This document shows, one piece after another, positions 1 through 64,000 of a DNA stretch of 64,000 nt. The DNA is taken from NCBI GenBank assembly GCA_002269645.1, contig NIVC01001162.1, positions 1-64,000 on the forward strand. The letters run 5' to 3'. The DNA comes from Macrostomum lignano. Taxonomy: Eukaryota. Numbering within the stretch: position 1 is the first letter of the stretch; the number at the start of each line of letters is the position of its first letter. A program made the position numbers and the translations under genes. A model generated the notes under the pieces. That model was given only the letters and a program-made list of their open reading frames with translations. It had not been told where the DNA came from and made no database searches.

Positions 1-1349
1 CATTCCCCAGGACACCAATCCACTGTCAGGATGAGAGCCAGAGACACTTAGGCAGGGAGACAACCAGAGGAGCCAGCAGATGGACCAAGGACAGAGCAGG
101 ATGGACCGGGCAGGGAGGGCAGAGCTCATAACTCCGAAGAATTGGAGGCAACTATGGCCAGATAAAAACAGGGTATAAAAGCGCGCTGGGATGCCAGCCC
201 AGAAAAAAAGACTCATCCCGTGGATGGAAGAGAAGGGGGTCCTGGCAGCAACCAGTGTGCATACCGCGCCTATCACGGGGCCCCGGACAATGTTTTCCGA
301 CTAGTTCAAGATGTCAAAGAAGAGAGACACAGAAACTATAAACACTTGGGTCTATTCCTAGATGTTGAGGCAGCCTTCGACTCAGTCAGGCATGACATGC
401 TCAGACACAGGACCACAGAAATACAAATGCACGTACCCTAGTCAGAATTACATCCAGCTACATGCATGACAGAAGGATCATAGTAAAGGTGGGCGAGAGC
501 CTGGGTGAGGTCTTCGTCCCCAGGCAGGGGTCCCCCAGGGCGGGGTCCTCAACCCACTCCTCTTTAACCTCTATGTTAGCACGATGCCCAAACCTCGGGT
601 CCCTGCGTCCAGACTAGTCAATATGCGGATGATATGGCCATTTGGGCCAGGTCTATTAGCCCCAAGTATGCCGCAGGGCATCTCCAAAAATACATAGAAA
701 ACCTTCAACCCTGGCTGGGGAAGTACGGCATCAAAGTTAATGCCAAAAAGAGTCAGGCAGTCAAATTCTACGACAATCGGTGCAAATCCGGACCTCGACA
801 CGACCCCCAGCCCTTAAACTCGATGGGGAAGAGATTCCCTACACAGACTCCGTTACATTCCAGCTTGGGGTCACCTTGGACAGAAACCTCAGCCTTAACC
901 AACACGTCAAAAGATACACAATAAATGCGAGGTCAGAACCTTCCAGATCAGGAGGATTGCCCGACTAACCAAGGTCCCAGCAGAACCTTCAGACTCCTGC
1001 ACAGAGCTTACATTGAGAGTGCATGACCTACGCCCCCCAAGTTCTCCTGTCCATGGGAAGCACCAACTTTACCAAACTCCAGCATATCCAAAACACCAAC
1101 CTCAGACTCTGCTACAATGCCCCCAAATTCACCAGAATCAACTATCTGCACAAAATAGCTAACATACCCATGGTTAAGCCCAGGGTAGAAAAGGTAGCCA
1201 CCAAATGGTACCAAAAAGTTATAGCTAACGCCATCCACGGATTCGAAATCCCCCCTCCAAAGCAAGCCTGGAGAAACCATAAGCTCCCAGATCCCCCATT
1301 AGACACATTAGTCAAACTCACCGAGCTGATGGAGAAGGCTGCAGGATAG
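1..1349 (+). mobile_element. Non-LTR retrotransposon (Jockey/I-like) reverse transcriptase remnant, frameshifted, 5' end outside the window
   Basis: RT motifs split across frames: LFLDVEAAFDS (220-441), GVPQGGVLNPLLF (about 525-565), QYADDMAIW (about 617-643), LGVTLDRNL (780-968) and a C-terminal ORF at 1023-1349. No restriction-like endonuclease motif is visible at the C-terminus. Confidence 0.85.
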
Positions 1350-2125
1350 TAGATCTCGCCGCCAAAACCATGTAAATCTAGTCCATGCAGCTCTCTATTA
1401 TCTAGTCCTTGCTGCTTTTTATTTTTACTCATCTAGTCGATGCTGCTTTTACAGTGCCTTTCTATTGCCAACTGGCTAACGCTCTTCTAACTGCGACAAT
1501 TTACACCCTATTATTCTATAAATGCGCGTCCTCTTGTGTAAGGGAGGAAGGCTCATAATTCCGCCTGGGCACTGCTGGGACTAGGGTCCGGGCTGGCCAA
1601 TTATGGCCACAGGATTGTCTACTCCCCAGTCTAATTAGATCCGCAACCTGAGCGAATCACCCCACCCTGCAGATGCCCTATTTTTTTACTTTGTGATGCC
1701 TTCTTTGTGAGCCTTCCTCCCATACGGTATTTCTGCACATCTTTTTTAGTTTTAGCTTCATGCACCAGTTTTACTCATCTTTTATATATTTGTTTTACTT
1801 TATTAACTTATACTTTCATTGCATCTACTCAATTTAATTTACTTTTTCAATTAATGTAATCTCTATTGACTTATGCTCTCCATTTTAAATGCTCTACATT
1901 TATTGCACCTTAATTTTACTACTGTATTCTTGCACCTGTTTTACTACCCTGCAGTACCAATGCAGTCTAAGTCTAACCTCAGTCTTTTACACCGCCAAAT
2001 TACTATTTTAAATAAACAGGCGCAAGAGCCAATTTTAAAACGGCTGACGCGTGGCCCGGAAGCTGTCTGCTTGACACTCCCGTGGCAAACTTATTAACGA
2101 ATTCCACTCTATTATTAACGAATTT

Positions 2126-2238
2126 GCCGTTTTGACGGTCTCTTACTGCGAAGACTCAATATTTTGCATGGTAAGACACCGCGTGGATCCAATTGAGCGA
2201 TCTACTCAATTTTTGACAAGCCGCGCTTCCGCGGCTGC
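2126..2238 (+). ncRNA. Spliced-leader (SL) RNA gene, copy 1; 45-nt exon 2126-2170 ending in ATG
   Basis: Sequence GCCGTTTTGACGGTCTCTTACTGCGAAGACTCAATATTTTGCATG|GTAAG has a 5' stem-loop (GCCGT/ACGGT), the flatworm-type terminal ATG followed by a GT donor, an Sm site AATTTTTGA (2208-2216) and a 3' hairpin AGCCGCG-CTTC-CGCGGCT. Confidence 0.9.
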
Positions 2239-2640
2239 CTAACAAAGCCTAAATTAATTGATTATTAATAATTATCCGTGTGTACAATAAATACGAGTAA
2301 TGATTATTCATTCGCCCTCGAGTCGCACCAGCAGCATCAAGAGACACATAATACAGCGAGCGCATCGCGGTGTGCAGTACACAGTGCAGGCTCGATCTCT
2401 TGGATCGATTTGCCATAATGAAATGTATTTTTTAGATCAATTGCTCTTCTATGACTATATACGAGTACATGTACAATTGTACAACTTTTTTATGGGATGG
2501 CGCTAATTAAAATTAAAAAGTCGAACTGCACTGCACTTGCGTTGAGCTAGCTATTGGTTGATAATGTCAATCACCACCAACTGTTGCTCGTATATATGAG
2601 ACGAGACGCCCCGTAATTAAGCGTACTACCTATTAGGTAT

Positions 2641-2889
2641 CAGTGGTGGCGCGGGGGGGCAGAGGGTGCTGCTGCCCCCGGGCGACCTCCTACCTACCCT
2701 CCTGGGGGTTGGTGACTTACATGTACCTCCCATCCCTCCGTGGTCTGACCCACAATAATTTCTTTAGTACGAGCTCGTTATATGCGTTTTTGTGAGATTT
2801 TATGCGATGCTCTAAAAATTCGCCGGCGAAGGGGGGTGACCACCCAACAACCACCCCCTCTAATCGGAGTTGGTGCTGCGCCGCCACTA
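2641..2889. mobile_element. Possible hAT-like MITE in the SL-5S spacer
   Basis: Ends CAGTGGTGGCGC and GCGCCGCCACTA form imperfect inverted repeats. No TSD was found. Confidence 0.35.
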
Positions 2890-2949
2890 ATGTTATTATG
2901 TATAGCTGCAGGTTCAGGTTAATTATGAGCTAAGCTCCTATTAGCCAGT

Positions 2950-3068
2950 GGCAACGGCCATACCACGTTGAAAACACCGGTTCTCGTCTGATCACCGAAG
3001 TTAAGCAACGTTGGGTTTGGTTAGTACTTGGATGGGTGACCGCCTGGGAATACCAAATGCTGTTGTCT
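2950..3068 (+). rRNA. 5S rRNA gene
   Basis: 119 nt, GGCAACGGCCATACCACG...GATCACCGAAGTTAAGC...GTACTTGGATGGGTGACCGCCTGGGAATACC...GTTGTCT. Helix I pairs (GGCAAC/GTTGTC) and boxes A and C are present. Confidence 0.97.
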
Positions 3069-3073
3069 TTTTT
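3068..3073 (+). terminator. Pol III oligo-T terminator of the 5S gene
   Basis: T6 run at the 3' end of the 5S sequence. Confidence 0.75.
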
Positions 3074-3575
3074 GCCTCTTTAACTGCCGCGCGCTCATTA
3101 AAACACTAATTCCATGCAGCTGCTGCACGCATTAATACACTACTATATGCTCCCTTCGGCTTCGACTCGGTCTCGATCACGGAGAAATTCGCGATTCCCC
3201 GTGGTGCTTTATAATTTTCTATGCGCACTTTCCACGCGGTGACGCGATGCACTTCAGTAGTTTTTCGATCGTATCTCTCTAACACGGCAACTATAGTTTT
3301 ATTTAATTTATATTAATATATTAATCAATTAGTTAGGCGGCGCATAATTTGTACACACTGTCTAAACATGTCGTCGGCTAAAAGAAACGAAAGGCAGAGC
3401 TGCACATGCACTTTCTGGCGCGTCTTTTCAAGCTGCAGTGCACAAGAATGCTGCACTATAGTCGGCATAACTTACTTGGAGTAGATGAAATTCAACATAA
3501 TCATTTGCCCTAGGGCTCGCGGCTCAAGCGCAGAGCTGTGCACTGTTGGAGAGCGTTTTCCATTCCACTCTCTTT

Positions 3576-3688
3576 GCCGTTTTGACGGTCTCTTACTGCG
3601 AAGACTCAATATTTTGCATGGTAAGACACCGCGTGGATCCAATTGAGCGATCTACTCAATTTTTGACAAGCCGCACTTTCGCGGCTGC
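3576..3688 (+). ncRNA. SL RNA gene, copy 2; exon 3576-3620; native upstream flank retained
   Basis: Exon, GT donor and Sm site are identical to copy 1. The 3' hairpin is AGCCGC-ACTTTC-GCGGCT. Confidence 0.9.
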
Positions 3689-4199
3689 CTAACAAAGCCT
3701 AAATTAATTGATTATTAATAATTATCCGTGTGTACAATAAATAATGATTATTCATTCGCCCTCGAGTCGCACCAGCAGCATCAAGAGACACATAATACAG
3801 CGAGCGCATCGCGGTGTGCAGTACACAGTGCAGGCTCGATCTCTTGGATCGATTTGCCATAATGAAATGTATTTTTTAGATCATTGCTCTTCTATGACTA
3901 TATACGAGTACATGTACAATTGTACAACTTTTTTATGGGATGGCGCTAGTTAAAATTAAAAAGTCGAACTGCACTGCACTTGCGTTGAGCTAGCTATTGG
4001 TTGATAATGTCAATCACCACCAATGGTAGCTGTCAATGGTAGCTGATTTATAGCCGACCGCGTCGCTAATCTTATAATTACGAACAGAGCAGAGTTTCAA
4101 AGTGAGCAGCGTGACTAACAACCCTATGGACAATGCTTGGTGCTGAGGCATGAGAATCCGTTGATAAATGGGCCATAAAGAAGTTTCAGAGTCCCCAGT

Positions 4200-4420
4200 T
4201 TTCAGCAATTAGAGATCGTGAAGGCGGTCTGTATCTGAGGTTGTTTATGGGTGCACTAATCCTGGAGGGCTGTGGTGCGACCTGGGGCCGCCTGGCCGAC
4301 CATCTTGCATCGCTGCTTTGAGCTGCCATTGCGCTAGGCGAAGCTACATGCGAAAGGAGCTGGTAAATGGACCACCTGGTCAGCCCTTGTGCCCCAGAAG
4401 TACTGGTAGTTAGATCTCTG
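4200..4420 (+). mobile_element. Putative LINE (RTE-like) 5'-UTR remnant; related sequence at about 6425-6480
   Basis: GGAGCTGGTAAATGGACCACCTGGTC...GCCCCAGAAG recurs as GGAGCTGGTAAAGGGACCACCTGGTC...GCCCCAGAAG near 6430. The family assignment is an inference. Confidence 0.35.
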
Positions 4421-4714
4421 AGGAGATCGGAGCAGGTGCACTAAGCGGCTTGGTGATGCCAGGCCTTTGGCAAATAATAAAGAGCTTCGCAGTGAGGACC
4501 CCAAACCTCTCGCCTTTGAAGACCCACCCCTATTCTCGTTGGTAGGGCCCTTGACTAGGCTGATCCGCGCCTTACGGCACCCCGTTTAACAACAATTAGA
4601 AACCCCTACCGATAAGTGCACCAAAGCCAGTGGGCATGCAAACTGACAACGAAACAATAACGCAGAAACATTGACTACTAGCAAGCTATGAATAATAACG
4701 AATTGCCGCCAGTG

Positions 4715-5116
4715 TCAGTACACATGCACCATTCCGTATAGGAAAGTCCAGAACGTGATGTAGGTGATGAGCTCGCCCATAACGCCGGAGGAGGCCAGAG
4801 CCCAGGCCGAGGGAAAATACCGCCACCTGGCCCGGCCCGCCTTGGCGAGCAGCAGGCAGGACAGGTAGCCGCTCGCCAGCATGTAGAATGCGAAGCCCAG
4901 CAGACCGGTCAGGCCCAGAATGCCGGCCGTGCAGCCCGACACTGCGGCCAGGGCTGTGCGGCAGTACGTTAGCAGGAAGGCGTTGTGCTGCAGGGCTGCG
5001 CCATTCAGAGCGGAACCGGGACTGCCCTGGTGCGGCCCGGCTGGGGTGCCACCCTGATGACCTGCACGCTTCGCTGCCTCCGCGCTCGGGGGCGAGTACG
5101 TGCCAGATGGGTCCAT
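4715..5116 (-). CDS. EMC6: ER membrane protein complex subunit 6, single coding exon, 133 aa
   Basis: [38 protein letters not shown]...[20 protein letters not shown] is the characteristic EMC6/TMEM93 sequence, including its C-terminus. Confidence 0.95.
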
Positions 5117-5149
5117 TGCTGCGGGTCAGTGAGGGCTTGCGTGACCCTG

Positions 5150-5665
5150 CAATCACCTCAACCTGCTCCTAACTCACCCACCTCAACCTGCTCCAAACTC
5201 ACCCCTGCACCACCTCACCCTGCACCCACCTCACCTGCTCCCACCTCACCCCTGCATCCACCTCACCCCTGCCTGCACCCACCTCACCCTGCTCTAAACT
5301 CACCTCACCCCTGCACCCACCTCATCCCTGCATCCACCTCACCCTGCTCCTAACTCACCCCTGCTCTCATTTCACCAATAAACCCACCTCACCCCTGCTC
5401 CCATTTCCCTAATGAACCCATCTCACCCTGCTCCTAACTCACCCCTGCACCCACCTCATCCCTGCATCCACCTCACCCTGCTCCTAACTCACCCCTGCTC
5501 TCACTTCACCAATAAACCCACCTCACCCCTGCTCCCATTTCCCTAATGAACCCATCTCACCCTGCTCCTAACTCACCCCTGCACCCACCTCAACCTGCTC
5601 CAAACTCACCCCTGCTCCCAACTCACCCTGCTCCTAACTCACCCCTGCACCCACCTCACCCTTAG
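5150..5665. repeat. C-rich degenerate minisatellite (CTCACCC units) with a higher-order repeat of about 120 bp
   Basis: Visible tandem CTCACCC(C)TG(C/T) units. Confidence 0.9.
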
Positions 5666-6051
5666 AGCAACCTGCACACAGCTAAAACAGCATATTTATT
5701 AACGTGAAATCGAAGGGAAGAAAGAAATATAAATGAAAGACAAGTTCAGCGTAGCAGTTGAAATAGAAAACTAGTTATTATTGTCTCAGCAAATCTGTAT
5801 AAGTTTCATACAGAGAAATGATCACAGTTTAACCATGTGACAAGATATAATCCAACAATATTCCAATTCTAATCGCTGATAAAAGCATGCTAATATTATA
5901 TGCGAATAAACGCAAGTAATGCAATCAGCACTAAAAGCGTGTGTGCTAGTAAATAATCTAGTAATGTATGTAGAGATATCCGGAATAGAAACATAAACTC
6001 TGGAATCTCGAGTAAGTACTTCATCGCAGCACAATATGGAATGCTGATAAT

Positions 6052-9000
6052 TCAATACTGTCCGTCCTCCTGCCGCTCAGCTCGAGACAGCCGGCTGTGC
6101 AGATCCAGCGGGATCACAAAGCAGGAAATGTCGTCAACTGACGCCTGCTCGCCGTCTGGGAGTCGCCAGCTGCCGCCGCCCCCGCCACCGGGTCGCTCCG
6201 GCTTCTGCCAGGCGCCTCGTGCAGCTCCGACCAGCTCTTGGGCGACAATGGTCAGGCTGGAATAGATGCGCTCTGGCTGTAAACAATTGTAAACAGAAAA
6301 CCTCAACTGGCTACTCGAAGAATGGGGCTAGTAGTAAGAATAGAATAAATAGAATAAGTCGCTTGCACACCCAAACACAATTATTAAGTCTGTGTGAGCG
6401 TGTGCCTGCTCACCTACCCGTGCAGGGAGCTGGTAAAGGGACCACCTGGTCTGGCTTCGCGCCCCAGAAGCTGGTACCCTGCAGTGTGACCCACTGGAAA
6501 CAAACGGGATTCCCTGTGCCGGAGCGGATCGGCTGAAGAGAGAGGGGCCGTCTAGGAGATTATACTCACAACTTACTCTTGGCATCCAATGAGTTATTAC
6601 TCTAGGGGAGTAGCGAACAATTAATTGGTCTAATTCTAGGCTTTTGGTGACAGCCTATCAACCAGAGCTCTTGTAGTGACTGGCTGCTAACTGGCTTTTC
6701 AGCAGCATTCACTAGCTTTCCTTAAGAGCTCTGTGTTCCGCTGCACAGCAGCTCAGTCCACCTGACCTAGAGAGAGAGTTACCCTGTGCTGGGCCTGAGT
6801 GTTTACTTCCCGATGACTCATCGCCCGAGCAGGCGTGGGCAGCCACACACAATGTCTTCCCACCCGCGCTGAGGAGGCATAGCAGGATGACTTATCACCT
6901 GCCCTGAGTGTAATGGCTGTCTAGAGGGAGTAAACAGGATGACTCATCCGCCCAAATCTATTTTTAGCACAGAAAAGCACGTGACTGCACGCTAGTTGTG
7001 CGTGGCAGCTGACCTTGAGTCACGCCACGGCGGCGTGACAGGGTTACCTTATTTGGAAGTTGGCCTTGAGTCACGCATCTCTTGCATGACTCGAGGCTCA
7101 AATAAGGAAGTTTCACGCGCTCAACCCCTTGAGACTCACGACTTTTGGGGGTCCGATCGGCTATAAATACAGAGCATCTGGGAGCCGTTTTTCCCCAGAC
7201 CTTGCATCCTTGCCGCCGCGCTTGGGCCTCGTCCGGAGCTGCTTCTCTGCCTCCGAGCACTCATCTCTCATTTCAGGATTTCAGGTTTTTCAGGTTCTAG
7301 CAGCTATTTTAGAAACGATCAAACTGTCGAGACATTTTCAGATTTGCCTTGCTCCAAGCGACTTCGTTATTTTATTTCAGGTTACGGACGCGTCGAGTCC
7401 GCAAACCAAGGTGGCAGCAACCCTACCAAGTCTAAGGCTAACGTTTTAGGTTTTCACAGGCAAATCGATAGGTAGTACAACGGTACTATCTAGCTACTTC
7501 CGGAGCATCGAGTTCAAATTTAGGTACATCATCAAGAACTCGGGAAGCAGCGCAACACTCTGAACATATCTCATAAGCCTAGGATCCTCGAATTCCAGGT
7601 GGGTCTTACTGGCAGGATACCAGCTTCTGAGGCATGATGCCTTCCAGGTGGTCCCGATTAACACCAGCTTATGAGGCATGATGCCTTCCAGGTGGTCTAT
7701 TTATTGGCTCCCTTCGCTGGTAGCCTCACCTAGCGCAGAGGCAGCTCAAGTATCACCTTTACGATGTCACCTGCTGGACTGCAAGGACACGCATACACCC
7801 CCAAGACGGTCAGTGCAGCAACGATCTCAAATCCCAGGAAATTCGTTTGACACTATGTTGCTTCCACAAAAAATGTTATTTTAAACCTTATTTTAAAAGA
7901 CTGACCAGGGCCCCAGACCGCACAGCGGCCGCCTCACCTATTAGCCGCAGTTGCGGCTTCTCGGGCTTGATTCAGGCAGCTCTGCACCGTCTTGGCGACC
8001 GCCTCGCAACTGATCACGTCCCATAGACCATCTGTTGCCATGACAAGCACATCTTCGCAGCCGTCTTGCTCAGCAGTCTGTACAACTGTCACCTGAGGCA
8101 CGCAGCTCAGAAAAGGTTTCAACTGAATTGGCGAGTCGAACACGCGCAGGTCGTGATCGCCGAAGCCGCGGGCGACGCCTATTGTGGCCAGCAGGCGGGA
8201 CTGCAGCGTGGTGGCGGGTGGCAACTGTTAGAGCCAGGCTTTTGCGCTTGCAGATTAGTTGGGGCGATTGTAGGATTTCCGAATTCGGGTGCTCGCACAG
8301 AGGCAAGTTAATAGGGCAGTTATTACGCGTTTTGCGCGAGACAACTCAATGGCGAAAATTTCATTATTTAAAGCGATATTCAAACAATCTTTTTGAAGCG
8401 AGCACAATCAATCATTCTTCAACTTTCTATTTACTCGCCTTTTTCTCGTCCCCAACAATGAGCGGAAACAGCAGATCCTCTTCAGTCACAGTTTTGTAAT
8501 GCCTGCCAATGATGATTATGTTCGAGCAGTTTGTGAATGGCGATTCTCAAGGGTGAATAACGATTCTTGAGGGTGAATGGCGATTCTTGAGGGTGAATGG
8601 CGGTTCTTGAGGGTGAATGGCGATTCTCGAGGGTGCATAGCGATTTTTGAGGGTGAATGGCGATTTTCGAGGGTGAATGGCGGTTCTTGAGGGTGAATGC
8701 CGATTCTCGAGGGTGCATGGCGATTCTCGAGGGTGCATGGCGATTCTCGAGGGTGCATGGCGGTTCTTGAGGGTGAATGGCGATTCTCGAGGGTGCATAG
8801 CGATTTTCGAGGGTGAATGGCGGTTCTTGAGGGTGAATGCCGATTCTCGAGGGTGCATGGCGATTCTCGAGGGTGAATGGCGGTTCTTGAGGGTGAATGG
8901 CGATTCTCGAGGGTGCATAGCGATTTTCGAGGGTGAATGGCGGTTCTTGAGGGTGAATGCCGATTCTCGAGGGTGCATGGCGATTCTCGAGGGTGAATGG

Positions 9001-9431
9001 CGGTTCTTGAGGGTGAATGGCGATTCTCGAGGGTGCATAGCGATTTTTGAGGGTGAATGGCGATTTTCGAGGGTGAATGGCGGTTCTTGAGGGTGAATGG
9101 CGATTCTCGAGGGTGCATGGCGATTCTTGAGGGTGAATGGAGATTCTCGGGTGTGAAGGCCGATTTATGAGGGTAAGCAGAGAAAACAAGTGTCTGACAC
9201 GACCCAAGCGCTGCTCCAGCTCACCATCCCTGCATGCAACCGTGTCTGCACAGAACCCGTTCACCCAAGTCCCGCCTGCCCAGTCGGCGAGCGAACTGCA
9301 GAGCGCAGAACTCCTTGTGCAACAGCTCCGGGTGGTGGCTGGCGATCAGCTGCAGCCGTTCCCGGTCGTTGTAGGGCGTCAGGTCCACCGACAGCGGCTG
9401 CGCCGACCCGGTGCGCTGGCACAGGACCGCT
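6052..9431 (-). CDS. PPM1H: PPM1H/PPM1J-like PP2C phosphatase, 3' half only; exons 9431-9225, 8502-8439, 8200-7938 and about 6276-6052
   Basis: RAVLC...DLTPYNDRERLQ...EFCALQFARR...GW|HYKTVTEEDLLFPLIVGDEKK|SRLLATIGVARGFGDHDL...VLVMATDGLWDV...DDISCFVIPL. The first three exons join in phase. The last junction does not reconcile (phase 2 donor, phase 0 acceptor), so a microexon or an indel is possible. Confidence 0.88.
6814..7169 (+). promoter_or_regulatory. AP-1 motif cluster plus TATA box (LTR-like promoter) inside the PPM1H intron
   Basis: Exact TGA(C/G)TCA at 6814, 6940, 7016 and 7067; TATAAATA at 7162. Confidence 0.4.
8520..9140. repeat. 20-bp minisatellite (GAGGGTGAATGGCGATTCTC), about 31 copies, intronic
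   Basis: Period of 20 read directly from the sequence. Confidence 0.97.
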
Positions 9432-9793
9432 CTGGGACAAGTGCGAATTCGGGTGGCTATGAGCTGCTGCGGCTCAGTACAGGCTGGGGAAGAATGGGAA
9501 CCCGCTGGGACGCAACTCAGATTTTCGCCCGACGGTCGACCGACACGAAACAACACGATTTATCTACGATTTTCATCTTCGTCCGACTCCCAACGATAAA
9601 AAAACGGAGGAAAAACAATTCGAAAAAATAACCCGACATTAGCCCTATTTTGTCGATTCGATCCCTCAAAATCGAACCGAATTCGTCGCTGACTCGCCGA
9701 TTTTCGTCGCAAACCGTAACGACAACTCAGACTTTCGCTCGAAATAACTCCGACATTCATCCGTCACTTTACTTGTAGATAAAAAACGAACCG

Positions 9794-10760
9794 TTTTCAA
9801 CGATTCTCATCGACAGCGATCGGTTCGACTTTAAGCCTATTTTTTCCCGATTTGGTAGGGTCGATTTTCAACGATTCTCATCGACAGCGATCTGTTCAAC
9901 TTTAAGCCTATTTTTTCCCGATTTGGTAGGGTCGATTTTCAACGATTCTCATCGACAGCAATCGGTTCGACTTTAAGCCTATATTTTCCCGATTTGGTAG
10001 GGTCGATTTTCAACGATTCTCATCGACAGCGATCTGTTCAACTTTAAGCCTATTTTTTCCCGATTTGGTAGGGTCGATTTTCAACGATTCTCATCGACAG
10101 CGATCTGTTCAACTTTAAGCCTATTTTTTCCCGATTTGGTAGGGTCGATTTTCAACGATTCTCATCGACAGCGATCTGTTCAACTTTAAGCCTATTTTTT
10201 CCCGATTTGGTAGGGTCGATTTTCAACGATTCTCATCGACAGCGATCGGTTCGACTTTAAGCCTATTTTTTCCCGATTTGGTAGGGTCGATTTTCAACGA
10301 TTCTCATCGACAGCGATCTGTTCAACTTTAAGCCTATTTTTTCCCGATTTGGTAGGGTCGATTTTCAACGATTCTCATCGACAGCAATCGGTTCGACTTT
10401 AAGCCTATATTTTCCCGATTTGGTAGGGTCAATTTTCAACGATTCTCATCGACAGCGATCTGTTCAACTTTAAGCCTATTTTTTCCCGATTTGGTAGGGT
10501 CGATTTTCAACGATTCTCATCGACAGCGATCTGTTCAACTTTAAGCCTATTTTTTCCCGATTTGGTAGGGTCGATTTTCAACGATTCTCATCGACAGCGA
10601 TCGGTTCGACTTTAAGCCTATTTTTTCCCGATTTGGTAGGGTCAATTTTCAACGATTCTCATCGACAGCGATCTGTTCAACTTTAAGCCTATTTTTTCCC
10701 GATTTGGTAGGGTCAATTTTCAACGATTCTCATCGACAGCGATCGGTTCGACTTTAAGCC
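9794..10760. repeat. 71-bp tandem repeat, about 13.5 copies
   Basis: TTTTCAACGATTCTCATCGACAGC... recurs at 9794, 9865, 9936 and onward. Confidence 0.97.
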
Positions 10761-12549
10761 TTAAACTTTATTTCTCTGGAATCCATAGAAACGCACTGGA
10801 AGCCGCACTCAGTTACGCGCTCAATTTCTTATCTCAAGTATGCAGTATATTAAACTGTCTCCATGGACAGTAGAGTACCATTTGCAAATGGTAGAGTATA
10901 TTATTTTATATGTTTATTTATACGAGTTACATTACGATACAATTGGCAACCGCTAACGTGGCACATAAGTGCTAATCATGAGAGTTGAATCATGTCTCTG
11001 GTCTTAGTATCTAATCTTATCGCTAGTCTATACTCCTTGATCTCACCTTGCCATTCTGAATTCATTGGTCCTATATATCCAATTTTATATTTTGTCTCTA
11101 ATCTGTAGTCTAAATGTATGTAATCCTTTAATCTAATATAATCTAATAGCTGCCAGGCAGCTCAGGCTTGAGTACGATTTTTCTAGCACCTGATTTCTAC
11201 GAAAGCACCCCATCGACATGGACTTTTTGTTGCAATCTTTTTTCAGTTTTAACATTTTTAGCCAACTGCTATGGTTGGTAACCATGATAAAAATTTGGCT
11301 CGTAAATAAATAACTCAATATAGTGAATTTGCATGCAGCACTTAGCATGAAGCCTCAGATTTATTTATGTAAATATCATTTGTACTACTCTTTATGCACT
11401 GCGGCAAATTTGCACAGATATGAGATGCATGTATTTTTCAGCAAGTACTGATACGCAAGGCTTCAATCAAAGTCTGACAATTCTGAAATCTTGTCAAATT
11501 AAGCCGAACCTCTAAATACATGTACAGATACAAGTCTGATACAAACAGAAGAGAGAAGAGATCAGATAGGAGAGATGAAAGAGGAGAAAGGAGAGATGAG
11601 AAAGCAGAGACGAGAAATGAGACAGTAGAGCTAGAACAGAGGAGAGAAGAGAGGGAAGAGATTATAGAGACGAGTGGAGAGAGAAGAGAAATATGTGAGA
11701 GCAGACATGAGAGACAATGGGATAAAAATGGAGTGAAGGAGAAAGGAGAATAAAGGGGGAGAATCCAGAGGACAGGAAGAGAGGGGAAGGGAGAGAAGAG
11801 AGATGAGAGGAAAAAGAAGAATGGAGAAGGGAAAGAGTAGAAAGGAGAAGAGAGATGGGAGAGCAGGAGAGATGAGAGGGAGGAGAGAGTAGAGAGGGGA
11901 GGTGAAAGAGTAAAGGGGAGAAAGTTGAGAGAAGAGTTGGGAGAGTTGGGAAAAAAGAAGAGAGATGTTAAAGGAGAGTACAGATGAGAGATGAGAGAGA
12001 GGAGATAAGACAAGAAATAAATAATAGGAGAGAGGGTCGAGATAATAGAGGAGAGAGAATTGAGAATTTCGCACTGACCTACAAGGTGCGAACAAACACG
12101 AGAAATCAAACTGAAATGTGCTAATTTTAACAGTCCTAGACTTCCATTGTTCCTACAAAATTTTAAACAGCGAGGCAGGACCTACTGCGGGGCAGACCCA
12201 TAGAATTTTTTCCGGTTTCCAAGATAATATTGACTTATAGGGAATAAACACATACCGTACGAGCTCAAATTTGAGCTCAAAGTTCGAGCTCAAATCCTAA
12301 ATATTTAAACATCGCCACATGAGCACAGAGTCACAACATAGTTTGAATATGATGGAAAGCGCACGTAAATAAGCGAAAAGCGGTATCCAACGGGGCAACA
12401 CAAGCAATCTTTCAATACGCTAATTGGGAAGGGATTAAGCAATCACGGGCTAACTTCCATTCTGCCACTCAGCGGGGGTCGAATGGGAGACTAACTCCTA
12501 ATAAATAAATTTTCTCAGTCCTATAATCTTTAATGGCATGACACGGCCT

Positions 12550-12753
12550 TCACACATGGGGCTCCAAGGCCTCCATGCTACTTCCAGTGATTTTTTTAGA
12601 ATAGTCTTTGGCTCTTAGCAAAGACAGCGCACTGCCCCCATCCACCAGAAGGTGGGTGGGCACATTCTTGATTGGATATTCTACAACAATATCTCTCCCA
12701 CGTTGCCTTCTAGCTGGCCTCAGCTGGTACAAGTCGGGCACTTTTTCAAACAT
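12550..12753 (-). mobile_element. Retropepsin-like (LTR retrotransposon protease) remnant
   Basis: PTHLLVDGGSALSLL resembles the LVD(T/S)GS/A aspartic protease motif. The fragment is isolated. Confidence 0.45.
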
Positions 12754-13379
12754 AGGCTTCTTTCCTATGTTTGCTATCTACGAGCTATCTTTTCTATCTT
12801 TCCTTCTTTCCTAAGGGGAGAGAGTGGAGACCAGAGATAAATAAGAAGAGAGAGCAAAGATGAAAGAGAAGAAAGGTGAGGGAAGATCGACGAGAGAAGA
12901 TGGGAGAGAGGAGATAGGAAAGAAGAGAAGAGAAGAGAGAGAGAGAAGAGAGAGAGAGGAAACAAAAGAGAAGATAGTTTCAAAGGATCCGAGGGACATA
13001 GAGAGAGACAGGAGGCCAGAGATTTTGCCGATACATGTTTTCGAAAGACAAGTTTTTGTTTGAGTATGACTTCAGATTTTAGAACTAGATATAAGCTGAG
13101 CTGAGAGAGAAGATGAAAGTAGAGGCTGAGAGTAGAGAGAGGCTGAGAGCAGAGAGGGGCTGAGAGTAGAGAGGGGCTGGGGATAGAGGTTGAAAGTGGA
13201 TAGAGGCTGAGAGTAGAGAGAGGCTGACAGTGGAGAGGCTGAGAATAGAGAGGTTGAGAGTAGATAAAGGCTGAGAGTAGAGAGGTTCAGAGTAGAGAGG
13301 CTAGTTCACGTTGTTCTCAATCCCATTCCACTATACATGTAGTTTTTATCTAATGTGACTAAGCCAGGTGCTTTTAGTG

Positions 13380-13400
13380 CAGGGGTTGGCAAACTTTTTA
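13380..13400. mobile_element. Isolated hAT-type terminus
   Basis: CAGGGGTTGGCAAACTTTTT resembles hAT/Charlie TIRs. No partner end was found. Confidence 0.3.
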
Positions 13401-15257
13401 CCTCGATTGAGAACCCAGCTCATGACTGCCCTTCTAGTCCGCTTCGTTGGCCCCCAAAGCGAAGCGAGGAGTCCTGATGACAGAGCGGGCCAGAGGTGAG
13501 GAGAGAGGGTAAGGAATAGAGAAGAGAAATACAAGCATAGGATAAAGGAGAGGCGAAGGAATAAAGGAGAAGAGAGTTGATGAGAGGAGAGATTATATAC
13601 GAGCGGAGAGAGAGGAGAAGGGAGATTAATGGAGAGGAGAAAGGAGGGAAGGGAGAAGAGAATGAAGAGGAAAAGGGAGATGATAGCAAAGAGGTGAGAA
13701 GAGAAGAGAGGATAGACATGAGGAGAAAGGAGAGGAGAGAGGTGAGGGCAGAGATGAGAGAGGAGAGGGCAGAGATGAGAGAGAGAAAAGATGAGAGGAG
13801 AGGGCAGACATGAGAGAGAGAATAGATGAGAGAGAGGCAAGAGATGAGAGAGAGAAAGATGATACAGGAGAGGGCAGAGATGAGAGAGAAAAGAGAGAAG
13901 AAGGCAGACATGAGAGAGAATAGATAAGAGAGGAGAGGGCAAGAGATGAGAGAGGAGAGGGCAGAGATGAGAGAGAGAGAGAGAGAAAAGATTAGAGACG
14001 AGAGGGCAGAAATGACAGAGAAAAGAAAAGAGACAAGAGTGCAGAGATGAGAGAAAAGATGAGAGACAAGAGGGCACTCCAATTTTTGCTTACTTCTATC
14101 ATAACTAATACCTTTACACTCTACCTTTAACTTTTAACATATACAAAAAACATGTCAGTTTTAGTATATTGAGATAGGTTTGAAACTATTATCCATGATA
14201 CAAAAATTAAATGTCTTGTGCTAGTAGTGCTACTAGCTTTAGTAGGTAGTAATACCTGCTGTAAAGGGAAGTGTTTTTTGTTTTACTTAGTCTAATTTCA
14301 CCAACGAAATCTGTTTTCTCCGAGACTTGAAGCTATGTCATACCCCACCCCAATCACAGCCAATAGGAAATGAGGAAATATATAGACCTATTCCTATCCA
14401 AGCAGCCATTCAGAGCTGTGGCCATCTTGGTGTGTGGCCATCTTGGTCATGCGCCGATATACTAGGCCTAAAATTTTCCAGCATAAAGGCACTTTCTGGA
14501 CCATGCCCATGGTGTCACTATGTGTCTAGACCCTAATCACTAGACAAATAACAATTGTCCATTATTTATTCTTTGGCTTGATACTGATAGCCCTAGCTTC
14601 TGCTTGATAGCCACTAATTATACCTACTACAACAAGAAAAGGAAATTAAGTACACTGCACCAGCTATGAAACTTTTTTGATCCTATATTTCTCTGTATAG
14701 AAAGCCTACTAGACTAAGCCTAAGCCTAAAGCTGACTTATAAATATAGTTGCAAAGCAAAGATTTGGACTGTTCTGGTTTTATTAGATTTTTTAAATATT
14801 TATATATACATAATAAGTGGAAAAAAGAGCCAACAATGACACATTGACCAGTCCATAGAAATCGGTTTAATATTGTAGAAAAAAGTTAGGCATAGGCCAG
14901 GCGGCTATATAAGATTTGTGAAAACTATTAAAACTATGTGATTTTTTACATACATGTAAAATAATTTCGGCAAATACCTAGGTAAAATTGTACGACAAAC
15001 ACTCACATGGATTGATATTGACATGACACGCCAGAATACATTAGGCCTATCATCGCCCCCTTTTTACGCAGATTTCCTGAATCTTAGAAAAAAAAGTTAA
15101 GCAGATCGTTAAACAAAATCCTATCAACGGAGTTAAAGTTAAGTCAATTATTATCATAAAAAAAGCGAAAAAGCACTGGCTTTTGTAGTATTTTTATTAC
15201 CTAAGATTTGGTGTTTCAACTTTTGAACTACTTTTTATTGTGTAAAAGTAAAAATAT

Positions 15258-16111
15258 GGGTGCGTTCGAGTGACTTAAAATGACTTAAACTGCCATTTTA
15301 ACGTCCTTAGTAAAACAAATGTTAAGCAGACTAAATGTAAAAATAATCTAGGTAAATGATAGTCAAATTACAATTAAGAATTAATTCAATTTCTAAAACC
15401 GGTCTAAGATTAAAAAACGTCACCTATACTTCTTCCAACTCAACCTGAACGCCTAGGCACCGTTTTAACTTCGCTCGCAATTACCACATTTAATCGTAAT
15501 TGAATATTTTGTATTCTTCACCTTTGTTCTATCATTTGCTTTCACGTCCTTTTGCTCAGTTCGCTGCCCGTCATTATAGTCTTTGAATAATTGCTTAGTA
15601 CTAATATTGTTTATTTATTAATTTTTATTACATAGTAGTTTATTTGGACTTGGAATATAGTCACTATTATTGTTGCTACTGTTATTATTTTTCTATTGGA
15701 GTTTTGTACTTTTTCAGCTTGGTTCTTATTCTTCAATATAGTATCTGAGTGAACTTCATGTTATAGTTTACTAAGCAATTATTCAAAGACTATTTTGACG
15801 GGCAGCGAAGTGAGCAAAAAGACGTGAAAGCAAATGATAGAACAAAGGTGAAGAATACAAAATATTCAATTACGATTAAATGTGGTAATTGCGAGCGAAG
15901 TTAAAACGGTGCCTAGGCGTTCAGGTTGAGTTGGAAGAAGTATAGGTGACGTTTTTTAATCTTAGACCGGTTTTAGAAATTGAATTAATTCTTAATTGTT
16001 ATTTGACTATCATTTACCTAGATTATTTTTACATTTAGTCTGCTTAACATTTGTTTTACTAAGGACGTTAAAATGGCAGTTTAAGTCATTTTAAGTCACT
16101 CGAACGCACCC
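15258..16111. mobile_element. PIF/Harbinger-like foldback MITE, 854 bp, with near-perfect inverted arms of about 340 bp
   Basis: GGGTGCGTTCGAGTGAC... and ...GTCACTCGAACGCACCC. Arms span about 15258-15600 and 15769-16111, and TAT flanks both ends (3-bp TSD). Confidence 0.85.
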
Positions 16112-16385
16112 TATATATTTTTTAATTTAACTGTTAGTTGTGCTTTTTTCAAGCGTCTTGCGTTTCTCTAGTTATAAACTGGCTATAAGAATTTTTTTCA
16201 AGCTTTTGCCTAAAATAATAAATTAGGCCCAAGTGTTGTGTTACATTATTCATTGCACAAGTCTACTACTAACTAATTACTACACAGCTATTGTTTTCAG
16301 TTTTAGATAGGCCTACCTACTATCCCTACTATTTACTATTTACAAGTCAAGATAAATTTATATATTTTAACTGTTGATTTGAAGA

Positions 16386-19300
16386 ATGGCTAACTTTGAT
16401 GGATTCTTGAGGACACAGTTGTCATCAGTAAGTGCTTAATTATTGGTATATAATTTATTAAATTATCAATCATTCTATTGATTAATTTAGTGAGTTGGTG
16501 CCTAGACCCTAATGGTCCTAACCTTAACCTATAAAGGCTATCCTAGACCTAGGGTGCCATTTTGTCAAGACTATATTACTGTTAGTCTCATAGTATGCTA
16601 TGCCATATGTAGTCAAAATTATCATATTCAAAATTGTCATATAATGATGATGACTTGACCAAATCTGTATGACCTAAGCATTTATAAATTCGATGACTTC
16701 AACCAAATGCAAAGGCAAGGCCAAGGACATATTATTGTTATTATTATTACAAAATATTTATTACAATATTAAATTGTATTTGTTATTTATTGCAAAATAA
16801 ATTTAGAATTTTTAAACTTTGAAACAAAACTTTTAATAGTAGCATAGCTCTGTATCTGTTTGAAATTATATGAAAATCATCTCTTGAGATCATATAACTA
16901 AACTATTATACATTATATAGAGTATACTAATGCAATGTATATGTATAACTAAGAAACATTTGGATTGCCTTGGCCAAAAGACTTATTTAATTTGATTCTT
17001 TTTTATTTATTTATATATGATTTTGATGACTCATTTAATACTAAATAGTAGTATAAATAAGTCTTAAAGTTAGATCATTTTATTGGCAAACAATGTTGCT
17101 ATAAGCTAAGATCATTGTGTAGCCAATACAATACAACATGACAATTTAATGAATATAGCATTATCTAAAACTGAGGTATATATAATTTAATATATCTTTG
17201 GCTAATCAGTTTTTTGACATTAAACCAACATTAAAATGTATATATAGGAAAGAAGTGGCTGTATACTAGATGACAAATAAAATGGGATGGCTGGCCAAGG
17301 TGTAAGGAATAAGTGAGTCATGATGCTAAATCATGTCATTTGCTTAATTTTTTTATTTATATTAACTTAGCTATATACATTTAAACATTGGTTTAACTTT
17401 GATAACTTTGGTCAAAGTTATTTATATACTAAGACAATGACAAGTTAGATACTTTAGTTGTTTTTATTTTATGCTATATATAACAATCTCAAATAGGACA
17501 AATTAAGGTGGAACCCTATGTTATTCCTAGAATAAAACTATGCACATGTTCCCCTATTAGAATAAATGTAGAAAACCTATTGACACACAACACAGGGTCT
17601 AAAATTGTAGTTTAAAAATGTGACAACACAGAACACGTTAACTGAATACATGCATAGTACTAATTAGATAATGAGGCATTTAGCCTTAATAAGACAATCA
17701 TAGTTACTCTTGCCACTTACCCAAAAACTATACCATGCCGCAACACCACCTGCCTTAATTCTAGCCGCAATGTGACACTAGAAAATTTCAAAATCATGAT
17801 AGTCAAACACATTTTGTCCACTTATTCCAATAGGGACATGTTCTTGGAATAGCATATAAGTCATACATGCGCAACAGTCGGCCGAGTCGGCCGATCGGGC
17901 CGACCGATTTGGCGGCCAACCAAGGAAGTCGCAAAAATGCCCACCCGAAAAAACACCAAGTAGTAGTACTAAGTAGCTGACGAGGCATTTTGGCTTTATA
18001 AGACTGTTATAGTTACTCCTGCCGTTTACCCAAAGTTGCGTTAATTTTGCTTTCGGGTTTTTTACATGTAAGTCGCATTTTTGGCCAAAAACTACGTCGC
18101 ATTTTTGTTAAAACTAAGTCGCACGGCCGACCAAATTTTGGAGGTTGCGCATGTATGATATAAGTGGTACACTAGCTAAAATAGTCTTAACTCTATGCTG
18201 GCATAAATTAAAAAAATTATACCAAGCATAAAGTTGTTTATTTGCCAACTTTTTTTAAAGAATATATTTTAAAAAAACTTAGTTTTACTAAATTTAATAT
18301 GTCAATTTTTTGCTAGAAATTATTATTCTATTTTACTTATGTTTTCCTCATTAGTTGCATTATTATTATTTTCATTTTTTGTTTCCAATTACTTTAAAAG
18401 AGCTTTCCCTGTTGATATTTAACTACTCTAAATACACTAAGCCTAGACTTGGCTATTATTTGTATATCAACTGTGTATACTAATTTTAAACTTTTAATAA
18501 TTCTACATGCCAAGATTATTAATCAATGTTCTATTTCTACTTTTTCTATTCAACTAAAGCAGCCTATTATCTTTACCTGATCATGCTAATGTAAACTTTT
18601 GTTCCAATTTTTATCTATGAAAATTTGGGTTTTCGATTGGCTATTTGGTACCCAGTATATCCTAGTGAAAGTTTGCAAAGCTTTGGAAGTTGATTGAAAG
18701 TTGGCATAGCATGCTGTAACTGTAGCTATGCTGAATGATGGAGCACTAATGCTCGGCTTCATCCAACGCAGTCATTGGCTAAGCGCACAATTACAAACCC
18801 GCGCCCCCGGCTCGCAGAACTATAAGCACCCGGAGCCAGCCAGGCGCGACTTGGCCAATGCTCTGCACGAATACCGCGACCTCCGGCCGACAACCGAGTC
18901 CTTCACCTTCTCCAACGGCGAGACCCGCCAGCTGCTGGCCCTCAGCGGCACCATCCCCGTGGTGCACAAGGGCAGCACCTACAACATACCCGTGTGCCTG
19001 TACATGCAGTACAACGCCCCATACGATGCGCCATTGGTGTACGTCAGGCCAACAGCCTCCATGGAGATTCGCGTCAGCCAATACGTAGATAGCAACGGCC
19101 GGATTTACATGCCCTACCTGAGCTCCTGGACTCATCCGCAATCTGATTTAGTTGGATTAATCCAGATGCTGCAGATACAGTTTGGCGACACTCCACCCGT
19201 TGTGTCCCGGATGGCGCGCCAGGCCGCCCCGGTGACCCCCATGGCTCAGCAGCAGCACCAGCAGCCGGTTTCAGCGGCCGGAGGCGGCTATGGCTGGGGC

Positions 19301-21654
19301 GCCGGCTACGGTTGGCAGCAGCCGCCTCTGCCGCCGCAGCAGCAGCAGCAACAGCAGCCGCAGTCAACTGGAACAAGGCAGGATTATCAGGAGGAAGCCA
19401 TGAGGATGTCCGTGCTAACGGCTGCCGAGGATAAGGTGGATATTTGAATCATTTTGAGACTGTTCTCCCAGATCCCCATATGCAATTAGCAAGATGTTAT
19501 CCCAGTATTCCCCCAGATCCCCATATGCCATCGGCAAGATTTTATCCCAGTATCCCCCCAGATCCCCATATGCAATGGGCGAGATTTATCCCAGTATTCC
19601 CCCAGATCCCCATATGCAATGGGCGAGATTTATCCCAGTATTCCCCCAGATCCCCATATGCAATGGGCGAGATTTATCCCAGTATTCCCCCAGATCCGCA
19701 TATGCAATGGGCGAGATTTATCCCAGTATTCCCCCAGATCCGCATATGCAATGGGCGAGATTTATCCCAGTATTCCCCCAGATCCCTATATGCAATGGGC
19801 GAGATTTATCCCAGTATTCCCCCAGATCCGCATATGCAATGGGCGAGATTTATCCCAGTATTCCCCCAGATCCGCATATGCAATGGGCGAGATTTATCCC
19901 AGTATTCCCGCAGATCCCTATATGCAATGAGCAAGATTAGATCCCCTTAGATTAGATCCCCTTTAGATTCCCTATAATAAATTTCCATAGATCCCCATAT
20001 GCAATCAACAAAGCACTAGCGGTACAGTGAACAGCTGTCTTCAGGTGTCAATTCGCACATCTCGAATCGCCGATTCCAATCGTAGGTTCGCCGTCGCTAC
20101 AGCGAGAAACGAGCCCAGCTAGAAGCCGAGCTCGACGTTGTTCGTCGCACCGGGCAGGATCTGCGAGAAGGTCGGGAGAAGCTGGAAAAGCTGTTGAGGG
20201 GCCTGGAGACGGAGCTGCAATCGGTGGGAGACTACACCACCCGCCTGCGCCAGGCCAACAGCCAGGCCGAGGAGATGCTCACCCAGATGGCCGCTCAGGA
20301 GTCCGTCGGAGTTGACGAAGCGATCGACGCCACGGCGCCGCTCTACAGGCAGATTGTTCGCTGCTACGCCGAGGAGCAGGCGCTGGAGGACACGATCTTC
20401 GCACTGGGCGACGCGCTGCGCAAAGGCTGCGTTGATATCGACTCGTACTTAAAGGCAAGCCGCCGCCGTTCCTGTCCCGCCCTTCCAATGAGGGTTGGAA
20501 GTTGGAAGCAAGATCACTGAAGGGTCTGAGGGTTTCACCAGCGGGCCCTGATAGATTAGATGGAAGGGGTAGAAGCGGGCTCTACAAGATCATAGGGTCC
20601 CTGAAAGATAGGAGGGTTGGGATTGAAGCTGGTGCCTGGGGGATAGGAGGGTTGGGATTGAAGCTGGTGCCTGAAGGATAAGGAGGGTTGGGATTGAAGT
20701 CGGTGCCTGGGGGATAGGAGGGTTGGGATTTTTAAGCCGGTGCCTGGGGGATAGGAGGGTTGGGATTGAAGCTGGTGCCTGAAGGATAAGGAGGGTTGGG
20801 ATTGAAGTCGGTGCCTGGGGGATAGGAGGGTTGGGATTGAAGCCGGTGCCTGGGGGATAGGAGGGTTGGGATTGAAGCTGGTGCCTGAAGGATAAGGAGG
20901 GTTGGGATTGAAGTCGGTGCCTGGGGGATAGGAGGGTTGGGATTTTTAAGCCGGTGCCTGGGGGATAGGAGGGTTGGGATTGAAGCTGGTGCCTGAAGGA
21001 TAAGGAGGGTTGGGATTGAAGTCGGTGCCTGGGGGATAGGAGGGTTGGGATTGAAGCCGGTGCCTGGGGGATAGGAGGGTTGGGATTGAAGCTGGTGCCT
21101 GAGGGATAGGAGGGTTGGGATTGAAGCCGGTGCCTGGGGGATAGGAGGGTTGGGATTGAAGCTGGTGCCTGAGGGATAGGAGGGTTGGGATTGAAGCTGG
21201 TGCCTGAGGGATAGGAGGGTTGGGATTGAAGCTGGTGCCTGAGGGATAGGAGGGTTGGGATTGAAGCTGGTGCCTGAGGGATAAGGAGGGTTGGGATTGA
21301 AGCTGGTGCCTGAGGGATAGGAGGGTTGGGATTGAAGCTGGTGCCTGAGGGATAGGAGGGTTGGGATTGAAGCTGGTGCCTGAAGGATAAGGAGGGTTGG
21401 GATTGAAGCCGGTGCCTGGGGGATAGGAGGGTTGGGATTGAAAGATAGGAGGGCGGGCTTGAAGGATAGGAGGGCGGTGGCCAGTCGTTTCTGAACGGGC
21501 AGCAATAGCAATTCAGTAGCAACCAGCAGCTGCTAATTACCCTGATGTCGCCAACCCGACATTGCAGACGATTCGCGAGTTGAGCAGGCGCCAATTTCTT
21601 CTGCGAGCAACTGTACAGATGGGCCGGCAGAAGGCCGGCTTGCCAGATATGTGA
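16386..21654 (+). CDS. TSG101: TSG101/Vps23 (ESCRT-I); exons 16386-16427, 18818-19435, 20086-20454 and 21568-21654
   Basis: MANFDGFLRTQLSS|NYKHPE...GTIPVVHKGSTYNIPVC (UEV domain), Pro/Gln-rich linker, coiled coil, and Steadiness box PLYRQIVRCYAEEQALEDTIFAL...DSYLK|TIRELSRRQFLLRA. All junctions are phase 0. Confidence 0.95.
17862..18157. mobile_element. MITE with 14-bp TIR CATACATGCGCAAC and 8-bp TSD ATATAAGT
   Basis: Perfect TIRs and an exact 8-bp duplication. It is the same family as 28035-28312. Confidence 0.9.
19468..19928. repeat. 44-bp minisatellite, about 10 copies, TSG101 intron 2
   Basis: GATCCCCATATGCAATGGGCGAGATTTATCCCAGTATTCCCCCA units. Confidence 0.97.
20605..21450. repeat. 35-36-bp G-rich minisatellite, about 23 copies, TSG101 intron 3
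   Basis: GATAGGAGGGTTGGGATTGAAGCTGGTGCCTGGGG units. Confidence 0.97.
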
Positions 21655-22944
21655 AGCGTAACACTGCGGTTGCTTCTTTCATATTTTTTTTGCTGGACGT
21701 AACGACAGTTTTATATCTGACTGATTTGCAGCCGGTGTCAATGCTAGATGTAATTTTGTACTTTAGCCACCTCGATATGGACAGTCGAGCGATAATTACA
21801 TGCATTGGCTTGTACTCGTATTATTCAGCAGTTGCTGCCTTAATTAATCTGCAGTGCTGATTTTTCTGAGAATCTGCCATTCGTGTGATGATCTGGGGGA
21901 CCAGCTAGCGAACATGTGCCTACAGTATGGCTTTGTAGTTAGGCTCAATCACGGATACTAGAAGAACTAGATGTACCACTCAACACATTTGCGTGTAAGC
22001 TACTTTCAGTTCAGTAGTTAGTTAAACAGAAGCATTTTGATGTATTTTTTAAAGCCAAGGCTCAACTTATTGGCTCTTCCCCCAGCTTAAACCTTCCAAC
22101 CGCGCCTTTCTACACTACCCAATTTTTATTGCCGTTCTGGGAATTCCAACCTAAAGCTGCCATGTACATTTCAGTGGCTAATGTACATTATGGCTGAACC
22201 AATTAGCAAGTTGTTTACGCCTGCAGGAGGGTTCTAAACTTATCAGTCATCGCAGCTGCCGTTATTTCATAAAATAGCTTATTATTCTTCTTTGCTACTG
22301 AACTGAAAGTAGAAAGCCGTTTTGCTAACTATATGTGCCTGAGCGGCGCATCTAGTTATTTTAGTATCAGATACAATTTTGGCTCAATAAGGAATTTAAA
22401 AAGTGTGCAGAAGCGACCTTACAGTCTCGTGTGGCTCAGCTCTCACCTATTGCAGCGCTAATGCCTGCCCAATACTTACAGACAGTTCCTATATGCAGTT
22501 ATTATTTGCGCAAAATGCTTAAAGATTTTTTGTATTTTGAAAATAATTGGCCCGCTATTATTTTGCCTAAATGTGTGAGTAGTAAATGCAGTGCATGCAA
22601 GCGTTTCCTTTGTTTGCAAAAATTGTTTAACCGAAACTGATTATCAATACTAAACTGCACTCTATTTAGATTACGGCATATAATCACTCGCAGGCTAAGA
22701 AGCTCTTTAATTTTTTTGTTTCTAAGTTTCTGTTTATCCAAGCTCACGCCCAAAGCAATGCTCATTGCTTATCTTGTCTTTTTCAAGCACTTTGCCCTAT
22801 TCTGCTACACATTACCGTTTTCACTTAAAAGCCATTGGCTTTTGTTGTCTATTATCTATCGAACTGCATTGTGTACCCACTCACGTACAAAACAATTAAT
22901 ATTCTACAGGAAAGAAGCTCCTAAAATATACTTCTCGTAACCAT

Positions 22945-23290
22945 CATTCTAGGGGAATCCAACTGATCACTTTTTTTGGCAAGTGGAAGCTTTTTAACAC
23001 TCAAGGTCAAGCTGAACTGCCACCTAATCATATTCTAGGGGAATCCAACTGATCACGTTTTTGGCAAGTGCATGGAACGTGGAAGCTTTTCAACACTCAA
23101 GGTTAAGCTGAACTGCCACCCAATCATATTCTAGGGGAATCCAACTGATCACGTTTTTGGCAAGTGGAAGCTTTTCAACACTCAAGGTCAAGCTGAACTG
23201 CCAACCAATCATATTCTAGGGGAACCCAATTAAACACGGTTTCAGAAAGTGGAAGCTTTCCAACACTCAAGATCAAGCTGAGCTGCCAAC
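22945..23290. repeat. Degenerate tandem repeat of about 84 bp, about 4 copies
   Basis: ATTCTAGGGGAATCCAACTGATCAC...ACACTCAAGGTCAAGCTGAACTGCC recurs. Confidence 0.9.
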
Positions 23291-23781
23291 CAGTCATAAT
23301 TTAAAGGAACCGAACCGATCATTTGTCGAATACTTTGCAATATTGTTACCAATATTCAATGTCGAAAATATGTTTTGTAGCGAATCATTCCTAACATGCT
23401 GATGACTGAGTAGTTTTGTTCAGTCGAAATTTTCTATAAATCAACTGTTTCTGAAAATTGCCGCATCGTCTTCTGTCTGTAAGTAGTGTAATAAAAATAT
23501 TTAACTGCTATTTCCTACGCTTTCGTTGTAAATTTGTCGCAAAAATTGCGCAAAAAATTTTTTTCAACCTGCAAGTTTTAAATTTTTTTGAATATTTCGC
23601 TTCGTGACTGCCATTAAAATTTAGGTCTTCATTAAATAACTGACTAAAAGCAGAGTAAAAATACAGATACCCATGATAACTTGTTAAAAAGAGATATTTA
23701 AGCCTCTTGTTAATATTCACGGCTGGATTTCTTACATTTGACTTCGTGTAACTTTACTAAGATAGATGCATGTAATTTTAA

Positions 23782-24140
23782 GCCAGCCAGTTAGGGCAGG
23801 AGGGGCACAGGGTACCAGCCCAGTTAGGGCAGGAGGGGCACAGGGTACCAGCCCAGTTAGGGCAGGAGGGGCACAGGGTACCAGCCCAGTTAGGGCAGGA
23901 GGGGCACAGGGTACCAGCCCAGTTAGGGCAGGAGGGGCACAGGGTACCAGCCCAGTTGGGGAAGGAGGGGCACAGGGTGCCAGCCCAGTTAGGGCAGGAG
24001 GGGCACAGGGTACCAGCCCAGTTAGGGCAGGAGGGGCACAGGGTACCAGCCCAGTTAGGGCAGGAGGGGCACAGGGTACCAGCCCAGTTGGGGAAGGAGG
24101 GGCACAGGGTGCCAGCCCAGTTAGGGCAGGAGGGGCACAG
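23782..24140. repeat. 33-bp minisatellite, about 11 copies
   Basis: CAGCCCAGTTAGGGCAGGAGGGGCACAGGGTAC units. Confidence 0.97.
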
Positions 24141-25285
24141 ATATCATGTACTCGTACTCCCAACATGACGAGACATTGCCGGAGACATTTTTTATTTCCA
24201 AGAGACATGAGGAGACTGGCCCAAAACATCATTAACACAAGCCTTTTAAGTTATTAATAGTAAACAATGACGGATTATGTAAGAATAAAAAGTTTATAAT
24301 TTATCGGAAAAATGTATCCTGATATCCCATGCAATGTCTCTGAGACAACGTCTTAAGGCAGTCTCAGGGCCATGTCTGGACAAAGGAAAAGAGACACCCC
24401 ACATAATGTCTCCCCAGCATGTCTTCGAGACATGTTATCATGTCAATTGATGTCGATTGTGCGTTTGCAATGTCTCCGAGAGACATCTTTCCTTTTTACC
24501 CGGGTAGGGCAGGAGGGGCACGGGGTGGCAGCCCAAGTAACTAAAAATAATAAAATCAGCAGACACGAAAGAAATGACTGAACAAGTGAATATTTTGTCT
24601 TCACAAAGCAGACCAGAGCAGTCGGTATTGCGGCTTATAATCAATAGAATTAATAACAAGGAGATACGGATCGCAAGCGTCTCAAATGAGGACTCTGCAG
24701 CTACCAGCTTTGCTGTTTATTTGAAACTGACGGTCCAGAAAAGACCAGCACGAATTGACAGACAGAACGCACGAACATTACTGGGATTCAGGCTCACGGC
24801 GGAACGGGCAGGAACTGTGTGAATAGAAGGGATGGAGAGAGGAGGAACTGGCAGTCGCTAACTAGCGGCCTTACGTGAAACTTGTGCCTGCTTTTTTCAC
24901 AAAAACAAAGAACGCAGCCAAAACTTTCACAAAAATGCTACGCGCAGGGGGAGAAACGAGCAAAAGTTAATCAAGGAAGGTAAGGAACTGGGGATCTAGC
25001 AAAGAATTGGAGTTATTATTTGCCCGAAGTTAAATTTTGGGATTGCATAGCAGAGCCGCAACAATGAGACAGACTGGTGCAAACTGTAAGGAGTTGAATA
25101 GAACGTACATTAACAATTTAGTAACAAATATTACTTTAATAATTGAACGGGCCCATATCGAATAGTCTTCTCATCAATGAAGGAATATCGATTACCTACT
25201 CTCTGCATGCTGCTAAGTGCCGTCATCCCAGGCCCTCCTTCCCTCCCAGTGGCTGGCTGCAACTTTATGCTTCGTGCAAAACTTT

Positions 25286-27396
25286 TCATCGCCTTGAGGG
25301 GCCTCGGCCGCCGCGCCCGTAGCTGCCGGCGCCGCCGCCGCTTCGGCCACCAAAACCGCCGCCGCCGCCGCCGCCGCCACGCCGACCAGAAGATTTTTTC
25401 TCTTCGAGGTTCAGCGTAGTTCCGTGGCTGCTCGTGTGTCTCTGCGGATGCGATCGAACGGATATGAAAGTAGAAGTGAGCACAGCGGTGTGGGTATTAA
25501 AGCTAGGGAGAGGCACAACTGAGGGCAGGGAAGAGGGTAGCACGGGCCAAGACAGAGGATAACATGGGGCAGGACAGAGGGTAGCACAGGGCAGGACAGA
25601 GGGTAGCACAGGGCAGGACAGAGGGTAGCACAGGGCAGGACAGAGGATAGCACAGGGCAGGACAGAGGGTGATGGGGCAGGACAGAGGGTGATGGGGCAG
25701 GACAGAGGGTGATGGGGCAGGACAGAGGGTGATGGGGCAGGACAGAGGGTGATGGGGCAGGACAGAGGGTAGCACAGGGCAGGACAGAGGGTAGCACAGT
25801 GCAGGACAGAGGGTAGCACAGTGCAGGACAGAGGGTAGCACAGTGCAGGACAGAGGGTAGCACAGGGCAGGAGAGTCTCTTCCAGCCGCACTGACCTTCA
25901 TGTCGATGAGTTTCCTAGCGACGGCGGGATCGGCAAAGCTGATGAATCCGAATCCCACAGAGCCGGGCGGCCTGCTGCGGTTAGAGTTGATCCGACAGCT
26001 GACAACCTCGCCAAACTGGCTGAACTCTTCGATCAGGTCGTCCTCGCTTATATTTGGCCCGATGTTGCCGACGAACACCTGCTGATTATCGGGCACGTCC
26101 TGCTCCTGTCCCCACTGCTGCTGCTGCGGCTCAGCCTTAGCTTGACCGTTTGTAGGAACTTGAGCCACTTGTTTGCGCTGCTGCTGCGGAGCCGGCTGAG
26201 CTGGTGGCGGCGGCGGCGGCGGCGGCGGCTGAGGAGCCGCAACGGAGCCGCCGCCAAAGAGAGCAGCGAAATTCTTCTTGACGCCGACAGCGGCGCCAGC
26301 TGAGGAACTGCCCGCTCCACCGCCGCCGCTAACAATGGGAGCCGGCATCTCCTTGGGCACAGTTGAAGCAGCCGCGTCCTGCAGCTGCTCCGGCTGCTGC
26401 TGCTGGTCAGCGGCCAGGCTCGAGGCCACCAACGCCGCGTCATCAATGCCGGTGGCGGCAACGATGGAACCGTCGCCGTTGGCGGCCATCGGGGAAGCCA
26501 GCCCTGGCGGCTCGTCAGGGGAGACGGTGGAAACCGGGGGCGGGGGCGTTGTAACAGCTACTGGGGCAGCAGGAACGGCAGCGGTCGCGTCGCCATCGAC
26601 GGTCGGCTCAGCCGCTGCTGTCGGCTCCATTGCGACGTCGGAAACATCGGCATCAGCGTCGGTGAACACCTCGTCCTGGTACCTGGGGGCGGCAACGGGT
26701 TGGCGGGCTTCGGGTCTTCGATATGAGTCCAAGACAAATTGCGGATCAGTTTAGAGAATTTCTTAGGTTAATGGCGCTTCTCCATGTGGTTTAGGAGTGG
26801 TATTTTAAGTGGTTTAGGGTGGTTTTTCAGGTGGCTTTAGGGCGGTTCTCCAGGTGGTTAAGGTGCGGTACTTCAGGTGGTTAAGGGGCGGTACTCCAGG
26901 TGGTTAAGGAGCGGTACTCCAGGTGGTTTATTCCATCTGTTACACTAATCCCGCACAATAACCTGAAGATGTCGCGCTGCACAAAATATTTCTTGGGACC
27001 GTTGGGCGCTAGCAGGAAAGTCTGCATGAACCGGCGCATAGGGCCGGCATTGTTGCTAATCTCGCCGCAGACTTGGATTAGCACGCCATCGCCATTGGAG
27101 TCCGGCATGGAGTCGACCATGAGAATTTTGGTCCGACAGTCGAACAGCTTCAAACTGGCGATCCGCTCGGCGATGGCCGACTGGCCGCAGGCGGGCGACT
27201 GCGCCTGGTCGGGCAGGTCGCGGCCGCCGTGGATGAACAGGGAGGTGGAGGAGTAAAAGCGGTGCAGATCCCAGGGACACTTGTTGACGCTCATGTAGTA
27301 GATGTACACAAACTCGTTTCCGACCTCGCGTGCCCTACTAATGAGAGCCGGGTCTGTGGCGTTCAGCTGCTGCTGCTCAGCGGACGGTTGAACCAT
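25286..27396 (-). CDS. G3BP: G3BP/Rasputin-like protein (NTF2-like domain, acidic/Pro-rich region, RRM, RGG tail); exons 27396-26963, 26682-25896 and 25441-25286, about 458 aa
   Basis: VGNEFVYIYY...LHRFY...MRRFMQTFLLAP...DIFR|YQDEVF; RRM QVFVGNI...FGFISF; LNLEEKK followed by RGG repeats. Splice phases are consistent. Confidence 0.93.
25560..25870. repeat. 20/22-bp minisatellite in G3BP intron 2
   Basis: GGGCAGGACAGAGGGTAGCACA and GGGGCAGGACAGAGGGTGAT units. Confidence 0.95.
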
Positions 27397-28034
27397 TACC
27401 GATTTGCTCAGTTGATATTGTATATACTTCTATGGAAATACCCGAGTCAGTCAGCTAACATACAGCTCGGAGCTGCGCTGATCCAGTCATGCATTAGTTG
27501 GTTTAATTTCCCAGATTATTATAATTACCAATCATTTGCTAAATTTGCACACTGTTTTTTTACATACTGGATGCCATTATATTAAGGTTCCAGTTGCACA
27601 AATACTAGCTAACTTGTTAATTAAGCTCTTGCTCAACATGTTATAATATAAAATCAGTTACAATTTTCCATCCTGTTCGATTAGGGGCCAAGCAAGAGTG
27701 CACTAGAAAATGTGCATGCCATTATGACCAACTCATGCAAGTATTCAATATGCAGTACAGTTACACATGCTGTGTGCTCTTTGAATTATGTGCATATACT
27801 CAATTCACATAATGGTATTTTACTTTGGGTTTAAAACATTAGCAAGCAGCAAATTTGCCCATGGGAAGTTAGCTCCCATATGCTTGTCTGCAGGGCATTA
27901 GCTTATAGAAAATTGGTCACAGAAATTTGCCCATAGACATTCAGTTATCTATTTATGATATTATGCACAACTTAGAATATGACAGACTATAGAAAGATTG
28001 TTTTTTTCTTTTTAATAGTGTGACCCTTTGGGAT

Positions 28035-28312
28035 CATACATGCGCAACCCCCTGATTTACACTGGCCATGCGACTTACTATTTGACCAAAAAGGCGACTT
28101 ACCTGTGAAAGAAACCTTGAAGCAAAATTAACGCTTTTGGGTAAACGGCAGGAGTAACTATAACTGTCTTCTAAGGGCTAAATGCCTCGTCATCTAATTA
28201 GTACTACGTGTATTCTTTGGGTGGGCATTTTTGCGACTTACCCCTGGACCCTGGTCCGCCACAATTTACAGTGGCCAGATCGGCCAGGTCGGCCAGCAGT
28301 TGCGCATGTATG
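28035..28312. mobile_element. Second copy of the CATACATGCGCAAC MITE, inverted relative to 17862, 8-bp TSD TTTGGGAT
   Basis: Perfect TIRs and exact TSD. The internal sequence is the reverse complement of the 17862 copy. Confidence 0.9.
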
Positions 28313-30349
28313 TTTGGGATGCTTAAGCTTTATCTTATCTTAACTTAATTATGTTCAATATTGATGCCCTTTTCTATTTGCCATGGTTCCATTGTCCTCT
28401 GTTAACTATATACTATCTTGTGATAAAATTGAAATCTATTGCATTATTTATCTGCTATATATATATATCTTAAGCTAATATATTTTATTATCACTATTTA
28501 GTTAGGGACAACTGTCTACTAATTTATAGTATTCAACAATTATAAATAAAAATCATGAAAGTCATAATTATAAGTGCTATTTTAACTTGTTAGTACTGCT
28601 TACTTCCCACTGGGAAAGGGTATACTGAAACCCTTAAATTAGAAAAGGGTATATGTACATGGTTGTTTGGTGATGAAAAAACGACCATTAGCATAGTTTA
28701 TGCTCTGCTATATTTTCAGTTGTTTTAGAATTCATAAGCAACTATGTGAAAAATATAGAACTGGAAGTTTGATACAGAATGCTTTCTGCAGCTTTTTTTC
28801 TATTTATTATGGTTATAAAGTTACAAGTGCTTAAAGTTCAAAAATGGGACCCCATCATGGAATGACCCAAGAAATAAGACTTGCTTGCTTTTATTCATGA
28901 ACTTAGTTTCCCTTTTTGAATTCTCTTTAAAAACAAAACATTGTATTTTGATAAAAAATATAGGAATAGATTAGGCCAATAGATATTATGTTTATATAAG
29001 CTATTAGAGAATAAGCAAAAGGGCATTGCTAGATATATAAATTGTTTTAGATCAAATTAAAAATAGATATGATTTTTGCTTCCTTTAGGAATGTTTTATC
29101 ATAAATATATTTTTCTTATAAATTTTAAAACTACTTTTTGCATCTATGGTTTCAATTATTATTTTTTCTCAAAAATTTTGTTTATCAAGTTGCATTTACC
29201 TATAATATAGTCATTTAACAGATTTTTATATGGAAAAAACAAAAGTAGATTGTGCAAGCACACTTGGACTCTAAGTTTAATAAGCTAAATATAGAATATA
29301 GATTTTATTTAGGATATATTTTTAGTGTTAATTTTTTTTGTCATAATGAAACTATATTTTAGGTCAAATTTCAAGTTATAACATAGCTTAGTCTAGAATT
29401 CTTGCTCATTTTAAAGTTATATACTTAGCCAATCTTATCATTTCTATTGTAAGTCATATTTTTTACTTTATCCTATTTGTCAATATTGCTTATTATTTCA
29501 CTTTATATATATAATCTAAAAGGAATATTATTAGAATTTTTTGGATTCCATTTTATCCTAGAAGGAAGGCACTTTGCATTTTAGCTATGTCACTTATGAA
29601 GCCTTTGAGGTTCATCTCATGATTATAAAGTAAAAAAAATGCTTGATAGTCTATTAATGGCTGCATGGCAGACTTCTAGACCATGTGCAACAAAACTAGC
29701 TAAGACTACCAAGTGAAATACCCACCAACAAGGGGGCACAAAGGTCAGCACTATTAAATGAGTCATTGGTAAGTAGTTTTGCTTCTTCTAATCTCATTAT
29801 CTATTTAAATAAATAAGTCTAATTTTTCATATATTAGGCTGTAATTTTTGTTAAGCAAACTCTTTGACATACAAATTTGAAAATAATGGACATTTAGTAA
29901 AAAAAATAATATACAAACAGGCCTTATAAATATCACCTTTCTTTTCAAAAAATAATGTTAGCACTCAAATGCAGGGTGCCTAGGCATTTTAGCAAGTAAA
30001 ATAAAGGAGACTGTTTGATTAATGCCAAAAAATGAGATTTAATTTGGTAACATAACAATATGGACATAAATGTACATCATTCTTTTGTTACATTTATATT
30101 TTAATAAACTGTTTTTAAAGTCTTTTTAAATCTAAATATAAATCTTTTTTAAATCAACAAATATTTTAAAATCTGAAATTGTACTCCAACAAAAAACCTA
30201 TTAATTGTTAAAATAGTTAGAGGTAAATTAAAAATTGGAATAAATTTGTGGTAAATTTAGATTTGAGGGTATATTGATCTTCTTGGTTGGTATTGCCATG
30301 GAATGATAGGCAATGTCTGTCTAAAGCCTATATAAACAAACTCTAGCCT

Positions 30350-30950
30350 CTTGCCTCTGCATTTCTCTATGTCCCTTAGGTGCTCTGAAACTCTATCTCC
30401 TTTTCTGTCTCTTCTCAATTTGTCTCTTCTCTCTTATTCCCTTTCTCTTGTCTTCTTTACTCTTCTCTTTCATCTTGCTTATCTCTATTTCCTCTACTCT
30501 TTTCTCTCTTCCTTCTGCTCTTGTATTTTTCCTCTCTTTTTTGCACTCCTTTTTTTCTTAGCTCTCTTATCTTTCCTCTTCTCTCAGCTTTCTTATCTTT
30601 TCTCCTTTCTCTCAGCTCTCTTATCTTTCCTCTTTCTTTTTCTATCACTTCTATTTCCTCTCTTTTCTTAACTCTCTTTTCTATTATCTCTTTAATCTCT
30701 TTTTTCCTATCTGTTCTTTTCCTTACTCTTTTCTTTCTCTCCTTTATACTCTTTTATCTTTCTCTCATCTTATCTCTTTCCTCTCTCTTTTTGTCTTTTA
30801 TCTCCTTCTTTTTATCTCTACTATCTTTTCAATTCTCTTTCCCTTTTCCTTCCCCTCTTTTTTGCCTTCTCTATTTATCTTCTTATCTTCTCTTATCTTT
30901 TATCTTATTGCCTTTCTCAAAATTTTTTTCTTATTGCTTATTCATTATTC
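30350..30950. repeat. CT-rich polypyrimidine low-complexity tract
   Basis: Base composition. Confidence 0.9.
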
Positions 30951-31386
30951 TTTCCAGTTTCCACTCTTATTTGCCCTTGCAGCCAATAGGGGGCCTAGAT
31001 AGATTATTTAACTGGTCTTTGAGGTAAAAGTCTACCAATTGAAAACCAGTTTGTAAGATATAGTACTTTTATGGTTATTTTATTTTGTGGCCTAGCCTAT
31101 TTATTGTCTGCTTTGATCAAGTCATCCTTTTGGCCAATTTGCAGCCCTAAGAAGAACTTATATATCTCCAACTTTACAGTTCCACATATCTAATAATATT
31201 GTGGCTAACCTAGGATTAATGATTTAAAGTTTTTTCAACTAGTAACTAATCATATATATAAACCATTTTGTTGAAACTTACAAACTATTTTTCTATATAA
31301 CTTTGTCTAGGAAAAAATACAAGTCAATAGTTGTCTTTAAAAATGATTATTTAAAAGGATCCTAAAATAATAATATATTAATTATG

Positions 31387-31995
31387 GGCAATCCTTTGGT
31401 TTCTCACTCTAAATTATTTAAATCCTTTTTTGAACTTTTTAGAGTCCGACAAGGTTACATAGTTCTTGCAAGAGTTTATAGAGTTCTACATATGGTAGTA
31501 GTGTGTTATCCAATAGAGGATATTGCTGAAGCACTAGCCACTAATGGGGGAAAGGTGTAGGACCAAGACCGCCACACACCAAGACTGCCACACTTGGGGA
31601 ACTAAGGGAGAAATTTGAATTTGTGTTATTAGATGGTGCTAGAGAGATGAGTGGGTAGGAGAGCCAGTAGCGAGAAAAGAACCTATGAGAAAAATAGCAA
31701 TACTAGAAGATTGGTAGCTCCCCTTCAATACCAGTAACCAGTAATAGCTATGGTGGTCTTGGTGTGTGGCAGTCTTAGTCATGTGCCAGGGGAAAGCTAG
31801 GCGAATAGTTGACTGTCAGATGGTTGGCCAACGTGTTGTAGGCGGCTTATTGGTCCAGGGCCATAGTCAGGAAGGTGGCCTTTACCATGGAAAATTCTGG
31901 CACACACAAGGGGCCCCTAGCACACTTGGCGCACAATCATGCCCATGGGACTCCAGGGTTTAAATAATTTAGAGTGGGAAACCAAAGGATCAGTT
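31387..31995. mobile_element. Merlin-type non-autonomous element carrying nested insertions
   Basis: GGCAATCCTTTGGTTTCTCACTCTAAATTATTTAAA has an inverted match at about 31957-31994. The TIR resembles that of the 63094 element. The right end is degraded. Confidence 0.6.
31554..31787. mobile_element. MITE with GG-starting TIR (consensus near GGCGCATGACCAAGA) and near-perfect 8-bp TSD (GGGGGAAA/AGGGGAAA)
   Basis: Inverted subterminal ACCAAGA..GCCAC repeats. A related end lies at about 14420-14457. Confidence 0.7.
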
Positions 31996-33257
31996 AACTA
32001 TGTATTGTGTGCTAAAAATCCTAAGAGATAAAGTGGCTAAAATAAAGGAGAAAGTCCCAAAATCTGTCTTTGAATCTCTTTCATCACATATTTTTTTAAA
32101 GAGAAAAAAGGAAAAGTATCTACCCTTCTAGGTCGGTGTTAGGCCTAACTATATAGACATATAGTATAGTAGGGGCCTATCAGAGTATATACTAATATAG
32201 ACTAAGTGCTCATTTGAGAATATATTCGAGCACTTAGCTGCACTTTGTGCACCTTAAAAATTCAATTTGGCGCACACTCTTTTCTGATCTGAATTATGAA
32301 TTGATTATGAGAAATGAGAATGACATAGAATTAAATTAGGATTAGGATTAGAGAACAAGAATTAAATCGCTTATGCGTTATGTTGGGCAGGTTATATTAT
32401 AAGTTAAACAAAGTTAAAAAATCCCACTACAATTTCTTAGTTATCTAACTCAATATAAAAATTCGGGAGGGTCAAGCCTAATACACAGATTATAAGGTGC
32501 CCAACTTCATTTCTCGGTTGGTAAATTAACTAATACATTTACACGAACAGTACGTCACTTGGGATTCACACATTAAACACTTTACATTTCTTCTTTGTTT
32601 GGCCGAATTAAATTTAAGAAAGTAATCCAGAACTATTATTTTCTAGACTTTAGAATTTTTATCAGAAATATTTTTAATTTTTGTTAAGCAGTACGTAAGG
32701 GAATTGATTATTATTTAAATTCAGTTGAAAGCTTTCTACGAATTCAAATTACTTCTTCTATCATATACATATATCCTAATTTACTGGTAATCATTTTTGA
32801 TTCTTCGATAAAAGACTCTTTGGCAAAGGGCCAAAGGTCACTTGGGTTAAAGACGACTTCGGCGATAGTCCTGAAAGATTTAATATAAATTTGTTTAACT
32901 AGGGCCTACTAAGCTATATTTCTGACAGTGTAGGCCTATTAAAACATTTAGAATTGTCACATTGTTTAGAAGAGAACTGTTTTACTTTTAATTTTACCAC
33001 GCAAAATTTAAAAACTTATTTACCTATTGAAAATAGATTTTGTTTGCGTTTAGACACACGGTTATGACCTTGCCTTAGCTTAGCTAATGAAAAGGCCCTA
33101 TGTAGTAATTTTTTTGAATTTGTCAAAATTGTACAATACTTTATTGAAATATTTCTTCAACAAATGTCATATAACCCAAAATTTATAATTAAAACTAGTG
33201 TTCCGCCGTAAGGAGGGTCCATGTACCATCATAGCCGTAAGCAAAACTACGGCTTAC

Positions 33258-33696
33258 CCATAGTCGGGAAGGTGGCACAGTGTGCGCCGAAACTATTTTG
33301 ATGGCTTTTGAGCACTGTGCGCCATACGCCGTAAAGAAAAGATTTTGTGCGCCGCAGCGGGCCATGATAAGGTAAGTCTAAGGTAAGGTAAGGTAAATTT
33401 GAATTTACGGTAGACAAATTTGAATTTCATTTATGTATTTTATATCGTGATTTATGTAATTTTAGTACTCTTTGATAGTATAACATTTTATTTTACGAAT
33501 TATGGAATTAGGCCTGACACTATATATTTTGCAAAGTATAACAAAGTGTAACTATATATTTTTTCAGCGCCATGCGCCATGTGCACCGCCAGAGCATTTT
33601 CAATTTTTCCTTGTACGCTGTATGCGCCGTGTGTGCCAAAAAAGGGCCAATTTGCGCCGGAAAATTCACCAAAAACTGCCACCTTCCCAGCTATGG
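33258..33696. mobile_element. MITE with TIR CCATAGTCGGGAAGGTGGCA and 8-bp TSD (CGGCTTAC/CAGCTTAC)
   Basis: Inverted termini and internal GTGCGCC motifs. It is the same family as 52699-53259. Confidence 0.85.
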
Positions 33697-35580
33697 CAGC
33701 TTACTCCAATTCTTTGTATTCCGTAGCCGTAGTTTTAAAAAAAGTCTAAAAAATAAAATATTTTGAATCAAGAAGATAACCTAGTGCTTAAACAACTGCA
33801 AATTAAATTAGAAAATAAAAGAAACACTTACCAGGTAATTGTCTTTGTAAGATTATGTTTTGTCTTTTTTCAGAGCAACAATACTTAATTATTATTGAAA
33901 GTACTAACACTAAACTTTTTCACATTAATAAAAATTAGAGTTTGCTAGTGTTTAATTTTATTTTTTAGGTATAATTTGTAAGTTTCTAGGTTGATAATAC
34001 AGTTTACTAAAAGTATTTTTGTTTTACTCTACCTGTTTCTAATATTTTTTTCAATTTTTAACATTAATAACTACAGCTACAGGAATCTATGGAATGTGAC
34101 AGCAACTACCATATTTCCATAGTTGTAGCCATAAGAGCAGCTAGCTACTGTAGGCATATCCATAGCTACCATAGGCATCTATTTTACTGTATTTGCCGTG
34201 GGATCCCATAGCCATAGCTATGGCTACAGCAGAACACTAATTAAAACTAAAGTATTTTGAATCTTTTTTATTTTTTTATAATAGTTATAAGAATATATTT
34301 TGTTTTTGCTTAAAGTTTAAAGTTACCTTGATTTTAAATAAACTAACCTATTCAAGCAAAGTTAAATTAATAACTTTAATTTTTATCTTTATTATTATTT
34401 TTATTCAGCATATATAGCCTGTATTCATTTTTAAATGATAAGAATGCTATAGCATCTTGAATTTTTTAAATTGTATCTTAAAATTAGATATTGGATGCAA
34501 TTTCATATCTTAATATAGGTTTTAGTTTTTATGCCTAAAATTACCTAAAATTGATACATTTTTACAATGCACCAATGTGCTATAAAATATATTCCACTGG
34601 TATCAAAGCATATAGATATAGATTATAAGCATGGTAACAATAGAGAATATTATCATATATAATAGCATATGTATATTTGAAATCTTTTTAAAAATCTTAT
34701 TCATAAAACCATTATATATTGCAATCAAAGTCTAACCATGCTAAATGCCTTTTTTTCTTATATTAGAAATCCATTCCCTATAAGAATGCCTTATACCCCC
34801 TTCTTTATGTATGCTTTTATTCCTCCCTTCTATGGGCCCTATACCCTTCCTTATATCCTATCTATGCCTTTATACTCCCCATATGTATTCTTATATATGG
34901 TCCCATATTCTTTCCTTTTGCATGCACCCCAAATACCTTTCCTTAAACCCTCTTATACCATATTGCCACTATATGCCACATTGCTATTAGTTCCTAGACT
35001 AATTATTAATTAACTACTTACTAGATACTATGGCCATTGGCTATAAAATAAGAACAATATATTTGCACTAAGTATTGAAGTCTATTTATACAATGTATTT
35101 ACAATCATGTGTCTTTGATCACCAACTATATTCTAAAAAAACTTTAAAATTTGAGGAACAATATTGCTTTATATTTTACTTAGGTAATTTGTAAATTTAA
35201 TTAGGCCTCGCCGCCTACCAAAATCATTCTAAATAAAATACAAAATAGAAAAATTTATTTATAAAATGTTGCCATTGACTTTATCTAAGTTTGTTTGCAA
35301 TATAAAACTTTTTTATTATATTTTTGCTTTGGGCTAATCTGTCTATTTGTACCATTTTTAATTTGTTTAGTTTTTGAACATCTCAGATACCTTATAGGTT
35401 TACAAGGCCTATACAAAGAGTTTGTTTTTGGTATTTTATAAAAATCAATAATGTAATCCATTTCGTTTTTTGTATGATTTTCAGCAAATTTCATATCAGC
35501 TGCTCTGCAGGTTCCCATGCAGATTGTGTGGAACAAAACTGCAGCATAGCTATAAATATCAATTTTCACTATATCAAAAC

Positions 35581-38500
35581 ATGTCCACTATAGCAAGTGG
35601 ACTCTCTAGTGCAGATAAGCCAAGGTGTTTGGTGCCTCGCTGTCACCAGGAATTATTGCCAGCTTTCTGGACTGATGCTGCTAAGCAGTTCAGCTTAGTG
35701 TACTATGATGACTTTGTCAAGCAGCCTAGCCACTATGGGCCTGGGGTCCAAGCCGCTTTTGTCACCATTGACAGTGGAATTCTTGATGATGGAGGCTTGG
35801 CTAACCTGCCTGATTTGAAGGTAAGTGCAATTTGACCTAATCTGCTAAAATTCATGCCTACTATATTGGCTGGGCCAGCTGGCAGTTGCACATATATGAT
35901 CTTGCATCGGTATCTCACCTTCTCCCCCCTGCTTTCTGTATCTCACCTCCCTCTCCCCTCTGGTTTCTGCATCTCACCCCCTCTCCCTCATGGTTTTTTA
36001 CATCTCACCTCCCTCTCCCCTGGTTTCTGCATCTCACCCTCCCTCTCCCCCATGGTTTCTGCATCTCACCCTCCCTCTCCCCCTGGTTTCTGCATCTCAC
36101 CCTCCCTCTCCCCCTGGTTTCTGCATCTCACCCTCCCTCTCCCCCTGGTTTCTGCATCTCACCCTCCCTCTCCCCCATGGTTTCTGCATCTCACCCTCCC
36201 TCTCCCCCATGGTTTTCGCATCTCACCCTCCCTCTCCCCCATGGTTTTCGCATCTCACCCTCCCTCTCCCCCATGGTTTTCGCATCTCACCCTCCCTCTC
36301 CCCCATGGTTTTCGCATCTCACCCTCCCTCTCCCCTGGTTTTTGCTCATTTACTTAGGCAGTGCCCTCTCCCTCCTCACCCAGGCAGTGGCCAGCTACGG
36401 TGTCGGATTTGATCATTTGAACTTGCGCGCACTCGCGGATCGCTCGGTCACCGTCACCAACACACCTGGCGTCATTGCCGATGCCACGGCTGAGACTGCC
36501 GTCTACCTCATGCTATCCGTTGCTAGGCGAGCCTCGGCCATGGCGGCCGCTCTGGCTGCCGGACACTCGACTGGCTGGCCGGGCATCGAACCCGGACAGG
36601 TAGAGAAGGATAGGGATGACTATTAATCTGATGATAATTTATCCAAATGCGTATCAGGAATATTAAACAGAATCGCTGTAGTGGCCCTATCGGCCCTTCA
36701 AATCAAAGCCTTTACAATCATTCTTTACAATCTACCCTAATCAGTCGCAAGAATCGGCCCTAATCAGTCGCAAGAATCGGCCCTAATCAGTCCCAAGAAT
36801 CGGCCCTAATCAGTCCCAAGAATCGGCACTAATCAGTCCCAAGAATCGGCCCTAATCAGTCCCAAGAATCGGCACTAATCGGTCCCAATAATTGGCACTA
36901 ATCAGTCCCAAGAATCGGCCCTAATCAGTCCCAAGAATCGGCACTAATCAGTCCCAAGAATCGGCCCTAATCAGTCCCAAGAATCGGCCCTAATCAGTCC
37001 CAAGAATCGGCCCTAATCAGTCCCAAGAATCGGCCCTAATCAGTCCCAAGAATCGGCACTAATCAGTCCCAAGAATCGGCCCTAATCAGTCCCAAGAATC
37101 GGCACTAATCGGTCCCAATAATTGGCACTAATCAGTCCCAAGAATCGGCCCTAATCAGTCCCAAGAATCGGCACTAATCAGTCCCAAGAATCGGCCCTAA
37201 TCAGTCCCAAGAATCGGCCCTAATCAGTCCCAAGAATCGGCCCTAATCAGTCCCAAGAATCGGCACTAATCATTCCCAAGAATCAGCACTAATCAGTCCC
37301 AAGAATCAGCACTAATCAGTCCCAAGAATCGGCCCTAATCAGTCCCAAGAATCGGCCCTAATCAGTCCCAAGAATCGGCCCTAATCAGTCCCAAGAATCG
37401 GCACTAATCAGTCCCAAGAATCGGCACTAATCAGTCCCAAGAATCGGCACTAATCAGTCCCAAGAATCGGCACTAATCAGTCCCAAGAATCGGCACTAAT
37501 CAGTCCCAAGAATCGGCACTAATCAGTCCCAAGAATCGGCACTAATCAGTCCCAAGAATCGGCACTAATCAGTCCCAAGAATCGGCACTAATCAGTCCCA
37601 AGAATCGGCCCTAATCAGTCCCAAGAATCGGCCCTAATCAGTCCCAAGAATCGGCACTAATCAGTCCCAAGAATCGGCACTAATCAGTCCCAAGAATCGG
37701 TACTAATCAGTCCCAAGAATCGGCCCTAATCAGTCCCAAGAATCGGCCCTAATCAGTCCCAAGAATCGGCACTAAACCGTGCGCATCGGTGCTCGGCACC
37801 CCCAGGATCTCCTGGGCCGTCGCCTTGGCATCGTCGGCCTCGGCAGCGTCGGCCGCGCCGTGGCCAAACGCTGCAGCCCCGGCGGCCTCGGCATGCACAT
37901 CGCCTATCACCAGCGCCGGCGCGCCCCGTCAGACGTTGAAGCCTCGCTTGGCGGCGCTGAGTTCGTCGCCAGCCTGGACGATCTGGCAGCCGGCTCTGAC
38001 GTCCTCCTGCTGGCCTGTCCCCTGACTGAACAGACTCGGCACCTAGTCGACGCCCGACGACTGACGCTGATGTCGCCAACCGCATTCTTGATCAACGTTG
38101 GCCGCGGCGGCCTGGTGGACACCGACGCTCTGCTGACGGCTCTGCGCCTTGGCAAAATCTACGGCGCCGGGCTGGACGTCACGGATCCGGAGCCTCTGCC
38201 TAGCGGCCATCCGCTGCTGACAGAGGCTGTCCGGCTCAATGTCACAGTCAGCCCCCATGTGGGCACCCACACTGTGGATACCATGGCCAGGTGCGTGACC
38301 TGTGTGGCTGTGCTGTGTGATCCTGAGCGTGACTGTGCTGTGTGATCCTGAGTGTGGCTGTGCTGTGTGATCCTGATTGTGACTGTGCTGTGTGATCCTG
38401 AGTGTGACTGTGCTGTGTGATCCTGAGTGTGACTGTGCTGTGTGATCCTGAGTGTGACTGTGCTGTGTGATCCTGAGTGTGACTGTGCTGTGTAATCCCG

Positions 38501-38665
38501 TGTGTACAGCAGCTCTGCCAGCTGGTCGCTAGTCACGTGACCCATTATCGCAAATCGACTTGTCCAACCCGCAGACTGCACCGGCTGTGCCTGGATAATC
38601 TGGTCAGGGCGCTGGCAGGCCAGCCCACCCTGACCCCGCCTCTCACCCCGGAGTCGGCCAAATGA
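35581..38665 (+). CDS. D-isomer-specific 2-hydroxyacid dehydrogenase (glyoxylate/hydroxypyruvate reductase-like); exons 35581-35820, 36384-36599, 37806-38290 and 38575-38665
   Basis: LPDLK|AVASYGVGFDHL...NTPGVIADATAE; LGIVGLGSVG (GxGxxG); LINVGRGGLVD; GLDVTDPEPLP; SPHVGT. Phases are consistent. Confidence 0.92.
35915..36345. repeat. 30-32-bp C/T-rich minisatellite, dehydrogenase intron 1
   Basis: CATCTCACCCTCCCTCTCCCCCATGGTTTCTG units. Confidence 0.95.
36735..37775. repeat. 23-bp minisatellite, about 45 copies, dehydrogenase intron 2
   Basis: AAGAATCGGC(C/A)CTAATCAGTCCC units. Confidence 0.98.
38310..38495. repeat. 25-bp minisatellite, dehydrogenase intron 3
   Basis: GTGACTGTGCTGTGTGATCCTGAGT units. 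Confidence 0.95.
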
Positions 38666-39099
38666 AGCTTGTGCTACTTTTAGTAGCATTCGTAGTTTAG
38701 TGATTTTAACAATTTTTTCACTATGTGATTGACTGCCCGTGTGCTTGTAGAGTTTATTTCAATATTTCAGTAATTATCTTTTTGACCCAATGATCTTGTC
38801 TTGTTGCTGATTTTATAGGCATTTTCAGTCTACTTAAATTGTAAGGCCCAGTAATGGTCAGAATTTGGTAATTAACAATGAAGTATTTTTTGCTCTTTTT
38901 AGATTGCACACCTTGAATTTGTTTTGAAAATATAGATTTCTATATTACGGCTCGTGGTAATAGTTTTTATGACTAGTTATTGATCAAATTTATTAAATGT
39001 TTGATTTTCATATTCTCGCCTTTAGATCATGACCTATGCTCTCTAGATAATGTGCACATTTGTCTAGATAATGATCCATATTTTTATAAGTCATAAGCC

Positions 39100-39362
39100 A
39101 TATTTATATTAGCCATTGCCAATATCTGTATTGGCCATTATCCATATTTATATTAGCCATTACCAATATCTGTATTGGCCATTATCCATATTTATATTAG
39201 CCATTACCAATATCTGTATTGGCCATTACCCATATTTATATTAGCCATTACCCATATCTGTATTGGCCATTACCCATATTTATATTAGCCATTACCCATA
39301 TCTGTATAAGTCATTACCCATATCTGTATAGGTCATTACCCATATTTGTATAGGCCATTACC
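39100..39362. repeat. AT-rich minisatellite with alternating variants of about 20 bp
   Basis: CCATATTTATATTAGCCATTA and CCAATATCTGTATTGGCCATTA units. Confidence 0.85.
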
Positions 39363-39484
39363 CACATAATCTAGACCATGACGTAATCGAAAATGATGAC
39401 TAATTTAGGATAAACAGTGTTTTTCATTTCATTGAATCATAGCAGCAGCCTTGTACTGCATTCCAGCTAGAATATTATTGACAA

Positions 39485-41097
39485 ATGCCCAGGCGAAAGT
39501 TCACCAAGCCGAGGCAATTAAAAAGGCCCAAACCTGACCAGCAGCCGGAGAATGAAGATGAGGAACAGAAATATTCTACTAAAAGCCGGCAAAGAACCAA
39601 AGCCGCTAAGAAGTCGGCATCGATAGTGTGCCGGCACTGCAACAAGGCCTTTAAAACTCGCCGCTATGCCGTGCTGCACGAGGCCTCTTGCCAGATGGCC
39701 AACTCTAGCGGCGCCGCCAGCTTCCAAGCCGTCCAGTGCGACGAGTGCGGCGGCAGCTACGCCAACCATATCAGCTACAACTCGCACCTGTCCTATTGCA
39801 AAGGTGTCCGCAATAATCCCCAGCACCCTTGCCAGCTGTGCAGCCAAGCGTTTGCCAGGTTGCACGATTTGAAGCGTCACATGGAACTGACGCACAATGG
39901 GATTAAACGGTTTGTCTGTGACCTGTGCTACAGACCGTTCGGCCGCGCCAACCACTTGCGGCGGCATGTGGAGACTCTGCATCGGGACGGGAAGCTGCAC
40001 CTGAGCAAGAAAAAATCCGGACAGAAAGAACGTGGTGAGTATGCAACTTTTGAGCTCAACTATATGTGGAAGGGTTGCGGTGCTGACAGGTGGGACTCTG
40101 TGAGGGATGCGGTGCTGACAGGTGGGACTCTGGGAGGGTTGCGGTGCTGACAGGTGGGACTCTGGGAGGGATGCGGTGCTGACAGGTGGGACTCTGGGAG
40201 GGATGCGGTGCTGACAGGTGGGACTCTGGGAGGGTTGCGGTGCTGACAGGTGGGACTCTGGGAGGGATGCGGTGCTGACAGGTGGGACTCTGGGAGTGAT
40301 GCGGTGCTGACAGGTGGGACTCTGGGAGGGATGCGGTGCTGACAGGTGGGACTCTGGGAGTGATGCGGTGCTGACAGGTGGGACTCTGGGAGGGATGCGG
40401 TGCTGACAGATGGGACTCTGGGAGTGATGCGGTGCTGACAGGTGGGACTCTGGGAGGGATGCGGTGCTGACAGGTGGGACTATGGGAGGGATGCGGTGCT
40501 GACAGGTGGAACTCTGGGAGGGATGCGGTGCTGACAGGTATGACTGGGATTTATTTAGCACCTAACCTGACTACTCAAACAGAACAGATGTCCTTAATGC
40601 GACTTTCAGAATTGGATAACCCGCCAGCTGAGCAGGCGGCCTTGCTGGACGATTTGAAATTGGCCTGTCCGTTCAGCGACTGCGGCGACATCATGGAAGA
40701 CGCAGAGCAGCTGCGAGTTCACCTGGCCAGTCATTGCGGCTCCAGCGACGAGGTGTTGGACCTCGGCAGTGCGGAGCAGGCGGAGCTCCGCATCGTTGAA
40801 TTGGACTCGAAACCGGCTCTGCAACAGAAGCAGAAGAAGCAGAAAAAGCCAAGTAAGAGGCGTCTCGACGATCCGTTTATGTGCCCGTTGAATCGCATCT
40901 GCTGCCAGAGTTTCAACCGGTTCAGCCATCTGATGCGCCATCTCAGCAGCACCCACAAGCACGTGTTTTTGGGCGGCCGGAACCTGCTGCAGCGATGCAC
41001 CACTCTGCGCATTAATAGCAATGGCGAAGGCGAAGGAACCGGCCTGCTGCCCGACAGGTGCGCCCAGCTGCGCAGGTCCGCTATGCCGACTGACTGA
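39485..41097 (+). CDS. C2H2/C2HC zinc-finger protein with six fingers; exons 39485-40034 and 40610-41097 (3' end uncertain)
   Basis: CRHC..H..C, CDEC..H..C, CQLC..H..H, CDLC..H..H, CPFSDC..H..H and CPLNRICC..H..H. The G|GTGAGT donor and TTTCAG|AA acceptor are in phase. A possible further donor AG|GTGCGC lies near 41057. Confidence 0.85.
40070..40545. repeat. 32-bp minisatellite, about 15 copies, zinc-finger gene intron
   Basis: GATGCGGTGCTGACAGGTGGGACTCTGGGAGG units. Confidence 0.97.
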
Positions 41098-41192
41098 TAG
41101 ACTAACTGCGAGTTTGTTGACAACTGAGCCAGTTTTGCTGCGATTGACGTTTTGAGCTGGTTTTTGGGGTAGCTAGTAGTCTCTGCTAGTCT

Positions 41193-41520
41193 CTGATGGG
41201 TGTCTGTCCTAGGGGTGTGGCTGTGACTCACCTGTGCAGTGGCTTTCTGATGGCTGTCTGTCCTAGGGGTGTGGCTGTGGCTCACCTGTTCACTGGCTTT
41301 CTGATGGGTGTCTGTCCTAGGGGTGTGGCTGTGGCTCACCTGCGCAGTGGCTTTCTGATGGGTGTCTGTCCTAAGGGTGTGGCTGTGGCTCACCTGTGCA
41401 CTGGCTTTCTGATGGGTGTCTGTCCTAGGGGTGTGGCTGTGGCTCACCTGCGCAGTGGCTTTCTGATGGGTGTCTGTCCTAAGGGTGTGGCTGTGGCTCA
41501 GCTGTGCACTGGCTTTCTGA
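41193..41520. repeat. 54-bp tandem repeat, 6 copies
   Basis: CTGATGGGTGTCTGTCCTAGGGGTGTGGCTGTGGCTCACCTG... units. Confidence 0.95.
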
Positions 41521-41659
41521 TGCAGTGAGTCAACACACCCCACAGCCAAACAGTTTAACTGGCTGGTGAATTCGAATTGAATTTACTAAATGATTTAACT
41601 TATGTTACATTATTTTTATGAAAGAACTCTCACCCAAATAAAGGTATCGCAACCCGCAC

Positions 41660-42110
41660 GGGTTTACCCCCGATTTGCCGAATCCCGATTCGCCGATTCC
41701 AAGCTCGCCAAATCCCGATTCGCCGATTCCTGGTTCGCCGAAATTCCCGAGTCGCCGATTCCAGATTTGCCGAAATTCCTGATTTCCTCTTTCGAAATCC
41801 TCTTTCGCTCCTGATAAAGTCCGCCCTTTCGGGTGGGCCTGTCTGAGCCATTGCGAAACGATTAATTCACTCCTAAATAGAAAATAATTGTTGTGTTTGG
41901 ATATAATAAATGCTTTATTAGAGTTTCTTGGTACAGTCAGTACCCAATGAAAAAATCACGTCTCTGATGCGCCACAGGATGGTCTTTATATGCCCTGATG
42001 ACCGACTTCCTCTCCACCCCATCAGTATCCCTCCCCGCCACCCATTCCATTTTGTAATTCCATCCAATCAGGATAGGAATTTCGGCAAATCGGGATTCAT
42101 GTAACCGCAT
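41660..42110. mobile_element. Possible MITE with CCCGATT(T/C)GCCGAA subterminal repeats
   Basis: The repeated motif at 41670-41780 has an inverted match at about 42078-42106. No TSD was confirmed. Confidence 0.35.
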
Positions 42111-42559
42111 GTGTAATTGTCGTGACTAATGTTTCAATATTATCCTGGCATTTCTGTGACTTCTCGTGTTTACTACACCGAACTGTTGTTGCTTATTGAA
42201 CGCTTAACGTGAGTTCTAAAAATTGTTAAACGGCAATGTGCTGGCTGAGGAATTTTTCATTTGGTTGGTCTACGCAGCACATATAACTAATAAGTTTACC
42301 TTGCCAACCTAAAACGTTAGAAATGAAGTGATCTGATTCAATTGGTTTGTTCTTTTATCTCTGTAATGCAGGATCCGATGTTACTTTAAAGTCGTAGCTA
42401 ATCCTGTTGCGCACACATTTGACTTGACGATGACGACTGACGAGTGGCACGATCTCAGTGATGAGGGCTGTATTCATAGAACACTATCGCACCATTTCGT
42501 ATTATCAACAGGCATTTGTCTTTTTTAAGGATGAATAATTTATTACACCTGCCCTAATA

Positions 42560-42810
42560 GGCAGATGTGCAACCGACAGCTCAGCCGCAGCTATTGCGCG
42601 GCGCATCTGAAGGCTGCGTACGGCTGTTCAGACCAAGGACTGGGGGGTCCCCCAGCTAATGCTGGCACCCATTTTACAGCTGCGTGAGCTGAAGCCATAT
42701 GCAGAGTTAATTGTCTTGCTCAAGGACACAAATTGTTACGAAGTAGGTCGAGAATCGAACCCCGATCTTCAAGTCATGAGTCCGACGCTCTAACCACTGG
42801 GCTACAACCC
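42560..42810 (-). mobile_element. tRNA-derived SINE with a Met-like head and a conserved-core-like body
   Basis: Minus strand GGGTTGTAGCCCAGTGGTTAGAGCGTCGGACTCATGAC...GGTTCGATT (A and B boxes), then GTGTCCTTGAGCAAGACA and CTGTAAAATGGG. The acceptor and T stems pair poorly, so this is not a functional tRNA. Confidence 0.75.
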
Positions 42811-43879
42811 TAGTGGGAGATCCGAGTGACGTTTTTCAGGCCAGATGGACGATCAACTACTAGCTTCTCCCCAAAAGCCTGGAGCAGATTATAAAAGCGA
42901 GTTAGCTCAGCAACTTTCTACTTATAGACTGGCTTCAGATGGCGTCCTCCATGCCAACAAAATCTACTGTGTCGGCTTGCTTGTTGCTGAAAGCAGAGTT
43001 ACATGTAGCTTCCAGAGGGTCCACAGTCTACATGTGGCGACAATCTGCCACTTTTATTACTCATCGGGCCAGTGCCCGAAGTGCTGCAGTCAGCCAGGTC
43101 ATGCAATGCCCGCTCGAGCTCTGCTAGATCCAGCGGTGGCTAGATTCACCTGGATAGATCCACCTGGAGAATATGTTATATATAGGTGTACAGCATGGCT
43201 TGCAGTAGATTTTAATTAAGGCGTTTGTCTCAAAAGTAAACAATGAAAGTTAGAAGGGAATTATACATTTATGCTCACCAGTTTGGCATCGGTAGCTATC
43301 GGTATAGTGTATGGTACAATCAGTGTTATTATAGCCATTGTCGGCTGATTTTCCATGCAAGAATGGCATTCTTCCACTCTTTTGCGTGCAGGAATGGATG
43401 TCTATGGTAAAATCTCACTGAAAAAGCATTAGGCGCAGAATGCATTCCTGCACGGTTTTGTGCATTCCTGCACGATTAATCATCCGACAATGGAATTCCT
43501 TCACGTTCACTCGTGCGTGAAGGACATCGTGCACTCGTGCGCTAGCGCGCACTCGTGCAGATGTCATTCCCGCACTCGTGACCGTGCAGGAATATATCAG
43601 TCTTTGACCGAGGGCCTTCCGCTGGTAGCACAGCTGCACGAGTCTGTGTTGTCTGTCTGTGGCCAGTCCCCTCAAGGCTCTGCACTGTGACTCCCTCCCG
43701 CGGCAGCATAGCGCTGCTGCTATAAACAAAAAGTATGCCGGGACTCCTAGCCTGGCCCCCGCGAGTCGCTGCCGGCGCTCCCGCACTGCCCGTGGTCCCC
43801 GCCGAAGCGTCATCAACATCGCCACTCAGTTGCCGCGGACTCGGACGCCGCGATCGAGCTCCGGTCGTCTCCAGGCGGA

Positions 43880-44070
43880 AGCCGCTATCCGGCATCACGC
43901 TGCGGACACCGTCATCTACTCCGACGGTTCGCCTAGCGAGAGCGTCGCCCAAGGCGGAGCGGCCTGTGTCGTCACGCGAGGCGACCCAGCAGCCCCTGAC
44001 ATTATTGAGACGATCGCGCGCCGCGGTGCGCCTGCAATCAGCAGCTTCGACGAGGAACGCTGCGCCGCGC
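43880..44070 (+). mobile_element. LINE RNase H domain fragment
   Basis: VIYSDGSPSESVAQGGAACVV...SSFDEE matches the start of a non-LTR RNase H domain. Confidence 0.6.
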
Positions 44071-44789
44071 CCTTCAGCTCTAGCACCCCTGCTTTTCGTT
44101 ATCTACATTAACGGCGTCAGCGCGAGAATCCCGCGACCCATCGCTCAGTCAGGAAAACCTCGCTGCGGAAAAACCTCACTGCGGAAAAAACTCACGCGGG
44201 AAAACTTCCCACGGGCAAAGCTCGCTGCGGGAAAAGCTCATAGACTCGTATTATCCAACAACAAGCCACCGAAGAAGCCGCGGACCAAAGAGACGAATAT
44301 GACTCACACAAGTCCGATGAATGCTCCTGCTGCATCTGCAAGAAACGGTTCGGTGATCAGTGGAGCCTGTGGTGCTCCGCCAATAAGCACTGGTGCCCAC
44401 CTATCGTGTGGGGGACTTACCATCAACGAGGTCAAGTCAAAACCTAGAGCCCACTGGGCGTTGTGGGAGTGCTCAGCGCATATCAGCCAAGGCCCCCACC
44501 CCCCTTAAAGGAAGATAACAAGCAGGAGAGAGACAAGAAAGTAACACGCCGAAGGCGGTGCGGCTATAAGGAATGTGGCTGAAACCGAGAGCGGCGTTTC
44601 AATGCAAGACGTGTGGGACTCAAGTCCACATCAGCTGCGGCGGAACGAGCAGCCGAGCGCTCCTGGATAGGTGGCGAAAAGACAACAGCTGGACATGCCG
44701 GATGTGTTTATAGCGACTAACCAAGAGTTTAAAGCCGAGGTAACACCCGAAAACCGGCTGCAAAAACCACGGCGTGCAACCCTAAAGGA

Positions 44790-45100
44790 AACCAACCCAC
44801 TATCTGCCAGTGGAACTGCGACGGACTGCTACCCAAGCTACCGGAACTTTTGGCCTTCGCTTACGAGCAATCGCTCGAGGTCATAGCCTACAGGAAACAA
44901 AGCTCAGAGTGGAGGACAAGATCCCAAAGTTGCCGGGCTTCAGATTGGTCAGACAGGACCGTTGCTACAAGCTTCCCCGAGGAGGAGATAGCCTCTCATC
45001 AAGGAGGAATTGCCGTTCAGAATCGTCAAACGCAGCGGAGACGGACCAGGCCAAGAGGAAGGCTACGTGGAGGAACTAGTCATTGAGGTTTTCTGGACCA
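44790..45100 (+). mobile_element. LINE apurinic-endonuclease (ORF2 N-terminus) fragment, frameshifted
   Basis: ICQWNCDGLLPKL...LQETKL...LPGFRLVRQDR...RGG across frames. Confidence 0.65.
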
Positions 45101-45409
45101 AAGAGGAACCAGTAAGGCTATACAATTTTTTGCCCCATTAAATGGTAGCGGACCGGACAGGGCTGCCCGATGAAACGGTACCTAGGCCAAGAAGCGTCCC
45201 AGAGTCACTTGTGTCGCCCCAGAGTCGCCCCAGAGTTTCAGACGCGTTGCAGATGTCATATGCATTAAATAGAAAGAAAACTGACTCTAAACGCCTCTAA
45301 AGCGACGAGATGTCAGCCTCAGACTCACTTTGAAGCGTTTTATTGTCTGAGACTCTGAAACGACTCTGGGGCGCCGCAAGTGATTCTGGCGCGACTCTAG
45401 TGATTCTGG

Positions 45410-45875
45410 GGCGACGGTATAGCGATTCTGGCGCGACGGTATAGCGATTCTGGGGCGACGGTATAGCGATTCTGGCGCGACGGTATAGCGATTCTGGCGC
45501 GACGGTATAGCGATTCTGGGGCGATGGTATAGCGATTCTGGGGCGACGGTATAGCGATTCTGGGGCGACGGTATAGCGATTCTGGGGCGACGGTATAGCG
45601 ATTCTGGGGCGACGGTATAGCGATTCTGGGGCGACGGTATAGCGATTCTGGCGCGACGGTATAGCGATTCTGGCGCGACGGTATAGCGATTCTGGCGCGA
45701 CGGTATAGCGATTCTGGGGCGACGGTATAGCGATTCTGGGGCGACGGTATAGCGATTCTGGGGCGACGGTATAGCGATTCTGGGGCGACGGTATAGCGAT
45801 TCTGGCGCGACGGTATAGCGATTCTGGGGCGACGGTATAGCGATTCTGGGGCGACGGTATAGCGATTCTGGGGCC
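45410..45875. repeat. 22-bp minisatellite, about 21 copies
   Basis: GACGGTATAGCGATTCTGG(G/C)GC units. Confidence 0.97.
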
Positions 45876-46181
45876 GTAGAGTCGTATTTGAGGCGTTCCA
45901 GAGTCGCATTAGAGTCACTGAGTTGTGTTGAAGCGCATTTGCGTCGCTTGATGAATTTGAGTCACATTTCTGGCGTTTCAGCGGCGTTCTGCAGTCGCTA
46001 AAAAGTCGCAAAAAAGCGCTTAAATAGCGTCACTATAGAATCGCTAGTGCGTCACTTCTGAAGGATGGCCAGCCAAGATGAGCTGCAAACACGTCTCACT
46101 ACAGGCCGTCTCGACAGCGATGACGTTGCTCAATTCAGCGGCCAGGTTGCGTTGGCCATGCAATTTAGCCAGCAGCCGGCC

Positions 46182-46614
46182 TTACGTACTTAGCTGCAGG
46201 GCTGTCCCGGGGGACAGAGCGGGAAGGCGCGAACGCCCATTCCGCTAATCCCTGAACGGCCGACGCGTCGCTATGGACGAAGGGTTGGCGCCGCCCAGGG
46301 AGGTCCCCTTGTGTCGCCAGCAGCTATAGTGCTCTCTGGAAAGGAGAGTTCAGCCCTGCGGGTGGCCCGGAGGTAGCGCATGAGCTGATTAAAGTTTTTG
46401 CACGCTTCAGTAATAGATGTGTGTGGCTCGAGGTAAGTGAGTCTGGCTCGCGTAAAGGCGGGACAGATGCTGACGAAATGTTCAGCGGTTTCGTCACCTG
46501 AGTTACAGAAACTGCAGATGTTCTGCCCTGTACCTGCGTTGCCCTGCAGGTACTGGTGCCTAGAGAAGCAGCCGTGACCTGAGAGGGTCATGGTGGCAGC
46601 CCGGATGTCTCTGT
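46182..46614 (-). mobile_element. 5'-truncated LINE 3' end (CCHC domain plus 3' UTR) flanked by a 65-bp direct repeat
   Basis: LSGHGCF...CSFCNSGDETAEHFVSICP. Flanks 46117-46181 and 46615-46679 differ at one base. Confidence 0.82.
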
Positions 46615-49019
46615 GCGATGACGTTGCTCAATTCAGCGGCCAGGTTGCGTTGGCCATGCAGTTTAGCCAGCAGCCGGCCGTGCTGCGACTCAAACAATCC
46701 TGTGCAGAGCCTTGCACTGGGCCGAACGCTGCTGTAAAAGATGACAAATGCTGACAAACCTTGGGATAGAGAAAGAGGGCGTTTCAGGCAGCTGATTAGG
46801 ACGCAATTTTTTAAATCTCACGCTCGCACATGGGCTCCAGACTTGCTAGCTTACTAACAGCAGGCTATGGGCATTTTTCTCCTTTTTGTGTAATTTTTCT
46901 AGAATTCATACTAGTTGGATCTTTGTAAGCTATATGATTTTGCTATACTTGTAGTTATAATAACATAGGCACGGTTTTTGCTACTTTTGGGGTCATAAAT
47001 CATTGCTTTTGAGCTGGTCTGACAGCCACCTGCGCCTCACTCAGTGTTGAGGCTGGCGCCAGATGGTCTGAGAGGATGCGGGTGATAGCTTTTTCTCATA
47101 ATTTTTGACAGGCCATCAGATTTATGAGATCAGGGCCTATTGTTCGTGTTCACTCAAGCGTTTGACAGCTTTGACAGCTATGCGTTTTACCCCTAAAAGT
47201 ACTTTGGGATTAGCGATTAGCGATTTCTCTTCATTATCTTCACTTTCTACTTAATAAGATTTTCTAATGCATATTTTTTCATTGATTTTTGTAATTCCTA
47301 CGCGAAAGGTCATAAATCATTATGTAGCGATTTTGAGTGATTTATGACAGCATGGACGAAGGGTATGGACGAAAATACGCTAAAATACGCTAAAATAGCA
47401 TCGCTAAAAATACGCTAAAATACGCTATAAAAATACGCTAAAATAGCATCTGGCGTATTTTTATGGCGCCGAGGGAACTGATAGGATCTTCTGGTCACGT
47501 GAATTTGGGTGGCAACAAGCTCAGCCAATCAGAAAACTCGACGTCAGTTATAACAAATCGGCTCAGCCAATCAGCGTCGAGGTGTTCCATTTTAACAAAT
47601 TGCGGTCCAGTTTGCGGCTATTTAAACCGGTGTTTTTGGCCCGCTCGGACTCAACCTCCTGCTCCGCCTCCTGGGACTTTGGCCTAACTTAGACCTCCCG
47701 GAGCTCGACCGTCGTCTCTTGATCCCCGGATCGCGACTCTCCTGTCATCATCAAGGACGAATTCCCCCGGTCGTCAGCAGCGAACATCAAGATTAAGATC
47801 ATCACCTGCTAGCTATCTGCGAAGACTGTGACAGCATCATCCCAGGTCTACAGCTGCGAAGCACTAAGCCGATTCGGTCACTGTGGATTACCTGGTCTCC
47901 GGCTGCTGAGATTCTGATTGGTTGGGTGAGAGGCTACCTAGATTTGCTTGATTGGGTGATCCCTTATCTGTCCCCTATTTCAGTAGCTGGATTAGGCGCA
48001 CACTTTGCTCATTTTGTTCAGTAGTGCTGTTATTGAGGCAGAAATCATTCAATAATACTGTTAGTAATCTGAAACTCCAATTCAATCTGAAGTGTGAAGT
48101 GATCAAAGGAGAAGGTTAAATCTGACATGCACAGTTATTTTTATTGGTTTTATATCTTAGTTCGCCGATGGCTCAGATGAGTAGCTAAGCTAGTAGGCGC
48201 CGGTCACAGTGGACCAATGGCAAGGCAGTTCTCAGTCGATCTATCTATCAAATCAGTTAGCAAAGTTTCAATAGTGCAAAATCGGCGCTAAAGATGTACT
48301 CTGTGCACTCTAGATTCGCCAAGCGGCTCGGGTAATGAATCATGCGGTCTCTGATGTTCGAGTTAGCCTATCATCAGCGCTAGGAGAGGCTGCTGGTTGG
48401 CGCGTTGAAGGCCCAAAGTACAATTCCTCGTATTTAGCAATGTAAATAGTACATGTAACTACCCCATAGGCTCGCCACTGCAAGAATCCCCTGCACAAGT
48501 CCCCTCTGTACCTGCATGGCCAATGCGATCAAGTCCCAGCAGTGTCCCTTAACATCGGCTATGACTTCGAGATTTACAGCAAAAAGACACTAGTTGGCAG
48601 GTAAGTGCTAAGCCCCCTCTAGTCGGAAGCCCGATTTCGACAGTCCCGGTGTGGTGAGCCAGGACGCACGGCCGCTGGTGGCAGCGGGTTAGTTAATCTG
48701 CGGATTAGCTGATCTCTACCTTCAAAATTCTCCCTGCTTGTCTCTCGCTGTCCATCTCTCTTAGCTATAGGACCTAGACTGCTCGCCACAGATCAAGCTA
48801 CCATGGGGCTGACCATCTGACAGGAGTGGGGGGCCAGGACTCTAATTGATTTATTTCTGAGACCTGAGGCCCGAAGGCTTCCCGAAAGGGGCCGAAAAGG
48901 CCGAAACCCATCACAGCAATAATTAACGCTGTAGTGCTTGCAGTGTACTCGTAGCAGGTTTAAGTGACAGTTAATTAGTACAAATTTATAACTAATAGTT
49001 AATTAACTATATGGTGCAC

Positions 49020-49935
49020 GTTCCTCGATGGCTCTTTGCTGAGTCATCGAGGAAGCGCGGACCCGCCAGTCGAGCCTGATTGCTCTCTTTATTGACTCCA
49101 GGAAGGCTTTCGACTCGGTCGTGAGGGCCGTGCTCCCAATGGTGCTTCGTGCGTACAACGTGCCAGAGCAGCTGATTTTCGCTGTCATGGCGCTGTAATG
49201 GCACGAGCGCTGCTGTGCTAACACCGGACGGCCTGTCGGATCTCTTTGAGACATCCTCTCATGGGGTGCTTCTGGGAGATACGCTTGCGCCGTTCCTGTT
49301 TGTTCTGGTGCTTGACTGGGTGCTGCGGACTGCTCTCCCTTCTAACGACGACGGCTTCCTGTTGAAGCGACGCATGGGTCGACGCCAACCGGAGAGGCGG
49401 CTCAGCGTGCTTGGCTACGACGACGATCTCGCCCTGTTGTCCTCGACCGTCGAGGGCGCCCAACGCCAGCTGGACTCGCTGGTAAGTGTTGCGACGAGCG
49501 TCGGCCTGGTGGTCAATGCAACGCGCAGAAGACCGTCGTGCTCTGCGTGCCGGACGACATCGATGCTGCAATTTTCTGCCGAGGCGCTGAAGGGCAGGTG
49601 ACGAAGCTTCCGTGCTGTCAGCAGTTCGTCTACCTCGACAGTCTGTGGTGCCTAACGTTCGCGAGGACCTGTGACGTCGCCCTGGACTTGCCCGGGCTTG
49701 CCTGGGCGTTCCGTGAGGGCTGTCAGCTGTAGTCCGAGGCCATGCCCGACCGCCAGAGGACCTGTTCCAGGCGGTGATCGACCGTCCTGGTGTACAACCG
49801 AAACCTGGACGCTGAAGGATTCACTCGAACAGCTGGTCGATGCAGCGCACGCTGGCCTGCTGCGCGCCGCCTTCAAGATCGGCTACGAGCACGTCTACAA
49901 TGCGGCACTCTATCGCCGCGCCGGCCTGTCCCGTC
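49020..49935 (+). mobile_element. RTE-clade-like reverse transcriptase remnant with stops and frameshifts
   Basis: LFIDSRKAFDSV; GVLLGDTLAPFLFVLVLDWVLR; LGYDDDLALL; GLVVN. Confidence 0.85.
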
Positions 49936-49939
49936 CCAG

Positions 49940-50769
49940 CGAACGTCCCAGAGACGCTTGCCGCCCTGCCGCCCGCCGGCATTGTGGTCTGGACCGACGG
50001 ACAGGTCGGACAGGTCCGACAGGTCCTCGCGACGGAGCGGCGAAGTACGGCATCCTGGACGGCGGCAGCGCGTCCTGGTCGAGCCCGACACCGGCAGAGC
50101 TGTCGCCGGTCCGCATCTAGCTGCTCTGACTCCCTGAGCGCGCTCAGCGCGCTCGCGTCCGGCCCTGAGTCGACGGGCGCCACCATGATCGACGCCGTCT
50201 GGGTTAGCCTCGCCGACCTCGCGGCCCGGAGAACCTCGGTCCACCTGCAGTGGGTGCCTGGCCACGCGGGAATCCCCGGCAACGAGGCCGTGGACGAGAT
50301 CGCCAAGCGAGGCTCCACGCTGGCGCAAGGCACCGCGCCCGTCCCGTTGGCTGCCGCGCACGCTGCCGTCCGCCCCCACTGCCTCGCCCGCTGGCACCAA
50401 ACCTACAACGCGGCGGCCACCGAGGCGGCGAGCACGAGCTCGCTGGCCTGGCACCTTGCCTGCACGACGGGCCGCCTGCCGCCTCCGCCGACGAGCGACC
50501 TCACGCGGCGGCAGGAGCGGCTGATTTGCCAGCTGCGCGCTGATCGCTGCCCGGCCCTGCGGGGCTTCCAGGCCACCATCGGCATTGACGTGGCCCCCAC
50601 CTGCCGCTTCTGTGGCGATGGAGAGGAGACGGCGGCCCATCTGCTGATCTCCTGCCCCGCCCTGACTCCACACCGCTGCCGCCTCTGGGGGCCAAGCCCG
50701 GAGCCCGCGGCAGTCTTCGAGAACTGCGTCGCGGTGTTGAACTTCCTCGGGAAGGCGGGCGCCATCTGA
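49940..50769 (+). mobile_element. I-group LINE 3' portion (RNase H plus CCHC zinc knuckle)
   Basis: VVWTDG; SDSLSAL; LQWVPGHAGIPGNEAVDEIAK; CRFCGDGEETAAHLLISCP. Confidence 0.85.
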
Positions 50770-51085
50770 CGCCCGGTGCCATGGGCCCTGGCCCGAGCGC
50801 GCCCGAAGAAGAAGAAGAAGAACTGTTGCGCCATCGACGACTCCAGCTGGCAGGCCACATCATCTGAGCCGAGTCGTACTGTCTACAGCCGGTGCAGGAG
50901 GTGCTGCTGCTGACGCTGCAGGCACCCTACCGGCGGGGGCAGGGCGCGCACTCGGCGTTTCGTCGACTGCCTGCTGACTGATGCCGGCAACCCCGGACAC
51001 TGCCGGCAGTGCGGCCTACGTTCGCGCCCAGGCCTCAAAACGCGCCACGTGACGTTGTCTGCTGACTAACTAACAACGTTATATT

Positions 51086-51140
<55 letters not shown>
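51086..51140. repeat. (TTG)n microsatellite, about 18 units
   Basis: Read directly from the sequence. Confidence 0.98.
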
Positions 51141-52179
51141 ATAATCGACAGTTTCACGAGGCTGCATGTGCAGCGCTGAGATCAGTTAATTGTTGCCAGC
51201 TTGTATTACTAATACAATATAATTACGAATCCTCTTATCTGGCTGAAGCATTAGAGCGAGCTGGTTTCAAGCCGGATGCGGATGCAAGAGCTTCCATATG
51301 TACGTCAGAGCAAAGGTTCAGCAAGCAATTTCGCGTGGTCAAATCGCCGACAACACTGATTTAGAGCGGCTCAGAAGCCCACCAATTTGTGCGCAGCTAC
51401 TAATTAATATACTGCGACAGTTGCGGCAACTCTTGTACGACAGGCCACTTGCAGAACTTGCTATCCAATATCGACGTGTTGTGCAATTCCAATTAAACAA
51501 ATAACCGCGGCCTATAAAATTTATCTTGTAATTCATTTTTGCACCGTTCGGTCAATGTCCGGTGGACGGTACAGGGGTTGCAGCCGTCGACAGGGTAGCG
51601 TACGATCGAAGTTACGTGTTGATACGTGTAATCAGGAGTGAGTGAGTTTCTCGAGATGATTTCGCATGTTTATGCAAGTGCACGTCACTCTAAAAAATGT
51701 TTCAGCCTCCGTGCATATATTCGTTTGACCTAGCTCCTTTTAATTGCGATATTTTTCATACCCCGAAGCTCAAGGAGGTGGCCTACAGTTGGCTATGGGC
51801 TTGGATTTTTTTGGGTCGTCCTTTATCGGGTCATAAAGTCCACAATCCAATGCCGGTGAGGTTGTAGACTAGCATCGACACACTATTATTTGTTAAGCTA
51901 AGCCAACCCTCACACCCGCCTAGTTGCATCCCTGTTACCACACCCCCAGCTGATTTATATAATTAAAAATCTGCAAAAATGGATTTATAGTTGCGGCCGT
52001 GAACTTCATTTAAACTACGACGAAAATAGCTCGTAAAAACTTTTCAAACTGTTTTACAAGAAATCAGTCCTTCGTTTACAAGAAAAACACTTAGTCACTT
52101 CTTACTCCAAATTGTAACGTCGACGACGCTTTTGACAAGATAATAAATTAGTTGGCCACTTCTAGGATCATACATCGCA

Positions 52180-55100
52180 ATGGCTCATCAGACAGGAATC
52201 AGAGGTGAGCGTACAGATTTTTTGTATAAAACACCAGATTTTTTTCCAATTGAAGAACTAAAGAGTTAAAAAGCACAGTACAACCTACAGACTGAAGCTG
52301 AAGCATTAATTGCGACGGAAAACTAGATTTAGGGTAGGGGCCTAAAAAATATCTGACAATCTACATAAAACTATTTATAAAATATCCTATATCCAATACA
52401 ATATAGTTGTAATTCAGAAAATTTTGATGCTTTTTTCTCATCATGCCATGATCTTTCCGCAAAAATTTAAGTGGAAGCATTTAAATTATTGTTTCTTTTG
52501 TTGGCCTGTGCCCTAGTTTAGGGCCCCAAAAAGCCAAATTATAGCAAGTCTATTTTTCAACTAGATTTAATGTATCTGTAACTTAGTTAATATAATCTCA
52601 AGGCAATTTTCCTCTTTCATTCATTAAATTAATTTTTCTTTTGAACACAAACAGTACTAGGCCTAGGCCTAACTTTAAACGACAAAAAATGATAAGAGCC
52701 ATAGTCAGGAAGGTGGCACAGTGTGCGCCGGAATAATTTTTTTGGGACGATTTGTGCACCATCTATGCGCCATCTATGCGCCATTTGTGCGCTGTCTGTG
52801 CACCCTCTGTGCGCCACTCTTCACAAGTAGAGTTTTCTAAGAAAGGCTTTCTTACGAAAAACCTTTTTAAAATGTTACACATATTTTCATTTTAAACAAA
52901 CTTAAATTATACCTACAAATAAAGTAATGCAAAATTGACATTTTTAGCAATAATTGATACTAATTTTATTTACTGTTAATTTTAAAGAAGCTAAAAGTTT
53001 ATCATTGACTTTCTAGACTATACAAATCTCCTTTATTTTACGTAAAATTGTTAATTTGCATTATAATTTTCATGCATGTCAGGGACCTTATGCGCCACAA
53101 TTATGTGCCGCATATACTAGGGACCTTAGTGTGCGCCATGATTGTGGGCCAAGTGCACCAAGGACCCCTTGTGTGCGCTGTGCTTGTGCGCCAATGTGCG
53201 CCGAGACCCTTTGTATGCGCAGGAATTTTCCCCCTCAGAGGCCACCTTCCTAACTATGGGATAAGAGTAGGCCTATGTTGTAGAAACCTTCGTAGCATTT
53301 AGAAAAGCATGAAATTAAAATTGCGCCAAGGCATATAAGAAAGTGAAGCATTAACTGTCTTTTAGCAATTGTCTATGGTTAAAACTATGAGGATATCACT
53401 AGAAAACTAGAAGGGAGATACAACAAAAATAATTTACAAGTCCTTTTAAGTTTTTAGTCAGCTACTGCTACTTAAGTTTTTAGTCAACTACAATTATATT
53501 CAACATGTTACCCTGCAGCACCTATATTTATACCATAGTCAGGATCATGATATGTATGTGCCAGAAGCCACCCCAAAAATCTTTTTGGTATGCATCAAGT
53601 ACGCCAGGCAAAATGCATAAGTGTGCCAGGTGTGCCAGTCCTAAATCCTAATCACGATATATTGTAAGTTGTAATGTTTGTGTAATTGCAAGTAAAGATT
53701 ATAAATTAAGGATTTGAGGATTTATGTTTTTAATTTCTAAAAATAAAATAAAGAATAAAAAGGAAAAATAAAACATGATTTAAAGAATATTTTAAATGAA
53801 GCAACGGTTGTCAATTGTCATTACAATACATTTGCAAAATCATTATTAAACTTTGTGCAAAATTTCACATTTCATGTACTTTACATTCTTTGATTTTGTC
53901 TTTTGCAGTAGCCATGGTGCAGCCTCCTCCAGCCAGTGTGTGCTATGCATGTGCACCATGCAGTGTGTGCCATGTGTGTATGCCATGCAAGGTGCACCAA
54001 TTATATATACGGCAAGGTGTTTACCAAAAGACCCTTTCAAAAATTTTGTGCGCCAAGTGTATGCCAGCTATTGCAAATATGCACCACAAATTTCCGGCGT
54101 ATATGACATGATCCTGAATGTGGCATTTATAGTACCCCCTAGGCAAGTGCATCCCGCACTAGAGCTGTGCAACATTAATTTCACAATGCAGGAGATCACC
54201 ATTATCACGACAACACCTCAAGACATTATCAACTAGATGGAAACATATCATCTTATTGCAAACCAATGGTCTTGCTTGACCTGCCTTGGAGGTGGTGCCA
54301 GCGATATAATGGCACCACAAATGCAATTGCAATGGCATATGGGTGACTGGTTCTTAGATAGACTGGCATGGGCATGCACCAACTGTCATGCCCAGGTGTC
54401 AATTTGGAAAGGCTCATTTTTTAAGCTAGTCATCTTACACTGCAGCAACTGCTAGATCTCATTTTGGTAGTGGGCTACAGAAGCAAAGCAGGGTAAATGT
54501 CAACAACAATGCAACATTGGTCATAATGCTATTATTGACTGGCAAAACTTCATCAGGGACATTTGTTCTCAGTACCTGATTGACTATCCACTGGAACTAG
54601 GTGGTCCTGGTAGAGATGTAGAGATAGACAAATCCTATTTCTTTCATCGAAAGTAACACCAAGGTGCCCACTAGCCTAGACAGTAAGTACTAGGCAAGGT
54701 TGAATGTGGTGCCAGGAAGTGTATGATGATGGCTGTTCCTAACCGCACCATTGCAATGCTGCTACCTTTGATTCAATGCCATATTCTCCCTAGTATATGT
54801 GTGATTACTGATGGATAGCAAGCATATATATAGCTCCAGAATCATGCTGTTGTCAACCACCAGCTCTCATTTGTCAATCCTCAAGACCCAACTGTGCACA
54901 CAAACCTCATCAAGGGGACATAGGTGCACTGTAAGGCAAAGTTCAGAGCTATGCATGGTATAAGCCAGGCCCTCTTTGAGTCACATCTCAAGGAATTCAT
55001 GTGGCAGAAGATTCACCCACAGAATACCTTTGGCAATGACGCAACGTACTCTTTTGGATTGCCCACTATTACCCCTATAAACCAAACTTCAAAGTTTTGA

Positions 55101-58100
55101 CTTTTGAACTTCATCATGTTTTCTAGTGATATCCCTGCAGTTTTAACCATAGACAGTTGCTAAAAGACAGTTGTTGCTTCACTTTCTTACATGCCTTGGC
55201 GCAATTTCAATTTCATACTTTTTTAAATGCTACAAAAGTTTCCACAATATACTATTATCGTTTTTGTCATTTTTAAGTTAGTACTGTTTGTTTTCAAATG
55301 AAAAATTAATTTAATAAATGAAAGAAGAAAATTGCCAATCTCAATTCTATTTGTATTAGATAGCTATTTGGCTATAGCCAGGATTTTTAGGGCTTAACTT
55401 TAGTCAATGTGTCTTTTATTAAATTTACTATAATGATGTATTATTAAAGACAAAGTATTCTAGTTTGTAAAACAGCTTTTTACCAAATTTTATTATACAA
55501 AATTTTTGGGAAATATATTTTATATATTTTGTTTTTTGACTTTTGATAGTGTTAATAAATAGGCCTCTAGGCCTAGTATAATACAAATGGTTTTATTAAT
55601 GAAAGTAGAACCTCTAAAATGATAAAATTATTCTATAAGTTCTTTAGTTGATAATGATTTTCAAGAAGGTCTATACCTTCTTGTCTAATAATATTTATAG
55701 AGTCAGACTCATATTTAGTCTACCAATTAGTCATTAGTATGTCTGAAAATTCTTAAGTCTATATATATCAAGTTATAGCACTAAGAGCTTTAAATAATAC
55801 AATTAAGTTAGATCTATATGTGAACTAGGATGGAATTTTTGTACAAAATCCTAGATGCATTCTATGTTATAATAGGGATTACTTTTGCCTTCTAGAATAT
55901 TTCCACTGATATTACCAAAAGCTGTAATAGGGCTGTCTCCTGTACTATAGCAAATCCTACCATTATGGCACTAGAAGCTGTCTCAGGGCTAATTTCTATC
56001 CTCTGAGATGATCTTGCTGCTGTTACCAAAATTGTTAAAAGGCCAAAGTTCTTTTTTTTAATCTCAATTGCTGCCACCAAATGTTATTCTATTAGTTCCT
56101 AATGCTTATACTTTTACAGATGTTGCATGAATGTAGGCCTACTTCTAGTAGTGTATACATTCGTCTACTAGTAGTGCATGTATTTATCTACTAGACTGAA
56201 TGGTTCTATGGCACTTTCTATCCTATTCCTATTTTATTTCGATAAAGGGTTCTTCTCTCAGTCCTGGGCATTCCCAAGATCAGAGGGTCACAGCTTATAA
56301 GCATTTTATTACCATGAGGCGATTTTAATACTCTATGGTGATTTATTGCTCTAAGGTAATCTTTCTTAGGCTACTGAGTAATTCTCACTTTTAGCAGTTC
56401 TTAATTCTCCAGAATTGGGGTTTTTCATCCTATAGAAATTAATAAACCAAATCAAACTTACTAAGCAACTTTCAGGATTATTAGAAATGTTTATAAGTAA
56501 GAGCAAGCTTGCAAAAGGATACCTTTCTTGGCTTTCTTGGGCCTTCTATCCTAGTTAGGCCTACAATAAAGCAAAGTTATTGCATTTAAAAGCAAAGCCA
56601 CTAAGCATTACATTTACATTAAAAGAGAATTAGAAAACTGATCTTTAGGTATTTATTTGAACTATATTAATCTTAAAAGTGGGCTTATCCAAAATAATAA
56701 ATATTTAAATATTAATCATGATGTAGTGCTCTTTTTATAATAATATAGTGCTTGTTTTATAATAATTTTTTTTCTTGTATATTCTTTTTCTACAATTAAA
56801 ACTTATTCTTTCTTAGAAAATACTGCATTTGAATTTTTGAACTTTAAGCTATAATACTTAAAGCTATTAGCCAAGGTTAATAGCCAACAAGAAATAAGAA
56901 AATAGCAATTTTAAGCAAAAATTAAATATATTTCTGTTTTTGATTTCTAATAAATGTTTTCCAATTACCAATAGTTTTTTCTTTTACTTTTATAACAAAA
57001 ATGTTTTGAACCAAATTCTTGACTTTTTTGTATTGGTCCTGGGCCATGTTTTTGGCCTAGATTCTTGACCTTTTTGGGCCTCGGGGGGGGGGGGGCTACA
57101 GCAGCCCAAGCCAAAAATTAGCCTAATTACCATGAGGCTTTATTTATATGTATAGCAATTTTAGTCTACTTAATTCGTTGATTGAAAGTGCATTTCATCC
57201 CATTAATATCAGTTGGGTAATCAGCAAGAACTATGAGTAGCACTATGACTTTGATAATGCCTCGTCATCTAATTAGTCTACACCCATGCCGCCAGGAAAT
57301 GACGAGCTCTCGCAGGCCTTCGCCGAAGCTGTCGCCGAAGACAGCAACTGGCGATTCCTCAAAGTTGTGATTCGCGATGAGTCCCTAGAGCTGGAGACCC
57401 GCGCACAGGTCAGGCCCGGCGCCACCTGGCGTGATCAGTTCGACGAGTGCTTGACTCCGCACCTGGTCAAAGGCGGCGCCTGCTACCTGTTCTACAGATT
57501 GGACTCGACAAACTCGTATGGCTACCAGTGGCTGTTCATGCAGTACGTGCACGACTCCGCCCCGATCAGGGCCAAGATGCTGTACAGCGCCACCGCCGCC
57601 ACCGTCAAGCGGGCATTTGGCGGCGAGCACCTGGCCTCGGAAGGCACCCTGACCGGCACCCAGCCTGAGGATCTCTGCCTGAGCGGCTACGATCGCCACT
57701 TGGCCTCCGCTAGCGCGCCGCCGCCGCTCACCCAGGCCGAAGAGGAGCGGGCCATGGTGCGCGAGATGGAGCGGGTGCAGGCCGGCATCGACGAGCGCCA
57801 GCAGACCCTGGCCGGCGTCGGGTTCAATGTGTCGGACGAGGCCGCCGATGCTCTGCGACAATTCGCCGCCGGCAAGCTCGACTATGTGCAGGTGGGTGTG
57901 CGGTCTGCGACAGCGTTCTCGCGGAAATGCGTTATGGACTATTAGAAATTCAGATTTCCTAGGAGAGAGTGAGATTTCCAGGGTGAGAGTGAGATTTCCT
58001 TAGTGAGAGTAAGATTTCCTAGGTGAGGGTGAGATTTCCTAGGTGAGGGTGAGATTTCCTAGGTGAGGGTGAGATTTACTGGATGAGAGAGAGAATGTAG

Positions 58101-59795
58101 AGAGTGCTATTTCCTAGATGAAAGAGAGATTTCCCAGTGAAGGGAGAGATTTCCTAGCAGAGTGTCTGAGAGAGAGATTCCCTAGGAGAGAGTGAGATTT
58201 CCTAGTGGAAGGAGAAATTTCCTGTGAGAATGAGATTCCCTAGGGGATAGTGAGATTTTCTAAGTGAGAGTGATCTTTCTTAGTGGAGAGAGAGATTTCC
58301 TAGGGGAGAGAAACTTCCTTGTATCTAAAAATTATGCATTTTAGCATGAGGAGTTACAGTTTAAGAGAGATTTCCTAGGTAAGAGTGGGATTTCCTATGT
58401 TAGGGTTTCCCCAAGTGAGAGTGGAATTTCCTATGTTAGGGTTCCCTCAGGTGAGAGTGGGATTTCCTATGTTAGGGTTTCCCCAGGTGAGAGTGGGATT
58501 TCTTATGTTAGGGTTTCCCCAGGTGAGAGTGGGATTTCCTATGTTAGGGTTCCCTCAGGTGAGAGTGGGATTTCCTATGTTAGGGTTCCCTCAGGTGAGA
58601 GTGGGATTTCCTATGTTAGGGTTCCCTCAGTGAGAGTGGATTTCCTATGTTAGGGTTCCCTCAGGTGAGAGTGGGATTTCCTATGTTAGGGTTCCCTCAG
58701 GTGAGAGTGGGATTTCCTATGTTAGGGTTCCCTCAGGTGAGAGTGGGATTTCCTATGTTAGGGTTCCCTCAGGTGAGAGTGGGATTTCCTATGTTAGGGT
58801 TCCCTCAGGTGAGAGTGGATTTCCTATGTTAGGGTTCCCTCAGGTGAGAGTGGGATTTCCTATGTTAGGGTTCCCTCGGGTGAGAGTGGGATTTCCTATG
58901 TTAGGGTTTCGCCAGGTGAGAGTGGGATTTCCTATGTTAGGATTCCCTAGGGTGAGCGTGGGATTTCCTATGTTAGGGTTTCCCCAGGTGAGAGTGGGAT
59001 TTCCTATGTTAGGGTTCCCCAGGTGAGAGTGGGATTTCCTATGTTAGGGTTCCTCGGTGAGAGTGGGATTTCCTATGTTAGGGTTTCCTCGGGTGAGAGT
59101 GGGATTTCCTATGTTAGGGTTTCCTCGGGTGAGAGTGGGATTTCCTATGTTAGGGTTCCCTCAGGTGAGAGTGGGATTTCCTATGTTAGGGTTTCCCAGG
59201 TGAGAGTGGGATTTCCTGTTAGGGTTCCCTCAGGTGAGAGTGGGATTTCCTATGTTAGGGTTCCCCAGGTAAGAGTTGGATTACCTATCTTAATCTTTCC
59301 TTGGTGAGATTTTCAAGCCTAAAAATCCCAATTTGATAACTAAGCTGGAAACACAAATAAGTATCCCACCTGTCCTACTGAAAACCGCAGGTGAGCATCT
59401 CCCTGCGCCCAGTGGAGGAGCTGCGCTGTCCGGACCGGGCGGAGCGGCTGGCTGGCGACCAGCTTGGCAGCCGGGTGCCCGAGGACAGCCCCCGCTATCA
59501 CCTGTTCCGCTATCGGCACCGGCACGAGGGCGCGAGCCTGGCCCCGGTGCTGTTCGCCTACTCAATGCCCGGCTACAAGTGCCCGATTAAGGAGCGCATG
59601 GTGTACTCTAGCGGCAGGGCGTTCTTTCTACAGCAATGCTCGCAGTTTGGCATCGAGCCAGATCGCCGGCTAGAGGTGGACAGCGCCAGTGAGCTATCCG
59701 AGTCCGCTTTGCAAACGGAATTCCACCCGCCGCAGGTGGACTCCGGCCAGAAGTTTGGCAAGCCGAAACCGCCGGGTCGTCGCGGCGGAAAGTAG
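52180..59795 (+). CDS. TWF: Twinfilin (two ADF-H domains); exons 52180-52204, 57296-57891 and 59391-59795
   Basis: MAHQTGIR G|GNDEL...KMLYSATAATVKRAFGG...APPPLTQAEEE...QTLAGVGF...DYVQ|VSI...PRYHLF...YSMPGYKCPIKERMVYSS...FGKPKPPG. Phases are consistent. Confidence 0.93.
52699..53259. mobile_element. MITE (CCATAGTCAGGAAGGTGGC TIR family) with exact 8-bp TSD GATAAGAG
   Basis: TIRs and TSD read directly. Further family ends lie at 31861 and 53533. Confidence 0.9.
53270..55253 (+). mobile_element. Decayed Merlin (IS1595/ISXO2-like) DNA transposon with TIRs of about 115 bp; transposase pseudogene at about 54205-55075
   Basis: WAC..C...SIWKGSFF; GGPGRDVEIDKS; RK*HQG; TDG*QAY; VNH; TN.IKGT*. Inverted repeats at about 53273-53387 and 55141-55253. 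Confidence 0.82.
57955..59290. repeat. Minisatellite in twinfilin intron 2: degenerate 20-bp units grading into a 36-bp unit
   Basis: GAGAGTGGGATTTCCTATGTTAGGGTTCCCTCAGGT units from about 58385. Confidence 0.97.
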
Positions 59796-62700
59796 CCGGT
59801 TAATGTGTTAATACGAACTGTGTAGATGGGTTGCTGTCTAATTGCTAGTTTAGTCTTCGTATTTCATTTTATTATGGAAATTAAAGTTAAACTAAGTGTA
59901 CGTTTTATTGATGATGTGCTAGGGTTGGCTACTCGCAAGTAGTCACAGTTGGACAGGCTCCAGGTATTGAAGCAGAAAATTGCTTAAGCATATGTTCGTA
60001 AGCACAGTAAAACAAGACCGATGATCTACGATTGTGTAAGCCAGGAAATTTTTCTTGCTTTATTCAATGGTCACTAGGCTAGTCCAAGAAAATAACATCC
60101 ATATAAAATACTTCATGATTGATGAATTAAAATGACAGCTAATATAATTATATCTAGCATTGTCCTTAAACCATACATTGAAAACTACAGAATGTGGCAC
60201 ATTTTATTATAATGAGCGTATGTTAAATACTCTACTTATAGTAAAAAATTAGAAAAATACTGAAAATAATAAAAAACAAGGCAAATGTTTGTAGCATTAG
60301 CAGTATACTGTATACTCTACTGCTAGTAGAATATTTGCTTTTTATAGTTGATATCGTCACGACACAAGTATCAGAGCCTAGCTTAAACCGTAATAATAGC
60401 TTTCTAATTTAAATTTGTTAATAAATTGTCTCGCGGCCAAAGCCCACCTTCCAGATTCTAATTATATTTTGCTCTGCCCGATGCTTTTCTGTTGTTTTTA
60501 GTTGCGTTTTGTTAAATCAAATCTATTTAATCTAGGCGATAAATTATTTCAGAGCAACTTGAGCGAGTTGGATGACGTTTTGTACGATAATTTTTAATAT
60601 GTTATTATGCAAAAAGCTTTTGATTTCTAACTTAACTGTTATTGGTAATATTTGTCTTTTTAGCTATTCCAGAAAATCGGGCACTGCAGAGTGCAGTTTT
60701 CCGTGCTGGCTTGCGACGCCTAATATTTAATTTTTGTTCATATTAAAACAATCCTTTTGTTTTCATTTATTCTTGATTTTCCTACAGTTAGCAAGTTTTC
60801 TGCTAAATCAATGCTAATTGCCTTCTCACACTACTTAATTATAAAATTATAGTTATTTGCGCTTCTTCGCACGCTATTATTAATTGCGGCCACTGTGGCG
60901 CACATGCATGATTCTTTTGCTTAACACAAATGATAGATCTATATAAAATTCGACTTCCTGCAAACAATTCCCCTGTTCGCTCTGCATACATGTATCCAAT
61001 TACTGCCTGGTTTACTGCCATTCCTTGGCTGTGTGTAGCTCGTAGTTTTGGCGTGTATTCTAGAACATATTGTATTGTTGACACTAATTGTTTGGGGCTT
61101 TATTACGAGTACTATCAAAAATATTATTAAGCTCATCATTAAAATAAAAAATCGTTAGATCTTTTAGTCTTTCGTTCTTTCTCAGATCTCTCCTTCCTGT
61201 TCCTTCCTTCCTTAAAGCTTAGCTTAACTGTAAAATTGAATATCGGTAGATTTATAGCTATAGCTGTATAATGTTCAGTCGGCTGGCTTATACCTGTATG
61301 TATCCGATTTAGCATGTGTTTTGCGCATATAACGAGAGACATTACGTCAGAATTGTGTGTAGAAGTTATGACTGCTGTACAGTGGATTTATTTTGCTTGG
61401 TGGATTACGAAAGGGGATTGCACTTTCTTGGAATTATTACGTTAGTAGCCAATATCAAATTACTAATCGTATATGTTCTGCTTAGAATCTCGATATCCAA
61501 CTTTACTCTAATGGTTCGTTTTAATTCGTTAAAATACGCATTTCCAACCACTATCCCAGGATTGAATTATCGGAATTGTAAAAATGTGTACATGTAGGGT
61601 TCAGGCTTCGTTTTGATTAAGTACATTGCGAATATAAATGGGCATGTACTAATTTGCGAGCTGTTAATGTGCTTTCAGTCACTAAATCTAAATATACTAA
61701 ATCTCTAATATTTGTATGCTTGTCCATAACGCTATAGTTTTATACTAAACTCGTACTGTACGTCCGTGGCGCAGTCAGGATTTTTTTGGGCGGGGGTTTA
61801 GGAATAGGAGTGAGAAAAAGATAGTAAGTGTTTTTAAATTCACTTGTACAGTGCACTACAAACTACAGTATGCTTTTCTACATGTAGGTTTCAGGGGCTG
61901 CGCTTCTGTCGAATTTGCGCCTCCTTGCTTAACAAGAGGCCGAGAAAGCTGCTGCAACGTTATATCTACATACGTATTAGGAAAGAATTAGCCCCAGCTC
62001 TGCAGGATCTTTACTGTGCCCGTAGCTGGAATCCTCTTTGATGCAATGGTACACAGATACCCGCTTCTACTGTTTAAATAAATTACATCTGACCAAATTT
62101 ATTTTTAACTAAGCCCAAAATTAATTAGAAAATGTACCCGTATGTACAAAGCTATTCTACAAAAGGAGAAAAAATAGACGTAATAAAACAAATAACAACA
62201 ATTATATTTAGCTGCATGTATGAACTGCAACAAATTGCAGAAACAAAACGAATTGCAGAAAAGTTCATGTTAGTTTTTAGTTATTGAAGACTGTCATAGT
62301 TACTTAATTTTATAGTTTTTTTAGTTTATTTTCCGTTTTGCAAAAAATTGGAATCGGCAATCGGGCAGGTCTGCTATGTCTTCAGTCTCAGGCTTAAGTT
62401 CAAAGATGCAAGCAACTTATGTAAAATATAACTTTATTGGCTAATTATTTAGATAAGACAGTAAGAGAGAAATGGCAAGTCAAATGCGTAGCCCCATTTC
62501 TAGACTCTATAAAATATCTATAGGCCTTGTACTTTGTAGTTGTATTAAATATATTATAATATTTATATAAATTGGTAACAAACAATAAAGATATGTACAT
62601 TTTAAGTGTAACAAAAAGGCCTATTGTATATATATCACATATGTTTAAGTATGTTAGCCTAGTCACTTTGAAAAAATCTAGAGAAGTTCTAATATGATAC

Positions 62701-62887
62701 AAATAAAAATATGATTGTTTTTAAAGCATTTAAACTTGAAGACAAAATGTTGACAACTAATTATGAATTGTGAATGTGGCCTATGAATTTATGATATAAA
62801 TGAAAGTAAAGTTTTTTCCATCAGAATTGGTGTGCCAATATGTGATTTAGCACCTTGGATCTGGGTCTAAAACCACAATGCCAAGTT

Positions 62888-63556
62888 CAGGGGCATACCG
62901 CATAGGAAGCCCAAGGAAGGGGGGGGTAAAAGGGATATGATATATCCCCCCTGAATGAAGAGCCTAACCAAAACTTTTTTGTTGCCCTTTATTGCTATAC
63001 ATGCTACCATGTAACTCTGTCATAGCACTTTTACCTTAGTGTATCTCCCCCCATAGAAAATTCACCTTGGTGTATTTCCCTGTAAGAAATTCTGGCAATC
63101 TTTTAGTTTCGCACATTTAATTATTATAAAGCATTTTTAATTATTTTCAGCAAAGCAGGTATTTGCATTATCACCGATCAGTGGCAGGCATACAATCAAC
63201 TGCCCAATCATTTGATGGTGAACCACCGGCTGCACAACTTTGTGGACCCTAACCACCCAGAAGTCTGTACGAACGCAGTGGAGGGCACATGGGCCCACGC
63301 TAAGGCCCATTTCAGGGCCATGCATGGCATGTCCAAAGCCCTGTTTGACTCCCACTTGGACGAATTTCTCTGGCATCGCTGCCACCCGCGCAACACCTTT
63401 GGGAACATCCTTTTCTGGGTGGCGCACTATTATGCCGTCTGAGGCATAAAACATAAAACAAAACTGTCATTAACTGTCGTTTTAAAAACAAATTAAACGA
63501 ATTAAATGTGTGAAACCAAATGATTGCCGAAATTCTTGGCTAGGTCTATGCCCCAG
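62888..63556. mobile_element. Possible hAT MITE hosting the Merlin derivative
   Basis: Ends CAGGGGCATAC and CTATGCCCCAG. The putative TSD GCCAAGTT/GGTAAGTT has 2 mismatches. Confidence 0.35.
63094..63528 (+). mobile_element. Internally deleted Merlin element, 435 bp, GG-starting TIR, exact 8-bp TSD GAAATTCT
   Basis: GGCAATCTTTTAGTTTCGCACATTTAATT pairs with the inverted AATTAAATGTGTGAAACCAAATGATTGCC. It carries the transposase C-terminus TDQWQAY...VNH...TNAVEGTW...HLDEFLW. Confidence 0.9.
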
Positions 63557-64000
63557 GGTAAGTTGAAATCCAAAATTTTAGGTAGGCCTAGCATTAATAA
63601 AAAAGTTCAAAATTAAGAAAATCTTTATCTTTAACAATATAGTTTAACTTGCCCTTTCCCACATTGCTCTAATTTTACTTGAGCCTTTGATCTAGTCCTA
63701 AGTCCTAAATTACTAATGTACTATATGGCTAGGCCTAGGCCTATTCTATTAAATTCTATTTCATTTCAATCAACTATTAGATAATTTAATGTTATACTAT
63801 TACAAGCTTTATTGGGTAATTCCATGAAAGGACAAAAGTCCTATCATATGCCTATTTTTAAAACTTTAAGCATTTATAACTCTTGAACCATAATGGCAAT
63901 TCCATATAATTATAGTCATAACATGACAGACTATTTTTACTTATAAAATGATATCTAATCACAGAATAGGCCTATACTAAACCAATATTTTGAATAAAAA

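What the first reader, a model, noticed from the sequence alone, without database searches (positions are those of the whole stretch)
2041..2130. Foreign junction 25 nt upstream of SL copy 1: possible retrotransposon insertion into the SL promoter
Seen: homology with copy 2 stops at 2101. A 12-nt motif TTATTAACGAAT occurs twice (2091-2102 and 2112-2123), interleaved with the native ATTCCACTCT, and a + strand LINE ORF ends about 750 bp upstream. Known: SL-targeting retroelements (CRE/SLACS/CZAR, NeSL) are RLE-type, whereas this RT looks Jockey/I-like with no RLE motif. Inference: this may be a new SL-targeting lineage, and copy 1 has lost its upstream promoter. It is not proven that 1350-2100 is the element's 3' UTR.
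Basis: partly seen in the sequence, partly recalled or inferred. Interest (0 to 1): 0.7.

Follow-up and report, generated by a model that had tools for sequence, protein, structure and literature searches.

The report
LINE tail abutting a spliced-leader gene
In the flatworm Macrostomum lignano, the 3' tail of a broken LINE retrotransposon copy sits 25 bases upstream of a variant spliced-leader RNA gene and replaces its native upstream DNA, but this is one old event copied by genome duplication, with no sign that the element family targets such genes.

Summary
Homology between the two SL-5S repeat copies ends at 2101. TTATTAACGAAT occurs exactly twice, at 2091 and 2112, flanking native ATTCCACTCT. 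A LINE ORF stops at 1347-1349.

The window is Macrostomum lignano. Two paralogous contigs of assembly GCA_002269645.1 carry the identical junction, so it is real, but it is a single inherited event.

Of all 7-mers in 1350-2102, only TGGCAAA (2083) also occurs after the ORF in all three closest relatives, near their apparent 3' ends. The LINE therefore most likely ends at about 2100.

The copy is 5'-truncated inside the RT, at about window 206, and has no endonuclease domain. Its 5' flank has no SL-unit sequence and no target-site duplication. Relatives are APE-type with zinc-knuckle ORF1s, and none lies near an SL or 5S gene.

The SL genes here differ from the canonical M. lignano leader and sit in a 1.33-unit orphan fragment beside host genes.

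SL copy 1 has lost all native sequence upstream of -25. "A new SL-targeting lineage" has no support (about 4%). Other genomic copies could not be reached with these tools.

The parts
206..1349 (+). 5'-truncated LINE ORF2 remnant: RT domain to the natural C-terminus, stop TAG at 1347-1349. No APE, RNase H or RLE.
   Evidence: Pfam RVT_1, E=6.8e-25. tblastn hits cover 205-1298. Full-length relatives match only from ORF2 residue ~557 of 946. The C-terminus coincides with those of relatives. In paralog L008 the same ORF is open for 396 aa. Most frameshifts in the window are window-unique 1-nt deletions.
1350..2100 (+). Probable LINE 3' UTR, about 750 nt, T-rich with degenerate repeats, ending in the motif TGGCAAA (2083-2089) and a short A/T-rich tail CTTATTAACGA.
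   Evidence: TGGCAAA is the only one of 747 7-mers shared with the post-ORF regions of all three closest relatives (L003, L009, L010). In each it lies near the apparent 3' end and is followed by an A/T-rich tail. L011 has GGCAAACTAAATC. Tandem repeats lie at 1376-1423 and 1689-1716.
2091..2103 (+). First copy of the 13-nt repeat TTATTAACGAATT. It spans the LINE tail / SL-unit junction at 2100|2101.
   Evidence: Identical in L007 and L008.
2101..2110 (+). Native SL-proximal island ATTCCACTCT, equal to 3562-3571 in copy 2.
   Evidence: ACTC(TC)TTTGCCG is conserved in the Macrostomum SL locus L006.
2111..2122 (+). 12-nt insertion ATTATTAACGAA replacing a single C. It is a direct copy of the LINE tail and lies at -15 to -4 relative to the SL exon.
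   Evidence: Shared by all three paralogous loci.
2126..2238 (+). SL RNA gene copy 1, variant type. Exon 2126-2170 ends in ATG, the donor GTAAG is at 2171, the Sm site is AAUUUUUGA, and the RNA forms three hairpins.
   Evidence: Comparison with the M. cliftonense and M. hystrix SL and the canonical M. lignano SL. Fold z-score -3.2.
2950..3068 (+). 5S rRNA gene inside the 1450-bp SL-5S unit.
   Evidence: Rfam RF00001, 116.5 bits.
3562..4031 (+). Copy 2 of the unit start. It holds SL RNA gene copy 2 (exon 3576-3620) with native upstream DNA. Homology ends at 4031, next to the 3' region of the EMC6 gene.
   Evidence: The 13-nt tandem duplication CAATGGTAGCTGT at 4021-4045 is absent from paralog L008.

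Best explanation
The junction at 2100|2101 is the 3' end of a dead LINE copy lying against a small orphan SL-5S repeat fragment in Macrostomum lignano.

- The LINE copy is 5'-truncated, spans about 206-2100, and belongs to an APE-type lineage.
- The SL-5S fragment holds 1.33 units of a 1450-bp repeat with a variant SL.
- The LINE tail (TGGCAAA + CTTATTAACGA) was joined 14 nt upstream of the SL exon in native numbering, most likely by target-primed reverse transcription.
- A 12-nt templated copy of that tail was added 10 bp further downstream, either at the same time or soon after. The junction now lies at -25.
- SL copy 1 therefore keeps only 10 native bases upstream of -15 and has lost any upstream promoter element.
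- This was a single event that predates the duplication of this chromosome region, and it is ordinary, non-targeted insertion.
- Either the insertion came with loss of the upstream target DNA, or the LINE-plus-array block was later moved here as DNA.

Shown: the junction, the duplication, the truncation, the shared inheritance and the conserved 3' motif.
Inferred: TPRT as the joining mechanism, the origin of the 12-nt copy, and loss of promoter function.
For: - Junction and repeat confirmed.
- Copy 2 is ancestral, from cross-species conservation of CTCTTTGCCG.
- The window is M. lignano. The EMC6 ORF is found exactly in NIVC01001163.1 and NIVC01000629.1, which are 98-99% identical to the window. 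Both carry the identical junction with both 12-mers.
- LINE identity: RVT_1. The natural ORF2 C-terminus is shared with relatives. Relatives have Exo_endo_phos + RVT_1 and zf-CCHC ORF1s.
- 3' end: TGGCAAA at 2083 is the only 7-mer of the 750-nt stretch shared with the post-ORF regions of all three closest relatives. In each it is near the 3' end and followed by an A/T-rich tail. L010 shows that a 2-kb 3' UTR occurs in this lineage.
- 5' truncation: there is no match to ORF2 residues 1-556 of relatives that are 42-47% identical.
- The locus is genic (EMC6, PP2C, UEV, RRM, cofilin). It holds only 1.33 units with a variant SL, and copy 2 carries four extra exon substitutions in paralog L008.
Against: - No target-site duplication was found.
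- There is no SL-unit DNA in the 5.3-6.7 kb upstream of the LINE, so a simple clean TPRT insertion into an array is not what is seen.
- The tail is short and not poly(A).
- The 3'-end argument rests on a 7-nt motif in three or four relatives whose own 3' ends are inferred, not mapped.
- No second copy of the same family was available.
- The mechanism that made the second tail copy has no precedent that I know of.
Confidence: 0.68

Rival explanations
1. The LINE belongs to a new APE-type family that integrates position-specifically just upstream of SL RNA genes. The two tail copies 10 bp apart would then be two hits, or a re-initiated hit, at a preferred site.
For: - The LINE tail lies 14 (now 25) nt from the SL exon, in the same orientation.
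- A second 11-12-nt copy of the tail lies 10 bp downstream.
- The element's 3' end is supported at the junction.
- APE-type LINEs with target or position specificity are known: the R1 and Tx1 clades (PMC4640811), and Dictyostelium TRE5-A (my own knowledge).
Against: - Only one event exists. The window, L007 and L008 share the identical junction by descent.
- The 5' flank has no SL-unit sequence and no TSD.
- Relatives L001, L002 and L009-L012 have no SL-like or 5S gene nearby.
- The only other SL locus seen (L006, another Macrostomum species) has native DNA at that position.
- The ORF2 C-terminus lacks the Cys/His motif that I recall for R1 and Tx1 elements.
- No expressed or annotated protein of the family was found at more than 42% identity.
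Confidence: 0.04
2. The LINE ends somewhere before 2100. The junction is then just the edge of an SL-5S orphon joined to unrelated DNA by double-strand-break repair, with the 12-nt repeat as a templated (alt-EJ type) insertion. The LINE 750 bp away would be incidental.
For: - No poly(A), no TSD and no upstream target DNA.
- The junction carries a templated duplication, as error-prone end joining produces (my own knowledge).
- The other edge of the fragment, at 4031, is certainly not a LINE end. It abuts the 3' region of EMC6.
Against: - The lineage-specific motif TGGCAAA sits 11 nt before the junction, and it is the only 7-mer of the region shared with all three closest relatives.
- No alternative 3' end (A-rich tract or simple repeat) exists between 1350 and 2083.
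- The 13-nt duplication at the right edge is absent in L008, so it is a later slippage event, not a signature common to both edges.
Confidence: 0.17
3. 3' transduction. A LINE sitting upstream of an SL-5S array read through into the array, and the LINE plus 1.33 units was retrotransposed here as one RNA.
For: The LINE, both SL genes and the 5S gene are in one orientation. The array piece is short and ends abruptly at 4031.
Against: - No TSD was found between the DNA after 4031 and the DNA before the LINE 5' end.
- There is no A-rich tail at 4031.
- The conserved 3' motif suggests that the RT recognises its own 3' end.
- The 12-nt tail copy is not explained.
Confidence: 0.03
4. Assembly artefact: a chimeric join or a collapsed repeat created the junction.
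For: - The window carries nine unique 1-nt deletions relative to both paralogs, which hints at consensus errors.
- The true array may be longer than 1.33 units if it was collapsed.
Against: The identical junction and 12-nt repeat are present in two contigs of an independent assembly, GCA_002269645.1. One has 1.33 units and the other a single copy.
Confidence: 0.02

Closest known systems
SL-exon-specific non-LTR retrotransposons: NeSL-1 (nematodes) and CRE1/CRE2/SLACS/CZAR (trypanosomatids)
   Same: A non-LTR retroelement lies next to a spliced-leader RNA gene in a tandem SL(-5S) repeat.
   Different: - Those elements encode a restriction-like endonuclease C-terminal to the RT and insert at a fixed position inside the SL exon, with target sequence on both sides (PMC4640811).
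- Here ORF2 ends about 110 aa after the RT with no RLE.
- Relatives carry an N-terminal APE.
- The junction is 25 nt upstream of the exon.
- The 5' flank is not SL-unit DNA.
- Only one event is known.
APE-type target-specific LINEs: R1 clade (R1, TRAS, SART, R7) and Tx1 clade (Keno in U2 snRNA genes, Mutsu in 5S)
   Same: The endonuclease is APE-type in the lineage, and the element lies next to a multicopy small RNA gene.
   Different: - Those families are defined by many copies at one nucleotide position within the target.
- Clade membership of this RT was not tested.
- There is no C-terminal Cys/His motif.
- No second independent copy was available.
Position-specific LINEs upstream of small RNA genes (Dictyostelium TRE5-A, about 48 bp upstream of tRNA genes; my own knowledge)
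   Same: An APE-type LINE whose 3' end faces a small RNA gene at a short distance upstream of the transcription start.
   Different: TRE5-A shows this for hundreds of copies through contact with Pol III factors. Here there is one event, and the neighbour is an SL RNA gene, which in other organisms is transcribed by Pol II (my own knowledge).
Ordinary 5'-truncated Jockey/CR1-like LINE insertions, and orphons of tandem gene families
   Same: - The copy is 5'-truncated inside the RT.
- The ORF has decayed.
- The 3' UTR is long with a short A/T-rich tail.
- A short array fragment (1.33 units, variant gene copies) sits among host genes.
   Different: - No TSD is present.
- An extra templated copy of the tail lies 10 bp into the target.

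Membership tests
Non-LTR retrotransposon (LINE) | Reverse transcriptase domain with the LINE-type motifs (FLDVEAAFD, GVPQG, YADD) | tested here: met
   Pfam RVT_1, E=6.8e-25 for the stitched window ORF and 7.3e-25 for the open 396-aa ORF of paralog L008. Invariant motif columns appear in alignment A1.
Non-LTR retrotransposon (LINE) | Target-site duplication flanking the copy | tested here: not met
   There is no copy of ATTCCACTCT or its context within 5-7 kb upstream. Only chance-level 9-10-nt repeats were found.
APE-type LINE (Jockey/I/CR1-like groups) | N-terminal apurinic-like endonuclease in ORF2 | tested here: inconclusive
   Absent from this copy, which is 5'-truncated at about ORF2 residue 557. 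Present in the closest full-length relatives: P0113, P0115 and P0116 have Exo_endo_phos/Exo_endo_phos_2, and so does L001.
APE-type LINE (Jockey/I/CR1-like groups) | Placement in a named clade by RT phylogeny | not tested
   No reference RT set was available. Supporting hints only: the ORF1 of relatives has zf-CCHC, and there is no RNase H after the RT.
SL-targeting RLE elements (NeSL, CRE/SLACS/CZAR) | Restriction-like endonuclease and zinc finger C-terminal to the RT | tested here: not met
   ORF2 stops about 110 aa after the RT with one Cys and no PD-(D/E)xK-like motif. Relatives end at the same place.
SL-targeting RLE elements (NeSL, CRE/SLACS/CZAR) | Insertion at a fixed site inside the SL exon, with target on both sides | tested here: not met
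   The junction is 25 nt upstream of the exon. There is no SL-unit DNA 5' of the element.
Any target-specific retrotransposon family | Several independent copies at the same target position | not testable with these tools
   Only three paralogous loci with an identical junction were reachable. No annotated protein of the family exists in the collection, and there is no DNA search of the M. lignano genome.
Flatworm SL RNA gene | 5' leader ending in ATG, GTAAG donor, Sm site and three hairpins | tested here: met
   The exon is 2126-2170, with GTAAG at 2171 and the Sm site AAUUUUUGA. Fold z-scores are -3.2 and -3.3.
Flatworm SL RNA gene | Leader identical to the SL found on the species' mRNAs | tested here: not met
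   The window has ...CTCAATATTTTGCATG and the hairpin GCCGTTTTGACGG. The published M. lignano SL is ...CTCAATTTATTGCATG (PMC8629364), and Macrostomum SLs have GCCGTAAAGACGG.
5S rRNA gene | Match to the Rfam 5S model over its full length | tested here: met
   RF00001, 116.5 bits, model positions 1-120, at 2950-3068. The same gene is in L008.

The most novel reading that the evidence does not exclude
This LINE could represent an APE-type family with zinc-knuckle ORF1 that integrates position-specifically a few nucleotides upstream of SL RNA genes in Macrostomum. It would be the first SL-associated retrotransposon outside the RLE clades. The doubled tail 10 bp apart would be a footprint of repeated priming at a preferred site. 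The copy seen here would be a block carried out of a main SL-5S array where more such insertions sit.
Probability: 0.04. Interest if true: 0.7.

Novelty: new member of a known kind. Interest (0 to 1): 0.22.

Why it matters
As it stands, this is an ordinary dead LINE copy beside an orphan SL-5S fragment. It is useful mainly as annotation:

- The SL-like genes here are a variant type, linked to 5S, and probably not the working SL genes of M. lignano.
- One of the two copies has no native upstream DNA.
- The locus gives a dated marker, because the insertion predates the regional duplication in this hidden polyploid.
- A candidate conserved 3' motif (TGGCAAA) could help to delimit this LINE lineage.

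Only if other copies proved to sit at the same place beside SL genes would it matter for how retrotransposons acquire target specificity.

Tried and rejected
1. Weak homology continuing upstream of 2101: rejected. Scores are at shuffle level.
2. Both edges of the SL-5S fragment carrying junction-spanning duplications made by one repair process: attractive at first. It was dropped because the 13-nt duplication at 4021-4045 is missing in paralog L008, so it is later slippage.
3. The left flank end and the right flank start as a TSD or a once-contiguous site: similarity is not significant, 80/500 shuffles.
4. TSD searches for a simple insertion and for 3' transduction: nothing above chance. CCAATCCACTGTC at window 15-27 (11/13) is at chance level.
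5. LINE continuing 5' of window 200 (my reading of PGPDG-like frames): rejected. Relatives at 42-47% identity give no match upstream.
6. 'Old, heavily frameshifted LINE': revised. Nine of the frameshifting deletions are unique to the window, and the paralog ORF is open for 396 aa.
7. Reaching canonical M. lignano SL loci through the gene next to the SL on L006: failed, because L006 is from another species.
8. Finding other genomic copies through proteins: none. The exact ORF is not on record, the best relatives are 41-42% identical, and ten window ORFs are not in the collection.
9. A 3'-terminal hairpin: not supported, z-score -0.59.
10. PDB comparison: only distant L1, R2 and group II RTs, no help for the clade.

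Full report
**Observation.** The window starts inside a plus-strand LINE reading frame and then enters a 1450-bp repeat.
- Copy 1 (2123-2588) matches copy 2 (3573-4031) at 97.2%, and nothing else in the 64 kb matches 1-4100.
- The unit contains a 5S rRNA gene at 2950-3068 (Rfam, 116.5 bits).
- It also contains an SL RNA gene whose core occurs only at 2137 and 3587.
- A global alignment shows ATTCCACTCT at 2101-2110 = 3562-3571. Copy 1 then has ATTATTAACGAA (2111-2122) where copy 2 has a single C.
- TTATTAACGAAT is found exactly twice, at 2091 and 2112. The identity is 13 nt.
- Upstream of 2101 there is no residual homology to the unit; alignment scores equal shuffle scores.
- The ORF stops at 1347-1349.
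- The exon start at 2126 follows from the 45-nt M. cliftonense SL, GCCGTAAAGACGGTCTCTTACTGCGAAGACTCAATTTATTGCATG (PMC10468722 supplement).

**Which copy is ancestral.** A scan of metagenome contigs for the SL core found one genomic Macrostomum SL gene, L006. It reads ...CGCCGTAAACTCTTTGCCGTAAAGACGG. CTCTTTGCCG is therefore native. Copy 2 has the ancestral arrangement, and the 12 nt in copy 1 are an insertion that copies the sequence straddling the junction.

**Source organism and paralogs.**
- The single-exon EMC6 ORF at 4718-5116 (minus strand) is found exactly in two contigs of Macrostomum lignano assembly GCA_002269645.1: L007 = NIVC01001163.1 and L008 = NIVC01000629.1.
- L008 is colinear with window 1-9174 at 97.9%. 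L007 is 98.8-99.1% identical but has a single copy of the repeated segment and no 5S gene. That is as expected from recombination between the two copies.
- Both contigs carry the identical LINE-to-SL junction, with both 12-mers.
- The junction is therefore real, and it is one event inherited by at least three paralogous loci of this hidden polyploid.
- The 13-nt tandem duplication at the right edge (4021-4045) is absent in L008, so it arose later.

**The SL genes.**
- The leader differs from the published M. lignano SL (CGGTCTCTTACTGCGAAGACTCAATTTATTGCATG; PMC8629364) at two exon positions.
- It also differs in the first hairpin loop (GCCGTTTTGACGG against GCCGTAAAGACGG).
- The RNA still folds into three hairpins with an Sm site.
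- In L008, the copy 2 exon has four further substitutions.
- The fragment is only 1.33 units long. It lies among host genes: EMC6, PP2C, UEV, an RRM protein, a C2H2 protein and cofilin.
This is an orphan fragment of a variant SL-5S repeat, not the main SL locus.

**The LINE.**
- The stitched ORF matches Pfam RVT_1.
- Most frameshifts in the window are window-unique single-base deletions. In L008 the ORF is open for 396 aa up to the same stop.
- Relatives end ORF2 at the same position. There is no RNase H and no restriction-like endonuclease.
- A profile search found full-length relatives at 38-42% identity, with Exo_endo_phos + RVT_1. Their ORF1s carry a zinc knuckle. The lineage is APE-type.
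- These relatives match the M. lignano loci only from ORF2 residue ~557 of 946. The copy is therefore 5'-truncated inside the RT, at about window 206.

I asked which k-mers of 1350-2102 recur in the sequence after the ORF stop of the three closest relatives (L003, L009, L010).
- Of 747 7-mers, exactly one is in all three: TGGCAAA at 2083-2089.
- Of 748 6-mers, only TGGCAA and GGCAAA qualify, and both lie at the same site.
- In each relative the motif lies near the apparent 3' end and is followed by an A/T-rich tail.
- L011 has GGCAAACTAAATC.
- The motif occurs once in window 1-4000, against a background of 0.1-0.2 per kb.
- L010 shows that 2-kb 3' UTRs with internal repeats occur in this lineage.
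This supports a 3' end at about 2100, with the tail CTTATTAACGA(AT). The 3' ends of the relatives are themselves inferred, so I put this at about 0.8.

**What does not fit a clean insertion into an array.**
- The 5.3-6.7 kb upstream of the LINE in L008 and L007 contain no SL-unit sequence.
- They contain no displaced promoter-proximal sequence, even with 8 errors allowed in 31 nt.
- No TSD was found.
Either the integration deleted the upstream target, or a block made of part of a LINE plus 1.33 units was later copied here from elsewhere. A 3' transduction model also lacks a TSD.

The second tail copy lies 10 bp downstream of the junction. That distance would suit the second-strand nick of a staggered break. 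I regard it as a templated repair or template-switch by-product, but this is inference.

**Targeting.** No independent copy of the family could be reached.
- The family has no annotated or assembled protein above 42% identity.
- No DNA search of the M. lignano genome is on hand.
- Relatives L001, L002 and L009-L012 have no 5S or SL-like gene nearby.
- The only other SL locus seen, L006 from another Macrostomum species, is unoccupied.
- Known SL-specific elements are RLE-type and insert within the exon. APE-type specificity is known for the R1 and Tx1 clades (PMC4640811).
I estimate about 4% for a targeting lineage.

**Verdict.**
- The structural reading, a LINE 3' end 25 nt upstream of SL copy 1 with its native upstream DNA replaced, is supported.
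- Functional promoter loss is a reasonable inference, because only 10 native bases remain upstream of the inserted 12 nt.
- The claim of a new SL-targeting lineage is unsupported.
This is a new member of a known kind, of low interest.

Noticed in passing
window 2126-2238 and 3576-3688; L008 (NIVC01000629.1) and L007 (NIVC01001163.1): The SL RNA genes here are a variant. They have two exon differences and a different first-hairpin loop compared with the published single M. lignano SL, and they are linked to a 5S gene in a 1450-bp unit. The fold is intact. Copy 1 is identical in all three paralogous loci. Copy 2 has 2 substitutions in the window and 4 in L008, clustered, which may reflect gene conversion from other variants. 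Whether the variant leader is ever used is unknown.
   Followed up: partly
L007 (NIVC01001163.1), locus 11094-11577: One paralogous locus has lost a whole unit, including the 5S gene and SL copy 2. It keeps the left (LINE) and right (EMC6-side) junctions around a single SL copy, as expected from recombination between the two copies.
   Followed up: yes
window 4021-4045: The 13-nt tandem duplication CAATGGTAGCTGT spans the right edge of the SL-5S fragment. It is present in the window and L007 and absent in L008.
   Followed up: yes
window 243, 429, 517, 592, 803, 907, 975, 1021, 1580: These are single-base deletions, mostly of C. All but the one at 803, which L007 shares, are unique to the window relative to both NIVC01 paralogs. 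They create most of the apparent frameshifts in the LINE ORF. They are either consensus errors of the window's assembly or lineage-specific decay.
   Followed up: partly
window 2084-2089 and 2123-2128: GGCAAA in the LINE 3' motif and TTTGCC at the start of the SL gene region form a 6-bp inverted repeat that brackets the two tail copies. It may be chance.
   Followed up: no
window 4692-4708: TAATAACGAATTGCCG lies just after the EMC6 stop on the other strand. It matches the tail-copy/SL-start 17-mer TATTAACGAATTTGCCG with 2 edits. One of 30 whole-window shuffles gave such a match. It was chosen post hoc and is probably chance.
   Followed up: partly
window 49840-50766 (+): A second, unrelated LINE remnant: an ORF with the C-terminal part of RNase H and a zf-RVT motif. 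There is weak RT similarity at 50245-50760.
   Followed up: no
window 5175-5662, 8530-9170, 20600-21450, 36800-37700, 40076-40507, 58390-59230: Many minisatellite arrays (periods 17-40 nt) generate long spurious ORFs on both strands.
   Followed up: no
window 4318-4408, 6426-6476, 7688-7749 (-): A short dispersed repeat of about 60 nt, 82-85% identical, occurs three times around the EMC6 and PP2C genes.
   Followed up: no
L009 2-2056 (Logan SRR24204725): The ORF upstream of ORF2 in the closest full-length relative combines a 2OG-Fe(II) oxygenase (AlkB-like) domain (E=3.5e-20) with a weak zinc-knuckle match. This is either an unusual LINE ORF1 or a chimeric contig.
   Followed up: no

What the first reader, a model, noticed from the sequence alone, without database searches (positions are those of the whole stretch)
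2126..3688. SL RNA genes physically linked to 5S rRNA in one repeat unit in a flatworm-type genome
Seen: SL-5S-SL, all on the + strand, with a period of about 1.45 kb. Known: SL-5S linkage occurs in nematodes such as C. elegans and in some euglenozoans; I am not aware of it being described in Macrostomum. Inference: this is a co-repeated Pol II (SL) / Pol III (5S) unit under concerted evolution, here as a short dispersed cassette rather than a long array.
Basis: partly seen in the sequence, partly recalled or inferred. Interest (0 to 1): 0.85.

Follow-up and report, generated by a model that had tools for sequence, protein, structure and literature searches.

The report
Variant spliced-leader genes beside a 5S gene
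In a Macrostomum lignano-type flatworm genome, one intact 5S rRNA gene sits between two nearly identical copies of a spliced-leader-like RNA gene, but these copies are a diverged relative of the known leader gene and the locus holds only 1.3 repeat units, so it is a modest new example of a linkage known in other animals.

Summary
A full-length 5S rRNA gene lies at 2950-3068 (+). Two SL-RNA-like genes lie at 2126-2236 and 3576-3686 (+), exactly 1450 bp apart.

- The window is M. lignano or a very close relative: its twinfilin exon is 199/200 aa identical.
- The two SL-like genes are not the canonical M. lignano SL RNA gene. The leader differs at 5 of 44 positions and the intron half is only about 60% identical. 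The architecture is kept: three hairpins, a GUAAG donor and an Sm site.
- Only 458 bp are duplicated, starting at the SL 5' end. There is one 5S and no other copy in the 64 kb, so this is 1.3 units, not an array.
- Two canonical SL RNA genes recovered from environmental Macrostomum-type contigs have no 5S nearby. One follows a U1 snRNA gene.
- Published FISH work implies a 5S array unit of about 1.65 kb in M. lignano, long enough to hold an extra gene. Its content is not reported.

No paper in the library links SL and 5S in Macrostomum or in any flatworm. Genome-wide co-repetition, concerted evolution and expression of the variant leader could not be tested here.

Verdict: a new member of a known kind, of moderate interest.

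The parts
2126..2236 (+). SL-like RNA gene, copy a. Leader is about 2126-2170, ending in ATG. GTAAG donor at 2171-2175. Stem II at 2183-2205. Sm site AATTTTTGA at 2208-2216. Stem III at 2219-2236.
   Evidence: Exact 40-nt leader plus donor match. Three-hairpin fold, -36.8 kcal/mol, z=-3.41. Alignment to canonical SL RNA genes.
3576..3686 (+). SL-like RNA gene, copy b. Identical to copy a except 3675 A (G in copy a) and 3679 T (C in copy a), both in stem-loop III. Leader about 3576-3620, donor at 3621-3625, Sm site at 3658-3666.
2950..3068 (+). Full-length 5S rRNA gene. Its last base overlaps the T6 run at 3068-3073, which is a Pol III terminator.
   Evidence: Rfam RF00001, 116.5 bits. Exact matches to the M. 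lignano 5S primers 5SF (2975-2995) and 5SR (reverse complement of 2953-2971) from PMC5704211, and to the conserved box-C-region primer TACTTGGATGGGTGACCGCC (3026-3045) from PMC4664967. Sequence.
2123..2580 (+). Duplicated block, first copy: SL-like gene plus 344 bp of downstream spacer.
   Evidence: blastn 2123-2580 against 3573-4023: 97.8% over 458 columns. Repeat families D6-D8. Differences listed.
3573..4023 (+). Duplicated block, second copy. It carries a 6-bp and a 1-bp deletion relative to the first copy.
2581..2949 (+). Single-copy spacer between the duplicated block and the 5S. It contains a G+C-rich segment of about 245 nt (2642-2887) closed by a 13-15-bp long-range inverted repeat.
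   Evidence: (MFE -105.9 kcal/mol, z=-2.84).
3069..3572 (+). Single-copy spacer between the 5S and SL copy b. It forms the whole upstream region of copy b and is shared with copy a only over ATTCCACTCT (3562-3571 = 2101-2110).
2092..2125 (+). Left junction of the cassette. TTATTAACGAAT occurs twice (2092-2103 and 2113-2124), flanking the island TCCACTCT.
   Evidence: Read directly from the sequence.
4021..4046 (+). Right junction of the cassette. CAATGGTAGCTG occurs twice in tandem, exactly where homology to copy a ends.
   Evidence: Read directly from the sequence.

Best explanation
Positions 2123-4023 hold 1.3 copies of a 1450-bp composite unit in a Macrostomum lignano-type genome. The order is SL-like small RNA gene, 713 bp, intact 5S rRNA gene, 507 bp, second SL-like gene, all on the + strand.

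Shown:
- The 5S is a standard full-length gene with a T-run terminator.
- The SL-like genes have every sequence hallmark of a flatworm SL RNA. The leader is about 45 nt and ends in AUG. A GUAAG donor is paired back onto the leader in stem I. Stem II, a single-stranded Sm site AAUUUUUGA and stem III follow.
- They are nevertheless a diverged paralogue of the canonical M. lignano SL RNA gene, with a conserved 5' half and a rebuilt 3' half.

Inferred:
- An SL RNA gene copy was once captured in a 5S rDNA spacer, as has happened repeatedly in other SL-using lineages.
- The composite unit was then duplicated by unequal exchange or slippage.
- This locus is a small orphon, or the remnant of a contracted array, lying between a decayed LINE and a PP2C gene.
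- The two gene types are transcribed independently: 5S by Pol III from its internal control region, and the SL-like gene by an snRNA-type Pol II promoter that I could not identify.
- The linkage is a by-product of array dynamics, not a functional coupling.
- The conserved leader and donor block suggests the paralogue was functional for much of its history. Whether it is expressed or trans-spliced now is unknown.
For: - 5S identity and integrity.
- SL hallmarks and fold.
- Same architecture in the canonical genes L005:615-723 and L006:1589-1697.
- Paralogue status: published leader CCGTAAAGACGGTCTCTTACTGCGAAGACTCAATTTATTGCATG against CCGTTTTGACGG...CAATATTTTGCATG in the window. The first 54 nt are 49/54 identical and the rest about 60% (Fisher p about 1e-4). 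The five leader differences fall in predicted loops or unpaired positions.
- Species: the twinfilin exon is 199/200 aa identical to M. lignano A0A1I8GR49.
- Extent of the duplication and the differences between copies. The substitutions and the 6-bp indel argue against an assembler-made duplicate.
- Only one cassette in 64 kb.
- Flanks are unique sequence: a frameshifted non-LTR reverse transcriptase relic at 1-1350 and a PP2C exon at 7937-8224 on the - strand.
- M. lignano has a FISH-visible 5S cluster. The outward-facing 5S primers yield 1645 bp, giving a unit of about 1.65 kb. The authors allow for undetected residual copies elsewhere.
Against: - This is a single locus. No genome assembly, long reads or RNA-seq of the species could be searched.
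- The window's period (1450 bp) does not equal the published 5S unit (about 1648 bp), so descent from the main array is unproven.
- The two SL copies share no upstream sequence beyond 10 bp, so at most one has the native promoter context. No promoter motif could be defined, even among the canonical genes.
- The variant leader was seen on no transcript and in no paper.
- 2 of the 3 substitutions between the copies fall in the SL gene's stem-loop III. One of them breaks a base pair. This gives no sign of current constraint.
Confidence: 0.6

Rival explanations
1. The cassette is a faithful sample of the main M. lignano 5S rDNA array. Every unit of about 1.5-1.65 kb would then carry this SL-like gene, so the genome would hold many copies of a second, functional SL RNA class co-amplified with 5S, as with SL1 and 5S in C. 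elegans.
For: The published 5S unit is about 1.65 kb, which is unusually long for a 119-bp gene and leaves room for a second gene. The window 5S matches both array primers exactly. The SL-like gene keeps the leader, donor, Sm site and hairpins despite an old divergence. Reviews say SL genes often sit in 5S repeats.
Against: The period here is 1450 bp, not about 1648. M. lignano studies report a single leader. Those studies used a k-mer consensus and 100%-match BLAST, which would miss a minor variant. A gene present in every unit of a 5S array, if expressed, should have left a visible second leader. The variant leader is absent from the four Macrostomum-type contigs found.
Confidence: 0.25
2. 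This is a dead relic: the SL-like genes are pseudogenes and the 5S is an inactive orphon. Nothing here is transcribed, and the locus is debris from a lost or contracted array, for example the 5S cluster reported as lost from chromosome MLI1 after the whole-genome duplication.
For: The 5S cluster is reported lost from MLI1, with residual copies not excluded. There are only 1.3 units, with micro-duplications at both junctions. There is a pair-breaking substitution in stem III of copy b, and no excess conservation of the gene over the flank. Copy a has lost the upstream spacer. The neighbourhood is a decayed LINE and satellites.
Against: The 5S is flawless against the Rfam model and keeps its terminator. 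Both SL-like copies keep donor, Sm site and all hairpins. The leader block is far better conserved than the rest relative to the canonical genes, which uniform pseudogene decay would not give.
Confidence: 0.3
3. This is a chance juxtaposition plus a local duplication. A dispersed SL-like gene happened to lie near a dispersed 5S copy, and a 458-bp segment was copied 1 kb downstream. There is no composite repeat family.
For: Only the SL-bearing 458 bp is duplicated, and the 5S is single. Canonical SL genes are dispersed next to unrelated genes, U1 snRNA or Na/K-ATPase beta. M. lignano SL RNA genes are few, at 8 in the deduplicated assembly.
Against: Two rare small-RNA gene types, all on the same strand within 1.6 kb, is the pattern recurrently produced by 5S-array capture in other phyla. 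The duplicate lies exactly one unit length away, as in a tandem array.
Confidence: 0.2
4. This is an assembly artefact: a long tandem array collapsed to 1.3 units, or a chimeric join.
For: Tandem arrays of units of about 1.5 kb are commonly collapsed. The M. lignano genome is highly repetitive.
Against: Both flanks are unique sequence on the same contig. The copies differ by substitutions and a 6-bp indel. The junctions are clean. Read-level data could not be examined.
Confidence: 0.12

Closest known systems
C. elegans 5S rDNA / SL1 cluster: a repeat unit of about 1 kb carrying one 5S gene and one SL1 RNA gene (Krause and Hirsh 1987; abstracts of PMC11822377 and bioRxiv 10.64898/2026.01.07.698080 seen)
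   Same: A Pol III 5S gene and a Pol II SL RNA gene lie within one short unit. The SL RNA has a donor site and an Sm site.
   Different: In C. elegans the unit is repeated about 100 times, carries the major leader, and the two genes are on opposite strands (from my own knowledge). Here there are 1.3 units, the genes are on the same strand, and the leader is a variant of unknown use.
SL-5S clusters in copepods, Oikopleura, dinoflagellates, Euglena and some trypanosomatids (PMC4664967, PMC3795323, PMC7346339; the taxon list is partly from my own knowledge)
   Same: The SL RNA gene is embedded in or adjacent to 5S rDNA. In copepods and dinoflagellates this coexists with SL-only arrangements.
   Different: None of these is a flatworm. 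Array-scale repetition was shown experimentally there and was not shown here.
Canonical Macrostomum lignano SL RNA gene: 109 bp, 8 copies in the deduplicated Mlig_3_7 assembly (Ustyantsev and Berezikov 2021, PMC8629364). Examples recovered here are L005:615-723 and L006:1589-1697.
   Same: The leader core GACGGTCTCTTACTGCGAAGACTCAAT, the ...TTGCATG/GTAAGACAC donor block, the GATCCAAT motif in stem II and the three-hairpin plus Sm layout are all shared.
   Different: There are 5 leader substitutions: loop AAA to TTT, and TTTATT to ATATTT. The Sm site is AAUUUUUGA against AUUUUUAG. Stem II has a different 3' strand and stem III is unrelated (GCCGCG... against AGCCC...). Length is 111 against 109 nt. 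The canonical examples have no 5S within 0.6-2.4 kb.
Schistosoma mansoni SL RNA tandem repeat: 595-bp unit (Rajkovic et al. 1990, via PMC2770079). Cestode and trematode SL clusters (PMC12582326).
   Same: These are flatworm SL RNA genes in same-strand clusters, with a leader ending in AUG.
   Different: Those units contain no 5S, and the schistosome SL RNA has two hairpins. 5S is not mentioned at all in the 2025 survey of parasitic flatworms.
M. lignano 5S rDNA cluster at the end of MLI2p: 1645-bp inter-primer product (Zadesenets et al. 2017 and 2020; PMC5704211, PMC7013459)
   Same: Both primer sites match the window's 5S exactly. The spacer is long, more than 1.3 kb.
   Different: The unit length is about 1648 bp against a 1450-bp period here. 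That cluster is a FISH-visible array and its spacer content is unpublished. The window holds a single 5S.

Membership tests
5S rRNA (Rfam RF00001) | Scores above the family's gathering threshold over the full model, with the three-way-junction structure | tested here: met
   116.5 bits against a gathering score of 38. Model positions 1-120 of 120 are matched and no non-canonical pair is flagged.
5S rRNA (Rfam RF00001) | Pol III gene features: a conserved internal box-C region and a T-run terminator | tested here: met
   TACTTGGATGGGTGACCGCC at 3026-3045 equals a pan-arthropod 5S primer. T6 run at 3068-3073.
5S rRNA (Rfam RF00001) | Transcribed and incorporated into ribosomes | not testable with these tools
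   No expression data were available.
Flatworm spliced-leader RNA | The 5' leader is identical to the sequence found trans-spliced on mRNAs of the species | tested here: not met
   The leader is 39/44 identical to the published M. lignano leader. The mRNA-type contigs L003 and L004 carry the canonical leader, not the variant. The variant string occurs in no paper. No RNA-seq of the species was searchable, so use as a minor leader is not excluded.
Flatworm spliced-leader RNA | A GU splice donor directly after a leader that ends in AUG, with the donor base-paired to the leader in stem I | tested here: met
   ...GCATG|GTAAG at 2166-2175 and 3616-3625. Stem I is in the MFE and centroid folds.
Flatworm spliced-leader RNA | A single-stranded Sm-binding site (RAU3-6GR) between two 3' hairpins | tested here: met
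   AAUUUUUGA at 2208-2216 and 3658-3666 is unpaired between stems II and III. The layout is the same in the canonical genes.
Flatworm spliced-leader RNA | An snRNA-type upstream promoter | tested here: inconclusive
   No motif is shared among the upstream regions of the two window copies, the two canonical SL genes and a U1 gene. The copies share only ATTCCACTCT.
SL-5S composite tandem array (C. elegans type) | One SL RNA gene and one 5S gene per unit | tested here: met
   SL at 2126-2236, 5S at 2950-3068 and the next SL at 3576-3686.
SL-5S composite tandem array (C. elegans type) | The unit is iterated head-to-tail many times | tested here: not met
   The window holds 1.3 units and a single 5S, with no other copy in 64 kb. 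Whether an array exists elsewhere in the genome could not be tested.
SL-5S composite tandem array (C. elegans type) | The species' main SL RNA genes reside in the 5S units | tested here: not met
   The canonical SL RNA genes in L005 and L006 have no 5S within 0.6-2.4 kb, even at E<=1. L006 has a U1 snRNA gene instead. The sample is only two contigs of uncertain species.
SL-5S composite tandem array (C. elegans type) | Concerted evolution: copies within a genome are more alike than orthologues between species | not testable with these tools
   This needs many copies and at least two species. The two copies here are 97.8% identical, which a recent duplication also explains.

The most novel reading that the evidence does not exclude
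Macrostomum lignano has a second, unrecognised class of SL RNA, with leader ...CCGUUUUGACGGUCUCUUACUGCGAAGACUCAAUAUUUUGCAUG. Its genes reside in the spacer of the 5S rDNA repeat, including the main array of about 1.65-kb units on MLI2, and it is trans-spliced to a subset of mRNAs. This would be the first SL-5S composite repeat in Platyhelminthes and the first evidence of SL diversification in a macrostomid. The canonical SL genes would be dispersed or U1-linked and the variant 5S-linked.
Probability: 0.2. Interest if true: 0.6.

Novelty: new member of a known kind. Interest (0 to 1): 0.4.

Why it matters
SL RNA genes have been captured by 5S rDNA repeats independently in nematodes, tunicates, crustaceans, dinoflagellates and euglenozoans. 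A flatworm case would add another independent instance. M. lignano is transgenic-tractable, so it would allow study of how Pol II and Pol III genes coexist in one short unit, a question now being studied in C. elegans.

The paralogue itself may matter more. M. lignano is described as having a single leader. Pipelines that trim or map only the canonical 35-mer would miss transcripts carrying a variant leader, which would affect operon and gene-boundary annotation.

The cassette could also mark residual 5S rDNA left after post-duplication cluster loss, which bears on rediploidisation in this hidden tetraploid.

If the genes are silent relics, the finding is only a small annotation note.

Tried and rejected
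- Recovering other copies of the unit through ORFs. Exact look-ups of four unit ORFs, a homology search with the SL-spanning ORF and a chimeric query of all 39 six-frame segments of the unit all returned nothing. The protein collection evidently holds no gene calls from such repeats.
- The M. lignano twinfilin protein is not on record in the contig collection. No M. lignano genomic contig could be fetched, so no homeologous locus could be compared.
- Twinfilin transcripts of two congeners (L001, L002) carry no leader at their 5' ends, so they say nothing about leader variants.
- Scans of viral contigs for the SL core and for the 5S found nothing.
- Rfam has no matching SL family. The only other sub-threshold hits in 1-8000 are chance-level, with E above 2.
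- A search for a shared promoter motif upstream of the SL and U1 genes found nothing beyond chance. I therefore dropped the idea that copy a is demonstrably promoter-less.
- I considered that the upstream LINE might be an SL- or 5S-specific retrotransposon of the NeSL or Mutsu type. It is frameshifted, its ORF ends about 750 bp before the SL gene, its 5' end is outside the window, and no second copy exists in the window. There is no support, so I dropped the idea.
- I considered a species difference as the explanation for the variant leader. I rejected it because four independent Macrostomum-type contigs of differing base composition all carry the identical canonical 44-nt leader, while the window's protein is 99.5% identical to M. 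lignano.
- A covariance model of the SL RNA was not built. MAFFT could not align the 3' hairpins consistently with structure. An nhmmer profile was used instead.
Full report
**1. What is in the sequence**

The Rfam scan of the whole window gives a single hit above threshold. It is a complete 5S rRNA gene at 2950-3068 on the + strand: 116.5 bits against a gathering score of 38, E=5e-25, all 120 model positions matched and no irregular pairs. A run of six T follows at 3068-3073.

The string CGGTCTCTTACTGCGAAGACTCAATATTTTGCATGGTAAG occurs exactly twice, at 2136-2175 and 3586-3625, both on the + strand. None of 100 shuffles gave any match. The spacing is exactly 1450 bp.

Each occurrence lies in a 111-nt segment (2126-2236 and 3576-3686) that folds into three hairpins.
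- In stem I the leader pairs with the GUAAG donor.
- Stem II follows.
- An unpaired AAUUUUUGA comes next, which fits the Sm consensus.
- A G+C-rich stem III closes the molecule (z=-3.4 and -3.2).

**2. Extent of the repeat**

Self-comparison shows that only 458 bp are duplicated: 2123-2580 equals 3573-4023 at 97.8% identity. The block starts three bases before the SL 5' end and runs 344 bp past the gene.

The 984 bp between the blocks, which include the 5S, are single-copy. The regions upstream of the two SL copies share only ATTCCACTCT. The locus is therefore 1.3 units of a 1450-bp period, not an array.

The copies differ by three substitutions, a 6-bp indel and a 1-bp indel.
- Two substitutions lie in stem-loop III of the SL gene (2225 G/A and 2229 C/T). 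One of them opens a base pair.
- That is 2 differences in 111 nt of gene against 1 substitution and 2 indels in 347 nt of flank.
- So there is no sign that the gene is better preserved than its flank. The data show a recent duplication and nothing about concerted evolution.
- The differences also argue against an assembler-made duplicate.

Both junctions carry small tandem duplications: TTATTAACGAAT twice at 2092-2124, and CAATGGTAGCTG twice at 4021-4046. A profile search and a blastn search found no further SL-like or 5S sequence in the 64 kb.

**3. Whose genome**

The exon at 57286-57942 is 199/200 aa identical to Macrostomum lignano twinfilin A0A1I8GR49. The next-best hits, at 88% and 76%, are from other sequencing runs. 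The 5S matches exactly the two M. lignano 5S primers published by Zadesenets et al.. The window is M. lignano or something extremely close to it.

**4. The SL-like genes are not the known SL RNA gene**

The published M. lignano leader is CCGTAAAGACGGTCTCTTACTGCGAAGACTCAATTTATTGCATG. The window has CCGTTTTGACGG...CAATATTTTGCATG, which is five differences in 44 positions.

A scan of public collections with the shared leader core recovered four contigs.
- L003 and L004 carry the canonical leader at a contig end, joined to coding sequence. They are trans-spliced mRNAs.
- L005 and L006 carry complete canonical SL RNA genes in genomic context. These fold into the same three-hairpin plus Sm layout and are 109 nt long, the length reported by Ustyantsev and Berezikov.

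Against these canonical genes, the first 54 nt of the window genes (leader plus donor block) are 49/54 identical. The remainder is about 60% identical, with indels (Fisher p about 1e-4). End gaps slightly inflate that difference.
- The Sm site is AAUUUUUGA instead of AUUUUUAG.
- Stem II keeps GAUCC but pairs it with a different 3' strand.
- Stem III is unrelated.
- The five leader changes lie in predicted loops or unpaired positions.

The four outside contigs differ greatly in base composition but share the identical 44-nt leader, so the canonical leader is conserved across Macrostomum-type species. The window genes are thus an old paralogue, not a species variant. Their 5' half has been constrained, or gene-converted, while the 3' half was rebuilt with the architecture kept. 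That pattern is not what uniform pseudogene decay produces, but it says nothing about present activity. The variant leader string appears in no paper of the library.

**5. Is SL-5S linkage general in this lineage?**

L005 has 614 bp upstream and 2.35 kb downstream of its SL gene. L006 has 1.59 kb upstream and 2.05 kb downstream. Neither contains a 5S, even at E<=1.
- In L006 a U1 snRNA gene (151.7 bits) lies 305 bp upstream of the SL gene on the same strand.
- In L005 an intronless Na/K-ATPase beta gene lies about 1 kb downstream.

The only canonical SL genes I could examine are therefore not in a unit like the window's. The sample is two contigs of unknown species.

On the other side, cytogenetic papers show a single FISH-visible 5S cluster at the end of M. 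lignano chromosome MLI2.
- It was amplified with outward-facing primers as a 1645-bp product. From the primer positions I derive a unit of about 1648 bp.
- The cluster is absent from the paralogous region of MLI1, with residual copies not excluded.
- A 1.5-kb spacer has room for another gene, but its content is not described.
- Neither paper mentions spliced leaders.
- The window's 1450-bp period does not equal that unit.

The genome paper mentions neither 5S nor SL RNA genes. The SL paper reports eight 109-bp genes in the deduplicated assembly without describing their neighbours.

**6. Surroundings**

- To the left lies a frameshifted non-LTR reverse transcriptase relic (1-1350), with recognisable GVPQGGVLNPLLFNLY and YADDMAIWA motifs split across frames, followed by AT-rich sequence.
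- To the right lie C-rich minisatellites (5143-5673), a PP2C exon on the - strand (7937-8224) and two large satellite arrays.
- No inverted repeats bracket the cassette, and neither flank recurs in the window.
- Nothing suggests a mobile element carrying the cassette.

**7. Mechanism**

Shown: an intact 5S gene, two structurally complete SL-like genes, a 1.3-unit layout and paralogue status.

Inferred:
- An SL RNA gene copy was captured in a 5S rDNA spacer. This is the recurrent route by which small multicopy genes join 5S repeats in other phyla. Reviews call SL-5S proximity common.
- The composite unit was duplicated by unequal exchange.
- The locus is an orphon or a contracted remnant.
- Transcription is presumably independent: Pol III on the 5S internal control region, and an snRNA-type Pol II promoter for the SL-like gene. 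I could not define any promoter motif, even between the canonical genes.
- A functional coupling of the two genes is not indicated.

**8. Rivals**

- (a) The cassette samples the main 5S array, and the variant is a second functional SL (0.25).
- (b) Everything here is a silent relic (0.3). This is compatible with the structural account and differs from it only on activity.
- (c) Chance juxtaposition plus a local 458-bp duplication (0.2).
- (d) Assembly collapse or chimera (0.12).

The tests that separate these are listed under next steps. All need the species' assembly, long reads or RNA-seq, and none of these was reachable here.

**9. Comparison and novelty**

The closest analogue is the C. 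elegans 5S/SL1 repeat. Similar clusters are reported in copepods and, by review, in many SL-using organisms. Among flatworms, schistosome SL genes sit in a 595-bp repeat without 5S. The 2025 survey of SL clusters in parasitic flatworms never mentions 5S. No paper in the library links the two in any flatworm.

The locus is thus a new member of a known kind.

Interest is moderate at 0.4. It would rise to about 0.6 if the variant proves to be expressed and array-resident.

Noticed in passing
L006 1121-1697 (JAGQZA010000190.1, deposited as a Flavobacteriaceae MAG): A U1 snRNA gene (Rfam, 151.7 bits) lies 305 bp upstream of a canonical Macrostomum SL RNA gene on the same strand. The contig also has TTAGGG-like repeats at about 270-340. 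It is almost certainly flatworm DNA contaminating a bacterial MAG, and it shows a U1-SL linkage.
   Followed up: partly
L005 601-723 and 1774-2922 (Ga0302322_100095745): A canonical SL RNA gene is preceded by a partial duplicate of its own 5' end (GCCGTAAA at 601-608 and 615-622). About 1 kb downstream lies an intronless Na/K-ATPase beta-chain gene (Pfam PF00287, E=1e-49).
   Followed up: partly
window 2642-2887: A G+C-rich segment of about 245 nt in the SL-to-5S spacer is closed by a long-range inverted repeat (CAGTGGTGGCGCG ... GCGCCGCCACTA). It also contains a local hairpin at 2650-2684. The fold has z=-2.84. It could be a small foldback or MITE-like insertion, or an unknown structured RNA.
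   Followed up: partly
window 2092-2125 and 4021-4046: Both ends of the cassette carry 12-bp tandem micro-duplications: TTATTAACGAAT twice and CAATGGTAGCTG twice. This is suggestive of template-switch or end-joining repair at the junctions.
   Followed up: no
window 1-1350 (+): A decayed non-LTR retrotransposon reverse transcriptase, with its motifs spread over all three frames by frameshifts. It is cut by the window start.
   Followed up: partly
window 5143-5673, 8433-9272 and 9652-10874: Three tandem-repeat arrays: C-rich 17/33/50-bp units, a 20-bp unit in about 40 copies, and a very homogeneous 71-bp satellite (96-100% identity). Many long ORFs across the window are translations of such repeats.
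   Followed up: no
window 7937-8224 (-), 18728-19444 (+), 25506-27396 (-), 37779-38342 (+), 39485-40147 (+), 57286-57942 (+): Exons of ordinary host genes: PP2C phosphatase, a UEV-domain (TSG101-like) protein, a G3BP-like protein with NTF2 and RRM domains, a D-2-hydroxyacid dehydrogenase, a C2H2 zinc-finger protein and twinfilin.
   Followed up: partly
window 49840-50766 (+): An RNase H and zf-RVT segment of another retroelement in a G+C-rich region. Overlapping antisense ORFs there are artefacts of base composition.
   Followed up: no
L003 1344-1380 (-) and L004 1-40 (+) (Ga0316592 contigs): Contigs from an environmental data set start with the exact M. lignano leader joined to coding sequence. 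Macrostomum-type trans-spliced mRNAs are therefore present in that sample.
   Followed up: no
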